Source of the DNA: Phoronis australis
Taxonomy: Eukaryota; Animalia; Phoronida
Assembly: GCA_002633005.1 (NCBI GenBank)
Contig: NMRA01000492.1
Coordinates: forward strand, 144,355-208,354
Length of the DNA stretch: 64,000 bases
Direction of reading: 5' to 3'
This document shows, in pieces, positions 1 to 64,000 of the stretch. The translations under genes were made by a program, and so were the position numbers. The notes beneath the pieces were generated by a model. It did no database searches. It saw only the letters and a list, made by a program, of their open reading frames with translations, and was not told the DNA's origin. The number at the start of each line of letters is the position of its first letter. Position 1 is the first letter of the stretch.

Positions 1-1289
1 TGGCGAATTTTCAAAATGCATTAACCACTAATTTTTGTTAAAAACAACACCACGGCGGTATTCAGCTGGAAAAAAAGCAACCAAGTACGGTTTTCGATTT
101 TTAAAAATCTATGTACTAATAACTAAAAACTACAACCATTGGGTACGATTGAAGATAAACTACCACGCATATTGATATACTCGGTGGACACGCTGATCAG
201 AGTTAACAATATCACATGGATTCATTTTATGATATTCTATCAATCTCGTTTGACCAGGAAACAGTTGTTGTGCCCACTTTTCATTTTTTATTACTGACAA
301 AGAGCTAGAATAGTTATATAGTCAGTGCCACCGAAATTGTCCAGAGATTCCAAATCTTCAGTTTGGTTATCACCATATTTGTACTTTTGTATATATTTTA
401 TGATTTGAGTTCTAATAAAGATTAAACTTTAATGACACGTGAAACGTTTAGTGTACCTGTATTGTGGTAAGTTTAGGGATGGGCTCACAATGAACTTAAC
501 TAATTGAGTTTAGCTGGCGATCAAAATCTACCATTGTTTTGGTACTTCAAGCTTAAAACTTAGATATAAAGTTATCAACCCATTCCCGTTAAAAAAAAAT
601 AAAAAAAATAAAGAAAACCAATATGAAACTTATCGTTCCTTTGTGGTAATTGTCCCTTTGTGAAGATAAACACAAGTTAACCTTTTTAGTCATTTTGTAA
701 TATTTATAATGTACCAAGTTAAAACTTCTCTCTAGAGTTGCAGGCTATAACTCTATAACTCTGCAAATGCCAGAGAAAACCAAATTGGGGGTACTAACAA
801 CAACCATTGCTGAGACAGTAATGCTAGCTATTACCTTTCCACTTCATTAGCTCAGATCTACATCAATACAAAGGGCGTGCTGAATAGGCATCCTAAAAGT
901 TGTCTGGGGCTTAGGGAATCGGAGCCATCACTAGTGTAAGCGAGAAATTCTCCATGTTGGCCATGTGAGCCCATGCTAATTCAGTGTTTGCTGACAGAAA
1001 GCTGTTGTGAAACGATATTTCGATTGTATATCCTATGGTCAGATGTTAGTGGAATCTTTATTTAGATATTCATATACATTATTGGAATCATTGTTACTGT
1101 ACAACTTTTGCCCTGATGGTTTTGCTATGGAAGGGTATCCTGACTTCGCTGCCCCCGATGAACTAGTAAGTAGATTTGCAGTTTTGTGTCTTAATTCACC
1201 AAAATAATCATGTGCACTTTATTTCTTTGGCTCACTAGTATAGTCTTTTCGTGACTGGAAGTTTAATTTCTAACTTTGGCTGGTTTCTG

Positions 1290-2100
1290 TTCGCGATGTC
1301 TTCAGGCCGGCCGCAACGAGCCTGATCGGGTTCCGAGCCACTGGCCGGGATAACAAGCATTTTGTCTGTTTAGAACTGAAAAAATCGCAAGTCTCAAATT
1401 AGAACACACAGCTATGTTCTCATGTCCCGCGACCGACCTTGGTAAATTGGCCGACCGAACTTTGTAGGCTACGGTACATTCCAATACCTATAAATCCGTA
1501 ACAGCGAAATAAAGCAACACATTTCTTCAATAACTTGATGTATTTGTAAGGGCTTTACGTCGAAGTTTGTTGATTTTTTGGTGTAAAACAATGAATTCAA
1601 CTGATAGGCTGACACCAGTAAGCGTGTTGTGAACTGCTGAACAGATTGCGTTCGAACCTCTGACGTCATCGGTTAATTTCAACACCTCCGTCTTGCCCTC
1701 TTGTGTCAGGTAAAAGAACCGTACTTGCTGTTATCGAGTGGAACTACTTGATCTAAATTGATACAAAGTAGGTTGTTTCTTGGGTGGCATTCTCCTTTAA
1801 GGAAGATTTCAGGTAATTTTTTGAGTCAAAACTGTATTTTTACTCAAGAATTCAAGTTGCCCTAACGACGATCGCGAGGCAGCGGCGCATCAGTCGGCAA
1901 GTTTTCGCCATGGGATTTCACCACATTTTACAAAAAGATCGTAATTTAACTACAAAGTTTGATAGCAATGCGCTACAGTTTTGTAGAAAGTCTGTCATAG
2001 GTTACAGATACGTCAGAGCTCGTAAATTTGATTTCACCTGATGTCGAAGACTGGGTTTCAACCGCCTTGGGCTACAGCAAGCGCCCCCCTTCCGAAATGA
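1290..2100 (+). promoter_or_regulatory. Candidate CpG-rich promoter of the protein 4.1 gene, with a CRE palindrome and a probable non-coding first exon ending at 1812
   Basis: CpG visibly denser than in the following gene body; TGACGTCA at 1661-1668; strong donor CAG|GTAATT at 1812/1813; the phase-0 frame of this exon contains a TAA, so it would be 5'UTR. Confidence 0.45.
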
Positions 2101-5100
2101 ACTTTTCTAAGCACCCTGGGCAAATACGGTAGCCCCAACGCTCAAAACAATGATTTTTATTAACCCTGGCAGCAAGTTGGTGGTGACATGCAAACGGCCG
2201 GGCGACTGAATTTCGGGCTGGGCGAGTAGATTTTCTGGCTCACTCACCCATCTGGCGAGCAGGGTTTTGAAACTTGGGTATATCCCTGCTCTGGCATGAC
2301 TTGATTGGCATTTGGCCATACACCATACTGTAGATTGTTGACATTGACCTGTCATGTCTACAGTCACATACCTCAGCTGTGGCCATCAATGGTCACTGGC
2401 CTGGCTTATATCTCTGTTGTGTATTGTGCTTGGATGGCTCTAGTCTAATTAACTTTCTCACTGACAGCCAAGCCAGTTGTTGATTTGTTGATTGGTGTAT
2501 TTGACCCAGGGGTGACCCCACAAACAAACCATTGGGCTGGGTGTGTATTGGCCTGGGAGGAAGTGCACATTCCAGCTGTAAAGTCTGCTTGGTGGAAGGA
2601 AATGTTGGGAGTTGTCAACTAGATAAGGCAGCTTCATGTTCAGAGCAAGTATATCTTGTAAGTGATGGTCTTTAAATTATGTTTGTATGGCCAGAATTAA
2701 ATTTCATATATTGCGTGTGTCTGCTCATTGTAGCTATGTTCTTATGGTTATCTAAGTTATGATTACTATATTTTCCTGGTTATTTCTGTACGTAAGCAAT
2801 GGCTTGAGCATAAACTTAGTATGGATGAGGTTAATTGCCTGAATATGATTTCATGGATATGTGCTCCTTGTTCCAGTTTGTTATAGCTGCCAAGGAAAAA
2901 ATTAGGGCATAGCTTGAAGATTGCTTTATTCCAACTTAGATATGGTAAAGTTGTTTTCTTCAGAGAAATGTTGTCTGTTTCGAAGTTGTTTCGTGTCAAT
3001 TTCGTTATATTCTATTATCATGACAGGTATTTCGAATCTTTTCTATAAAAATTGAATTAACGAATAATAATTTCAGACTTGTTTTTTCTGAAATTTGTGC
3101 TCAATGTCTGAAATTCTTGCCAATTTTTGCTCCTAGCCTCAATACATGTGATAAAAATTTAATTAAGTTATATGCGATTATGCCAAAACTAAGCAACAGA
3201 ATAAATACAACTGCGATTCATCTAATCGACACACAGTCTTTGGATTTTGTGACCAGCTTAAAGTGTCACAGCTTGCAGTTTGAATAATTTTTACAATTAA
3301 TGTCTAATGTTCCAAGTATCTCACCTGAAATATGCCAAATGAACTAAAAACATCAAAGTCACGAAACATAACATTTCCTTTTAAGTTTCATACGTGTTGG
3401 TTGTTGATTTGAATTTGGTACTGACTAATATTGAAATTCAAACACCTGAAACGTTTGACCTAGATACCTGGTGACTCATTCATAAATTATATGGTAGGTG
3501 TTTGTTGAATAGTGTGATCCTGTGGTTGACAGTATAAACCAGACACTAGTGTGGGTATACCTCTTGTACCAGTTGTAATTTGTTAGCACTATTATCTCTG
3601 CAGGAGTGGCTGTTGAGATGTCTGAACCCATTTAGGCTGATCAACAAACCTCTAGAGTGGATTGGACAAGCTAATTCAAATACACTCCAGCACTAGTCAG
3701 AGTTAAAACACTTAAAAATTAGGGCTACATCATCTCTAGGGACTGACAGCATTAGATGAATTGTTTTCAGTCACAATTTTATTCTGGCTTTGAATGTGTT
3801 GGATTGTATGAGCCTTCCGTGGTCATCATCTAGAGGGCAATGTAGTTGGAGATCCTTGAGGTCTTTAACCACGTTGCTGGACCAGTGCAACTTGTAGAAA
3901 GTTTAATTGAAGCTATTTGGCGTACAATTTGAATGATCATTTTATTAACAGATAAGACAAACCAACCAATGAGTTTGCGTTATGTAAATAGATAAATCTT
4001 TCAGGTGTATTGAGCAGCGCTTGGGAAACGTAGCACTGACTCCTACACAGATTAAAGTACAACTGTTTGCAGTTTGTTGCCAGCAAATCAAGGTAAAGCC
4101 TTAAACATCTAGTTGTAGCGTCTGACTTGGGGAAATTGCGATGTGGTGCCCATTTCAGATTGTCTTTACCTTTGATGAATTAATGCCAAATTCACGAGTG
4201 GTTTATTGCTTTCATGCTTTGTGTTTGCTGGTATGTGGCCTAACTTTTTGGGCAACTATGTAACTCTTGGAGACAGGCTGACAACTTTATTCTTCCCTGG
4301 AAGCCACCTGGCCTTCTGAGCAGCTCGGTTACATAATGAACATCAGCTGCCTTTTAGAGGTCTGTTTTGATTGAAGTACTTGGCACTTCTGCTTGACTGT
4401 TTTTAATAAGAGCAGGGGAAATCTGTACCTCTGAAGTCTATCTAGATTTACCAAGCTCTGTGCTCTCTTGATCCTAATCAGTTAAGCTTCCTTTTGAGAG
4501 TTGTTAGATGATGCCTTTTCCTCAAGGGCCACTCGTGTTAAAAACAGTTTTTGTATGGGTCTGTTTTCCTTCACATGAAGAGAATGGACTTGTGGTGTAT
4601 TTAAAGGAAAACTGCTCATGGCCCTGTTATATATTCCTTTATTTAGAGAGTGCATTTAAAGGAATACTGCTCGTAGCCCCAATGCCATTTTAGCCTGACG
4701 AATGTAAGACCGCAATTACAAATTAAACAAAAATTGCATACCACAGCTGCAGTCTTCTCTGATAGCTAGAGAGGAGCAAAGGCATGTTCTTAATTGTCAT
4801 GAGTAGTATTACTTTGAAATGGTGATTTGTATTACAATTGAATACTTCATTACACGCCATTGTTTTGGGCAAAACCTAAAACTGCAGGCATTGTCTTGCT
4901 TCGAGAGGTGTCATTTCCCAGTTTCATTTGTCATTGGAGAGCAGGATTGCTTTCCGTAAACACAAAGCACTCTCAAAAAATTGAGTTAACGGAAAATCAC
5001 ACAAGTAAAGCCAAAAGTTTTACGAGTCCTCAGGACCTTACTAGTGTATACACTAGCAAAATGGCAGTCTTTGAAGTGATTAGTTGGCGAGGCTGTTTTG

Positions 5101-6518
5101 TTGAATTATGGGACATGAGTTCTGGGGTTTTGTTTCACAAGTGGAGATTTCTTGCCAGGCCCCAAGCCTGCACGGACTTATAAATAATTGGTTCTGAGGG
5201 AGATTTTGTGTTATCGACTGAGCTCTGAACTTTGCGCAGTTCATGCTCTTTGAAAGCATGCAAATAAGAATCTTAGATTGGGATAATCTTAGGATTTCAA
5301 GTCTTACCTTGAGGTTGCAAGTATACCTTGGCTTAGTGTTGGCAAAATACCATGTGCTTTTGTAGTACAGGCGTCCCACACGTTGCAATTATATTATCTA
5401 GTCTGCTGTGGAGGAACTTTAATACTTTAATTTAAAATCCTATTTAAAAAATTTATCAGCTTCTGATACTATGTTGTGGTTGACATGTCCTTTGGCAAGG
5501 GTATTACACACTGTAGCTGATGCTGTGACAACAGTTTTTTTAACATGAAGATGTTAGTTAGGTAATAGGGTTTGGTACATTGTTTTCCTGAGTAAACTAA
5601 AGTGTAGTTTTTGCACAAAAGTTATCATGGGTTAATTACACATATAGCCATGGACTATAACTGTAACTTTAGTTCATGGTCTGTGATTGGGCACACTATT
5701 GACTGCAAAGTCACTATTCACTAACGGCACCTGGTGTGAGTGACAATTTTCCTTTCGAAAACTAAGTTGTCGAATTCCATATGAAAAAAGTTGCGAGACT
5801 GCTGTCTAGTGTTGTCCACACAAACAGACTTGCCCTAGAACATGTTACTTCTGGAAAGAGTTGTTGCTAGGTTTGAGTTCTGTCTGGGTGCTATTTAAAC
5901 TAGCGCAACTTACCCCACTTGTGAAAAGTTATACCACATTATGGAGGTGGGTAACTTGTTCCAGGGTAAATTGTGCCACTTCTAATTCCTGTGTGGCTGC
6001 AAACATGGGGCAAGCCAGAAGTAATTATCAGCAGGGGTTACATACAGATGGGTTTTCTTTTGTGCACCCTACTCGTGTGTTTTGCGTGCGTGCATGTGTG
6101 TGTGGTCGTTCCTCTTAAAAGTGGGGTACAATAAAACCTCACCAGTTTCGGACAAAAATAATTGCCAAAAATAGAACATTGTTCACTTTTCACAGGCTTC
6201 AAACACTGTTGTGAATCAATGATCTCATTTTTTCAAAATATCGTCCGTTGGTAGCCATGTTACAGAACTTGAAAATGGCAGAGCATCATTTTGGCACTGC
6301 ATTATTTCTGGACATATGAGAAAATAAAATTTCATCCATTCGCTATATTGTGTATTAACTGTTGAAAGTTTACCGTAAGTTGCACTTGTGCAGGCTGTGT
6401 GTGGACGGGACCTATGGGCTATGATATGACTCAAATGTGCTGTTTAAAAAGGAATCATTTTATCCACCTACTACCAGTGTTCTTCCTCCACATGTTCATG
6501 CAAGATGTAGAAAAGTGC

Positions 6519-6822
6519 TGAGCCATGTTTGGAAATCTTCAACTACTGTTTGTAAACTACAATAAGCAAGCTCTGAACCATGTTCAAAGTCTTGAACCAT
6601 GTTTGTAGCAAGCTCTGAAGCATGTTCAAAATCTTGAGCCATGCTTGTAAACTAAGCAAGCTGTGTACAGTGTCTAAAATCATGAGCCATGTTTGTAAGC
6701 TAATGTGTAAATCCAGAGCCATGTTTGTAAACTAAGCTAGCTCTCTACCATGTTTAAAATCTTGAGCCATGCTTGTAAACTAAGCAAGCTAATGTTTAAA
6801 ATCATGAGTCGTGTTTGTAAAG
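6519..6822. repeat. Degenerate minisatellite
   Basis: Recurring GAGCCATGTTTGTAAACTAAGCAAGCT / AACCATGTTCAAAATCTT modules. Confidence 0.75.
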
Positions 6823-8862
6823 CCTGAGCTTTTCAGCTTTAAAATGGTAGTGATTGGGATTAGTGTTATTTTTTGTACTTTCTGTGTAAAAATGATGAGG
6901 TCGTGACCAACGAGGGAAAATACTGGGTAACTGTAGCTGTTTATGAACTACGAAAAATAGATCGATCCTTAAATTTTTTAACTGTGTCATGAAATGTTGT
7001 GGAAGATAAACTGACATTGTAAAATATGTTTGGTGTGGTAGGTTGTTCAGTGGAGTGTAAAGTATCAAGAAGACTTGTGTGTGCATTTTGCCTTGTGGCT
7101 CATTCATCAGTGATTAATTACTCCTGCAGTGTGTCCAAATTATCCATCTTCATAAGTGTCTTGTTGGTCTCTTGTAATGTGTCTGCTATGTCGGCACCTA
7201 TCTCATCTGTGTTCTCTTGATATGAACTGTGAGGGCTCTGTGTGAGCACTGATTCATGGTCAATGGTGGATAACATTAAGCCTAGGAATTATTACTTTGA
7301 TATAAGCTTGTCTGGTATTATTTAACTGAATGTTGCCAATCAAGAGATGTGTTCTGGTTTTCTGGTATAGATGCGCAATGTTAAAATTTGTTTTTTCTGT
7401 AGAGGCCATAGAATATTTATTGTGTAGATTAGCAACCCACCTCTGGTTTACATGTGACTTGGTCCAAGATATTTTAAGAGTAATTTTGCAGCTTTTGAAA
7501 CTTTGTTATCGCAACATTGTCGAGTCATCATTGTTGGCCGGTGGCATGTTCAAATGGTTTGCGAAAAAAGTCCGGTCTTCGCTAAATTTAGGTGTATGAA
7601 AGAAATTGTGTTTCGTCTCAGTTATCTCTGCAGGTGTTGACCGCCAGATTTTATCATGGGTCAAACAGAAGCCACTTTTGTGCTATCACAATGCTAGAGA
7701 GGTCTATGTGGAATGTTTGATATTGGTCATGGTCCTTAAATTTTGCTCATGCACATGGAATAAATCATTAATAGCTTGATAACTGAATAGCATGGCCTTT
7801 TATTATAGAGGTCTAAGTGAGTAATTACTTGCTTGATGTCCTAGGTGTAGTCTTTGTAATAATATCTCAGCATGGGATGTCCATAAAGTTGATGAGGTCA
7901 CTGTTGTTGACTCACTTTGATGGTATTTTATTTCTGCTATGCATGTAAGGCTCATTCTTGTATTTGAAATATCTAGGGACACCATAGGATTTGTATCTGT
8001 ACTTGCATCCTGATAATAGGGGCGGAAATGTATTGATTGGCCTTAATAACAATTGATTTTCTACCATTTTAAGAAGAATCGTCTCCAATTAGACTTCGAG
8101 TATAATACAGGCAGTTACGGTAACAATGTCTTGTGTCTCCTGTAGGCAAAGTTGTGCTCTGACCAAAAAAGTAAAGCTGTGTTCTCAGTTTTACCGGTGG
8201 TGACCTGTGCCAAGACAGGTCATTGGTCATGTGATACACTTCTCATCTTCCACACTCTCCTAGAGACCTTGGTTTTCTGTTTTCAAAAACAGAGAAATAC
8301 ATTTTTAAACTAACATAATATTCTGTTTTTTTTCTTTCTGTAAAATGTCAAATTCTGTTTTGCTGTTTCAAAGAGATGAATAGCATAAAAATTACCCAAG
8401 AATTGCATTATTTTTTCAGCTCACTTGTGTCACAGCTCTGTTTTGTTTCTCTGATAACTTGCTGCGTGCCATATTAATTGTTTCTCAAAGCTGGAAAAGG
8501 ACTGCACCTTTTGCATAAGGAACTTGTCTACTGAAAAACTATCGTCTATCGATTTGTGGCCAAAATACATTGAATTTCATGGATCATATATTCTTAATTT
8601 TTGGTCATCATAAACCAAAAAATAGGTTTGTGTCTGCTGCTGTAATATGGAAATTCTGTTCGAAATCCAATTCCAGGAAAGAGGTCACATTGATAAAGCA
8701 ATACCTTTGATGTCACTCGTTTTTTATGAAAAATGAGAAAATAGAATTTCACTATTCCACTAAGAGACTTAAGAGCAATTAAGGTGTTGGAAATATTTGA
8801 GCAAGCAGGTGACCCCCTTTAATGATGCAGCCAATCAGGTTTCTCTGTTTCCTCGTTTCCAG

Positions 8863-9060
8863 GACAACCACGCTGCCCAGATCAACACAGCTGAGCACAG
8901 CACAGAGAATCTCCAACAGGAGTCGGAACAGCCGCCCTCGGCAACGCTAGAAAAACAGAAGAAGGCGTCGCCTAAGAAATCGCCGGCAAAATCCTCTGGC
9001 AAGATGGCCAAGGTCAAGGTACAACTCCTCGACGGTTCTGACCTCGAGGAGACCATTGAT
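8863..9060 (+). CDS. EPB41: 4.1 exon: N-terminal headpiece and start of FERM-N (..[21 protein letters not shown])
   Basis: TTCCAG acceptor, GTGAGT donor; ATG in good context (AAGATGG) at 9004. Confidence 0.9.
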
Positions 9061-12000
9061 GTGAGTAGCCATAGTAACGTGCTTGAAGTTTTTGCATTTA
9101 AACTGAAAAGTGTGTAATTATAGATTAAACTCCCACTTTAAAAGTCCTGAGGATCTGTGAAAGTGTTGCCTTTCTTTTCCAATCCGTAAATGAGGAAATA
9201 ATCGAGTGGCATTTTCAGATATTCGAAGGTTACTTGATATGTCATGGAGGCTTTTTCAGTCCAGTTTGTCACACAAGAAACATTTCGTCTTAAACAATAA
9301 CGTAGCCGACAAGTTTTCACTCCGCTTTCAAGCACCGATTCAGTGGATTTGGCTGAAATCCGAAATTTTTAACAGCATGTAAAATCAGTCTAGAAATCGT
9401 TTTACCAGCCCCCAAGGGTGTGCAACGTATATTGCAAAAACGCGACGAACCTGATGGAAAATACGGGAATACTACCCAGAAATGAAACTGGCGTTTTTTC
9501 TTCAGTTTTCAAGTTAACAAAATAGCTCGTACAGGGCTCGACGCTTAGCTTCACATCAAGTTACCAAATACAACCTGGCAAAATTCTTAGGGTGCCTGGT
9601 GGAAACTGAGGCCGCCAAATTTTCGTTGACAAGAGCGAACATGAAAGAAATCAGTTACCTGAAACGAAAAATCTGCAAACTCGGCGAATGCCCAACATCG
9701 TTCGGAGGAGTATCAAATAAATATTTTTATTGTTCAAAATTGGTGACTGTATTTACACGCTGCCAGATTTGGAAACAAAAAAGAAATTGGCTTTGTAACC
9801 CAAACATGAACTTGTAAGGTCGTGTGTGAGAAGTTGCATGACAATATGGCAACAATGAAAATATCACCATCACAGTTTGAAGCAGCTCCTGTGCTTGGAA
9901 TTGTTTTGTCAAGTTGATAATCTTTGACTGGCAGTTGGTTCTATCCTTTCACACTCTTACAAAGATTTAAATTCCAACCCAACAGATGTGTTTGGTGTAG
10001 CTGCTGCTGCTGAGAGTGAGAAGCCTAGTTGTGTGATTTTGATTCTCTGCATGATCTGGAATCAATGCATTTGTTTTCTTAGCCTCCAACTGTTTCAGCA
10101 AATCACAATCTGTGACATTTAGAAGTGACCTCCATTGCAGCAGGTTTCTCTGTGGTGTTAAGGTCAGACACATACCCACTTGTACATTTTATCTCAAAGC
10201 TCCATGCAGCTTAATCTTAAAAAATCCATTACTTTGGTTCTTGTTTAGGAGTGGAATCAATTTTTTAATACCACCAGTTTAAAAGCTTTCCTATTCACAT
10301 AATATAACACAGTGAACCATGTGTAGTTAGTACTTGTTTCAGTGGAGTGATTCACAGCCACCAGTTTGATTTGTAACAGTTTTAAGTAGACAGACTCTTC
10401 AGAAGTACAGTTGCACGAGACTTCAAAAAGGCAATTATTTGGGTCCAAAGTTTGAACGTTTTGAATATGTCCACCTGGAAGTGTTAAAGCACGGTGTCAC
10501 GAATTATTAAAGAAGCCTTCTCAATTAACATGAAATGTGTCTGTGAAGTGCACTGTCATTGGTTATTGTACAACTGTTTATGGTAAAAGGATGCTGCTGG
10601 GTATAATGAACAACTCGTTAACCTGTCGTGGGTTGTTTGCAGAAAAATGCTGTTGGTCAAGACCTCCTGAACAAGGTGTGCGATCACTTAAATCTGGTGG
10701 AAAAAGACTATTTCGCCCTCTCCTACGACGATGCCAACATCACAGTGAGTAAAGTGCCTTTGAGTTTTGACCGCAAGGTTGTGGGTTCAGTAATAAGTGG
10801 AAACATTAATCACAATTAATGGCTGTTTACTTTTTGTTCAAAATAACTTAAGCAAAATGAAAATCAAAAAATAACTACAAGAAAAGGTTGGCCAAAATGG
10901 AGACACAAGATCGGGAAATGTGTAATAATGAAAACTTGTGTTATAAGAAGCTGTAGTGTCTAAGTTGAGGTAACTGTCCTAAATAACAGAGCTTCAAAGG
11001 TGGGTTTTCCAAAAGTGACCAGTATGAAGCCTTTCGTTTCAAAGTTTCATCTGCTAATCACCTGGATGTGAACATTCTCTGGAACATCTCATGGAATGCA
11101 GGCAGACACCCAGTGCAACCTAATCTAGCCCTGGACAATTTCTTAAAGAATGTGAAATAAGACACCTAGACGGACATGCAGAGTAATTAATAGACTGAAC
11201 AGTGATATATCCATATCATCCCAAGTAATCCCCCTATCCCCTCCGTGGTAGTTGGAAGGCATGCAGCAACGGGTTGCCATCTACAAATGTTGATTATTGC
11301 AACAGATGAAATTCTATGATCACTAACAGCGTTTGCCCAAAACCAAATCACCATTGAGGGCTTGTCTAAATATTTGAAGAGCTCAACCGCCAACATTTGT
11401 TTGTTATCTTTTACCGTCTGACCTCATGCCGAGATGTAGTGTGATTAACATGGGCATGATATCCATTCATAAAGAATGATGTGGCGCGCTTGCGATATGA
11501 GGGTTAAGATTAACGGATTTATCACCCACTCTGTATTGAGGTGAGAAATAGGTCGTGTGGCGGGTGCTATGCGCTTGGGATTTCAAGTTAATGTCTTGGG
11601 AAGGAGTGGAATTGATTACGACGGGGGGAGGTCCGCTCATTAAAAATCGCATCAGAAGGCACCGGCATCTTCCCCTTTGGTGAGCGAGGGACCTGAATTT
11701 ATCCACGACGTGTAGTGGGTATTTTCAATGCCCCAGGTGGATTGAAACAAGGTTTAAAAAGTGATAGAATTTGTTCAATGTTCATTTATAGTGTGCTGTT
11801 GTGTTAAGTCATGAGTTTGGACAGCCTGTTTCTGTGTTGGAGTACACACCTTTCAACACAGAATTGACTCGAGAGATGAGAAACAGGATTTCATGAGATT
11901 CGTAAAGACGTAGCCAGTTATACACCAGACAGGTCCCCATTAATAATATACTGCTCAGGCAGGCTGTGTTGATATACACTAGCCAGGTGCACATAATAGC

Positions 12001-15000
12001 AGAGACTGGCCACGCACGCAGTATATCATACCTGGTGAGGTAGACAGTATCATCTACAATGACTAGTGAACTAGACATGTTTAACACTCGTGTAATACAA
12101 GTTCCCTGTTGTTGACTCATGGTTCTCGAGAACTAGGTGAACTGAAGTTAAGATAACTGAAGAAGGAGGGCATCAAAGGCTCTGCACCTGTTACCTATCA
12201 GTTCTGCTCTTGTCTAACCATTCTTGTCTACTCTGCCAAGTTCTCCGTTACAGAATTTTCATGTTTTCTAGCCACATGACACAAGTAGTTCACGTTTCAG
12301 TATGAAGCACTGACTGGTATTTTGCCATAACATCAAAACGAAGTTACTGTCGCCGTTTGTCTTCATTTGTGATTGTTTTTGGTGTTTCGTGTTGGTTATT
12401 ACAAAATTATTAAAAAACATTTGTTAAATTTTTAATAAAACAACAAAAATGGATCACTGCAATATTCGGATACAATAGCATCCTTCGTCAACGGAAACAG
12501 AAATAAAGTAAAATCAAACACTGCATGACAAATGACATCTGATATATGGCGTAATGAGCGTAATGTAACATGTATCATTTTCATTACGCCACATATCAGA
12601 TGTCAATTGTCATATATTCTACTTTTCGACATGCAAATGTATCCTTTAGAGGATCTGGATTGCCTCTTTTAGTTTCGGATTTATTTTCTACGTTAAATTT
12701 GAAACGTTTATTCCACTAACATTAGACACAAAAATAGCAAATTGGCGAAATTTAGCTGCTATTTTTTCCCAAACTGAAATCTCGCGCGTTTGCTTACCGC
12801 TCTGTTGCGTAGAAATTTATCTCATTTAAAAATAAAAGACCTTAAGCAAAAACCTTGTCTAATGTCAGGGTCCAAACACTGCTGAGATTCAAAGGATTGC
12901 TTTTCCTATAGATTTGTTATACAATAATTTTAACAGGCTATGGGTAGGAGACCATATGGTTATGGCTTCCAGTTCACCAACCAAGGCTTGGAATTTTTCA
13001 CTTTTTAGAGGATTTACTCTTTTGGTTTCAATTTCCTCTTGATTTCAAGATTCCTCCTTTTTCATCCCTTTTTGCTATTATTTTGATTTCATTGTTGCAA
13101 AAACGTTTATTTCAGTGAAATTTTATGACGCAAAAAGTGTTTCTGTCACACAAATCTATTTGTGAAACGATACATCACCTTGAAAATTTTCCTCTTTTTT
13201 GTTTGCCATTGGTCATTCCAAACCCTGACCAACTAAGAACATGAATTTACCGTCAGGCAGCAGTGGTGTTGAGCAGAACATGACTTGTTTGGATAACCAG
13301 TCATGGTTCGAAGGCCACCTAGTCATTTGGTGTCAGAAATAGAATACTGGAATCCCTGCATTCCATTTTTTTAAATTTGCTTGACAAAAACATCACATTT
13401 ATTTAAATCTCAAATGTCATGCAAATGTTAATTTTAAAACCCAATTACCGAGCGTATGCCGCAAGCATTGAACACTAAAGTTACAAAGCAATTACTGTTT
13501 AAAAGGTAAATGAAAAAAAGCAAAGTAGGAAGGTATCTTGTCAGGGTGTAGAAACAGTCCATTGGCCAACCTTGTAAATATTCTGGCTAATCGTGTGTGA
13601 GTTGCATTCTGTTGATGTGTTGTTTTTATCTGTGGGCATGGTTTTAACAGGGTTTAAGCAGTTGTCTCAGAGGTCCAGTTGAGTGTCTTGAGTCCAGGCA
13701 CTAGATTTCACTTTGGCTTCATTGTTTACAGAGTTCAACCATTGGTTTTTGTACATCGTTTCCTCTGTATGTATTTAATTGCACTCAGTCTAGCCTAAAT
13801 TGAAATAAATTTACAAAAGTCTGTTGACATTGGTTTAGAGATCCCGTCATGTCACTGCTTCTCTACCCTGCTGTTGATGTTCGTTCTGATAATTTTAAGG
13901 TCAGCAGGAGTTGACACTCTCCAATGTGCTAGCTAGTTTTTGTTTGCCTAAGTAGTCTGGATTGAACCTCTTCAAAATCACATTATGTACATGTTGTCAG
14001 CTGTTTTAGACATAAAGGCTGCTTGATCATGCTTACCAGACAGGCTGGCCTCTGGTCATTTAAATGTTTTTTGTTCCCATGACAATTCTGCCAAATGTGG
14101 TTGTTGGGGGTGGTGAGTTACTTACCGCTTGCTGATAATTATCCCCGTATTACCTTTTGGTTGTCACGGCGATGGTATCGATAACAAGGTCACATCTCTG
14201 GTGAATTAAATATGCATGTGTTTTTTACGTTCATGTGAGATGTCTTAACTGCTCTACTTTTTGCATTCATTTTTTATTGTGACTGGAATTGCTATTACAC
14301 TGCGATAAGTGGAACGTAAGCTCCAGGTGATGTGATTAGCTAGTTCAAATGAATTTGTTGTCGTAGGATTCCTATTCAATAACCAAGTGTGAAAAACAGT
14401 TACTGGCAACCATTGTTCAAGCAAAAATCTCTAAAATTCAATATTGAAAAATTTTCAAGCTTGACTAAGGTTAAGTGTAGTGACTACCTCATGTTGATCT
14501 TAACCAATAAACAGTTGGCTACGGTGACTTGCCAGTTAGCTATAGTGACTTGTCAGTTAGCTACGGTGACTTGTCAGCTACAGTGACTTGGCAGTTTGCT
14601 ACAGTGACTTGTCAGTTAGCTACGGTGACTTGTCAGTTAGCTACGGTGACTTGTCAATTAGCTACAGTGACTTGTCAGTTAGCTACAGTGACTCGTCAGT
14701 TTGGCCAATTTATGACAAAGTCAGCTGAGTAAAAAAAATATTTTACAATCTTCAAGGGTGTGCATTATATATAGGCTGCTGTTGTTTCATCAGATGGCAC
14801 ATTTGTGGTGCTGTCTAGCTGGTGAAGTGTCTTGACCTGTTATCGATTGTCACATCCCGTTGAAAGGGCAACTATGATAAAAGGTTGTCAGGTGTCCCCA
14901 CAGCTAGGTCGCCTATAGTGGTTCGAAGGTGAAGTGGACTGTCTCCTAGATATCTGTTCTTATCGCTGACTGATAATTTTCCCTGTATGATTTCAGTACT

Positions 15001-18000
15001 GGTTGGCTAACGACAAGAAAATTAGCAAGCAATTGAGATGTGAGTATATTTTTGTTTCATTCTGCAGTTTCCTTAATTGTAGAGTGAGAACATTTGCTGT
15101 TGCAGCACAGCCAACGTATTGTTCAGTTAATGTAGAATGGAGCTGTACAGTGTGCCATGCTCGCTAGATAATGGAGCTGTACTGTGTGACAGTGTGCCAT
15201 GCTCCCTAGATAATGGAGCTGTACAGTGTGACAGTGTGCCATGCTCCCTAGATAATGGAGCTGTACAGTGTAACTGTGCCATGCTCCCTAGATAATGGAG
15301 CTGTACTGCGTGGCAGTGTGCCATGCTCCCTAGATAATCGAGCTATACAGTGTGACAGTGTGCCATGCTCCCTAGATAATGGAGCTGCATTTCCATGGCG
15401 GTTAGCTACAAAAATTTAGTGAGCTCACGAAATTGATCTCGTAGTATTCCTGTCCATGATTGGACTTTATTCCCATTGCTAACATGAAAATCGAAGTCCT
15501 CAGTGACCCAGGAAAAGGTTTCAGTGTGTATGGGAGTTCGACGACCCGAAAATTACAAAATTAGAAAATTGCACGTGCTCCTGTTGCCTGTGACTTTTAA
15601 TTGCTCGATCAGGAACAATTATAGATGAGCGGATGAGTGTGGTAATGTTTTTGAAGCCTATCTTGGAACAGTAACACCTGTAAGTTTGGTTCCTAACAGT
15701 AGATTATCAAATATAACTAACTGTTAGGAGTATTGGTTTGCTTTTGTCTACGTCACCACCAGAATCGCATTTTATTTAAACCAGCCGCGAATAACACCCA
15801 CGTGCAATGGTGTTCTCTTCAGACGTCTATTCAATCAACTGTTATCGGCCTTCTGTTGTTTGTGCTGGGATCTCGCGGTGACACAACATGATTCGAAAAA
15901 GCAACTACACCTTTCATTTGATGGGTCTACATTTATTTGTGTGATAAAACTCTCGTTTTCTTATTTTGATAAAGGCTTTGCTGGAACTGACTACCTGGTT
16001 AGCACAATACGTCTAGAATAACAAAATTTCTTTGAACTTAGGTTTTAAACCCCAAAACGCTTCAGTTAAGAATAACCTCAAAGGTTCATTCTTTAAAACA
16101 ACAACAATAACAACTATTAGGCAGTTAAACTCGACGCCAGTCATCAGTTCAAATCTCAATTTAGATACATGGTTAGGTCAGTTGATGATACGAACACCTG
16201 CACTGTGTTATCGGTTCTCTGATATTCTATTTCAAATGCCAGTGTTTTGACATGGAAATCAGAGAATTGGAGGCGACTTACCACACTGTCTGGGGATCCA
16301 CACGAGTCAATGGTCTGATCTAACTATCACAATTGACTAGATGTAAGGAGCTTGAACGCGTGCCTTAATGCTCCCCTCTTCCATTGCAGCGACCCCATGG
16401 GTATTAGCCTTCCAAGTGAAGTTCTACCCGCCAGATCCAGCCTCGTTAGTGGAGGATATCACACGCTATCAACTGTGTCTTCAAGTTAGAAAAGATGTCT
16501 TGGATGGAAAGTAAGTGATTTGTTGGTATCATTGGCCTTGTTGTCATTGAAGGTAACGAAACTGTGCCGTGCGTCTGTTATGCTTGTGTCTAGCTAATTA
16601 TAGATGGTGCTGTAGGTCCACTGTTATAACTAATTGTCACAACTACTCTGGTTTCCTGGCATGGGGCTTACTTTGTTTCCTCATTTATAAATTCCCATGT
16701 AGATAATAAAACGCCACTGATAACCATTTTCGAAACACCTCCATGTCTTGGAATTGAGTTGTGTGCCAAATTTGAGTCGTTAAGTACCGTTAGACGTTGT
16801 TGCATATGTTAGCTTTTCTGTTTGCTCTTGAATATCAGTCGTGGTTGTTATTGTGACATGTTTGTACAAGGTTCTGTAAGGTTAGACATGGTTAAGTCAT
16901 CCCGAGATTCACTTATTGGTAAGATTGAAAGGACTTGTCAAAGACATCATTGGTGGTTTGCAGTCCTATTTCTTGTCGCGTGCTGATCAGGGTAACGGTC
17001 TCGTCAGTAATATTACTGTGTGCTTTCCTGTGTTTCACTCAGCCTTCTTTATTCCTAGACTGCCATGTTCGTTCGTGACGCATGCCCTGCTGGGCTCCTA
17101 CACTGTCCAATCAGAGCTGGGCGACTATGATGTGGGGGAACACGGCATCGGCATCGGTTATATCCAAGACTTCCACTTTGCACCCAAACAGACCACCGAA
17201 CTGTTGGAAAAGATTTCAGACCTCCACAGAACCCACAAGTACGTGTACATTTGTTATTGGATGTATGGTTTATGTGCTGTAGTTAATCTTGTATTATAAT
17301 TGAATGTTTTCTTTCGTTTGAAATCTTGATTTAAACATCTTTATTTAGATTCTTTCTGAAGGTGTCTCTGGAAACCATATAGAGAAGTTTTGGAGTTTCT
17401 TGTCTTGTACGACTTTCAGTCCAGCCTGGTAGATGATGTTACCAATGTACAGTTTGTCTTTGTTACAAGTACTTTTACGTACTGATGTGTAATGGTGATT
17501 TCATCGCATTCATTATGAGCTGTTCTGCTGGGGCATATCTGTAGAGTCGCTGGCGTATCCGTGTGAATGTCCATTTAGTTTAGGTGAAATAAGTGTGCGC
17601 CTTTGTTTCCTTGCAGGGGCCAGAAGCCCAACGAGGCTGAGCTGCATTACCTGGAAAACGGCAAGAAATTGGCTATGTACGGTGTGGACATGCACCCGAC
17701 GAAGGTGAGGAGGGGGAGGTGACTATACACACTGGGGGCTGCTGCAGTAGGGATAGTCTGGATATGACTGTGGTCAAACTTTTTAGTCAATAACTTTACT
17801 TATTTTTAAATCTGAAAATATGTGTCCAGTGTTCAGGAACTTTCTAGAAACAGCACGACTCTCGATATTAAATCAAAAGTCAAAAAGTGAAGGCTAATAA
17901 AAAAAATCTGAGACATGGTTTTGGCATTGAAAGTGGGAAAGTTCAAACACGGCTTACATATGTGGACTTTCAAGACATCGTGTTCAGAAGTTAGAAGTCT

Positions 18001-21000
18001 TGCTAAAATCGTGATTTCATGTAACCAGTCGAACACCACAATTTTGTTCTCTATTTCTGTCACGAAGAAGGCTCGCTGGTCTCGACTTTTGATGTAGTAA
18101 TGTATTTAAGTTTTATTCTTTCGTTGATGTTTTCAAAACTGTAAAATTCATCAAAATAGTGAAAGTAATAAACGAATGTTGACACTATTAACTGAAGTGT
18201 GTTTTTCTTTTGCGATCAAGTGATTCACTGAAAGCCGAGTTATATCTAGATCAACAAGTCACCTACGAGTGATTCACAGTCAATGTTGATTCTGCACCAA
18301 AATGAATGGCCTGAAACTGAATAGAGATTTGATGAACTCGTTGGGCGGTTTCTAATCCAGGCAATCCCTTGACTAGGGCAAGGACTTGGCGTAGAATCAT
18401 GACAAAAAATTTCCCACACAGTTTGGCTTCTGCGTGGTATAACCAATGAAAATGCTCAAAACTAAATATTATATGCATAGCTGATTTATTCAACGCAGTG
18501 GGAGGTTGGGCTTGTACTGTGGGAAATTTCTGGCTGAAGATTTGATTTGATTGACAAACCTGGTGTTTTCCGAACAGCTTTTCAAAAGTATCAATTTTCT
18601 CTGTAAAACAAACTACCTGTGGTATCAAATAAATGTATAGGATTCTCTAACATGTTTTACTGTATGCACAACCACTGCTTTTAAAGCAGATTCACAATTT
18701 CAGTTTTTGTGATTGGTTAAGTGGTAAACTTTCTAAACATTTTCCATTTTGTTTGTTGATTTATCATTGAGTAAACTCATTGGTTGCCACTAAATGTTGG
18801 CTCCCACCAGATGTCACTCTCTTTATGGATGGTAAATTTATTCATAGTTGCATATGACGTTTGTTTCAGGACTCTGAGGGTGTCGAAATCATGATCGGTG
18901 TCTGCGCCAGCGGCCTTCTCATCTACCGTGACAAGCTGCGCATCAACCGGTTTTCGTGGCCGAAAATTCTCAAGATTTCGTACAAGCGAAACAACTTCTA
19001 CATCAAGATTAGACCTGGAGAGGTACGAAGCAAGATTCACTTTGTGACGCATAAAATTGTCTGATGCGTTGGTACATTTACACAAAAGTGTTTGAAGTAC
19101 CATTTGTGTTGGAAGCTTTGATAGAAAGAGAGGTTAATTATAATTTGAGTAGGAACTGTATCGAGATAATTTGTATAAGCGATTGTGCAAATGTGGCAAA
19201 GAGCAGATGCTGTTATATATTAAGCAATTCATTATCTTTGTAGCTAATTAGTCATTGCATTGCTAATTAGTCATGTTAAGCTAGTTGACACTTCTAGTTT
19301 TCCTGGATTGTAGTCTGGCTGGGGTACCTAATTGTACGCATTCTTTTGTTTGCAAAACTGTCTCGAAGTCGTTTTAACTCTGTTCGAAGTCTTAATTAAT
19401 CTGCGCAAGCCTGAATTATCTGGTCCAAGTGATTTCGTCTAAGGAGGAATTTGGCTTCTTTTAAAAAAAGCCGAGTGAAGGAATTATATCAACAAAGGAG
19501 AAAATCTTAGCTTGGGATCATTGAAAAACCAACTTTCATTTGTGCACACCCAACTTAGGTGACTTCGACTGCTGCGAGTTATATAACGTATATGATGTGT
19601 GTTAAGTGTCTGTTGCGTAGGTGTATATCTTCTGGTGTCTGGTTTCAGTTTGAGCAATTCGAGAGCACCATTGCCTTCAAGTGCCCTAACCACAAACAAG
19701 CAAAGAGACTGTGGAAGACAGCAGTGGAGCATCATACTTTCTTTAGGTGGGTGCTGCCACCTGGTGTGCCGTTCATGTAAAGTGTGTAAAGCTGCTTAAT
19801 GGTGCAATAAACTGGTTCTCACTCAAGACGAAGCTCATTGAGCAGATTGTCGGGGAAGGGAGGTTAGCTTCTTCAGTAGAAGCAATATGGCCAACACTGA
19901 ATTCCAGGCACCTTTTTGTAATCAACTTCAGTTCAAACAAAGGACAAGTACGTGATTATATTACTTTTAAAGGGCAAAGGCACCTTTGAGAAAGTTTGAT
20001 ATTGGCGACAAAACATGGTTTATGGAGGTTTTAATTGTGAAATCAGAATTAAGATTAACCCTGTCAGACTGGACGTGAAATTCCCTTGCCATAATAGTTT
20101 CTGTTTTCAAAATTCAACCAAAATTAGGACCTGGGATTGCTTTAAAGCACTCTTATTTCGGGAGCGCTGGCCAACCTTTCATTTTCTCAACTGTTCTTTT
20201 CTTCCGTTAATACTTTGGATGCTTTCCCTGGAATTCAAAGTAAAATTCTGTTCTGATTTTTGGACGGTTGATCAAGAGAAAATGCGAGCATAAGCTCTGA
20301 ATAATTTTAATTACGATACATGCCTCAATTATATGTTGTTCGGTGTTGTTGCTGGACTTGGTGGTGTTCCCTGTTACAGAATGAAAGAGCCGGAAGTGCC
20401 CAAGAAGACCGGACTCTTCCCGGGCTTCGGCTCGCGCTACCGGTACTCCGGCCGAACCCAGCACCAGACGCAACAGTCGGTCATTGACAGGGACGCACCC
20501 ACAGTGAAACGGGGCGGGCCAACTCACAGCAGTATGGACGGTACGTAGATATTAATGTCATAATTGTTAACATTAATAACTGGTTGTTGATTTTACGAGT
20601 CTTTGATTGTTAACAATGTATTGTAGTATTGTCAGGAATATGTTTTTCTCAGATGTCTTACGGAACTAATGTCGGACGAATCTGTTCTGTAGGAAAAAGA
20701 GAAATCAGCTTGGTGAATACCGGTTTACGTTTCAAAAACTCTTGTATAAGGACTGTGACCAGTTACGCATTTGCAAGACGTTGCTGACTTAGAAGTTAAT
20801 TTTATTCAACTCTGTCTACAGTAGCAGCTGTCTCCAAAGTGATGCTGAAAAGTGTCTGACCAAACTGAATTATCGTTATTAGTGTTGTTTTTCTACACGA
20901 ACATTTTGATTCCCTGACGAGGTTGTTGCATCGTGAACTGTTGTGGCATGTACAAAGCTGTACAACTGTCCCCTGTTCGACACGGAAACTGCTACTTTCT

Positions 21001-24000
21001 CGTTTTCGTTGTTGACTAAAATCATGGCAGTATTTAAGACGGCAGAAACCCAAAATGATTTTTGTTTTTGTGTTTAGTCCACTGGCTGTTATAAACATTC
21101 TCGCCGTGTTCCTTACTTGAATTAAAGATGATTTCAAGGGCAGAGGAGAACTGACCGATTGTTATTGCTTCAGACTATTTAACTTGCTTGTTGCGGTGGG
21201 GCTAGTTTCAGACAGTGTGCCCTATTAGGGAATTCCATGAGATTAAGTGTGGCCCAATTTCATTTCAAACAAGGGATAGGAATGCATTTGACAATGTTTG
21301 TGAAGAAAGTTTTTTTTTTTACTCTAGAACGTGGTTTATAGTGGGTAGCTTAAATCTGGGTTAAACTGTAGTATCCTGACTCTAAAACATTGATTTGTTG
21401 AGTAGAATTCAACTTATTTGACCTGTTTATGTATTGTTGTGTTGAGGAGACAGGTAATACGTCTGTTAAAGGAGTCGCCAGAGTTTTTCTCCTCCATTTT
21501 AATCACGTACCCAACCGTCGCTGCCTTTACAGAACTCCATCAATTCGCTCCTGGAAGCAACGAAAGTCTAGACATGGCCGAGCGAAGCGCCACATTACCA
21601 GGTTGTTAGCCCATCTGCCCCCATATGCCAGCATTCTGTACTAATAGGTTGCCCAATGCATGCACTTTGTCATTCCACTATTAGACAGTTTGTTCAGTTT
21701 ACATTGACCGCATGGATAGTCTAGTTAATAAACAGAACTTAATACTCCGAGTCTTGTCTTGTCCAATAGCATGTCTAGTTATGCTACAGTTCTAGTGGTT
21801 TAACTCCAAGATTATGCAGGGTTCCCATTGTGGCTATTAAACTCTGTGCAATGCCATACACTAATACCCTAATAACTGGAAATTGCCTGTGCCACAGAGT
21901 ACTTGAAATCTGATGGTTTTTGTGTGTGAGACTCTGGATAGCCATTGTCCATTAAGCAGTTAACTGGCATACTCATTCTTTTCTTGCTCATAGACAAGAC
22001 TGTTAATGTATGAAGGTTTTATTACACAGCCAAAGAGTCCATCTAATTACTATGCAGAGGACATGCCGAGTTGCTGGGTAGTTAGGTCACTAACAGCTAT
22101 TCTCTGTTTGATATTCTCTGCAGAGCAAAGTGTATTGATTTTTGACATGGATGGCCATGTCTGGCTTTTTGTGTCATCGAAGTTCTATGGGAATAAGTCT
22201 GCTGTCCTTGGGCTCATTTATCTCCATCAGTTGCATGTCTGCCTTGACAAATTCTATGACTGACTACTGTTAGTAACGATTCTTGGCTGTTTTATACTAT
22301 ATTTTCATTATTTCATGGATTCAACTGTTTAACGTAATGCTACAAAATGTTGTTAAGTTTTCATAAGCTCAGATTTCATGAATTTCACTCGGGGAAAACA
22401 GTCAGTTTTTTCTTTCTGCTCTTGTCGACGTGTTTGAGGACAAGGTTGAAAGTTGGTCGCCTTGTCTGATGATTTGATTTACTTATCAGTATCTCAAATT
22501 CTCCTCAGAATAAACATTGTATAATATAACAGATAATAGTCAGGGTTTTTCCTAAGTCAAAATCTGAACGGCGGTGCGAGTTTGTGCAACGAGTTGCCGC
22601 ATTATAACCTACCTTTGTGCTAATTCACTGAAACGACTAGAGGTGCACGATACTTTACTTGATGAGCATAATTAATGCATTTTTGCTGCAAAAGAATAAA
22701 AATAAGCACCACTATGCGACACAACTTCAATCATTTGTCTTGGAAAGTAGACAAAACTCATGGCTCATACCTTTTCAAATTAGCTGAACATTTCCAAACA
22801 TGGGAACAGAAGTTTCCAAACTTGGGGCAGCATTATGCTTGAATACACGTAGGGAGAACTCTTATTTTAAACCGCATGTTATTATTTTGACTTTTGATAT
22901 TTAATTTTGCACGTACGTCATTCATAGATTGCTATAAGCTGTATTATTTCTTTACCATTGACTGTCTTCCTTTAAGTGACTTGTAATTTTGTCATGTAAC
23001 ATCCCATTCTAAGTTTTTAGTTGAATGCTTCTTCTAGGTAATAATCTGAAAGTGTTTATGTAATATGTTACTGTCGATATCTTGTTGGTAAATGTGTCGC
23101 TAATTAGTGTTTTGAATGATTCATGTGGTTGGCTCGTGTTTACAAATTGACTAAAACTTGGTGCAAATTACAATAAAAAAGCAATTTTATTTTGCTAAGT
23201 GTGGCTTCGACACGTGAACAAAAACTGTCACATAGCCTTACGCATGGTGAAGTGAGAGGTCTCAGGGATGGCTGCATCACTAGATTACTGCTAGCCTATG
23301 TGTGTGCTGTATTCATCTTTTTGTCCTGACACCATGTTCCTCTTAACCAGCACATCATGTGACTCGTAACTAGTTGTTAAGTAAAGTTGCAAGCAATGAC
23401 TGGATGCGTTTCTCCATTGTAGCCTACTCTCGCAGGGCTGCTCCAGAAGACTCCATCGAGCCTTCCACAATGCCACGCACGGACCGCGCACGCGCCAGCC
23501 AGGCGGAACCAGAAGAGGTTAGTAGTGCCGCACTATGCGGTGGTCTGTTGGCCGCCTGGGGTGGTCTGGGTTGCGACAGTTGTTTGGGGGCGGTCTATTG
23601 GTTGGAATTGAAAAATAGAGTTGCAATATGAAAGATGTGTGTATTGGGTTTTGTTGTTGTAGATCTTGTACGATGTCGTCTTGTGGAGGCATAGATAAGG
23701 CTGAAAATTGTGAGAAGATGCTCACAAGAAAATAAGATGTCAACAGACTTGAAGCAGGGGTTAATCTGGCTTCCGTCATGAAACTAACATTTGATCTTGG
23801 TCACGAATGGTTATAACTTTTACCTGATTCAGATCAGGGGTGATTCCTGTGCTTTAGGAAGAACTGGGAATTCGTTATTGCTCAAGATGAGGCTCTGCCA
23901 TTTGGCTCGTCTCGGTGGGTCATTTCATGCGCAGTCTTGAGTATTGCCCAACTGCCAGTTTTTTCACATTACAAGAATCACTCCCTATGTAAGTGAGGAA

Positions 24001-27000
24001 CGATTTGGTAACAATTTTTGGCAGTAAGTAGTTTAAATCAAAAGTTAGTTTCTGCGACAGCCGGCGACAAGTTATGATTGCTTTAAACTACTGATTGAAA
24101 CATAAGTTATTGTTCCTGTAATTTGTTTCTTGATGTGACAGGTGTCCCCTGTGGTCCCTTTCGTAGGTCATCGCTCTTTACCACCTTTCCTTGTCTCCCT
24201 TTCTCATTTAAGTTAAACCTGGCATGTATGGCAGCCTAGCCCACATTGGTTAGTCAAAGCAGAGTACGCGTAAAAATCGAGGCTTAAACCTCACTGGTAT
24301 CGCAAAACTCCTGGTGTACATTGCTGTGTGTTCACTGAGGTTACTGCGTTACATAAGTTGGGTGGACACCACTAGTCCAAGTTGGTCTTGACGACCCTAA
24401 GCGAAGAAAATGGCCACAGGTGCATGAGATTGGACAGCTACCTACCTGGAGTGATGAATTCTGGGGATGAATGCTGCATAACCCCACTGTGCTTGTAAAT
24501 TCTCTTGCTAGGCCACGTCTCTTTTAGAAAAACTCTTAAATGATGAGACTCGTGCTTGGCGAATGCGTCTTTAGTCTTACTTTGTTTCTCTAGTCACTCG
24601 TTTTCTTCAGTACATGTATGGGCTATAATCTTTATGTTTCTGCACCGGTAATGAATCGTAGTAAAGCACGTTCTATTCTGAACTTGTATCCATTGTCTGT
24701 CAAAATTTCCATTTTTAAACGAAACTTTCTTCTCCTCATAGACATTTACCTGTGCATCCTTTGTGTATGGTAATCCTGTATCGATGTAGGGTTTTGGGAG
24801 GCTTTGCAGTTGGCTAGTTGGGGACATGCTGTTGGAGTGAGGTGTTTGCAGCAGTTTAGTTTTGATCCGTTATTAACCCTGCACTCTGCAAATACCATTT
24901 ATGGGAGATCTACAGTAGCCTAGACAATATATGCCTTGTGACAGTATATACAGGGTAAATTTTTCCTGGTAGATAAATGTTCCCAGGATGCAAATATATG
25001 AAAAGTGCACATGATTGAACTATAGCACTTTCCCCTGGTTCAGAGGAAATGGACACAATACATATTGCCCCGATGCATGGTAAATGGAAATAGTAGTGTG
25101 ATGTTATAGTAAAACTGCACTTGTCGGTCAAGTGAACATGACTGCTACTTTGTTGGAAAAAGACTTTGAACCTAAAATCATGACACCAGATCACTCAATT
25201 TGAGGTTGCTCATCTGATCACATGTAGTATAGCTGTTGTGTTGGGACACGTATTTATTTCAATGGCGCATTGTGTTTCTCGATTTTTGGTTAGTTTGAAA
25301 AAATAATTCCAAGTTCTGATATTAGGTGGGTTAGCACTTCTACTTTTGTCACCATTGTACTTTGTTTGACGTGGCATATTTGGCTCTCATTTTCGTATTA
25401 TCCGTCTTTGAAATTTCAGATTTCTGGACCTTACTTTCATTTTTTCGTAAAACTCTGTAAACCAGATCATCTAAGCTTTCGCCTTAATTAGTAATGTCAC
25501 ACTGTGTACAGTTAGTAGCCATATCTCTGTTGTCTGTAGCATAGTGCTATCACTCTTGACATGCTGCTAACACACTCAGGTCATAGAGGACATTGATGCT
25601 GGTGAACAGGTTGAGGGGCCACTTGTCACCCGAAAAGAGCGTTACTCGCCCTCGACCAGTCTGCCGCGCGACTCATCCCTGCCGCGGGCTGTCAAGAAGA
25701 AAGGATACAAACCAGAGCGCCCCGTGGTGGCCGAAGAGATTGTGCCCGTCGAGCACGAACGCAGCTACCAACAGCACCCGCTCCTATCTCCTTCCTCTCC
25801 GCTACAGGTTTCTCCGTCTTTCTAGTTTTTACGTTCATTTCTTCTGTTCTCTTGGTGCTCCATAATACTAACTTTTAACGTTTGGTTAGCTCTCATTCAC
25901 CTGTCTTTGTTTTTTTTTTTTTGTTCTTTAAGCATTCATTTTCTTTAGATTTTTCTAATTTCGTTCTCGCTTCTGAATAGCTGTTTTCTTTGTTTTGTTT
26001 CTGAGTGGTAAATCTGATGTTAATGTTCACCGACTCACTCTGGGAGTGATTATTTCCTCAGCCCGGACAATATACTTTTGTGACCACTGATCAGGACGGT
26101 AACGTGACGCAGTGCGTGGCTGAGCCCGACGGCACCATTATTTCGCGCAAGACGCTGCCTCCTATCAAGAAGGACAGCACCCTGCCACGCCCGAATCTGG
26201 GCCCCAGGAGTGCAAACACGTACCCCCGGAAACAGGTGGATAGACCCTAACGGCATGCTAACAACAGCCTTGCGCTCGGAATGTTGATTGCTATGTTCCT
26301 AGGATTACTTTTCTGTTCAATCTAATGGCCCGCTTTTTAAAAATCTCGTCTTTGTCTCTTGTCTTAGACCTTGAGTGGTGTCTTCTCCTCTAGTGACCCG
26401 TGGATGTTCACAATGTGCCTCTGCTGTGAAACTGTTTCAAGACTTGCATGATACTATATTGCGCTCAAAGAGTCCGCGTCATCGTCTACAGACGGGAGTC
26501 TGTATTGTGTTGGTGTTAAAGGCGTACATCGACGTGGCAGTGTTTCACTTTTGCTATTTGTGAATGACATACCTGTCCATTGTTTATATTAACGATACAG
26601 TTTGTAGGTGGTTCAGCCTTATTCATTTACAGCATGAAATTGACTGCTGAGTGTGATGCGTACTGTGTTCTTCCAGTTACAGACTATAGTGACTGGATGT
26701 CTTGAGTCTTAAAATTTGGTTTGAAAACACTGTCTCTCTTTCACGTCCATCTCTTCTTGTCGCATCATTTCTCTCCACCGTAAAAGCCTGCAGCTGTTAC
26801 AAGGTGAAACGGCAACTTTTGTGGGTGATGTAGTACAAGCTGAGGATTGTTTATTCTTCTAGATCTACTATATGCTAGGTGTTCTTCTGAACGTTCAGGA
26901 ATGTATTGTGAAGTCTATGTTTTGCCGTCTGTTTTTCTCTGGGCCGTCCATCATTGGTAGGCTCTCAATGTGCTGTTTCATATAATGGCATGCTCTTGAC

Positions 27001-30000
27001 TCTGCACCCCGTTGTTTATAGTATTTAGTTGTGTTTGTTTCATTTTGTTATGTTGTTTAATATGCCCTACTTCGCGCTCTAAATGATCACTGTTTGTCAG
27101 CGTTTTACGCTGGTATTTCACACTTTTATTTTCACGCACAAACTGATAATCACTTTGTTTGACGTGTTCTCTTGTACTGAAAGCTTTTTTGTCTCGTCTC
27201 TTGTGTTCAGTTTCTTCTGCAGTGTCTTGTTCCATCACTATGTTTCTAATTCCTTTCTGTTGTTATTGTAGTACGACCAGGATGACCTTATCCGCGCCAT
27301 GGGCAGTGCTAATTGGTGGAAGTATGCTCCGGAGGAGCGGTTCGCCATGCTGGGGCCCCAGCGATGCTGTCCCACCCAGGAAGAACAGGAGAACCTGTTG
27401 CGTGACTGGCCGCTGTTGAAACCGCAGGAACGCGCCGATGTTCTGAAGCGGTGGCCGCGTCTGACACCAGGAGAACGAGAGAGACTGCTGGACGACTGGG
27501 CCAAGCTGAACCCCGAGGAGCGCAAGAAGACGCTGTCCCAGTGGTACGACATGGCGCCAGTGGAACGCCAAGTACTATTATCCAACTGGGATAACCTGTC
27601 GCCGGAGGAGCGCAAGATTCTGATGAACAACTGGCCGCTGTTCACACCGATGGAGCGCGCCATCCTGCTGAGCCAATGGCCTAAGCTGTCGCCAGAAGAG
27701 CAGGACCGCATACTAAGGGACTGGGACAAGCTGACGCCGGAGGAACGAGACATGGTGCTGAGAAATTGGTACAAACTGTCGCCAGAAGAACAAGACAAGC
27801 TATTGGAGGCTGAGAAGGCACGACGACGGGCTGCCAACTTACCTGTGGACGTGAGTAGTGGGAGGCATACTGGTAAGGTTGGAGCTGTTGAGCTATGTGT
27901 AGATCTGAGCTCTTGGGAGAGAACATATTTGTGGGGTTGGTGTAGCTGATAAAAATGTCACTTGTTTATTAGACTTAGAGGTACACGCAGTTAGATGGAT
28001 ACTGTCCATTTTTCAAGCTTAAGGCAGTTGTTGTATTGCTATATTTCGAGGAGAATTTTTCGAACCATTTGTTGCTCATCGCACGGCACCAATGACTCAC
28101 ATTACTCACTTCCATAAGAGGGAGCTGGTGAGTGTCATGCAAGTGTGTTGCACGTGACACTTTGAAGTGGATTCCAATACGAACCATGACACTTTTGCAC
28201 AATTAGTGATTATATCTTGACCCCCAAAAGTGTTTTTGTCTGTGTTTGGAAAAATACACGGGAAGTTCTAACGGTGTTGTCTGTGTTCACTTACAGGGTG
28301 TTCAAGATGAACTGATTCAGAGGTATGGCAAGGACACGAGTGCCATTGACTATATCAAGACGGCGGCCGCGCTCACTCCGGAGGAAGAGGTGCGACTACG
28401 GCTCCAGGAGGATCTGAAGAGGCAAGAGGCTGCTGGGGAATCTGTCGACTCGGTGAGTGAGGATTGGCTAGGTCACATGACTCTTGGGCACCAGATTTTT
28501 GTCTCGGTGTCACGCACTTTGGTTGTAACAGGGTGGAGAGATGAGCCAGTATTGGGACTTGTTCATGCTCTGAGTAAGCAGTTGTCAGTTGCGTGGAAGG
28601 GCAGGACTCACTGCGTGACGTTGTTCCCTCTTTTCGTGCGAAATGTACGCAAAATGTAAAACTTGGTAAGCTCGCGCACATTTTTCATAACATCAAAATG
28701 ATTTCTGCCCAGTCAAATTGTGAGTTAATGCATTCCGTTATGCTTGGCAATGCAAACATTACTAGTGCATAAACTGCACGTTTTGGTCGAGAACGAAACT
28801 CGTGAAAGATAATAAGAGTATCCTGGAAGATGCACAGAAAATTTGCGGAACATGAAAACGAATTTGACAGCGGGAATCGGGATCTGAAACCTAGCCATGG
28901 TTTTGACAGAGTCCAGCCTTGAAGTTTAAAGGTCCGTCCAAGTGTCTTAGTCTTGCTTGACCGTGTACAGCTGCCATCGCATTTGGACATCATGCCCGCA
29001 GTTTTTGGGGCCAGCGGCAGGACTGCAGTGCTTTTCAGTTTTTGTTTCCGCATAGTGTAGCCACTGTTGTTACAAGTCCTAGCATCGAATTGTTTCTCCA
29101 CCCTGTGTAAGGACTGTGCACTGTTTCAAGCACTGTGAGTGAAACCATCTTTCATGTGGTTCAATTGAATATTGTTGTTGTGTACCATTCACCCACGTGT
29201 CTGTTCTGGAACAGAGTATGCCGTGACCATGCAAAAAGTTCCTAAGTTTTTGCGTGCTGGCTGAAACACTTGGCAAATCTCGGAACTGTTTTTTTTTTTT
29301 TTTTTTTGAACTTACGAAGCACATCCTGAGCAGTTTGTGGGCTCGTATTTTTGTGTACTCTTTGGTTTTAGCTAAACAGTCTATGGTGCTAATTTTTGTC
29401 TTGACTATTAAAACATGGGGGTTTGGTGGCAGCCAAGAGCTATGTTTCGCCATTTTGTAGCAGCTGTAAACTGTCACCGTTTTGAGCAACTTGAGACAGC
29501 GGTGAAATATTGCCGTCTTAGAAGTTGTCTAAATTTTTTGCCTTTTTTGTCATTTCATTGTGACACCACGGTAGCCAAATCTGCTTGGATTTGATTATAG
29601 TCTCCCAAAAGGGAGTTGCCAAGGCATTTTGTCATGAACACAAAGTTATTTAGACATAGTGTTGTTTCCTCGTCACGACGGTGCTGTCCCGTCATAACGA
29701 TGAACTCCGTTCGCACTTAGCCATTGTAATGGGAAATTCCAGTTGCATTGCAGTCAACATGACGTCGAATTTCTAGTCATTCTGCACGTTTCTTGGTAGA
29801 CCAGCTATGCCTGGCCGTTTTTGTTGCAGTTTAGGTGGCAACTTGTTCCAGCTGAAATTTTAGCCGTAGCTGTTTGGGCATTTTGTACTCAAGTTCTGCC
29901 TGTGTTTAGACTCTAGTTTGACCGTTACTGTAGACAGTAGTTTGTTTTAGACTAGGTCTCAGGGCCGCATGAGTCTCAGTGGTTGACATGCATTGGTTGC

Positions 30001-33000
30001 ATGCTAGCACAATAGACTCCACTGACTGACACATTCTGAGATATCAAATTCCGTTGACATTTAATTTTTTAATGCCAAAGATTTACAAAACTTTCGGATA
30101 GTTTTTTTCGTGTATTTCAGGCACTCTGTGAATTAGGACCCTCTGTTTTCCATGCTATTTTTAACACTTTATTCTCTGTTACAAAAGTCTTGGCAACTAT
30201 CACCAACCACGTTTTAAAGGGACATTGTCGGTTTTACGGTTCAAAAACGCATTTTGGGTATTCTTGTATGGGATAGGCTTCTTGAAGGTATTATCTTTGA
30301 CCAAAGCTATAAAACAAGATCCATTGTCGTCTTGGGATTTTGCAAATTGCTGCTTCTCACTATTGTCCTCCAGACTTTCACTGAAATCAAAGCTGGTGTA
30401 TTCACCACATACTCGGCAGTGCTGCATGTGTGATGCGACTCAGTGACAGAGCCGTTCGCCTGCTACTGCCGAGCTTGTGAGTTCGATTCCTTTCTGCTAA
30501 TTTCTGGTAAATTTATTTTCTTGCCGAGAATGTCCCTTTAGATATTACGCTGTTCAAAATTCGAACTACAAAAATACTAATACTTAACAATTTTAGGAAC
30601 CTTAGTAGATAGTTTCATAGTTTTATTTGAGCTCTTCAGCCCTGGGTTACCGTTATCGACAGTTGCGAGTGTTCCATCGCCAGCCGCCATGTAGTCGGTA
30701 GACCATGTGGTGCGCGTCAACATAGACTCTTAATTCTAGTTCACCGCCGTCCTGTGTGTGTTTCAGCTGAACATCAATGGTACTAAGGGCAACTGGGAGT
30801 CTGGCGACGAGTCCAACCCAGCCTCACCAACCTCCGATGCAGCCTCTTATGATCTTGAAGTATTCAATCCTTTAAATATGTCGCACTCCTGTCCTCTTCT
30901 GTTCATATCAATGCCTTTTACTTTGTTTACCGAGTAATCATTAGCATTTTCAGTAGCGTTGCCGCAATCTACTTATAAGTGGAGCTTGGATAAGAATGAT
31001 AACGATTTAGTCAGAATTTTGGCCATGTGAAACTGCTATACAAATTTGCAAAGCAAGCAGATTATGTAATCGAATGGTGTCTTGCTGTAAATTTGATATT
31101 AGCTTTGCATAGTCTGCTTTCTGGCCATATCTGTGTTTGTTTCTTCTTATTCACGCTTGTCGTTGTTGCGACGCGACACTTCTAGCAACTGCCTGATACT
31201 TTCAAGTGCATTATGCCCTGAGCTGGGTCCACTAATTGTAATGTCGCCAGGCTTTACTATCTTAGTTTGTTGTCTGTCACTCTTTAACACAACCAAAATT
31301 TGTCCTCGTGTACAATTCGTCAGTAGTATTCGTGTATTGTGTTTTGAACTTCCAAGGAAAATGATGTTGTGAAGTAGCATGCTTTGATTTCGTGTTGTTC
31401 CATACACTTTTATGCGCATGGCATTTTTCCTTCGTTCAACAGTCATGGTTAACGGTGTACTTGCAAATTCATCTGTAGTGAAGACTACCGGACGTCGGAC
31501 TAGTGAAGATTTCCACTAAATATTATCCTTATTGCATTTGATCTGATTTTGGGAATTTTCTGCTTTATGGGGTTGATCAGGAGATATCAGTTTCCTGGCC
31601 AAATACATTTTGCTTTCCGCTGCCTTTTTATGAATCAAGAGTCAAGTGGAAGTACTCCAGGCTCTAGGCCATTATCACGTTTCATTCAAATTGGCAGGGA
31701 ATTCTCGGGGGAGGGTTTTGCTTGCCTTTTGCCTGATTGTGAACACCGTATGACACAAGCTCTTGCTCTTTTACAAGAATTGTTCTTTCTGAGAGAAGTG
31801 TAGCTTGGTTACTAACTTTCGTCAACAGATGGTGCTTTCGCTTGGACAGAAATTAGGAATACTTGTTTATAGGGTATTAATGTGCGTTACACAGCATTTC
31901 CAGATGTTTTTGCATGGTAGAAAATATTCTGGCTATGTACATGATTGTTTAATAATTGTCTCGTTATATCCTTGCACTGTCAGCGAGCCATGATTTCTAA
32001 CAATCTGTAGTCTTTGTTCCAGCATGCTTTTTAACATCTTTGTGTCTTGTTTTGTATTGTTCTCAACCCGAGTTACTTGTAGTTACTACTACAAATGTTT
32101 GATATTACTGTGATTTATGCTATCAGTTATGCGTTCAAGATAATTAAGATTCTTGTTTCTCTTGTGTTACTTAGCTTAGCAGCTTTTTTGTTTAAAGCAT
32201 CACAGTATATGCTGTAAATGTGGTTCTGTATGCTACATTTAAGGGTCAGTGTACTAATGCATTTGACATTGAAATTTTAAAAATGCTTCTTTTTGCAATT
32301 TTGGTATCTATACACACTCTTCAGGTAGCCTCTTCATGTACGGTTGGTCTTATTTAAGCCCGTGCATACAATGTGTGTTACATTTCCTGTCCGGATCATC
32401 CACGTTATTAATGGCGCTGTTTCCCTTGCAGCATGGTATGGCTTTCTTCACTCCGGCTGGCTACGATACTCTCACCAAGAAGATGGAGACGGCGGATAGA
32501 GGCGAGAAAATCATTGTTGCCACTCAGGTGAGTACCAGCGTAGCTGTAGATATGAGAAGCAAACTCTGAACAGGTGTGTGTATCTTCCAGATGGCTTTGT
32601 TTGGATCTCTTGTGGAATATTGGGTGTGTTTGGTTGAGAAATGTTCAGAGCCTTTTTAATCGTCACTCGGCTAGCGGAGGCTGTGAACTCTTGCAGCAGT
32701 TCATTCACTCTCTGTCTTGAGTTTGCTTCTGTTTATCTGGTGTTCTTGTGTTACCAATGCTCTACAGGCTCGTCTGTCTTTGGTTTATTAACAACTTTCC
32801 AAGTTTTCATTTAGCTCGACTATTCTCAAAAACGTATACACTAGCCAGGTTGATGATGACTTTGATCTACTGGATCAGTTCATTAGTGTCACTGTAGGAT
32901 GTCATCTGCGGTGCATTACAACAGAATCAAATAAGTAGTTCATTCGGTAGTTTGAAATTGCTAAAAAGTAGCGTAAAACCCCTGATCAGTTTAATGCATC

Positions 33001-36000
33001 AAGTATAAAAATTGGGTCTCTTCCTTTGGAACCCAATCACACCAAGCTTGTTCTCAGTGCCATACAAAAACGGGGGGAAAGAAAAAGGCGGAAACCAATT
33101 CAATTTCATCCAGTCTGAGTAAGAACTCAGTTGTCTGTCCCCTGTTTACGCCTTTCCCTTCCCGTTTAATTAACGTGTTGAGAAGGGTTCCAACGATCTG
33201 AGAACGAGTTTGTTGCTAGAGGGTCTTTATAAGTAACATATTAACTCACACATGAGAAATCTTTTAAGAACTTGGTCTCATCTGTCAGCTCACTCACCTT
33301 TAGTTCCAGTAGATTTTTAACATCATCACGTTTCCACATCACTATAGCAACTGCCGTCATCCACTCCTGATTTCCATATGCACTTTTTAGTCTCTTAGTG
33401 TGTTGTGGCTGTTGTGGAAGAATATCGAAGGAGCCATTCTTCAGCAAGTTTGTCGTAGATTTGATTTAGAATTTCTTGGTGTTGTACCGTTGTTGTACCA
33501 ATTATGCCTTGTAACATAGAGACAAAGTACCTGAGTCGAAGACTACATGGGTTTTGTCTCAACGAGGCACCAATAGGTGTGCAGGATGAGGTTTTTCACA
33601 CCTCTTGGAAGTCTCACCGTGCACATCGTGGAGTTGACGTTTCAAATTGGCGTCTGATAAGCCTTGTGCAAGCATTTCGCTGCAGGAGAGTATTACCAGC
33701 TAAGATGCTAACTGAAAGTTGAATGGTTATGTTCGCTAGCTTGCTACATGCCCATCTGAACTCAGCTGGCAAGAAACTGAGGAATTCAACAGCGCGGAGG
33801 TGTAGAAATCAGTTGAAAGCATCATTGACATCACCAACACTGTTTACATTGTATCATAATATTAAACTCCTCTTCGCGTATTTTTCCACAGTGATTATAA
33901 GAGGAGTTGTAGTATTGATTAGTTTATTTGCCTATATCTTCAAATGTACCGCCAGATCTCTAGCGGAATAAACTCATTATGGAAGAGTGGAAAACAAGTT
34001 GAAATGAACTTCTGGAAAACTTGTGTGATCAGTTGCAAGGCTTGGAATTTTCCGCGGAAACGCGGATTTCCGCTTTTTTCAAATGTTCTGTCTGCGTATT
34101 TTATTATATTTCCGCGTTAAAAAAATCGGATTTGATATAAAATTTCCGCGGCAAATTCCTTTCTTGCCGCGGCGTTGCCGACGACTTTCACCTCGAAAAG
34201 CGGAAGTTGCTCTTTATGTTTCGGGGCATCTGGGATAGCGTGGTGGATTTTTCAATGGCCTGGTGCGATTGTAAACCGCGGTGACAAATACTACGACTCT
34301 GCAGCCAAAAATGTGCGGAGGTGGGAGTGGACAAGCCAGCTAAAAAGAAGCAGACGCTCGCTTCCAGAGGTGGTACCGTTTTGTTTTTTTTTTCAGTCCT
34401 CGCGTTTTTTTTTTTTGTCGGCAAGGTGTCCACATGGGCCATATCGAGGCCGGGAAGCGTGCATGTTTTGGGCCGTAAAAGTTTCCACGTATTTCGTCAT
34501 TGGTCATTCCAAGCCCTGCAGTTGTTAACTAAAAAACAGCACGTGCTGGAAGTGCATGCGGAAGAAACACAGTATTGGTAGCACTGTCCAGTTTGTGGTG
34601 CTGTTCATTTGGTAAGATAAATGTAGCCATTTGATTCACTGGTGTTCAGCGGATTTATTTGCTCATACAACATGCAGGTCAAACTTGAATATCCACAAAT
34701 TTTGTTTTGGGACAGAAGACCCTTCTTAGAGACACAGATGGGTGCTTTATACATGCACACTTGCAATTGCTTGCTGCGTCATTCCTGAAGATATGGTGCC
34801 ACTACTGCTATGAGACCTGTCGAAAGCTCCTTCCGTGAAGGGTGCTGGCATAGACGTGAGAAGTATGAGTACTTGTGCTTCCTAATGCTTTAGGTTGTCT
34901 GGTGCAAGTCTGGTCTTTCATTCAGTGGTGTCATCGAATGGAGATTTCCGTTGAAGGTCACAGCTGCGTCGGGAGGTCATGTCATATTCGGTGTAGATGT
35001 TGTTTCTTGAGCAGTGGGTGCTGAATGGGTCTTACATTTGCCTAGCACCATGCCTAGTGTTGGCTCAACTGATCACAGACAGTCGGATTTTGAGGTTCTG
35101 GGTTTCTGACCCTCATTAGAATAGTAGTCTGTTCTCACTCGGGTCATTCATCTCAAAGTATGCAACATGTAGGTGAGCATTCCCAAACATATTTGCACTC
35201 AAATGCACAGACATATTTCATCATTATTGACTGATACACAAGTCTTTTTGCATGCCCAAGTGCCACAAAGGTTTGGCAATGGTAAAGTCAGAATTAAGGT
35301 GCATGCCAAAACATGGAGTCGTCGGAGTGGGGGGGAAGGACTAGCGAATCTCAGGTGTGTTGTCTTTCAGCGGACTACTGTGCAATCGACTGCCACAGAA
35401 AAGTCCACCAAATACACCAGCGAAGTGCCATTGGTCAAAACCCAGAAGAGGGTTATAAATGTGGAGGTTGACCCTAACGGGACGACACGAGTTGAAAAGG
35501 AAATCACCATCACCGGCAATAGTCAAGACATTGACTATGATGAAGTGAGTATTTATCTGTTCAGTTTTCTGCTGTCCGCTTGTCCGTGTTGCATTCATAT
35601 GAAGCCCAGATTCAGCTTCGGCTTAAAAAAGTCATAGAGCGGTTATATGTGGCAAATATTTTTTAATACATCAAGTTAGCCTTCCTACTTTCACCTGATA
35701 ACACTGTGGACTTGTTGAAGTTCAGTGACAGCTGCAAGCTTGTTGTGGCTTTAAGAAAAATGCATAATACAAAGTATCGTCTGAAGAGGGATTGTTTGGT
35801 AAGAGTGTGATTGAGGTTTGTGAAGCGCGGCCTGTTTGCTCTAAGAGTTACTTGTCGGTCACTTTGAAGTATCACCTCTCTCACGTATAACGTTGACAGC
35901 ACAATGCCTCCAGTAGCTATAAAGTTTTATGCAACCCAGCTATGGCCTATGCTTAAATGAGCTTGTGATCACAGTAATGTTAGTCATCAAATCTATCAAT

Positions 36001-39000
36001 TTTAATTGTGACTTGCATCTCGTGGATTGTTGGGCATAAGCATCTGAGAAGAGGAAAGTTAAGCCTAAGTTGTTCTAATCCACTTGTCATTTCCTACCAG
36101 GCATTGGCAGCTGCCATTCGTGAGGTGACAGACATGGATCCAGATCTCTCTGTAGACAAAATAGAAATCAAGACAAGCTAATCAACTCAGGTGAGGGTGT
36201 GTTTAGATGCTTTGCTCGCTTGACCTACTGTTTGTTAATTGTGTGAGGTTTTATAACAGCCACGTATTGGTTGCAGATGCCCTGAAAAAGCATGTGCGAT
36301 AAAGTTGGTGGTTAGCCCACTTCACTGTTCACTCCTAGATCAGTATAGAGCTCTGTGCTTGCTGCGTAATGGAAGTGTTAGCAAATTACAATATTTCAGC
36401 ATTTTTTACCCACACCTCTGCAGTACTATTCCGTAGTTAAAATCGTGCCTTTTTCATTTCAGTCACTCTCTCAACACCGCCTGCCTGAGTGTTACCGTGG
36501 TTGCACATTGCGGTGGAAAACTCGCTGTATATGTCTTTCTATTTGGTGTGGATTGCTGCTATCGTCGCCGCTTATCGTTGTCACCTGGATTGTAAAAAAT
36601 GGTGCAACTATGTTGCCAGCATATGAAGGACTTTTATTGACGTATTTTAGCCAACATCTGACCTTCAGCTTCCATAGTCGTGTTATGTGATGAAAACTTG
36701 TCATGCTAGCCTGTGTCATTTTGATAATGTTTTAGTACTCATCAATAAATATTTGTACGACATACTATTTTTATGTAGAAGCATTGAGCACCAGAGTATT
36801 GTGAGTATTGTATTTCGTAGATGCATTAAGTTGTAAACAAAAGAGTATAGATGTTTGTTTCTCTCAATGGTTAAAAGCTTTTCCCTAGGTGCGTGTATGT
36901 GCGGCTGAAATCGTTGACGTTCAACTTGCACTTGTGCTCTGATAAGTAAACATTTTAAATACTGGGAAATTTTTTGTATATGAATCAAGACTGCTCTGTG
37001 TTGCCTTGACAATGTGGAAGTGTGTGAGGACTGCCCACTGTTTGTGTCATTTTAGCTGTATGATAGATAGATTGATAGATAGATAGAAAGATATGCTCAT
37101 GTGCTGAATTTGTAAGTTTTAACATTTTGTCATGTGCTACTGTAATTTTTAGTACATATGTTGTTTTGAAAATGGTGGTATGGCTTTTACTAATAATAGT
37201 AATAGTTTGTGATAAACATGTTCTGAAAAGATTTTATTTTTTCATTTTTGCCTCACACAATCACAGTTCTACCTTTCACATTTATTTCTTTGTGTCTTTA
37301 AACGTACTAAGGAAATTAAGTTGATTACAAGAGAGAAAAGGTAAACAAAAGGGTGTTTTCTGTGCTAGTGTTATGATGTGCAAACTGTTAGGAAGTGTTT
37401 CTGTGCTGTTGTGCCTACCATGACTTAATGTTACTATGTGTATCTGCTTTATGGTGGAATGCTTAATAAACTACTTCATTTTAAAGTTACCTTGTTTTCG
37501 TGCACATTATTGCGAATAGTACAAACCCCTCTGGTGTTGCTCGTTTCACCTCTTCTATTTCTACATGTAGCAAATGTGTTGGTCTTGGAGTAGTCGGAAC
37601 AGCATGATTAGAACGGCCTTGGATTGCTCCCGCTGTGCCTCCATCGGGTTTCTTTTCTGTCTGCCCGTCATTGTGTCCATCCTTCAGTTCATGTTATTGC
37701 GTAGACAGGTCTTGTGCAGGTAGTGTTCGACTTGCATCGTCCAATTTGCATGTTGTTGGATTGTTGAACAGCCACTTTTGTGGTGATTCCGCTTGTCTTT
37801 GTTGAGCTGTTTTCTGTCTTGTGTTTGCGAGTAGTCCTCGAGTTTTGGTAACATGTGCATGGTACACTCACAACAGCTGTTTTGTGTTTCTTATTTTCAC
37901 TATCTATCCATTTCGTGTTTTGCTTTCTGGTGCATGTTTGATGCATTTTGTGTGTTTTTGAGCCAATTATTTTTTGGCAAAAAGATCATTGCTACACACT
38001 CACAAGAATATCACTGCTACACACTCTGAACAAGAATATAAACACTCAACAAGAATATCACTGCTACACACACTGAACAAGAATATAAACACTCAACAAG
38101 AATATCACTGCTACACACACTGAACAAGAATATAAACACTCAACAAGAATATCACTGCTACACACACTGAACAAGAATATAAACACTCAACAAGAATATC
38201 ACTGCTACACACACTGAACAGGAATATAAACACTCAACAAGAATATCACTGCTACACACACTGAACAGGAATATAAACACTCAACAAGAATATCACTGCT
38301 ACAAGCACTCAACAACAATATCCCTTTGACAGACGCTCGACTAGAATATCCCTGCGACATACTCTACAAGAATTTCAATGCCAGGCGCTCAACAAGAATA
38401 TCACTGTTGCAGACACTAGTCTACAATATCACTGTAGCAAACGCTCAACAAGAATGTCATTGCTAGAGATTGTCGACAAGAAAAACAGGACCACGGGCAC
38501 TACATAAAAACGCCACAGACACTACAAGAATGTCAATGTTACAATGATTCAACAAGAATATCCCTACATGACCATTTCAGCAATGTTGGTTGTGTGTGCA
38601 TGGAGTTGGACGTATTAGCACTTGTATGTTTGCTCTGTTCTCTCAAATGAGTGACTAAGACCCTCGCAATATTTTATGGAATGGGGCCTCTGCTTTGGAA
38701 ACTAGCAACGTTTTGACCCATTTCTATCCATCTATTATTCTGTCAATTTTGAGATGAGTTCATAATGTAGAGGTATGTTTCCTAAACTTTTCTGGGCTTT
38801 TGTGGACTGTTGCTTGAACAAAACTTGACGTCATTTTGATTTGAGTAAGTGAGCTTCCTTTTGGTGTGGGTTCTGTGCAAAAGGTCCACTTGAAGGTTGC
38901 TGTGTACAACTACAAAAAGAACCTGCGGACAAGTGTCGTCTGGAGGATGTAAATTTGCTAGGGGCCCACAGGGGTGTGGTTGTCAGAAGTAGGTGACTTC

Positions 39001-42000
39001 TATCAATCATAGGCCTAAGCTTCTTATTTATCAAACGTTTCGCTTGTGAATGGAGTAAACAGACACTCTGATGCTAGTTTAGGTTTGTTTTTGTTGTTTG
39101 GGCTTGGGCTTGATCGTGGTGTTTGTCAAGATGCCTTCTATGTTTTTGTCAGCCAACACACCTAGTGCTGTTGTCAACAACTGACCACAAAATAATGCAT
39201 GTCTGTGACCCATACTGATATCATCTTGTCACGTGTCGCCATATTTCTTAGCAAGTGCGATGGTGTGTTGTGTACCTTGTTCTGGATATGAAGCGTCATT
39301 AAAAAAGTGGAACAATATTCCACCGGTTTCCAAATGATGCAAGAGTGCTTAGGCAGTGGTTAGCATCCTAACTAAAAATAGCAATGATCAGGATATCTGG
39401 AGTGGGGTAACCAGTTGTGCACATAGTGTTGCCAGCAAGAATTCCGTCAATCAATTGAAAACAAATGCCGTTTTAGGTAGAGAATTCCTTGAAGCCTTGT
39501 GCTTTGCATGCAAAAGATTTGCGTGAACTGCAGTTATAGAAGTAACAATTTTGATAATGTGCAGCCACTGCATTTCAAATATGCTGACTACGATAATGAA
39601 AAAACATTTAGATCTAAGATACTTTGACAACCAAATTGGAGACTTGATGTTCACTAGGTGGTGCTAATGAAGATACGGACCTCTTTTTTATCGTCTGAAT
39701 TGAGCGAGGACAGAGACCTATGGAATCCACCATGAGACATGATTATGCACCTATAGCTACCGTGCATGCTTTTCAGCTAAGACCGCTGTTCTATTATCAC
39801 CACTTATAAATTCCGAGCTCGTGAAAAAGTTGTTTTGCTAATTATTTTAGACTTTATTGTTAGTGCACTCCATCTTTTTAACAAAAGTATGACAGGAACA
39901 TTATGTGCACTTTGATGGCAAATGTCTGCACATGCTTGGCAAGACTGTTGATGCATGACATAGCGTTAATTGCATAGCAGTTCACTCTTTGGTATGCAGG
40001 TTCCTTTTCCTATTGAGCCATTTCATAGGAAAAAACGCTATCAGCGTTTATCAGATGGCCGAGGCTGACCTGTAGTTTAGATGTGTATGTAATTGAAAAA
40101 GCGATAAGTAATTGATTATGTTTGTCAATATTTTGTGTTTGCCTGTTCTATAATATGGAGATAGCTAAATAATGTGATTTGCTGCGGAAATCCGCTTCGA
40201 CGTGATGTAATATATCATGTGAAAAGAATCCTACTTTGATACCCCAACCAGTCGAGATTGGGCGAGTCGACGGGTTTGCGCACCTCAGAATCTGCCAATT
40301 TAGATCAAAGACATCATGCTGTTGTAGTTAATTAAATCGCCTCTCTAGATAATGATGCCCATCATAAAAACATTGGGGGTAACAATAGTGTTTTTAAATT
40401 TTCATTTTGAAAGTTTGTAAATAGCATATTTGAATAGTTCATGAAAAGCACTCGCAATAAGGTTTTTGAAGTTGTGTCACGGTACAATTATTGGCATGAG
40501 TTCCGCGGTCAAGACCCTGCTGAGACATAGACCTTCTCAAACTTGCAATTTCAGTTAACAGCGTACGGCCAACAAACGATGTGTCAAAGATAATGGTTGC
40601 TTTTTGCTGCTCCAAGTTTGAGATGTTTTTCAAACGCACCGTGTCTCACGATTTTTTGCTCATTCTAGCCCCCAACTGTGCAGACAACTCCTGTAACCTA
40701 TGACCCGGACTCAGAGAACTCCTCCAAGTACACTCGTGATGTGCCGCTAGTGAAGACCAAGAAACACACTGTCAGTTACGAAGCAGAGGGCGCTGAAGAG
40801 CCACAAGATGGGGACCTGGTGACGTCACAGTCGCATTCTAGTCGGTCACAGACTATAGAAACAACCACAGTGTGTGAAGCTTCAACTGAACTTCTCCTAG
40901 ACACGTTTGCATATTAGTTATACGCTGTATAGCAACGTTGATTTCTCACTTTCTGCTACTGTTGACCATTGCACTTGGCATTATATAGCAACTGAACTTG
41001 TGAAACTTTGGTTAAACTCATTTGGGAAATTGTAATGCCCTCTGGTGGCTTTTTAAAGCTTCAGTACCTAATTGCGTTACAGGAAGCTGGATACAAGCTG
41101 TTACATCTCACTATTGCGTGTCGTATTCACATTGAAATGGTCTGTCAACGATCAGATTGATTTGTAACTGTAAATTGTATGCAAACCAGCTTAGACGGAC
41201 AGTTGCGGTTTTGGTAGTGTAATTCACCTTGACGTAATGTGCTTTTGACTGTCTAATGAACATCGATTACGGTGAGGCATGAAAAAGTTTATTGTTGAAT
41301 GCATTTTGCTGTCTCTCTGCATGCATCAACAGTAGTCTTCGTTGAGGTTTTGGCATGTGTTTGATGCCTGTTTGTTTCGTTTTCAGTATACTACAGAAAA
41401 AGATGGCATGATTGAAACTCGTGTGGAGAGGAAAATCACAATCACTGGTGATGGGGAGGACATAGACCACGATGCAGTAAGTTGGACTCATAATTGTTTG
41501 TTAACTTTTGATTCGGACCACACACCGCTATAAAATTGGTCTCAACTGGTTCCTTGACAAGTGATTTCTGGTTTCTTACAGTTTGTTTGTTATTTCCTGA
41601 GATTATGTTTGTCGCAAAACATAATACGCCGTGTCAAGAGGACTTGCAGAGCCTGTTCTTGAGAAATAACGAATTGTCAGTTCCTTCAAATCCCTGATAT
41701 CAACCTCGGTTAGACTAAGGATTAATTTGAAACTAATTTCAGGATAGGTGGCCAAATTCAAAACCTTTTTTTGTCGTGGAAAGCCAGTTTGTAGACAGTT
41801 TCAGTGTTTTTTTTGCATAAAAGTAACGCCCAAAAAGTTTTTCTATTTTTCTAAAACCTTCTACCTTGATACAAGTATTTTGTAAAGTAATTTGACAGTG
41901 GTACAGTACAAGCCATGCTTGAAATAGTGTTTTCTTCATCTAATGCTGAGAAATTTAAACACAATTAAATTCTCCACCTGTTGGCCATGTGAGATTGTGC

Positions 42001-42738
42001 CTAATGGGTTTGTTCTAAAGCATACTGGATCGTAGAATCATAGCTAAAAAACAGTTGACTAGATTCTCCTTTTGGAAGAAAGCAAATACAGCATAGCTGC
42101 TGATCATGTTATTGAGCACCCATTCTTCCGCATTACACGGCTTTGTTTTACCACCTGGTGCGCCCTCTAGGGCCGGAAGGTGGAAACTAGGAGCCCACCC
42201 CTCATCTAATGGCATGAATGGCTGCAAGTTATTTAGTTTGTAACCACTAAGTATAAAGAAGTCAGTGTTTGTCTGCCTTATTAGTAAGTAGGTTTAATTA
42301 TAGTTCGCCAGAGACCATTTCTGGCGTCATTTGATGCAACAAAGCTAAAAAATTCATTTAGTACTGACTTAGTGCTTCAACTTGAACACAGTTTTGAAAA
42401 GTCGTAAGAAATGAAATTAAACAAATGAAAATTGTCCATTTTGTTGCTTGGTTATATAAAGGTATTTTTGTAATGATGTCTGGACTTTTCTTGTACCCCA
42501 AGGATTTTGGAGGCTGGGTCCAGAGCAGCTCACTGTTTGGAAGTGGGGGCAAAACACTGGTTTGTATTTCCGAAAGGAAACTGCGGTCGCCTATTTCCAT
42601 TTTGCACAAATGTATTGGTATCGTGTTTTCTCGTTTCACCAGGCCTTGGCTGAAGCCATACGACAGGTGACAGATATGAATCCTAACCTGGCCGTCGAAA
42701 AAATAGAAATCAAGACTGAGACGGAGGAAGTTAATTAA
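8863..42738 (+). CDS. EPB41: Protein 4.1 / coracle-like gene (FERM + FA + variable middle + 4.1 CTD), multi-exon, two alternative 3' ends
   Basis: Exons 8863-9060, 10643-10744, 14997-15039, 16390-16510, 17059-17238, 17617-17704, 18870-19022, 19649-19746, 20380-20540, (21533-21601), 23423-23517, 25580-25807, 26062-26235, 27272-27850, 28297-28452, 30767-30859, 32432-32527, then either 35371-35544+36101-36181 or 40669-40869+41387-41476+42643-42738. All AG/GT bounded with compatible phases. Hallmark 4.1 motifs: [86 protein letters not shown]. Confidence 0.95.
10643..10744 (+). CDS. EPB41: 4.1 exon FERM-N ([34 protein letters not shown])
   Basis: TTGCAG/GTGAGT boundaries; classic VC.HLNL.EKDYF motif. 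Confidence 0.95.
12525..12613. repeat. Inverted repeat (33-bp arms, 23-bp loop)
   Basis: ATGACAAATGACATCTGATATATGGCGTAATGA (12525-12557) matches the reverse complement of 12581-12613 at 31/33. Confidence 0.85.
12982..13227. mobile_element. Non-autonomous DNA transposon (MITE), hAT-like termini, 6-bp TSD
   Basis: Ends CAAGGCTTGGAAT...GGTCATTCCAAACCCTG; flanked by ACCAAC on both sides; same termini as the element at 34036-34518. Confidence 0.75.
14512..14704. repeat. 21-bp minisatellite (CAGTTAGCTACGGTGACTTGT), about 9 copies
   Basis: Direct inspection; explains the QLATVTC-repeat ORFs. Confidence 0.95.
14997..15039 (+). CDS. EPB41: 4.1 exon FERM-N ([14 protein letters not shown]), 43 nt
   Basis: TTTCAG/GTGAGT; WL...K.I.KQ motif; absent from the ORF track. 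Confidence 0.92.
15136..15387. repeat. 42-bp minisatellite (AGTGTGCCATGCTCCCTAGATAATGGAGCTGTACAGTGTGAC), about 6 copies
   Basis: Direct inspection. Confidence 0.95.
16390..16510 (+). CDS. EPB41: 4.1 exon FERM-N/M ([40 protein letters not shown])
   Basis: TTGCAG/GTAAGT; [15 protein letters not shown] motif. Confidence 0.96.
17059..17238 (+). CDS. EPB41: 4.1 exon FERM-M ([24 protein letters not shown]...LHRTHK)
   Basis: TTCCTAG/GTACGT; phase 2-2. Confidence 0.96.
17617..17704 (+). CDS. EPB41: 4.1 exon FERM-M ([29 protein letters not shown])
   Basis: TTGCAG/GTGAGG; MYGVD.H motif. Confidence 0.96.
18870..19022 (+). CDS. EPB41: 4.1 exon FERM-C ([51 protein letters not shown])
   Basis: TTTCAG/GTACGA; closely matches the 4.1/coracle FERM-C as I recall it. 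Confidence 0.97.
19649..19746 (+). CDS. EPB41: 4.1 exon end of FERM-C ([33 protein letters not shown])
   Basis: TTTCAG/GTGGGT. Confidence 0.96.
20380..20540 (+). CDS. EPB41: 4.1 exon FERM-adjacent (FA) domain (..[18 protein letters not shown]..)
   Basis: TTACAG/GTACGT; GS.[FY]RYSGRT motif. Confidence 0.95.
21533..21601 (+). CDS. EPB41: Putative 69-nt alternative cassette exon ([24 protein letters not shown])
   Basis: TTTACAG acceptor, phase 1-1 symmetric, open in the required frame, weak donor AG|GTTGTT. Confidence 0.5.
23423..23517 (+). CDS. EPB41: 4.1 middle exon ([32 protein letters not shown])
   Basis: TTGTAG/GTTAGT; GC-rich; converts phase 1 to phase 0 as the gene model requires. Confidence 0.85.
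25580..25807 (+). CDS. EPB41: 4.1 middle exon ([42 protein letters not shown]...SPLQ)
   Basis: CTAAC branch point + CTCAG acceptor, CAG|GTTTCT donor, 228 nt open, coding-like GC. Confidence 0.75.
26062..26235 (+). CDS. EPB41: 4.1 middle exon ([58 protein letters not shown])
   Basis: TTCCTCAG/GTGGAT; 174 nt, phase 0-0. Confidence 0.75.
27272..27850 (+). CDS. EPB41: 4.1 middle exon encoding a 15-aa Trp/LxPEER tandem-repeat module
   Basis: Long pyrimidine tract + TTGTAG acceptor, GAC|GTGAGT donor, 579 nt open, phase 0-0, strong GC3 codon bias. Confidence 0.88.
28297..28452 (+). CDS. EPB41: 4.1 middle exon ([52 protein letters not shown])
   Basis: TTACAG/GTGAGT; 156 nt, phase 0-0. Confidence 0.85.
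30218..30537. mobile_element. Kolobok-type non-autonomous element containing a tRNA-like segment
   Basis: TTAA|AGGGACATTGTCGG ... CCGAGAATGTCCCT|TTAG (13/14 TIR match, one TSD mismatch). Confidence 0.65.
30767..30859 (+). CDS. EPB41: 4.1 middle exon ([31 protein letters not shown])
   Basis: TTTCAG acceptor; GAA|GTATTC donor (moderate); 93 nt, phase 0-0. Confidence 0.65.
32432..32527 (+). CDS. EPB41: 4.1 middle exon ([32 protein letters not shown])
   Basis: TTGCAG/GTGAGT; 96 nt, phase 0-0. Confidence 0.85.
34036..34518. mobile_element. Non-autonomous DNA transposon (MITE), hAT-like termini, 6-bp TSD
   Basis: CAAGGCTTGGAAT...GGTCATTCCAAGCCCTG flanked by CAGTTG on both sides; CpG-rich interior with TCCGCG subterminal repeats. 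Confidence 0.8.
35371..35544 (+). CDS. EPB41: 4.1 CTD cassette A, exon 1 ([41 protein letters not shown])
   Basis: TTTCAG/GTGAGT; paralogous to 40669-40869 + 41387-41476. Confidence 0.9.
36101..36181 (+). CDS. EPB41: 4.1 CTD cassette A, stop exon ([26 protein letters not shown])
   Basis: TACCAG acceptor; TAA 36179-36181; donor CAG|GTGAGG after 36190. Confidence 0.9.
   Translation, partial: ALAAAIREVTDMDPDLSVDKIEIKTS
36463..37490 (+). other. 3'UTR terminal exon of isoform A, poly(A) signal AATAAA at 37465-37470 (also 36744-36749)
   Basis: TTTTCATTTCAG acceptor; homology to the isoform B UTR exon at both ends; exact 3' end approximate. Confidence 0.75.
37061..37092. repeat. GATA microsatellite (imperfect)
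   Basis: GATAGATAGATATTGATAGATAGATAGAAAGAT. Confidence 0.7.
38003..38565. repeat. 47-bp minisatellite (CAAGAATATCACTGCTACACACACTGAACAAGAATATAAACACTCAA), ~6 near-perfect copies followed by degenerate ~28-bp units
   Basis: Direct inspection. Confidence 0.92.
40669..40869 (+). CDS. EPB41: 4.1 CTD cassette B, exon 1 ([38 protein letters not shown]...SQTIETTT)
   Basis: TTCTAG/GTGTGT; VP.V.T....YE and G.L..SQ motifs of the 4.1 CTD. Confidence 0.92.
41387..41476 (+). CDS. EPB41: 4.1 CTD cassette B, exon 2 ([30 protein letters not shown])
   Basis: TTTCAG/GTAAGT; canonical ETR.E..I.ITGD..DIDHD motif. Confidence 0.95.
42643..42738 (+). CDS. EPB41: 4.1 CTD cassette B, stop exon ([31 protein letters not shown])
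   Basis: CACCAG acceptor; TAA 42736-42738; donor AAG|GTAATT after 42750. Confidence 0.93.
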   Translation, partial: ALAEAIRQVTDMNPNLAVEKIEIKTETEEVN

Positions 42739-43473
42739 ATTAACGACAAGGTAATTAGCCTTTTTAGGTTGAGGTTAGACGCGGAACTGCTGGCAGTGTA
42801 GTACTGGTGTTTATTATACCCAGTGGCACTTGCTTCTGCTGAACATCGAGAGGGGAAACCATCAGCTTTTGGTGTTAACTTCAGCAAAAGATTAAAAATC
42901 TGACTTGCAGTTCTTTTGACCATTAGCAATAACATAGGTGTGCAAAATTTCATGCGAATTGACCCATTGATGTTTGGAACTGCTAAAAGCAATGTTGGTG
43001 AGAAGACTTCAAAATGACTGATAAAGATTTGCCACGAAATTGAAATCTATTGACCTTGTCCCAATCAATGTTTGGCACACAAATATGTTATGAGTAGCAA
43101 TAAACATGAAGATAGATTTTCAGGATTTGTGAATATTGCATTTTGGGGGAAAATTCCACGAAGGTTGACAATTACCTGAAATCAATTTCAACTTCTTAGT
43201 TGGCCAGTTTCAGGCCTTTTGATTTTTGAAGCTTTGCCATTTTAGATGGTGACTTGTCTGCTGAAGAGGATTTGGAAAATATGATTTGCACTTGAAGAGT
43301 AATTTGACAAGTACAATGTTTACTTGTTTTTAAAACAGTTGATGGGAAGCACTGAATACCAATGGTTTTAAATGTGAAATATACATTGAGTTTTTGCTAA
43401 GCCTTGGAACTGAGGCCACCGTGGCATGAAGACATGCCATCACGGTAATAATTTTTTTCTTTTAATCTTTCAG

Positions 43474-45200
43474 TCTGTCATCCTTGCTTGGTTGTCTGTT
43501 ACCATGGTTACGCATCGCTGACCAGTCATTCGCTGTTTGTGTCCTTATATTTTGGTGTGGATTGCAACTGCCGCTTAGCGAAATCTTGTCGACTGATTGT
43601 AAAGCAGATTGTATGAAATGTTACTAATATATAGTGGTTGTATCAAATTTGCACGGCTCTAGGTGTTTTAGCTAAGATTACCATGTAGGTGACGCGCTCG
43701 TGTTTACTTATAGATTACACTGTCTCCGTGTCACTTTGGTCGGACTTATTTTGTACATGTTCGTACTAGTAAGATTTTTTATTTTGTATCCAGTCTGTTT
43801 TTATGCATTTAACTTTGTTAGGTGAGGTTGCCAGTACAGTGCTGTTTTGAACATAGTGGGTTACACGCGTTCAGGTTTGTGACTAGATTTGGCTATCTTT
43901 GCTTCTGCTGTTGTTCCGTTTGGTTTGAAATGGTTGATCTTTATGGAAGCCACATTCGGCGCATTCTTGAAAGTTCTCCATTACCATATGAGTTTATATG
44001 TCTAGTCCTCCTTGAGTGTCGACATTTTCAAAAGCACATACTTTAGAATGTTTTGGCATTCCTTCATTCTCCTGCATAATGCGACTGATTTTCAACGTCA
44101 TTTTCAGAATATTTTGAAAACATACCTTGCTAGAAACCCATCATATGTTTTGTACTGTCAAAAACTGTGAAAGATCCCTTGGCATTTCTGTAAATTCACT
44201 GATAATGCAGTCAGTTTCTTCGAAGAAATTTGATTTATTCTGACTGGACATGGTTGCATGTGGCTTTTAGCATTTTGCATCAACTGATTCAACCATTGTG
44301 TTCTGAGTGACAGATTCTAAGTCTGTCTCAAAAACGATCTTGGTGACTGGAAGGTGCTGGGTAACGTGTATGCCCACGTGTAAACCAAAAATTCCGTCAC
44401 AGTTTCACTGCTAATAAAGTGACTTAGCTGATTTGTTGGTTCTGTGAGCAAGTAGGTTAGGCCAGGAAGCGGGAGATATTTTATTTAATTTCATTTCAGT
44501 TTTATACGAAGTGTTGAAATGTGGGCTTGAAGCCAACCGTTGTTTTAGCTAATCGGTGGACCGGGTGTGGAAATGGTTGTATGTCAAGAATGTTTTTAAA
44601 TACTGTGAATTTTGTATTGTCATACAGTTCGAAATCGTTTGAAGAAAGGCAATCGTTTGTTCTTGAGCAGCTCAAATTCGTATGTATTATCTGAAAGGTA
44701 GCGTAGAACTTTCTGTATTCTGTCTCCTATGTCTTGATTCATTCTTTAGTAAACCTGCCACACGACGTGGTCTTTCAGCTGGTGCTGACATCTTGTGGTA
44801 ACGATGAACAAGCCTAGTACCATGGCTGTCTGTTTCTACTTAGATTGTGACATGATGAAGCATCATCGCCTGTAAAACGAAGTATAATGAAAAAAATACT
44901 CTGAAATTCCAGCCTCTCTGATATCCACCCACTTTCACTAAATGATAAATGTGCCATGACCTTTGATAATATTGTGAAATGGTGTCAGTAATGGTGGCTT
45001 AAGGCATTAATTTATATTGGTCTATGTGTATGGAATATATTATTGTATGTCTGTACTGCTGTGAGTATTGTTTTTTATGTGGCTAGGTGTGACCTTTAAC
45101 CTCTTTAGGTAGGTGGACGCCTGCCGCACTCAACCATTTATTACCATGCATAGAAGCTTATATCAGTGGACTGCTTAATAAACTAATTCGTTTTAATATG
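43474..45200 (+). other. 3'UTR terminal exon of isoform B, poly(A) signal AATAAA at 45177-45182
   Basis: TTTAATCTTTCAG acceptor; GT-rich tract downstream of AATAAA; homology to the isoform A UTR; exact 3' end approximate. Confidence 0.75.
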
Positions 45201-46248
45201 GGTGTTGTTTGTTTTTACCAATTTGGACCAGTAGTCTGTAATTGGTAGCATGTGTTGTATTAAACATTTGCTCAGTGTGTCCTAACATTGATCAGGGTGG
45301 CGAAACGTAACCCCCTTTCACTTGATAATAACCTAATAGTTTGGGCTGTGTCAGAATAATCCCAATCTGAAGAGGAAGGCAACTGGTCGCCCATATTTTT
45401 TATTTCCCTGGCCTACCAAGCAGAATTCTCTGTTGTTGTGCACTGTTCCAGTAAAATCGGTAGGGGGAGTGGGCACCTTCAAGATGGCGCTGATCGGTTT
45501 AGCCATTTGAGGCACCGATTGACCGCAGACGGCGTTCACCACTAACAAGAACGACTCCAGAAACCTTCGGACACTTGAATCTCTGAATACTTAAATACCA
45601 GTTCTTGGAAATTCTTGCCCTTGTTTCCTTGATTTGAGTATTTTAGCCAGAAATTAAACGAGATCCAAATGCATATTTTGATTAATTTCACAAGCGCTGC
45701 CATTCATGATTCTTGTTTTGAATCAAAATACATCATTCTTGCAGTAGTCTAGACCTAAAGTGCTGCATAATTACTGTTAGTTTTGATTTTTATATTATTA
45801 CTACAACCGCAAATTTAAAGTTGATCTAACTTTATATTACTCGTAATATTCCAAAGATATCTGTAAAAATATGTGGGAATTCTGGCAAGTAAATTTCTCT
45901 TTACCGAATTCAAATGGATAAACCGGTGAGCGCCATCTTGAGGCTGGGGGAGTATTTCACCCATACTTTCATTTAAGTTTTAAAGGCGAATGCAACCTTT
46001 TTTCATGTCATTTTGAGCTAAAATAAGGTTGGTTGGTTATCCTAGACATATTTTCCACTTAATTACAGCTTTTCGTAATTTTGTTCATTACTCGTCCGCT
46101 ACTCCGGAAGTGACGTTTTAGGAGGCAAGCATTTCGCGCCAATTTCTTTTCATATAGTCTGACTGTGAGAGCTACCGACTCAGTCATTGTTCTACCTCGG
46201 TTGTGTTAAGTTCCATCGTCGTTTGCTTTCATTTACTATTCAGTCAAC

Positions 46249-47016
46249 ATGCCACACTGTTGCTGCGTACCGGGATGTACTAATTATCGTCTCACGCGCG
46301 CTTTGGGAGTACCTTTGCATCGCTTTCCGATGGATGACACACTTCGCCGTACTTGGCTCGTTCGTGTGAAGAGCGCAGCGTTACCCGTCCACGCAACGTA
46401 CAAAGCAGTAGAGAATTACCGTGTGTGTGGCAAACACTTTCTGCCGTCCGATTACGAAAGGGATTTGTACGCGGAACTGATGAAGGTCCCTGCGAAACAA
46501 CGCCTGAAGCAGGATGCCATTCCGTCCGTGTTGATTCCCGGCAGTGCCCCGTCGCCACCCCCGAGATGTGCGTTGAAGCGAGAAGCCAGTACAGTGACTG
46601 GAGCCAGTGGAGGCATTTCATCTACTGTCACCCGTGCCTCCGAACGTACCCCAGAGCGTGCCATTCCTGGAACCAGTAGTGATTCGCCCTGTGCTGTTTT
46701 CTCCAGCCCAGAGCCTCTAAGCAGTCCTGCAGCGATATTGAGTACTGGGAGTGATTACAGGCCCAGTTCGACACCCAGTGAAGAGGACAGTTCGTCGTCC
46801 AGTGAACAGATCGGTGAGCCAAACTTTGATAAGTTTATTGTGGACTTGTCCAAAGTGTTGTAGCTATTTAGAAGGTGCCAGGTGTGTGGCGAGGGAGTCA
46901 CACGACACGATGTAAGCAGTTTGGGTGCTCAGGTCGCCATCCAGTGGGAATGTTTCGCGGGACACTCTGGCAAGTGGGACAGTTGTTCCTCTGTCCGTGG
47001 TATGCCGGAGGTCTAC
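46249..47016 (+). pseudogene. Kolobok transposase N-terminal remnant (THAP domain + CxxC..C..GH...W.S zinc motif), in-frame TAG at 46861-46863, DDE core missing
   Basis: MPHCCCVPGC..LHRFP...RRTW..RVCGKHF..LKQDAIPSV = THAP; the same frame continues KFIVDLSKVL*LFRRCQVC...WECFAGHSGKWDS..GMPEV. Confidence 0.88.
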
Positions 47017-47330
47017 TTAACCGTGTTCGGTAGTGGCTTGGCCTCGTCGAACTCTGAACAGCACAAGCATTCCATTGAGGTAGGCATAACAACGCACACA
47101 GTGCATTTGCACCAAGATGTGTCACCACGTTTGTCCTCAGTAGCCGCCTCGTTTCTGTCAACAGCTGCCTGTGCCTGTGCCTGTGCGTACTCTGCCTCGT
47201 TCTACTCGGGCTCAAACATGTACCCACCCACTGAATGTCCGTGAAAAAATTCTTCGTCACCTCTGCCGTGAACAAGGTCTCCGTCACTCACACTACTGTT
47301 ACTGCGATACGGGTCACCGAGTCCAGCAAT
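47013..47330 (-). pseudogene. KolX accessory-protein remnant (P2X7 ballast / nanor-like Cys-rich motif)
   Basis: Hand translation: ..GGYMFEPE*NEAEYAQAQAQAAVDRNEAATEDKRGDTSWCKCTVCVVMPTSMECLCCSEF; in-frame stop at 47202-47204; possible ATG>ATT at 47328-47330; not in the ORF track. Confidence 0.8.
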
Positions 47331-49692
47331 TTTCAGCTTACAACACTCTAAACAATCCCTAAATCCAACGTAGTTGAGTTCTCTACTAGCCTATGTTGCA
47401 GCAGAATACTCGCCGATGGAAAGTGGTGGCGACAATTATTGAAAAACAGCACAAAACAAAAGTAGAACAGAACAGATTCGCACGGTAAACTCAACGCAAA
47501 ACCAAGTGGCGGGAAACGCTTGCCTCCTAAAACGTCACTTCCGGAGTAGCGGACGAGTAACTAATAAAGTTACGAAAAGCTGTAATTAAGTGGAAAATAT
47601 GTCTAGGATAACCAACCAACCTTATTTTAGCTCAAAATGATATGAAAAAAGGTTGCCTTCGCCTTTAATACTTTCGACGGCAACCACCCATTTTTAGTTG
47701 ATAATTAAGTTTGGTCCCTTAAATTTCTGCAATAAGATCTGAAGCTCAGTACTACCAAAATTTGCCCTTTCAGATGCATAAAAACAATCTGTTCCTTATA
47801 TTTGAATTACATACGGTAACAGAGTTAAAAGTAACAGCAGCATAAATGTGTACGGAGATACACTGCTTGATCTGATGACGCGGAAGGACTCAGAAATACT
47901 CCGATGTTCAATTAGTGTCATCTTCACAAAAACATGTCGCACTCTCGTCAGTGTTCATGAACCGTTGGACAGGAGTTTTTAGGTGATGAGTCCATTAATC
48001 ACGTACATATATCGGTTGATGTTCCGAGTTCTGTCCCGTTGGCCTGTGTGATCGGGCGATTTGTTATCGGATCAATACTACCTTTGGCGATATTTGCCTC
48101 CGGCACTCGGTCGGTTTTCGCGATAATATCTACTGAACACTCACCGATCGGAGGCGGGAGGGTAATGTGACCGTGCCTTTTAATGATAAGAACTGTAGTT
48201 GCGCCAGTATGAGCCCAAGCCAAGTCAATCTATTGTGTGATCTCACGACGTATTCAGGCATTGGTGTCACCAACAGACCAACACTTATTCTAACTCCAGA
48301 CCCAAGGGCTTGGTCACAATTGTGGATTGCGCTATACAAATTCCAACCAGTACGTTACGCAGAGCTTCGAATTTTCTAACTTAAAGCTGGAACTTGGGCA
48401 CTGCATAGCGCACATGCGCGCACCCATTGGGGACCCCCCCCCCCATTTTGGCGAAGTGTGTAAAAAGGTCCGCCTCAGAGAAACAAGAAGTCCGAGAAAA
48501 CGAGACAAAGTCCACTAAAAAGATGAGACCTGAAAGGTGGCACACCGTTTTTGTTTAGTCCTCCCGCTTTTTGTTAGCAATTGGTCCACTTTTTCAGAGA
48601 ATCGAGCCCCTCCCCCCATATTAATGGCTGGGTGCATAGATAATGCATGCAGTTTTGATTCGGTTCTTAGTCGTATACTTTGATGCGAGGAACCGCTGAT
48701 AATGCCCTCTGACGGCTCCTTTTACAGGAACAACGTTCGGTAATTTTGTAATAATGATTTGTTCAGAATACAGCTACCCACAAATTTTAATACAAGTCCC
48801 CTCCCTCCCACAACGATTCTACTGGAACATGCCTTTTTCTCGGTATATTGTGTATGAAATTTCTGTCACACCATAGCCACCATACGTTTTCGTCATCGTA
48901 AATTACGACATTGAGCACGAAGGAGCGTGTACTCCAATGCACAGGGGTATGAGTATTGCGTACGTCACTTTTTCAGTTAACCAAACACTACCCTGTTTCA
49001 GTCTTTGCAATTCGTGGCGGATTTTGATTTGAATATCACCCTGTTTCATTTTAAATCATTTACTTTACATGAGCCAGCACTAGCGTGTATTACTTCCTAC
49101 TAATACTCACTGAACTCGGAAATATCTCTTCATTAGACAAAAAAAAATGTAATATCGGGCGTCAAAAGCAACGCCAAGTGACCTTTTTGTTTTTTTGATA
49201 ACTACGCTTAATTTCTGTTGCTTCTCTTATTCGTGAATTTAAAACGGCTCTTTGCTGAACGCACTCGCGACTGGAAACGTCGACTTCTACGACCCGTTGT
49301 TTGGTACTTTGGTGAACCGACTCATGGTAGAGACCTTCTCGCCACCTAGCAACTGAATAAACAGTATAGGCCTATCTCTGTTTTGACGTCCCACCACTGA
49401 AACGCCTTTTACCATCACACTCAGCCTCGCAATGCCAGTAGCCTACTGACTTGGATGTTGCGGAACGTTCTCGCACACATCCTCACTGTATTAATTGTTG
49501 TAAGTTTTGTTGTCAGGAATTACATGCACCTTGATATTTCGGGCTATCAGAGGTCAACTTTACCAAAATCCATTCCCGTTTTACGTATTTCCTTGAACGG
49601 TGCAACCATTTGTCACACAATTAGTAGTATCTCCGCACTGAAATAGTTGATGTTAAATATATTATCATGACCTGTGCTTGAAACACCCGTCG

Positions 49693-50082
49693 TCATATAA
49701 ACGTCACTTTCCCGTTGCGGCTATTCGGCGGCGACAGCGCGTGCACTGTGTTCAAGGCTGACAAGGCTAAGCGCGATGTCATCCCAGTTGGTTTTTTACT
49801 TTTCGCCCGTCGTTCGGCAGATTTCTGCCTCAAGTCCCGCATGAACTCCTCCAAGCGTCTTTCCTCTTCTAGCTCTTTTTGTTCCCGTTTCAAGTACTTC
49901 ACCATCATCACGAGCACCCCCAACGAATACATGCCCAGGACCGCTAATATATAGTAAAGAGCCTGCTGTTGATCCTTGCTGCTGAGGCCATAGTTAGTTG
50001 TAGTGTTTTTCAACAGAGAAACGTTAAGGGTTATATTAATGCATTCAGCGGTCACGTTTAGTGGAACACGTATAACCGCCAT
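49693..50082 (-). CDS. 129-aa type III single-pass membrane glycoprotein, KCNE-like
   Basis: AATATGG start; no signal peptide; four N-terminal sequons (NVT, NIT, NVS, NTT); one TM ALYYILAVLGMYSLGVLVMMVKYL followed by a charged helix; C-terminal VTFI; acceptor TTTTTTAATTTCAG 45 nt upstream of the ATG (exon starts 50127). Confidence 0.8.
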   Translation of the reverse strand: MAVIRVPLNVTAECINITLNVSLLKNTTTNYGLSSKDQQQALYYILAVLGMYSLGVLVMMVKYLKREQKELEEERRLEEFMRDLRQKSAERRAKSKKPTGMTSRLALSALNTVHALSPPNSRNGKVTFI

Positions 50083-52222
50083 ATTGACGTTTAGCGGTCA
50101 AATGTCAAAATCACCATTGGTTTAAACCTGAAATTAAAAAAAGATATCTGTGTCACTGCCTGGTCGTACAATAGTAGAAAACGGGTGTTGGATTTACAAA
50201 GGAGTCCACTTGGTTTAAAATCCCCCCATGACCCACGACCAAATCACGCCGCCAGCTGCACAAAATGGAGTCACAAGTGTCAGTAGACCCCCACCTCCAC
50301 GTCAACAGTGTTCTTATGGACATTTATTGCAATATCGCTACCGTGTTCAAATACGATTACAGATTTTTCATGGTTTCACTCTCCGCATTGGACAACCTTG
50401 ACTTTCTGTCGTGATATTGAGAAATCTTGTGTTAAATTCACACGTACGAAAATCGCCATAGTTAAATAATAGTTTAATTTTAACACGTCAACGTTATGTT
50501 TTTAAACCCTAAAGAGTTTCGATTAAAAATTCAACACTGACAGCTGAGCAACGTCGATATGTCCCAGAAAAAAAATCAGAGACTCGTCAATGTGTACGTT
50601 ATTTGTACGCAGCGTAATCCAGATGAGGTTCAGGCGAATAGTTCTCTGTGAACATCGAGAATTTTTTTTATCATGTCGATGATAGACGGGAATTCGAGTG
50701 CATCATGCATCATTCTAACCAAAATTCAAAGAAATTCATTTACCGGAAAACACAACGTACGTACAAACGGCTAATTGGCAAAAATTAATAAACACATTCG
50801 TTGCTAATCAGTGTGCTAAAGCTGCGGATTATTTCTCAAACGCTTTCTCACGACAGGATCGTCATATATTGATGGTCATCTTAAAATAGTTTCGTCATGA
50901 ATTATCAATAAGATTCTCATAGGTCTTAAGCGTCGAGTTCTTAATGAGCAAATCCGTTTTGCGAGTTCTAATTTCCCTTAGAAACAAAGCAAATGGAAGG
51001 GTATTTAGATATCGACTAGCGTGAAAACAAATCGTGAGAAAACCGAGATATAAAACAAAAATGTCTCGCCACACTGTCACGATTTCTATCTCAAATAACC
51101 ACTAAATACATAACGTTTTAGCACGCGGCGTTCTTCTTTCCAAGATTCATTTCAGGGGACCTACAGTCACTGGAGTGGCTCGCCTGTTGGCGACGGGGGG
51201 AGGGGGACTGAACTGAATGGCGACCTTGGGGCAACTTGCAATGAACAGGGGTCCAATGAACGTCGAATGGGGGTTTTCTCTTATAAAGGAGACACGAACG
51301 TGAATGACTCCTAACACCTTTGATGTCTTTTGTTATACACGTATTTGCTGTAGACAAATTCTTTTATTAGGCTTAATCTCTGGCGTTATATTTTATAGTT
51401 TTTAATACCATAAGTTATTTCATTTGATAACACCTTGAACCGTTTTTTTTTTTTGCTTTTGTGGCGAGATTCGTTGCTGTAAGAAGGATTTACATGTATT
51501 CTAAATGAGTTTGATTTGGACTAGTTATTGGTGGATGTGGTTTTAGAATGAAAATGTTCTGATAATGTTAACGTTTCGCTCATAAAATGTTAGATACTCG
51601 TTCAAACGAATCTTTTTCTTATGTTGATATAAATATTTTGTTTTCACAACATAGTACATACATGTCATAAACAAAAGTTGGTTATAAGCCACGATTTTCA
51701 CTGCGAGCCACTGAAAAAGGAATGACTTCAAAGTATCTAAGATTATTTGAGGTACACGTTTGTACCTTGTATTATGCCCGCATGTTATTTGTCGTAGGCC
51801 CGAGGGAATGTTCGACCCAGTTATAGATGTTTAAAAGAGCGCGACTCAGTGCTTCTGCTGTAAAACGAGTTAACGCAAATCCAACATGTCTTCAAACGAT
51901 GTTCTTTCAATCTGACTTCAAACTTTTTAAATAAACGTAATATAAAATGAATTTTTTATTTTTGTGGTTCACGAACATGATCTACGGAGGCTTCGCTAGA
52001 AGCTCAATAAAACCACGCCGATTGAAGAGTAGGCCTAGACTCTTCCTGAAGTTATAAGCTTTTGAGTGACTAGAGGTATAAAACATACAATCCGAAGTTT
52101 TGATTTCGTTTCAAATCGCCAATTCTAGTCGATGTCAGACATTCGCCGAAGGCCGGCGATGACCACGAAAATATTGTCATTTTTTCGCCTGCTATTTCAC
52201 TACTCGTCAGCTGAGGTTTGTA

Positions 52223-52306
52223 CTCGCTGGTTCCCTGCGTGCCGCTAGGTGGGGCGGTAGCCGCGCCAGCACGCTGGCTGGGCTAAGCACGCAGGGAACC
52301 AGCGAG
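52223..52306. mobile_element. 84-bp hairpin MITE with 20-bp perfect TIR and 9-bp TSD
   Basis: AGGTTTGTA|CTCGCTGGTTCCCTGCGTGC...GCACGCAGGGAACCAGCGAG|AGGTTTGTA. Confidence 0.85.
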
Positions 52307-55300
52307 AGGTTTGTATGGAACGCGCCTATAGCGTCACCTTGTGACCAGTCATTTGGACTCGCCAGAATACTTAGGGCCGTCCCGGATTACACGGCGATAG
52401 AACTCTCCTTTGTCCCGGAGATGAGAAAACGCGTGACCTCATTTTGGAATCAGGCGCATTTCCGTGTCTCTCATTGATGTCGGGAAGGCGACGAGTTTCA
52501 GATCACGCATCCACGGGTATTGTCCAGTTTATCAAACTTTCTCACGTCGGAGTTGCAGTCCACAGCACAGCAGTATACTTCGTTGTCATTGGAAGGACGA
52601 ATACAGTGATGAAACCAAGGCAATCTTGCAAAAAATTGGACAACAACAAATAACATGTGAAACTCCAGTGGCACGAAACCTAGGCATCAAATGTGCTTGA
52701 CGGATGTTTACGGCACTGTAAGTAAATACACTGAGCGGGACGGCCCTAATAGACGCGTCAGATTTGGCTCAAAAAGTACTTCCTAAGCATGCCAAGTATC
52801 GCCCTATTTATGTTTGACTAATTAGACTTTTGTGGTCTCATCAGTATTGATGTTTGCTCCAATGTCAGTCAGTTTACGCGTCAACCGAGCTGACATCTGA
52901 CATGTTAAAACGGTCATCTGACCTCCCGCTTGGCACTTTGACCAATAAGGAACAAGTTTTCATGGACCCTCATGTTATTTGAAACAATCATTTCGCCGGG
53001 AAATGACACGAAAGTTTTGAATGAAACTCGCTGATTTCCAAGTCGTGAAAATATGATGGAGAGGGACAATAATGGACACGACGAAGACTTTTAAGACATT
53101 TATAACCTTAACATTTCTTCCAAAAACATTGACACGCGCCGACCGCGCTATTGACACGTCAGTGTATCAGAACTGACTCGTCACAAGGTGACGCTAGACG
53201 CGTTCGACAGGTTTCAGTTCGAACCCGCGTTGGCGGGCTGGTCTGATTTGGAGTCCGACGGAAGGAGGCAGGCAACCATTAAGTGAGACTGAATGATGAC
53301 AACGCCGGTTATCACTCCGCGATGACTCAATTTTAGTTCGGCCCCCTAGCGGTAAGGAAATGCAATTTTCATTGAAGCAAATTTTGTGTTTTACCGTGTG
53401 ACGCGGGCATCGCCTCAAGGTGGCAAATGTCAAAACCTGTGATTAGAGAGATATTGTAGTGAGCGTTTCGAGATTGCCAGTCACAAATTATTTGTCATAC
53501 AACGCCCTGTAGACAGCACGCATTCTTCTCCGAAATGAAAACCTCGGTTGTTTTCGGCCAGCTATGTGCAATAAAGTACTCCTGAAACCCCCAGCATTGA
53601 GTTTAGAGTTTGTTGAAACTGGACCTTCCGATTAGTTTTATTACCGCCTTATCCTGACGACATAAATTTACCACAGTAGCTATGAAAGGTTTATTATCCA
53701 GTGCAAGGATGCAATGTTGTAGGATGGCTGCATTATCCATTTGCCTATCATTACATCCGCGTGTACTTACGTGAACGCTATTGCTCATGTCGTCTAATGT
53801 TGTTCTAAGGTAAACTACTAACAAGACAATCTGCTGCTTCGATCACCCTCCTCAGGAATAAAAACGTGGATGCTTTCCAACGCCTGAGGTCAAAAAGAAC
53901 TGAAACCTTAGTAGAATGTAGATATATGATGGCAAATTTATTCCCAGCTCTATATGAGCGCCTAGTAAATTATACACCGGTAAGTAAACCGACGTGGGTG
54001 TGTTCATTTGGCAATGCTCAGTACAAAACAATTTTCTTCGAGTTCAGTGCCAATAGGTTGCTATTCGTGTGCGAAGGGTTTCTCGAATGTCTGGTTTTAA
54101 TGGCTTGAAAAGGATACTTGTTTATGACATGATTTAGTAAATTTTCATAAAAAAGGGAATGTAGAGAACTCGAAATGAAATTTCCCGAATACAGTTGAAC
54201 GAGGTTTAGCTAGTATGACCTAAGCACATACTATCTCAAAACTCGTATTCAATACATGACACACACCATACGGATATGCAGACTAGAGCCTACTCGTTGT
54301 TTACATATTCGTTGCTTCAAGCGACATTAAAACCTTCCTCTCTGTCAAAAATAAGGTTATGATTTTGGCCACTTAAATCGGTCTTGTTTTATTCCTTACT
54401 CAGTGATATTTCGAGTTGCAAAGAGCTAACAGTTCATTATTTCTTCAAATCAAGCTCGTGAAACGACGTGAACTGAAATTTTATGAGCCAGGCCCAGATG
54501 CAAAATAACGAACTGTCCCTTCTTTTTAATTCGACAAATCGCACTCCTTTTGACCAATAAGCAATTTGACAACAATGTCATAATGGTACGTGGCCCAAAT
54601 AAAAATTGTTTTTACCGGAAAGCAAAAGCTTTATACTGCTTTAACGTACATGTAGCAATGCAATTTTCAAAAGTCGATTTCAGCGCGTTTCTCAAAGTTT
54701 ATTTTCTTGTATTAACATTGTTTTCGTTCGTTTGACATCGGCATCCGGTACGCCTGATTTCATTATTATCGATTTTCGCCCGAGGATTAATCAAAGCTTC
54801 AAACAAAATCTTTATGTTATCAATCTACGCAGCAATCTAGGAAACAACAGAAAATTTGACCCGCTTGTCCTCGTCAGAGAATTCTCTGTTAAGTGTTATC
54901 GCGCCAATTTTTCTCCCATCTTGTCTTGTTATTGGAGAAGTTCCATTAGTTATAAATTGCTATTGGTATATCAATATCGAGTGTTGTTCAGGCTCTATCT
55001 TACCCTATGAGGACAAACAATATGTCAGGAAGTATGGCATATGAGTGATTTTCAGCCTTGGAATTGAAAATAGTCCTTGATTATTAGGAGGAATTTTGAA
55101 ATACATGTAATAGATCATGCCACGTCATAGAAAGGAACTGTTCATTTATATTTTAGTTTCGAGTTTTGCCATCCTAAGCATAAATACATGATTGCACACC
55201 AACACGAACTCACATTATGTTAAGCATGATAATGGCGGAAAGATGACAATTTGTTTCAGTGGAAATCTCAAAACAAAAGGGAAACATTGTTGAGCAGTGT

Positions 55301-55483
55301 CGATGAAGTAAAACGATACACCTTATTTGACAAATTATAACAGACATTTCAATGGCAAATGATTTTTTCTTTCATTTTTGCTTTGCAACTTAAGTCTAGT
55401 GCAATCTGACAAAATGCCTTCTGAATACGCTTACCAGGTATGTGACGACATCAGAAGGGGGTAATTATTCGAATAAAATTCAA

Positions 55484-55572
55484 ATGTCAAAATTATGTAT
55501 AGTTATAATCACTAAGAGCTTTGAAACTTATTATTATGTCAAAATTATGTATAGTTATAATTACTAAGAGCT
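55484..55572. repeat. Local tandem duplication of a 37-bp unit
   Basis: ATGTCAAAATTATGTATAGTTATAAT[C/T]ACTAAGAGCT at 55484 and 55536. Confidence 0.85.
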
Positions 55573-57727
55573 AATTGAAAATTATTTTCGAATTGTGGAC
55601 CTGGCCACTCCCTACTGGTGGGCCGGGTGCACCGCTTTCGGCGCGCACTGATTAATCCAAACACAGCTTCAAGTACTAAAATTGTCCCTTGGTTACCTTG
55701 AATGGGAATATATCCTGCGCAGTTACTGGCAGTGTGATGTGACTGTAAATTTTTATTGCTGACACGTCATCACTAAACATCATACCGAATAAAGAAAGGT
55801 ATCTGGTTACGAAATATCTACAACTTTTGCTTAGTTCATATCGAAAAAGTATACCACGTTAATTAGATTTCAGCGATTTCTCGACTATACATGCCCAACC
55901 TTCTGGTCAAAGCGTGACTAATCCCCAGGGAGTTTCCGACGGGGATGCCTCAGGGAAATTAGGATATCCGTCCCTTTAGAGAGAGAACTGTTAAAAGAAT
56001 AAAACGATCCATTTGAAAGTCGTTTTCATGAAAAAGTCACACGCATGGGGTTTTATTCCAGAAGCTTTATGTTTTGTAGGGGATAATTCTAAAAAGCTAA
56101 ACCTTTTAGAGAATCTTTGGCAGATGAGTTTTTAAACCATTCATCCTGAGAAGTGATGCCGTGTTGTCGGAAATAAGTACTATTAAACACATTCATTGTA
56201 TTAAAATGTTTTCTGTTGATTTGTGTAGTTGGAAAGAGGAACAGTTTCTGTCAAAGTGAATTCTTTTGTTGGGGATGTTAACGGAAATGGCATCCTTTCA
56301 TGAGGTAACGGGTCGTGAAAAAGTCAACCTTCAGAGCGGCTCGCCTTGTGTTGCTCTCCTATGAGAGCACTCCCTGGGTTATTCCCTTGTTTACATTTGC
56401 CTCTGACCCGTACCAAACTACACGTACCACATGTGCGATAGCAGTGAAACGAGGAAAAAGTGATACTTAGCAATTTAAAAGCGATACTCACCGATACTTG
56501 TGGTTTTGACTAATTAAGACTATGTCAGCTAGAGTCAAAACGAAAGACCCAGAGCAGAAGTAGCTTTTCATTAGTGTAATATCTTCTTGCGCTTTTTTCC
56601 AATTAACAATCAAACACCTGTGCCGCAAAAGGAAATCAGTTGTTTGTAAAAACGAGATTGCGATGACATTAAAACGCGAATATGGATGAGCAGCTGAAGC
56701 AGTCATGATACATGTAATCCAGTCTTCTCTGCTTCGTTACGAGAACAAAATGCAAGCATATGCAATGAAGTTGAGTGGGTAAAAGTTATTGAGTGCAATC
56801 AGTTGTTCAAGCAAAAGTAGACAAGACCAGTGAACTAGGAAGTGTGTCCCGGCGGGAGACAAGGTAACCACGTACACGGATTTCAGTAAGAAATCAGCTT
56901 TTCGGTGAAAAGGGTCAACTTATACCCCATTCCCACAAAGTAATTTCGCTCGTGCAGTAAACGAACTGTTGTAATGGTCACTTTAGCTAACGCATTGCTG
57001 ACGCTTGAAAGGTGCTTTGTTGACCATTAACACTAATGGTGTTTTTTGCAAGAACTTTTGTAGTCTCTCGGCTTCAAAATCAACAGAAACCCGTACGAAA
57101 GGAAAAAGCATTTACATTAATCGAAGACATGATAGTTGCAGGATGCAGACGTGACGTCGTATTCTGGGGTACGAGAAAACTGTAAACTACTGAGCACATC
57201 TGTCCCAACTCTACTGTAAATAGCTTAGATGGGCATTACGTCATAACAAATTACTCCGAGAGATTGTCCTCAGCCGGCCCGCAGTCGATCGCAGATGAAG
57301 ACCTGGGTTAGACGAGGACCACGACCGACTGACATTTACTGTGATACAAGCTCCAAGCCAGTTTTATCAAAGCTCGTACGCACGGTCGTAGCTTAATCGT
57401 AAGCAAGTTAATGCGAACGCGATGCTGAATGTTTTATAAGAATCTAAAGTTTCCAAGCGACGTTAATTCGATAATTTGTCACCGTCGTCCTTTCGAGCCA
57501 ATGGACTGCGTGCAAATCAAAATCGAAGTTACGAGCGCCGTAGGTAGAAGACCGGACACAAGAGCACTCTACAGATTATCGACGACACGCGGGACCCTAG
57601 CCAGGTCGAGATATGGAGCTGGATTAGTTGAGTCATCAGAACACTTCAAACAATTTAAGGACACTGCCCCATACCCAGCTCAAGCTAAAAGCTAGGTTGA
57701 ATGCTTCACCGACTTGAAGGCTGCAAA

Positions 57728-58102
57728 CCCGAGGGGTATTCCCATGTATATAAGAAGTATACGGTACATGTAGCTCAGAAGGGGAATTTTTCACGACCAA
57801 CTCCTTGCTTTGATTGCTACTTATCTACTCATCTCACCTTATACTTCATCTGTTGATTAAAAATTCAGCTACCCAAGAATCTATACGAAACATAGCATTG
57901 ATGGAATTGCCCCCTACAAATTAAAGAACGCCCTCTTGCTTGCGGAAATAAACATCATAAAGGGTGATTTTTAATGGAAGTTCCCTACAAATGAGTCCCG
58001 TTTTAGCCCACTCTCCAAAGGGGTGTGTATCCTTTTTTCCAGCAATGCATCTCGTCAAAATATTCAGTAGTCGAATACACCTCCCCCCCCCCTCCTCCCA
58101 GG
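57728..58102. mobile_element. Probable old non-autonomous DNA transposon with CCC..GGG-type ends
   Basis: CCCGAGGGGTATTC start and GAATACACCTCCCCCCCCCCTCCTCCCAGG end form a degenerate inverted pair; no clear TSD. Confidence 0.35.
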
Positions 58103-61100
58103 ATCTTGCAATGTAGGGTTAGGACAGACTAGTCGGGTTTAGACAGACTATGAACACATCCATAATTTCTTAGACATTACCAAGCAGATTGTCAACAACG
58201 GTATACCGGCTTCAACGATCCCAAAAGGTCGTGTAAGTCTCTTGAATAAACAACCATCCCCAGTATAATGAACACGCAAATCACCATTCTCCTCACTGAT
58301 CCGACTGGCTGTTACCGAGTTCGTTGTTCGTCTTAATAGTGAAGTTAAAAACGAGATTAGACAATGCTGTCGTAACAGCATCTTTAAGATGACCGCATAT
58401 TTCTGTCTTCTTATAATGTCAATGTTGTAATAAAATACAAATTTCAGTTATCTACTATCCACCGATACTGTACGTCAAACATTCAACTGTAGCCTCAAAC
58501 AACAATAAACATTGCTCTTCAAAAAGACCTAATGTCCTATATTTTTAAAATTCATTTACAATTTAATTTATCAGACTTGCCACCTATACTGATCAGTCGA
58601 GTATATAAAACAAGGCATCTTACGCGCTACTGGAGGTGAGAGAGCACAGCGTGAATAGACAGCCAACTATAAACCTGAAAACTTCCTTGTTCGAACACTA
58701 ATTAAACAGTTAAAGGCTTGGCAAAAGATTGAGCATGAAAGTATCTAGTGATAAAGGTTTAGTACTTCGTAACAAATAACCTCTATGAGTAACTAAAAGC
58801 GACTGATGTGCAGTACTATGAATCAGCCGAAGGTAGATGAAATGGCCAACAATATTTCAACCCAATTGAAAGCACAAAACAGCTGTTGGTATCTGAAACA
58901 TTCTAGATTTCAAGGCGCATAAAAGTTTAGTGGCGTCAAAAATCACCGACTGAACTGTCAGTGATGGTAAACACAGGGTGTCGATCATATCGGGTTATGC
59001 TAACAATTACAGACACATTTATATTCATAGTTACCTGAATCAGGTTTATTCCACATACGTGTTCGTAGACGGCAGTGAGATTGCTCGGCGTATCAAACAC
59101 ACAGAGTACCATCCGACCTCAGGTGATCATGCTAGTTACTTGATACCACGCATAACTTACATGTCGACCGCAGCACTCCACGACTATCGCTAATATCCGC
59201 TCAGCCAACTGTCGCTAGAAATGTTCACAACTTCGCGACATTAGCAACCGTGCCTTGTATTCGGCGTTCTGTACGACAATGCCCCCAGCGCTCGCCAGCT
59301 GGTTATGCAGAATGTGTGTTATGAAGTGAAATTAGAAAAGAATGGAATGGCAGATTCCGAGAAAGGTCATGTATGGCGGTCGCGGTAATTGTTTACCGAG
59401 CGTTTTTTGTGAGCCCTCATTAATGAGTTCAGAAAATTAGAACCTATTTCAGTCGTGTAGGCTTACAATCAAACTTGACTGCTATATTGATTCCAAACAA
59501 AGTTTCAAATGCTTCAAATGAAGAAATTATGAGCAAGTGATTAAAAAGACAAGGGCTGGTCGTTTCTCAGTCATGTGTCTACACATACTTTCGGTGTCCG
59601 TGATCTCTGTGTGCTCGTTTTGTGTTACAATTCTTTTTTAACATTGTAAGCAAAGCAAATTTAGTCGCCAATTTAATTTTCAAGACAAATTTAGAATACT
59701 TCTTAAATTTCTAACAATTTTAATTGCGTTTCGTCCTGTTATGTTGCACAGTACCCAGTGTGTTACGAACAATACATTTCTATGTAGACTTGCTGTCCAG
59801 CAAAAAGTTGTGTTGTAACTTTAAAGCGAACAGATAAATCAGAGATTAGGCAGCACAACAAACGCATGTGTCATGCACAATACGTTGCTATATTGACTTT
59901 TTCTCCGACATAAACGCTTCGTTAACGGAATGAAGACGCATTGTCGGATGATACAATTTCGCTCATCCGTTTGTTTTTAGCTTTGTAAGTATTTCGCGTT
60001 AGCATTTGTAAAAGATTTGTTCAAGTTCCTGCATGCAAAGGAAATGATTGAGCACGTGCGCCCATGCTGATGAACAGCGCACAATATATTGGAAAGACTT
60101 CCTTCATTAATTACAAGAACTAATTACCCAAATTACTCTAGATCTACGTCAGCACAACGGAGATTGCACTTCTCAACTGCTTGGTTTTACGGCTGCATCG
60201 TGTTGCGTAATTACAACACACAACGCAATAATCTGCAATAGCATCAACGAGCCGGCAACTTTGATGGAAAAAGCAATGACTAAATTGCAGACTTCCTACA
60301 GTTTCCTGAACAGGTGAAGCGGACAGGAAATATCTGCCAAAATTATGCTAAGCAGCGTGCTCTCTGTTTTTATTATTTTGGTTGGCTGTCTCTTATCGGC
60401 TTTCTACAATAAAGGGTGCGGAAGACCGGGCAGAGAGTAGTACTACAACGAGAACAGTTTTGTTTTCAGCTGGGGAGTTGCATTCTGAGCCCTTATTTGT
60501 GATCCGGAAGTGAAATTTAAATTTTCCAAGGCTCACAAGACTATAATATGTATCGTTGGCCGTAAATGGAAAAGAGTGTCTCCTGCAAAGGAATGTGGTA
60601 AATTCCAGACGTAACGTGCTGCTGACACTCATTAATTACCTTCATAATTTAATCTCGTTGTCAACGACGTGGCTTGACTGTTTGGCAGATCTCCCGTCAG
60701 TGCTGCGAATTTACTACGAAATATCATCAGCGCAGTACACGCGGACAGCGAGGCCTTAAGGTGTTGCGTCACACATCAATACGAAATTAAAAGTAAGACA
60801 CAATTGTTGTGATGAGGGAATCAATCTGTATCCTTGTTGGGACTGTTAGCTTTCGTTGCTAAGTTACTGGACATTATATACATGGCCAATAATTAGTCGG
60901 AACAGATCGGAGCCGTCTAGTCTGCATAAATCTTACCCTCAGATGCAGCGCCACCCATACTGAAAAGTGGCCCTGTGGAGAGACATGATGAACGACACAC
61001 GGAATTCCGTTTGTGGGCATCAATGCGCATGCCTTGGTCGGAAGTATATCGATCACATCACTTGGCACTTGCACACGCCTTTATGCACTGTACTTATTTG

Positions 61101-63968
61101 GGCTTAAACTACTTTAGCATTTTTTAAAACATGACATTTCTTCCCCTCCGCGAATTTTCGTACACTTTACTTTCAATTTTAAATATTTTTTCTTACAGAT
61201 TCACTTCAAAATCAGTCAAGTGTAGGCACAAAAACGAGTTTTAGTGGTTCGCGGTAAATGGCGTTTTCCAATCAACTAACCGACACTCGGGGCTACCATT
61301 AGATAAAGAAATTGCATTGATGATATGCGCGTATTTATTTCTGCTCTTCAACTCAACCAAATGATTTCCGAATTTACGCATCAACAGCGTACCGTATATA
61401 GTAACCCGTAAACTATTTATGTTGTTTTCTTTGTTAAAAAGACATTTCACTTACAATATCTTTGTATCTATATTTGTAATTTGGTGTTTAATTTGTATGG
61501 TTCATGTATATGTATTGATATCTTCATTTCATAACCTTGTAAATCTTTACCGCCCGTATATAACGATAAAATTATCAAACCATGGAAACATATCCAGTAC
61601 CATGTAACTACCAGCAGAGTGAACATCGTCATAAAAATCGAATCCTCATCAATCTTGCTGGATAAATTTTTCAAAACAAACAAGACTAGTAAAAAGCTGA
61701 TGCTTGTTAGGAATTCTGTGCAGCCATAAAACAACTGAAGGATCCAAATGAGATGTTCTCAGCACCGCCGGTGTGCCCGCAACATTTCAACGTAGTTACA
61801 TACGAAACAACTGGATTAACCAAATAATACAAAGCGCTGCCCTTGCTATACCCTTAGCGTTTATCGCAAAATAGACAGGCATTTTAAGTCTGGTCTACAC
61901 GCCACCTGTTGGCCGCATCAATGACTTAAAAATGTTTACAATCTATATTTCCAAGCCGATTAAGGTCTACATATCTATGAGCACTTATAACATAACAGCC
62001 ATAGAGTAAAAATCAGGCTATGGATTTGGGGAGGAAATCTAGTCCCTCTCACTGTTATACCACTACATAGAATTCAAAACAGACATTTACTTTTGGCGTA
62101 GTTTTGTTTGTTTTGGAAGTTTTGTTACGGCAAAACTTACGTGTTCCAATAAGACTTCAACACAGTAAACATAACGTTTTTGAAAATGTGACAAGCAAAA
62201 TGGGACAACAAGTCACTAGGTGAGAAATTGTTGTAAGATTGCAGACTGAAAAGATTCTGAAGCATCTAATTATACGATATGTATAAACATGCACACATGC
62301 TTTCCGTTGCCCACCCAGCAGTCTTCCAAAGGCAAACTCCATTGTTTAGTCTCGGTCGTTGCAATCCCACGCTTACTATGCGAGTTATATTTAGCTTCTT
62401 CAATACCAGCAACTTGCATCGTAGTCTTAGCTCATCTGCTAAGAGCAAGTTTTTATGGTTTATCATAACTAATAAACAAGTTCTCAAGTTCTCATCCAAC
62501 AGTGGCTGTGTGCAAGGGACATTCTCGTCCCAAATCTTATACACACAGAGACTCCTATCGGTATAATACATTGTACATGTCATGACGGTGTTCGATCTAT
62601 CTCAATGACGCTGCCTTGTTAATCCAAAGTAATACCGAATGAACGACTCAACATCCTTATTCGGCATACCCTCGTAGGGTTAATAACCTTATAGTACTAA
62701 GAGTGTGAACGACTCGTTTCCGTTAATTTAACTACAATTTTACATCTTAACAAAATTATTTGTTCTATTTACATGTGACCACACAGTAGCTTAGAAACAT
62801 TCTCCGTATTAATTTATCTTGGCTTCAGATTTAAAACTCCAGTCTACAGTAAAACCGTCTAGAGTCGAGAATCGTGCAAAGCTGACAAAGCACTGTATGC
62901 TGATTTGAAAGTCTCATAACTATATCTTGTGTTCTAACATTCGATGAGAAATTGTACAACAATACCTATACCGACTTAATAAAGTATTCTTCATCTTTCA
63001 CACAACAAATTCACTCGTTGATGTGAGCTATACACTGTTTCTAGGTAGGTCATTGGGTTGTCTTTGTGGTGCTGAAGTTTGGGGAGACTATTTCTGGTAT
63101 GCTGTTCCATTGCTTGACAGTGGCGTATAAAAGTAAAGGTGGCTATAACTTTTGCGAGGCCATTAGAAATTCTAGTGATGATGTGGGTAGCAATGCATCC
63201 AAGGTATTGCATAAGGAACGGGTTTCAACAGATACTGCGAGTCAGGCGTGACTTCGGGAGGTCAACTGTATTCGACCAGTGCTGGGCAATAACTTTACTC
63301 AAGAGAACTCTGCTCCCGCAGTATGTGGTCTACACGATTGGTGAACGAGAAACCGGTTATTTTATTTGGATATCTTTGTAAATTTCCTTTAATGATAAGT
63401 TAAACCAGGTTGCCATGCCCAACATATGTAGTTTTCGCGGCATAAAATAAAAACGGAAACAAGTCTCTTTTTGGTGTCTAGCTCTAATGCATCATACTGT
63501 CTATGCACAATTTTAATCCGGAGTTCGCCAGTTTATTAGCAATTATTTCACCAGAGACGGATTTGTCCAGTTCAATTCGCTGACATTCGGCCGTTTTCAC
63601 AAACTTAGTAAAGGATGCCTACAGATGTTTGAACAATTACAAGCTATTTCTAAGTTCAGTATTAAAAAGTACGTAATTTTGTCTCCTCGTGTTGCTCCCT
63701 CTCGAACTGCACGGGCGTTCTCGATTTTGGCAGTTTGTGCCAATCCGTCAAAAATTGGGCAGCTGCAATTCAATGTCAAATAACCATTCAGTTGCTTTTA
63801 AAGGTAGATATTTATTGTTTGCATGGCAAGGCAAACGTAAATAACATTTGCTGAAAGTTAATTTCGTAATTTCCATTTTACTTCCCCACTTTGGGAACGG
63901 AGTGTACCTTTAACGCTCAAAATAATCAACACATTTCTAGAATAGTGAACCACTGATTAAAACATCCG

Positions 63969-64000
63969 CAGTGGCGGATCTACGGGGGGGGTTCAGGGGG
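63969..64000. mobile_element. Probable start of a MITE truncated by the window edge
   Basis: CAGTGGCGGATCTACGGGGGGGG resembles a common invertebrate MITE terminus; other end not visible. Confidence 0.35.

What the first reader, a model, noticed from the sequence alone, without database searches (positions are those of the whole stretch)
27272..27850. Protein 4.1 carries an exon encoding a 15-aa Trp-anchored 'WxxLSPEER' tandem-repeat domain
Seen: nine exact-period 15-aa units ([15 protein letters not shown] / [15 protein letters not shown] / [15 protein letters not shown] / [15 protein letters not shown] / [15 protein letters not shown] / [15 protein letters not shown] / [15 protein letters not shown] / [15 protein letters not shown] / [15 protein letters not shown]), two degenerate upstream units, and an LTPEEE echo in the next exon. 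The W, P and E positions are conserved while the DNA has diverged between units, which suggests protein-level selection rather than a minisatellite. The exon is phase 0-0 and so skippable. Known: I know of no such repeat in vertebrate 4.1R/G/N/B or Drosophila Coracle; the exon lies in the region where vertebrate 4.1 proteins have the spectrin-actin-binding domain. Inference: a helical solenoid ([ST]PEE N-caps, stacked Trp), superficially like the bacterial DUF3106 W..L.PE.R repeats, giving an isoform-specific scaffold module.
Basis: partly seen in the sequence, partly recalled or inferred. Interest (0 to 1): 0.82.

Follow-up and report, generated by a model that had tools for sequence, protein, structure and literature searches.

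The report
Tryptophan helical-repeat exon in protein 4.1
In this invertebrate's gene for the membrane-skeleton adaptor protein 4.1, one exon that RNA reads show spliced into essentially every transcript encodes nine 15-residue tryptophan repeats, predicted to fold into a small helical solenoid that likely arose on the spot by exon duplication and likely serves as a stiff spacer or docking surface.

Summary
Observation confirmed. Exon 27272-27850 (phase 0-0) encodes nine exact 15-aa units with invariant W1/P6/E8; periodicity beats 10,000 of 10,000 shuffles, and dN 0.56 versus dS 1.35 between units. RNA reads splice it in: 200 junction reads in, 299 out, no skipping joint. So it is constitutive in these runs, not isoform-specific; the two exons upstream are the alternative ones. 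The gene is a true 4.1 (FERM, FA, CTD). None of 78 other 4.1 proteins carries the repeat, though none is a close relative. New here: the next exon (28297-28452) matches both ends of this exon (anchored score 49; best of 2,000 shuffles 36), which points to tandem exon duplication followed by amplification of one helical unit. AlphaFold2 predicts a helical solenoid (pLDDT 82, single sequence). Pfam DUF3106 passes its cut-off (45 bits), but that profile is promiscuous and its typical members are mostly 18-periodic, so kinship is unresolved. There is no spectrin-actin-binding (SAB) homology. Other invertebrate 4.1 linkers carry unrelated repeats, so repeat gain here is a recurring habit. Function is inferred only. 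Verdict: real, apparently undescribed variant of a known protein; moderate interest.

The parts
27272..27850 (+). Repeat exon (exon A), phase 0-0, 193 aa, constitutive in the runs examined
   Evidence: joints into it 109+10+81 reads, out 299 reads, none skipping
27407..27811 (+). Nine exact 45-nt / 15-aa units, W-x-x-[LMF]-x-P-x-E-[RQ]-x-x-h-[LM]-x-x
   Evidence: predicted 3-residue turn plus 9-residue helix per unit
27314..27358 (+). Degenerate unit -2 (residues 15-29)
   Evidence: profile score 9.9, 2 of 2,000 shuffles
27362..27406 (+). Degenerate unit -1 (residues 31-45; lacks W1 and P6)
   Evidence: profile score 1.7, in register with unit 1
27272..27304 (+). Head of exon A, similar to the head of exon B
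   Evidence: 58 of 100,000 shuffles reach the anchored score
27776..27850 (+). Tail of exon A (last unit plus long helix), similar to the tail of exon B up to the splice donor
28297..28452 (+). Exon B, phase 0-0, 52 aa, one un-amplified LTPEE unit; probable tandem sister of exon A; always joined to A in the reads
   Evidence: both-ends score 49 versus shuffle mean 3.7, max 36 of 2,000; 0 of 7 control exons significant
25580..25807 (+). Alternative cassette exon upstream of A
   Evidence: joints that include and that skip it
26062..26235 (+). Second alternative cassette exon upstream of A
   Evidence: joints that include and that skip it
23423..23517 (+). Linker exon whose donor joins to 25580, 26062 or directly to exon A
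   Evidence: 60, 22 and 109 reads
17059..20540 (+). FERM lobe 2-3 and FA exons (17059-17238, 17617-17704, 18870-19022, 19649-19746, 20380-20540); further FERM exons near 9004, 10644, 14997 and 16391 by tblastn only
   Evidence: joints, tblastn, Pfam FERM_M, FERM_C, FA
35371..42738 (+). C-terminal-domain exons, in two sets (35371-35544 + 36101-36181; 40669-40869 + 41384-41479 + 42643-42738)
   Evidence: second set not covered by the RNA lays

Best explanation
This is a constitutively spliced coding exon of an invertebrate protein 4.1 gene whose nine 15-residue Trp repeats are predicted to fold into a small alpha-helical solenoid that likely arose in place and likely acts as a stiff spacer and docking surface between the FERM-FA head and the C-terminal domain. 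Shown: the exon, its frame, its splicing, the repeat, the slower change at amino-acid-changing sites. Predicted: each unit gives a short W-x-x turn, a Ser/Thr-Pro-x-Glu helix start and a 9-residue helix; W1, L4, h12 and L13 of neighbouring units would pack into a shared core, leaving positions 2, 3, 7, 10, 14, 15 exposed and variable. Inferred origin: one phase 0-0 exon carrying a single L-[ST]-P-E-E helix was duplicated in tandem (exons A and B), and in copy A a 45-nt unit was then amplified about 9-11 times, long enough ago for silent sites to have diverged strongly. Inferred function: since conservation sits in core and helix-capping positions, the selected property is mainly the fold (a rigid element in an otherwise low-complexity linker), possibly with a partner bound on its surface; no partner is identified.
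For: Splicing: 59/55/86 reads enter exon A and 62/83/154 leave it in runs X2-X4, 7 joints listed, none skips it; loose ends before 28297 agree 100% with exon A's end; depth in exon A (80-219) equals or exceeds FERM exon depth (64-140). Selection: dN 0.56, dS 1.35 between units, no indel across nine units; both variants listed in exon A are synonymous, against 3.5-7.7 replacement variants expected at the intronic rate. Fold: single-sequence AlphaFold2 mean pLDDT 82.3, pTM 0.68 for the core, five models 72.6-82.3, one helix per unit; best structural rows are all helical repeat or solenoid proteins. Local origin: both-ends match to exon B, same phase, GC3 0.72 within the range of the gene's other exons, 0.46-0.79; the gene also has duplicated CTD exons. 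Context: 8 of 68 other 4.1 linkers were flagged as repetitive, all in non-vertebrate-named rows, with unrelated periods such as 25, 45 and 60.
Against: No partner, structure or phenotype was measured; 'spacer or docking surface' is inference. AlphaFold2 tends to be confident on idealised amphipathic repeats (own knowledge), the first two units score only 62-74, and structural Z-scores (best 8.3, rmsd 4.0, 128 aligned) are within the background for helical repeats. The exon A/B test was designed after I saw the likeness; the DNA-level test of the tails was only marginal (194 of 5,000 codon shuffles) and the head alone, unanchored, is weak (204 of 5,000). The polymorphism argument rests on two variants, and 38 of 78 variant rows were not shown. 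dN between units is still high (0.56), so constraint is loose at many positions. RNA covers three runs of one study (about a fifth of each run) plus one contig set; tissues unknown. A skip of the whole block from 20540/21601 to 30767 or beyond is excluded only by depth, because 18 of 33 joints were not shown. No related species with the exon was available, so between-species conservation is untested. In Drosophila the FERM domain alone rescues the cora dorsal-closure defect (PMC8006247, passage), so 4.1 linkers can be partly dispensable.
Confidence: 0.6

Rival explanations
1. The repeat is a tolerated, function-poor filler: an amplified unit kept only in frame and in a non-aggregating helical pattern, with no dedicated partner or essential geometry.
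For: Invertebrate 4.1 linkers are very variable and several carry unrelated repeats; exposed positions vary freely; FERM alone rescues a cora phenotype (PMC8006247, passage).
Against: Nine of nine W, P and E positions are kept while silent sites are 63% different; no indel among nine units; no replacement variant listed; constitutive inclusion while neighbouring exons are optional.
Confidence: 0.15
2. The repeat is a true DUF3106 descendant brought in from outside, by a Helentron-type transposon or from a bacterium, and then exonised.
For: Pfam DUF3106 45.3 bits against a cut-off of 24.3; 38 of the 57 phmmer hits pass that cut-off; 15-residue spacings do occur in typical DUF3106 proteins (7, against 33 of 18 residues, my count over 34 small DUF3106 proteins); DUF3106 is reported as a captured domain almost only in HLE2 elements (PMC11417382, passage and Table S11 row).
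Against: Exon B matches both ends of exon A; GC3 is host-like; the best typical DUF3106 hit is only E 8e-8 and the top hits are unrelated 15-periodic proteins; the profile also passes for a TrbI-like protein, a FecR protein and other unrelated repeats; no second copy in the window.
Confidence: 0.12
3. The repeat is an independently evolved spectrin- or actin-binding module, a functional stand-in for the vertebrate SAB domain.
For: It lies between FA and CTD, where vertebrate 4.1 has SAB (PMC1459144, passages; one search shows PF04382 only in vertebrate-named rows); it is constitutive.
Against: No SAB hit in exon A or the eight other linker exons scanned; the core is slightly acidic (net -3); vertebrate SAB is a short, alternatively spliced peptide region, not a solenoid (own knowledge); other invertebrate 4.1 proteins lack the repeat.
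Confidence: 0.08
4. One reading: an isoform-specific scaffold module switched in and out by splicing.
For: Phase 0-0; neighbouring exons are alternative; few tissues sampled.
Against: 0 skipping joints against 299 reads on 27850>28297; roughly 1-2% upper bound for a skip into exon B in these samples.
Confidence: 0.05

Closest known systems
'True' protein 4.1 / Coracle (FERM + FA + 4.1 CTD; one gene in invertebrate genomes per PMC1459144)
   Same: FERM_M, FERM_C, FA and 4_1_CTD exons in order; FERM-FA up to 80-81% identical to annelid-type proteins, 64-73% to vertebrate ones; alternatively spliced linker.
   Different: Carries a constitutive 15-aa Trp repeat absent from 78 of 78 homologs examined (best E 4.9); no SAB; duplicated CTD exon set.
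Pfam DUF3106 (PF11304)
   Same: W-x-x-L-[ST]-P-E-[EQ]-[RQ] motif; passes the gathering score.
   Different: Typical members among the hits are small stand-alone proteins with mainly 18-residue spacing and score mostly 60-120 bits; here the spacing is uniformly 15, positions 12-13 are hydrophobic, and the array is an internal exon of an animal protein.
Other 15-periodic [WFYM]xx[LM]xPEE-type arrays: Darwinula stevensoni PARP-domain protein (P0002) and NTPase-like protein (P0022), a TrbI-like protein (P0003), unnamed P0005, P0006, P0010, P0012
   Same: Same period and the same aromatic/Leu/Pro/Glu pattern.
   Different: 19-43% identity, unrelated host proteins, single-member clusters where looked up; most simply repeated independent amplifications (inference).
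Alpha-solenoid / designed helical repeat proteins (DHR14 fusions 5h7c, 5h78), MgtE N-domain superhelix
   Same: Predicted stack of short helices; top rows; weak Foldseek rows to MgtE (E 0.2-1).
   Different: Scores are at background level for helical repeats; these repeats have longer units or other periods. No membership claimed.

Membership tests
True protein 4.1 (host gene) | FERM domain | tested here: met
   FERM_C 59.6 bits, FERM_M partial exon E 5e-4; tblastn over all lobes
True protein 4.1 (host gene) | FA region directly after FERM | tested here: met
   PF08736 42.5 bits at 20381-20539
True protein 4.1 (host gene) | 4.1 C-terminal domain | tested here: met
   PF05902 at 41384-41479 (25.8 bits, cut-off 25) and weaker at 42643 and 36101
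True protein 4.1 (host gene) | Repeat exon spliced into the same transcript chain as FERM and CTD exons | tested here: met
   chain of joints 17238 to 35371, open over 781 codons; short reads, so no single molecule spans it
SAB domain (PF04382) | Sequence match to the SAB profile | tested here: not met
   no SAB among the 18 families listed for exon A at E<=10; none in other linker exons
SAB domain (PF04382) | Promotes spectrin-actin binding | not testable with these tools
   needs co-sedimentation
DUF3106 (PF11304) | Score above Pfam gathering cut-off | tested here: met
   45.3 and 47.6 bits versus 24.3; but unrelated repeat proteins P0003, P0005, P0007, P0021 also pass
DUF3106 (PF11304) | Mainly 18-residue motif spacing (empirical trait of the typical members found here, not a curated definition) | tested here: not met
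   33 spacings of 18 and 7 of 15 in 34 small DUF3106 hits (hand count); exon A has only 15 or 30
DUF3106 (PF11304) | Common ancestry with bacterial or Helentron DUF3106 | tested here: inconclusive
   weak, repeat-driven hits; exon B paralogy favours local origin; no genome held to look for elements
Known alpha-solenoid families (HEAT, Pumilio, MgtE-N/FliG) | Clear structural match over most of the domain | tested here: inconclusive
   best Z 8.2-8.3, rmsd 4.0, 128 aligned, within background for helical repeats
HMG box | Profile match and basic DNA-binding surface | tested here: not met
   PF00505 E 5.4, 8 bits; PDB UBF box E 0.22; net charge -3
Minisatellite / non-coding repeat | High DNA identity between units, no codon-position bias | tested here: not met
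   55% DNA identity, third positions most diverged, dN<dS; not listed by TRF

The most novel reading that the evidence does not exclude
A minimal 15-residue alpha-solenoid was born inside a conserved cytoskeletal adaptor, with its un-amplified ancestor still sitting in the next exon, and it became an obligatory binding module that does in this lineage what the spectrin-actin-binding domain does in vertebrates (or binds another membrane-skeleton partner), converging on the bacterial DUF3106 motif.
Probability: 0.12. Interest if true: 0.75.

Novelty: new variant of a known kind. Interest (0 to 1): 0.4.

Why it matters
It gives a small, traceable case of a probably folded repeat domain arising by exon duplication and internal amplification inside an old protein, with the likely single-unit sister exon available as a built-in control. 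It also suggests that the FA-CTD linker of invertebrate 4.1 repeatedly gains unrelated repeats, and that DUF3106 hits in animals and transposons may often be convergent 15-periodic helices. It does not yet change what is known of 4.1 function, because no partner or phenotype is known.

Tried and rejected
No whole genome is held, so no genome-wide search for further copies or Helentrons and no check of gene copy number. Searches for close relatives of exon A gave none: 1.84 billion representatives, 57 hits, best 1e-31 to an unrelated repeat protein; longer proteins, 0 of 760 candidates; exon B, 0 of 88 candidates; JGI metagenomes, 3 weak loci, of which I read two (a phage tape-measure-like ORF by my reading, and a chance 21-residue match); ESM Atlas, no usable hit twice. 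These blanks are weak evidence and do not prove novelty. PDB sequence search: 3 rows, best E 0.02. NCBIfam: nothing near a cut-off. Foldseek: no match at E<=0.001 for either model. Homodimer prediction: no answer, score 0.00, not evidence either way; that program's own fold of the chain was uncertain (pLDDT under 50) in at least one run. FERM tree of 29 rows (one per lineage chosen by me from 78 hits) left the window's animal unplaced in an invertebrate polytomy; a first tree was void through my frame error. Five-unit block duplication within the array: lag-5 identity 0.62, permutation p 0.07, not accepted. Likeness of exon B to the Lingula linker: 256 of 2,000 shuffles, rejected. The 239-aa antisense frame over the exon is rejected: reads are essentially all of one orientation. 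The run finder listed no indexed holder on record as RNA; X2-X4 came by species label and were validated by the lay (about 80% of laid reads at 99% or more identity). Earlier findings of the scan: three look-ups, nothing. Paper searches listed no paper describing such a repeat in protein 4.1; most subscription papers are not in the library. The HELIANO figures and any supplement naming the hosts of DUF3106-bearing elements were not visible to me.

Full report
Observation. Window 27272-27850 reads as 193 codons without a stop between an AG and a GT, in phase 0-0. Nine units of exactly 15 residues lie at 27407-27811. W1, P6 and E8 are invariant, position 9 is R or Q, and positions 4, 12 and 13 are mostly hydrophobic. 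Identity at lag 15 is 0.33, while 10,000 shuffles reach at most 0.18 at their best lag. The units are 55% alike in DNA, third codon positions are the most diverged (0.43 against 0.67 for second), and dS is about 1.35 against dN 0.56. Tandem Repeats Finder does not list the array. Two degenerate units precede it and the echo in the next exon is above chance.

The host gene. tblastn with 4.1 proteins finds FERM, FA and CTD exons in order from about 9004 to 42738; Pfam confirms FERM_C, FA and 4_1_CTD. By the definition in PMC1459144 (passages read) this is a true 4.1. The FERM-FA region is 80-81% identical to annelid-type proteins such as Capitella and 64-73% to vertebrate ones, but the tree leaves the animal unplaced among invertebrates. 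No genome is held.

Splicing. Three raw stranded RNA runs of one study (about a fifth of each read) and one contig set of another study were laid on 16800-36000 and 23300-28600. In one search seven joints are listed. Donor 23517 joins 25580 (60 reads), 26062 (22) or exon A (109); 25807 joins 26062 (42) or exon A (10); 26235 joins exon A (81); exon A joins 28297 (299). No joint skips exon A, and loose ends before 28297 agree fully with exon A's end. Depth inside exon A (80-219 at listed sites) equals or exceeds that in FERM exons (64-140). The exon is therefore constitutive in these samples, with an upper bound of roughly 1-2% for a skip into exon B; the optional exons are 25580-25807 and 26062-26235. 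A skip of the whole block is excluded only by depth, since 18 of 33 joints were not shown. The RNA-supported chain is open over 781 codons. Both variants listed in exon A are synonymous; 3.5-7.7 replacement variants would be expected at the intronic rate, but 38 of 78 rows were hidden and numbers are small.

Relatives. A profile of the repeat finds nothing in 78 of 78 protein 4.1 homologs (best E 4.9). Many of these are isoforms or fragments and none is a close relative, so this shows restriction, not age. Of 68 homologs with a long enough linker, 8 were flagged as repetitive, all outside the vertebrate-named rows; the clear ones have unrelated periods (60 in P0062, 45 in P0102, 25 in two Leptopilina proteins), the others are low-complexity. 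Repeat gain in this linker is thus recurrent. A full HMMER scan of 1.84 billion representatives gave 57 hits, none above 51% identity. The best are unrelated proteins with their own 15-periodic arrays: an ostracod PARP-domain protein, a TrbI-like protein, an amphioxus lectin and unnamed proteins. Thirty-eight of the 57 pass the DUF3106 cut-off.

DUF3106. Exon A scores 45.3 bits against a cut-off of 24.3, so by Pfam's rule it is a match. But the profile also passes for unrelated repeat proteins, and typical small members space the motif mainly by 18 residues (33 spacings of 18 and 7 of 15, my count), whereas exon A uses 15 throughout. Only one work in the library, in two versions, mentions DUF3106: it lists the domain among those captured almost only by HLE2/Helentron elements (PMC11417382 and its preprint, passages and one row of Table S11). 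That keeps an outside origin open; I could not see which hosts are meant.

Origin. Exon A and the following exon B (28297-28452, also phase 0-0) resemble each other at both ends: the first 11 residues, and the last 25-27 residues up to the donor. With both ends anchored the score is 49; 2,000 shuffles give 3.7 plus or minus 7.9, maximum 36; none of 7 control exons is significant. Exon B holds one L-T-P-E-E unit. The simplest history is tandem duplication of a one-unit exon followed by amplification of a 45-nt unit in copy A. The test was devised after I noticed the likeness, and the DNA-level support is marginal (194 of 5,000). GC3 of exon A (0.72) lies within the gene's range, and the CTD exons are also duplicated.

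Fold. AlphaFold2 without an alignment gives pLDDT 72.7 for the whole exon and 82.3, pTM 0.68, for the core, with a three-residue turn and a nine-residue helix per unit and a longer final helix. The best structural rows are helical repeat and solenoid proteins, at Z 8.2-8.3, rmsd 4.0, 128 aligned, which is background level for such folds and assigns no family. The fold is a prediction.

Mechanism. I commit to a folded, constitutive helical solenoid that works as a rigid spacer and possible docking surface between the membrane-binding FERM-FA head and the CTD (0.6). Conserved positions are those expected for core packing and helix capping, the exposed ones vary, and the net charge is -3, which argues against a nucleic-acid or HMG-like role. 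There is no SAB homology. Rivals: tolerated filler (0.15; FERM alone rescues a cora defect, PMC8006247, passages), captured DUF3106 (0.12), functional SAB analogue (0.08), isoform-specific module (0.05).

Novelty. Seven paper searches (listings seen, passages of four papers read) showed no description of this repeat in 4.1; the library lacks most subscription papers. It is a new variant of a known protein. The feature is real and its birth may be traceable, but lineage-specific repeats in this linker are not rare and no function is shown, so I score interest 0.4.

Noticed in passing
window 35371-36181 and 40669-42738: Two sets of 4.1 CTD exons: a shortened copy ending in a stop at about 36181 (RNA joins 35544 to 36101) and a full-length copy further on; the two align in three blocks. 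Probably alternative 3' ends by exon duplication.
   Followed up: partly
window 21533-21601 and 30767-30859: Two more cassette exons: reads join 20540 directly to 23423 and 28452 directly to 32432.
   Followed up: partly
window 34036-34520: Intronic element with very high read depth on both orientations and many loose ends, likely a multi-copy transposon fragment.
   Followed up: no
window 46249-46860: THAP-domain ORF (PF05485, 56.8 bits) downstream of the 4.1 gene, perhaps part of a P-element-like or other DNA transposon (inference).
   Followed up: partly
P0062, P0102, P0096/P0099: Other invertebrate 4.1 linkers carry their own unrelated Gly/Asp-rich tandem repeats (periods about 30/60, 45 and 25).
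   Followed up: partly
P0004 (Branchiostoma belcheri lectin): Its 15-aa Trp repeat before a C-type lectin domain looks to me like a collagen repeat read in the wrong frame; not checked on DNA.
   Followed up: no
P0062, P0094: Labelled as gregarine transcripts but they group with or resemble annelid 4.1; likely host contamination.
   Followed up: partly
P0002, P0022 (Darwinula stevensoni): Two unrelated ostracod proteins (PARP-domain and NTPase-like) carry 15-aa F-x-x-L-x-x-x-E-R repeats much like this one.
   Followed up: partly
window 14512-14701, 15147-15387, 37996-38465: Intronic minisatellites of period 21, 42 and 47.
   Followed up: no

What the first reader, a model, noticed from the sequence alone, without database searches (positions are those of the whole stretch)
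35371..45200. Tandem duplication of the whole 3' end gives two mutually exclusive 4.1 C-terminal domains
Seen: cassette A (35371-35544, 36101-36190, UTR 36463-~37490) and cassette B (40669-40869, 41387-41476, 42643-42750, UTR 43474-~45200). Each starts at phase 0 and has its own stop, post-stop intron, UTR exon and AATAAA. Paralogy: [94 protein letters not shown]. Both frames are intact despite heavy divergence. Known: the 4.1 CTD binds NuMA, glutamate receptor subunits (GluA1; GluRIIA for Coracle) and IP3R, and is normally single-copy per gene. Inference: one invertebrate gene switches CTD partner specificity by alternative last-exon choice, paralleling what vertebrates achieved with four paralogs.
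Basis: partly seen in the sequence, partly recalled or inferred. Interest (0 to 1): 0.82.

Follow-up and report, generated by a model that had tools for sequence, protein, structure and literature searches.

The report
Two swappable tails on protein 4.1
An invertebrate gene for the membrane-skeleton adaptor protein 4.1 carries two old, duplicated endings, and RNA reads show it splices on one or the other, so one gene makes two versions of the partner-binding tail, which likely differ in binding strength and messenger regulation more than in the kind of partner they grip.

Summary
The coordinates, phases, stops and post-stop introns of both cassettes are correct. RNA reads join the same donor (32527) to cassette A (114/119/212 reads in three raw-read runs of one study) or to cassette B (43/26/50). 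A contig set from a second study holds both forms, and no A-to-B hybrid joint is listed. Paralogy extends into the 3' UTR start and the poly(A) signal, so the whole 3' end was duplicated. Synonymous sites are saturated while the protein is conserved. B is the canonical lophotrochozoan C-terminal domain (CTD). A, the major form (about 75-80%), is derived: it evolves faster and has lost a 33-residue Ser/Thr-rich stretch plus one intron, which resembles vertebrate exon-19-skipped isoforms. Both keep the hydrophobic positions of the 4.1G target-binding core and differ at charged positions and in the acidic tail. Core identity is 69%, like 4.1N versus 4.1B. A partner switch is therefore possible but untested; tuning of affinity and UTR control is more likely. 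No second case was found among 226 homologs. The architecture (tandem 3' terminal cassettes) is a known kind; ten literature searches found no report of it in protein 4.1.

The parts
8863..20540 (+). Nine shared exons: U1, FERM and FERM-adjacent region of protein 4.1 (boundaries chosen by eye)
   Evidence: Open 381-codon frame; FERM-FA 72-76% identical to annelid and brachiopod 4.1; homologs carry PF09379/PF00373/PF09380/PF08736
32432..32527 (+). Last shared exon; its donor (32527) is joined to either cassette
   Evidence: Joints and loose ends
35371..35544 (+). Cassette A exon 1 (58 codons): the 5' part of a B1-like exon fused to the 3' part of a B2-like exon; includes the beta1 strand of the binding core
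36101..36190 (+). Cassette A exon 2: helix and beta2 of the core, stop 36179-36181, post-stop donor
   Evidence: PF05902 E=0.016, below the cutoff on its own
36463..37485 (+). Cassette A 3' UTR exon; AATAAA at 37465; poly(A) after 37485
   Evidence: Joint 36190>36463 and poly(A) loose end
40669..40869 (+). Cassette B exon 1 (67 codons), including the Ser/Thr-rich stretch missing from A
41387..41476 (+). Cassette B exon 2 (beta1 of the core)
   Evidence: PF05902 25.1 bits, cutoff 25; joints
42643..42750 (+). Cassette B exon 3: helix, beta2, acidic tail, stop 42736-42738, post-stop donor
43474..45197 (+). Cassette B 3' UTR exon; AATAAA at 45177; end position inferred
   Evidence: Joint 42750>43474 and read depth; likeness to A's poly(A) region
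36490..36596 (+). UTR-start element of A, paralogous to 43497-43603 in B
   Evidence: blastn 70% over 114 columns, E 2e-6; no stable fold

Best explanation
The gene is a protein 4.1/Coracle gene, likely of a lophotrochozoan, whose 3' end (CTD exons, post-stop intron, UTR and poly(A) signal) was duplicated in tandem long ago, and each mRNA takes one cassette from donor 32527, likely giving two CTDs that bind the same class of partner with different affinity and carry different 3' UTRs. Shown: shared donor, both cassettes spliced, A the major form, duplication reaching the poly(A) signal, protein conserved in both. Inferred for the choice: the nearer cassette A wins about 75-80% of the time because its acceptor and poly(A) site come first, and B needs read-through of A's poly(A) site with all of A removed as intron. 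Inferred for evolution: B kept the ancestral form; A lost 33 residues and an intron and diverged faster. Inferred for function: both tails fold on a partner's beta-strand as 4.1G does on NuMA. A lacks the Ser/Thr-rich spacer and the acidic tail and changes two charges (4.1G positions 951 and 957), which would tune affinity or phospho-regulation.
For: Splicing. Paralogy into UTR and poly(A) site. pS 0.79 versus pN 0.14 over 58 aligned codons, with no bootstrap of 2000 at pS-pN <= 0. The three read-versus-genome differences shown inside the coding exons are all synonymous. B matches Haliotis, Capitella, Ridgeia and Lingula over its whole length at 56-61%. A has an end branch of 1.28 against 0.17 for B, and A+B are sisters in the best core tree at support 70/70. 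The core matches PDB 8I8Y (E 4e-10), and the key hydrophobic positions are the same in A and B (PMC10523638 parts 1-4). Vertebrate exons 20-21 suffice for NuMA binding and exon 19 is dispensable (PMC2148212 passages).
Against: No binding or localisation data. The pN figure comes only from the stretches that align, so it understates A's divergence. The A+B clade is not well supported, and a tree with A held among vertebrates is not rejected (p-AU 0.27). Hybrid joints below the listing threshold (3 reads; share setting 10; 14 joints not shown) are not excluded, and short reads do not show full-length molecules. The three raw runs are from one study of unknown tissue.
Confidence: 0.6

Rival explanations
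1. Partner switch: CTD-A and CTD-B bind different membrane or cortical proteins, and cell types choose between them.
For: Core identity of 69% equals that of 4.1N versus 4.1B (70%); a review passage credits such a difference with a switch between AMPA and NMDA receptor partners (PMC8473747). A shows a charge reversal at position 957 and loses E951 and E996, which are kept in the 4.1G, 4.1N, 4.1B and 4.1R rows. A's long branch fits new function.
Against: The hydrophobic core is identical, and electrostatics are secondary in 4.1G-NuMA. The 4.1G CTD is itself a broad binder (7 of 38 tested regions). No clear ratio shift among three samples.
Confidence: 0.25
2. The two proteins are functionally interchangeable, and the duplicate is kept for its different 3' UTR (1.0 versus 1.7 kb) or by simple subfunctionalisation of expression.
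For: Core residues are unchanged and net charge is similar (-7 versus -8). UTR-start and poly(A) elements are conserved between the copies despite saturated synonymous sites, which points to selection on UTR elements.
Against: A has lost 44 residues overall and diverged asymmetrically, more than equivalence would predict.
Confidence: 0.13
3. One cassette is a decaying relic, B is a separate transcription unit, or the repeat is an assembly artefact.
For: No A-type ortholog was found in any search.
Against: Both cassettes are spliced to the same upstream exon in four data sets from two studies. The copies are only 67-76% identical in DNA within the aligned codons, so they are not alleles. Both frames are under purifying selection.
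Confidence: 0.02

Closest known systems
Tandem 3' terminal cassette clusters: Drosophila PGRP-LC (LCx/LCy/LCa), CG42235, Pip (PMC6191721, passages)
   Same: Multi-exon 3' cassettes from tandem duplication, spliced to a common exon, each with its own C-terminal domain and UTR. [quoted passage not shown]
   Different: Here there are two cassettes and one donor, and no competing RNA pairing above shuffles in five region pairs. The copies are unequal, one being internally deleted.
Vertebrate 4.1R/4.1G isoforms lacking exon 19 (P0166, P0174, P0333; also carp P0357)
   Same: The same domain outcome as CTD-A: the 'VP-L/I-V' motif sits close to the core (25 residues; A has 20) instead of 50-79.
   Different: Vertebrates skip a cassette exon and keep an identical core. 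Here the segment lies inside exon B1, and the short form is a separate, diverged genomic copy.
Lophotrochozoan single-CTD protein 4.1 (Capitella, Ridgeia, Lingula, Haliotis, Sinanodonta) and amphioxus BjP4.1 (PMC3791450, part 1 and passages)
   Same: FERM-FA-U2/3-CTD layout; CTD-B is collinear with their CTD.
   Different: One CTD core per gene in the records seen. Short forms drop the whole B1-like segment (Sinanodonta P0106/P0107 versus P0112/P0114/P0119; P0005 versus Capitella P0008).
4.1G CTD-NuMA complex (PDB 8I8Y; PMC10523638)
   Same: The beta1-alpha1-beta2 core (4.1G 953-996) is present in both cassettes.
   Different: No partner is known in this animal; A ends at the position of 4.1G residue 996 and has no acidic tail.

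Membership tests
Protein 4.1 / Coracle | N-terminal FERM plus FERM-adjacent region | tested here: met
   Open frame, 72-76% identical to annelid and brachiopod 4.1 over about 300 aa; FERM tree places it loosely with annelid and nemertean rows, 85/84, not starred
Protein 4.1 / Coracle | 4.1 C-terminal domain (PF05902) | tested here: met
   B2 reaches the cutoff (25.1/25). A2 and B3 hit below the cutoff as single exons; A1 and B1 do not hit. Whole A and B match 4.1 CTDs by blastp; a profile of the A exons plus one homolog stretch hits PDB 8I8Y
Protein 4.1 / Coracle | One CTD per gene | tested here: not met
   Two paralogous CTD cassettes, and no third in the window by tblastn
Protein 4.1 / Coracle | CTD binds partner peptides (NuMA, receptors) | not testable with these tools
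   No partner sequence from this animal was at hand; only residue conservation was checked
Tandem 3' terminal cassette cluster (PGRP-LC type) | Paralogous cassettes joined to a common upstream exon | tested here: met
Tandem 3' terminal cassette cluster (PGRP-LC type) | Each cassette has its own stop, UTR and poly(A) site | tested here: met
   Stops and UTR joints are shown for both; poly(A) is shown for A and inferred for B
Tandem 3' terminal cassette cluster (PGRP-LC type) | Mutually exclusive use | tested here: met
   0 of the 8 joints listed link A to B; short reads and a listing threshold apply
Tandem 3' terminal cassette cluster (PGRP-LC type) | Competing RNA pairings steer the choice (only some members, per PMC6191721) | tested here: inconclusive
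   0 of 5 region pairs beat the best of 20 dinucleotide shuffles; only parts of the introns were scanned and no relatives were available for covariation

The most novel reading that the evidence does not exclude
One invertebrate protein 4.1 gene encodes two CTDs with different partners. The derived, shortened CTD-A has taken over as the main form and re-creates, by duplication and deletion, the exon-19-less CTD of vertebrates, while cell types switch to the ancestral CTD-B to anchor a different set of receptors or spindle proteins.
Probability: 0.25. Interest if true: 0.65.

Novelty: new member of a known kind. Interest (0 to 1): 0.45.

Why it matters
The 4.1 CTD is a disordered hub domain, and what sets its partner preference is poorly understood. 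Two expressed CTDs in one gene, with the same hydrophobic core and different charges, spacer and tail, form a natural matched pair for testing what the periphery contributes. The convergent loss of the exon-19-like Ser/Thr segment suggests that this spacer matters. The impact is limited because the architecture is common in animals and the duplication was seen in only this species.

Tried and rejected
No whole genome is held for this window, so paralogs elsewhere and relatives' loci could not be read. Searches for an A-type ortholog found none. Exon B1 alone gave 1 hit among 22 candidates. The profile of A's exons plus one homolog stretch gave 128 hits in the word-indexed search (120 listed) and 406 among 50%-identity representatives (150 listed), with no hit standing out. 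Exon A1 found no relative in JGI metagenome contigs and no usable Atlas hit. Of 360 proteins then held, 330 had a CTD core and 2 had two core hits; on inspection one repeats only the last exon and one is split by a retained intron. Of 49 distinct rows with the VP motif (2 were parsing failures), 5 had a spacing under 30: four vertebrate and one unnamed record, P0034; none had 20. Of 226 proteins with both FERM and core, 136 fell into 26 groups with at least 97% FERM identity, and none held two paralogous cores (lowest core identity 0.89). These databases collapse isoforms at 90% or 50% identity, so an alternative CTD could be hidden. Tubulanus P0073 has a divergent CTD of another shape and was among 8 of 45 rows left out of the core tree by the motif filter; Xylocopa dropped out. 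Long-range RNA pairing: none above shuffles. UTR-start elements fold no better than shuffles (z +0.8 and +1.7). A bacterial promoter scan was irrelevant. No structure or complex was predicted because no partner was at hand and the spliced CTDs could not be submitted. Ten literature searches showed no report of duplicated alternative CTDs in protein 4.1. Most were seen as listings only, subscription papers are missing, and no supplements were read. A paper on unusual zebrafish cardiac 4.1R isoforms was seen only as a reference title and may bear on novelty.

Full report
The observation. Both cassettes are as described. Exons 35371-35544 and 36101-36190 (A) and 40669-40869, 41387-41476 and 42643-42750 (B) have AG/GT ends and lengths divisible by three, and they read open to stops at 36179 and 42736. 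The stops lie 9 and 12 nt upstream of a donor; by the established 50-nt rule (own knowledge) neither post-stop intron should trigger decay. AATAAA signals are at 37465 and 45177.

The gene. Nine upstream exons chosen by eye (8863-20540) give an open 381-codon frame. Its FERM-FA region is 72-76% identical to annelid and brachiopod protein 4.1. A FERM tree of 30 rows puts it loosely with Capitella, Tubulanus and unnamed rows (85/84, not starred). The animal is probably a lophotrochozoan; I cannot place it further.

Splicing. Three raw RNA-seq runs of one study and one contig set of another were laid on the locus. Donor 32527 is joined to 35371 in 114/119/212 reads and to 40669 in 43/26/50 reads, and the contigs hold both forms. 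Every internal and post-stop intron of both cassettes is spliced, and a contig carries poly(A) after 37485. On 34740-43700 the joint table lists 8 rows: five cassette introns and three non-GT-AG rows, none linking A to B. Rare hybrids under the listing threshold are not excluded, and 14 joints were not shown. Loose ends before both acceptors are the same upstream exon (agreement 0.97-1.0). B is therefore not a separate transcription unit. Its share is 0.27/0.18/0.19 at the shared donor (chi-square p=0.07) and 0.22-0.26 averaged over all joints, so these samples show no switch.

The duplication. Besides the coding matches, blastn finds paralogy at the start of the two UTR exons (36490-36596 and 43497-43603, 70% over 114 columns) and around the poly(A) signals (28 of 31). 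The unit therefore ran from the first CTD acceptor to the poly(A) site. Over 58 alignable codons pS is 0.79 and pN 0.14, so the event is old and both frames have been kept; the estimate leaves out the parts that do not align. The three read-versus-genome differences shown in coding exons are synonymous.

The copies are unequal. B (128 aa) is collinear with the CTDs of Haliotis, Capitella, Ridgeia and Lingula at 56-61%. A (84 aa) fuses the first half of a B1-like exon to most of a B2-like exon. It has lost 33 residues, including the Ser/Thr-rich run, and one intron, and it stops before the acidic tail. In a 37-row tree of the 59-column core, A's end branch is 1.28 against 0.17 for B. The two are sisters at 70/70, which is neither shown nor rejected. 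The major isoform is thus the derived one. The distance from the VP motif to the core is 20 in A, 53 in B and 50-79 in most homologs. The closest short spacings are 25 in vertebrate 4.1 isoforms that lack the exon-19 segment and 27 in one unnamed record. Other lophotrochozoans shorten the CTD by dropping the whole B1-like segment.

Distribution. No A-type ortholog and no other gene with two paralogous cores appeared; Lingula, with 17 isoform records, has one core. Clustering of the databases limits this test, and no close relative is represented (best FERM identity 76-77%). Lineage restriction is likely but not shown.

Function. PMC10523638 (parts 1-4 read) shows that the 4.1G CTD folds as beta1-alpha1-beta2 (953-996) around a partner strand; hydrophobic packing dominates and electrostatics are secondary. 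PMC2148212 (passages) maps NuMA binding to exons 20-21. A profile of A's exons plus one homolog stretch hits PDB 8I8Y. With 4.1G numbering (last residue taken as 1005 from recall; the residues named in the paper match), A and B agree at 954, 958-960, 972, 975, 976, 979, 988 and 991-994. They differ at 951 (T/E), 957 (E/K), 985 (D/N) and 996 (S/E), and in the tail. Core identity is 69%, against 70% for fish 4.1N versus 4.1B. A review passage credits a difference of that size with a receptor switch (PMC8473747). I put about 0.6 on same-class partners with tuned affinity plus UTR differences, 0.25 on a true partner switch and 0.13 on interchangeable proteins.

Mechanism of choice. No long-range pairing beat shuffles in five region pairs, and the UTR elements do not fold well. 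The simplest model, inferred, is competition in which the proximal cassette usually wins, and B requires bypass of A's acceptor and poly(A) site.

Novelty. [quoted passage not shown] Unchecked notes from this scan list other alternative-ending arrays in the same genome; I treat them as leads only. Ten searches found no report for protein 4.1. PMC3791450 describes invertebrate 4.1 genes as single-copy with the layout U1-FERM-FA-U2/3-CTD. Verdict: real and expressed, a new member of a known kind, of moderate interest (0.45).

Noticed in passing
window 27272-27850 (+): A well-included exon in the U2/3 region of the same gene (joints) encodes about ten 15-residue tryptophan repeats. Pfam DUF3106 matches at E 1.5e-11; there is no match to it among 121 homologs and no usable Atlas hit. 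It is an unexplained insert in a protein 4.1.
   Followed up: partly
window 30767-30859 (+): A cassette exon upstream of the shared donor exon is included or skipped: 28452>30767 in 37/71/120 reads versus 28452>32432 in 38/25/33. Its inclusion varies among samples more than the A:B choice does.
   Followed up: no
window 45975-47673: A THAP-domain ORF (46210-46860, PF05485 E 4e-15) lies between 176-nt inverted repeats, 93% complementary; likely a DNA transposon remnant.
   Followed up: partly
window 49696-50097 (-): An open frame with one hydrophobic segment and a weak ISK/KCNE-channel Pfam hit (E 0.022, below cutoff).
   Followed up: no
window 34039-34518: A repeat in the intron before cassette A draws many reads with loose ends from elsewhere; likely a common dispersed element.
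   Followed up: no
window 37996-38465: A 47-bp tandem array (7 copies, 97% matches) and decayed 28-bp units lie between the cassettes.
   Followed up: no
protein P0073 (Tubulanus polymorphus): A 4.1-like protein with a strongly divergent CTD that lacks a recognisable beta1 motif; its locus would be worth checking for a second CTD cassette.
   Followed up: no
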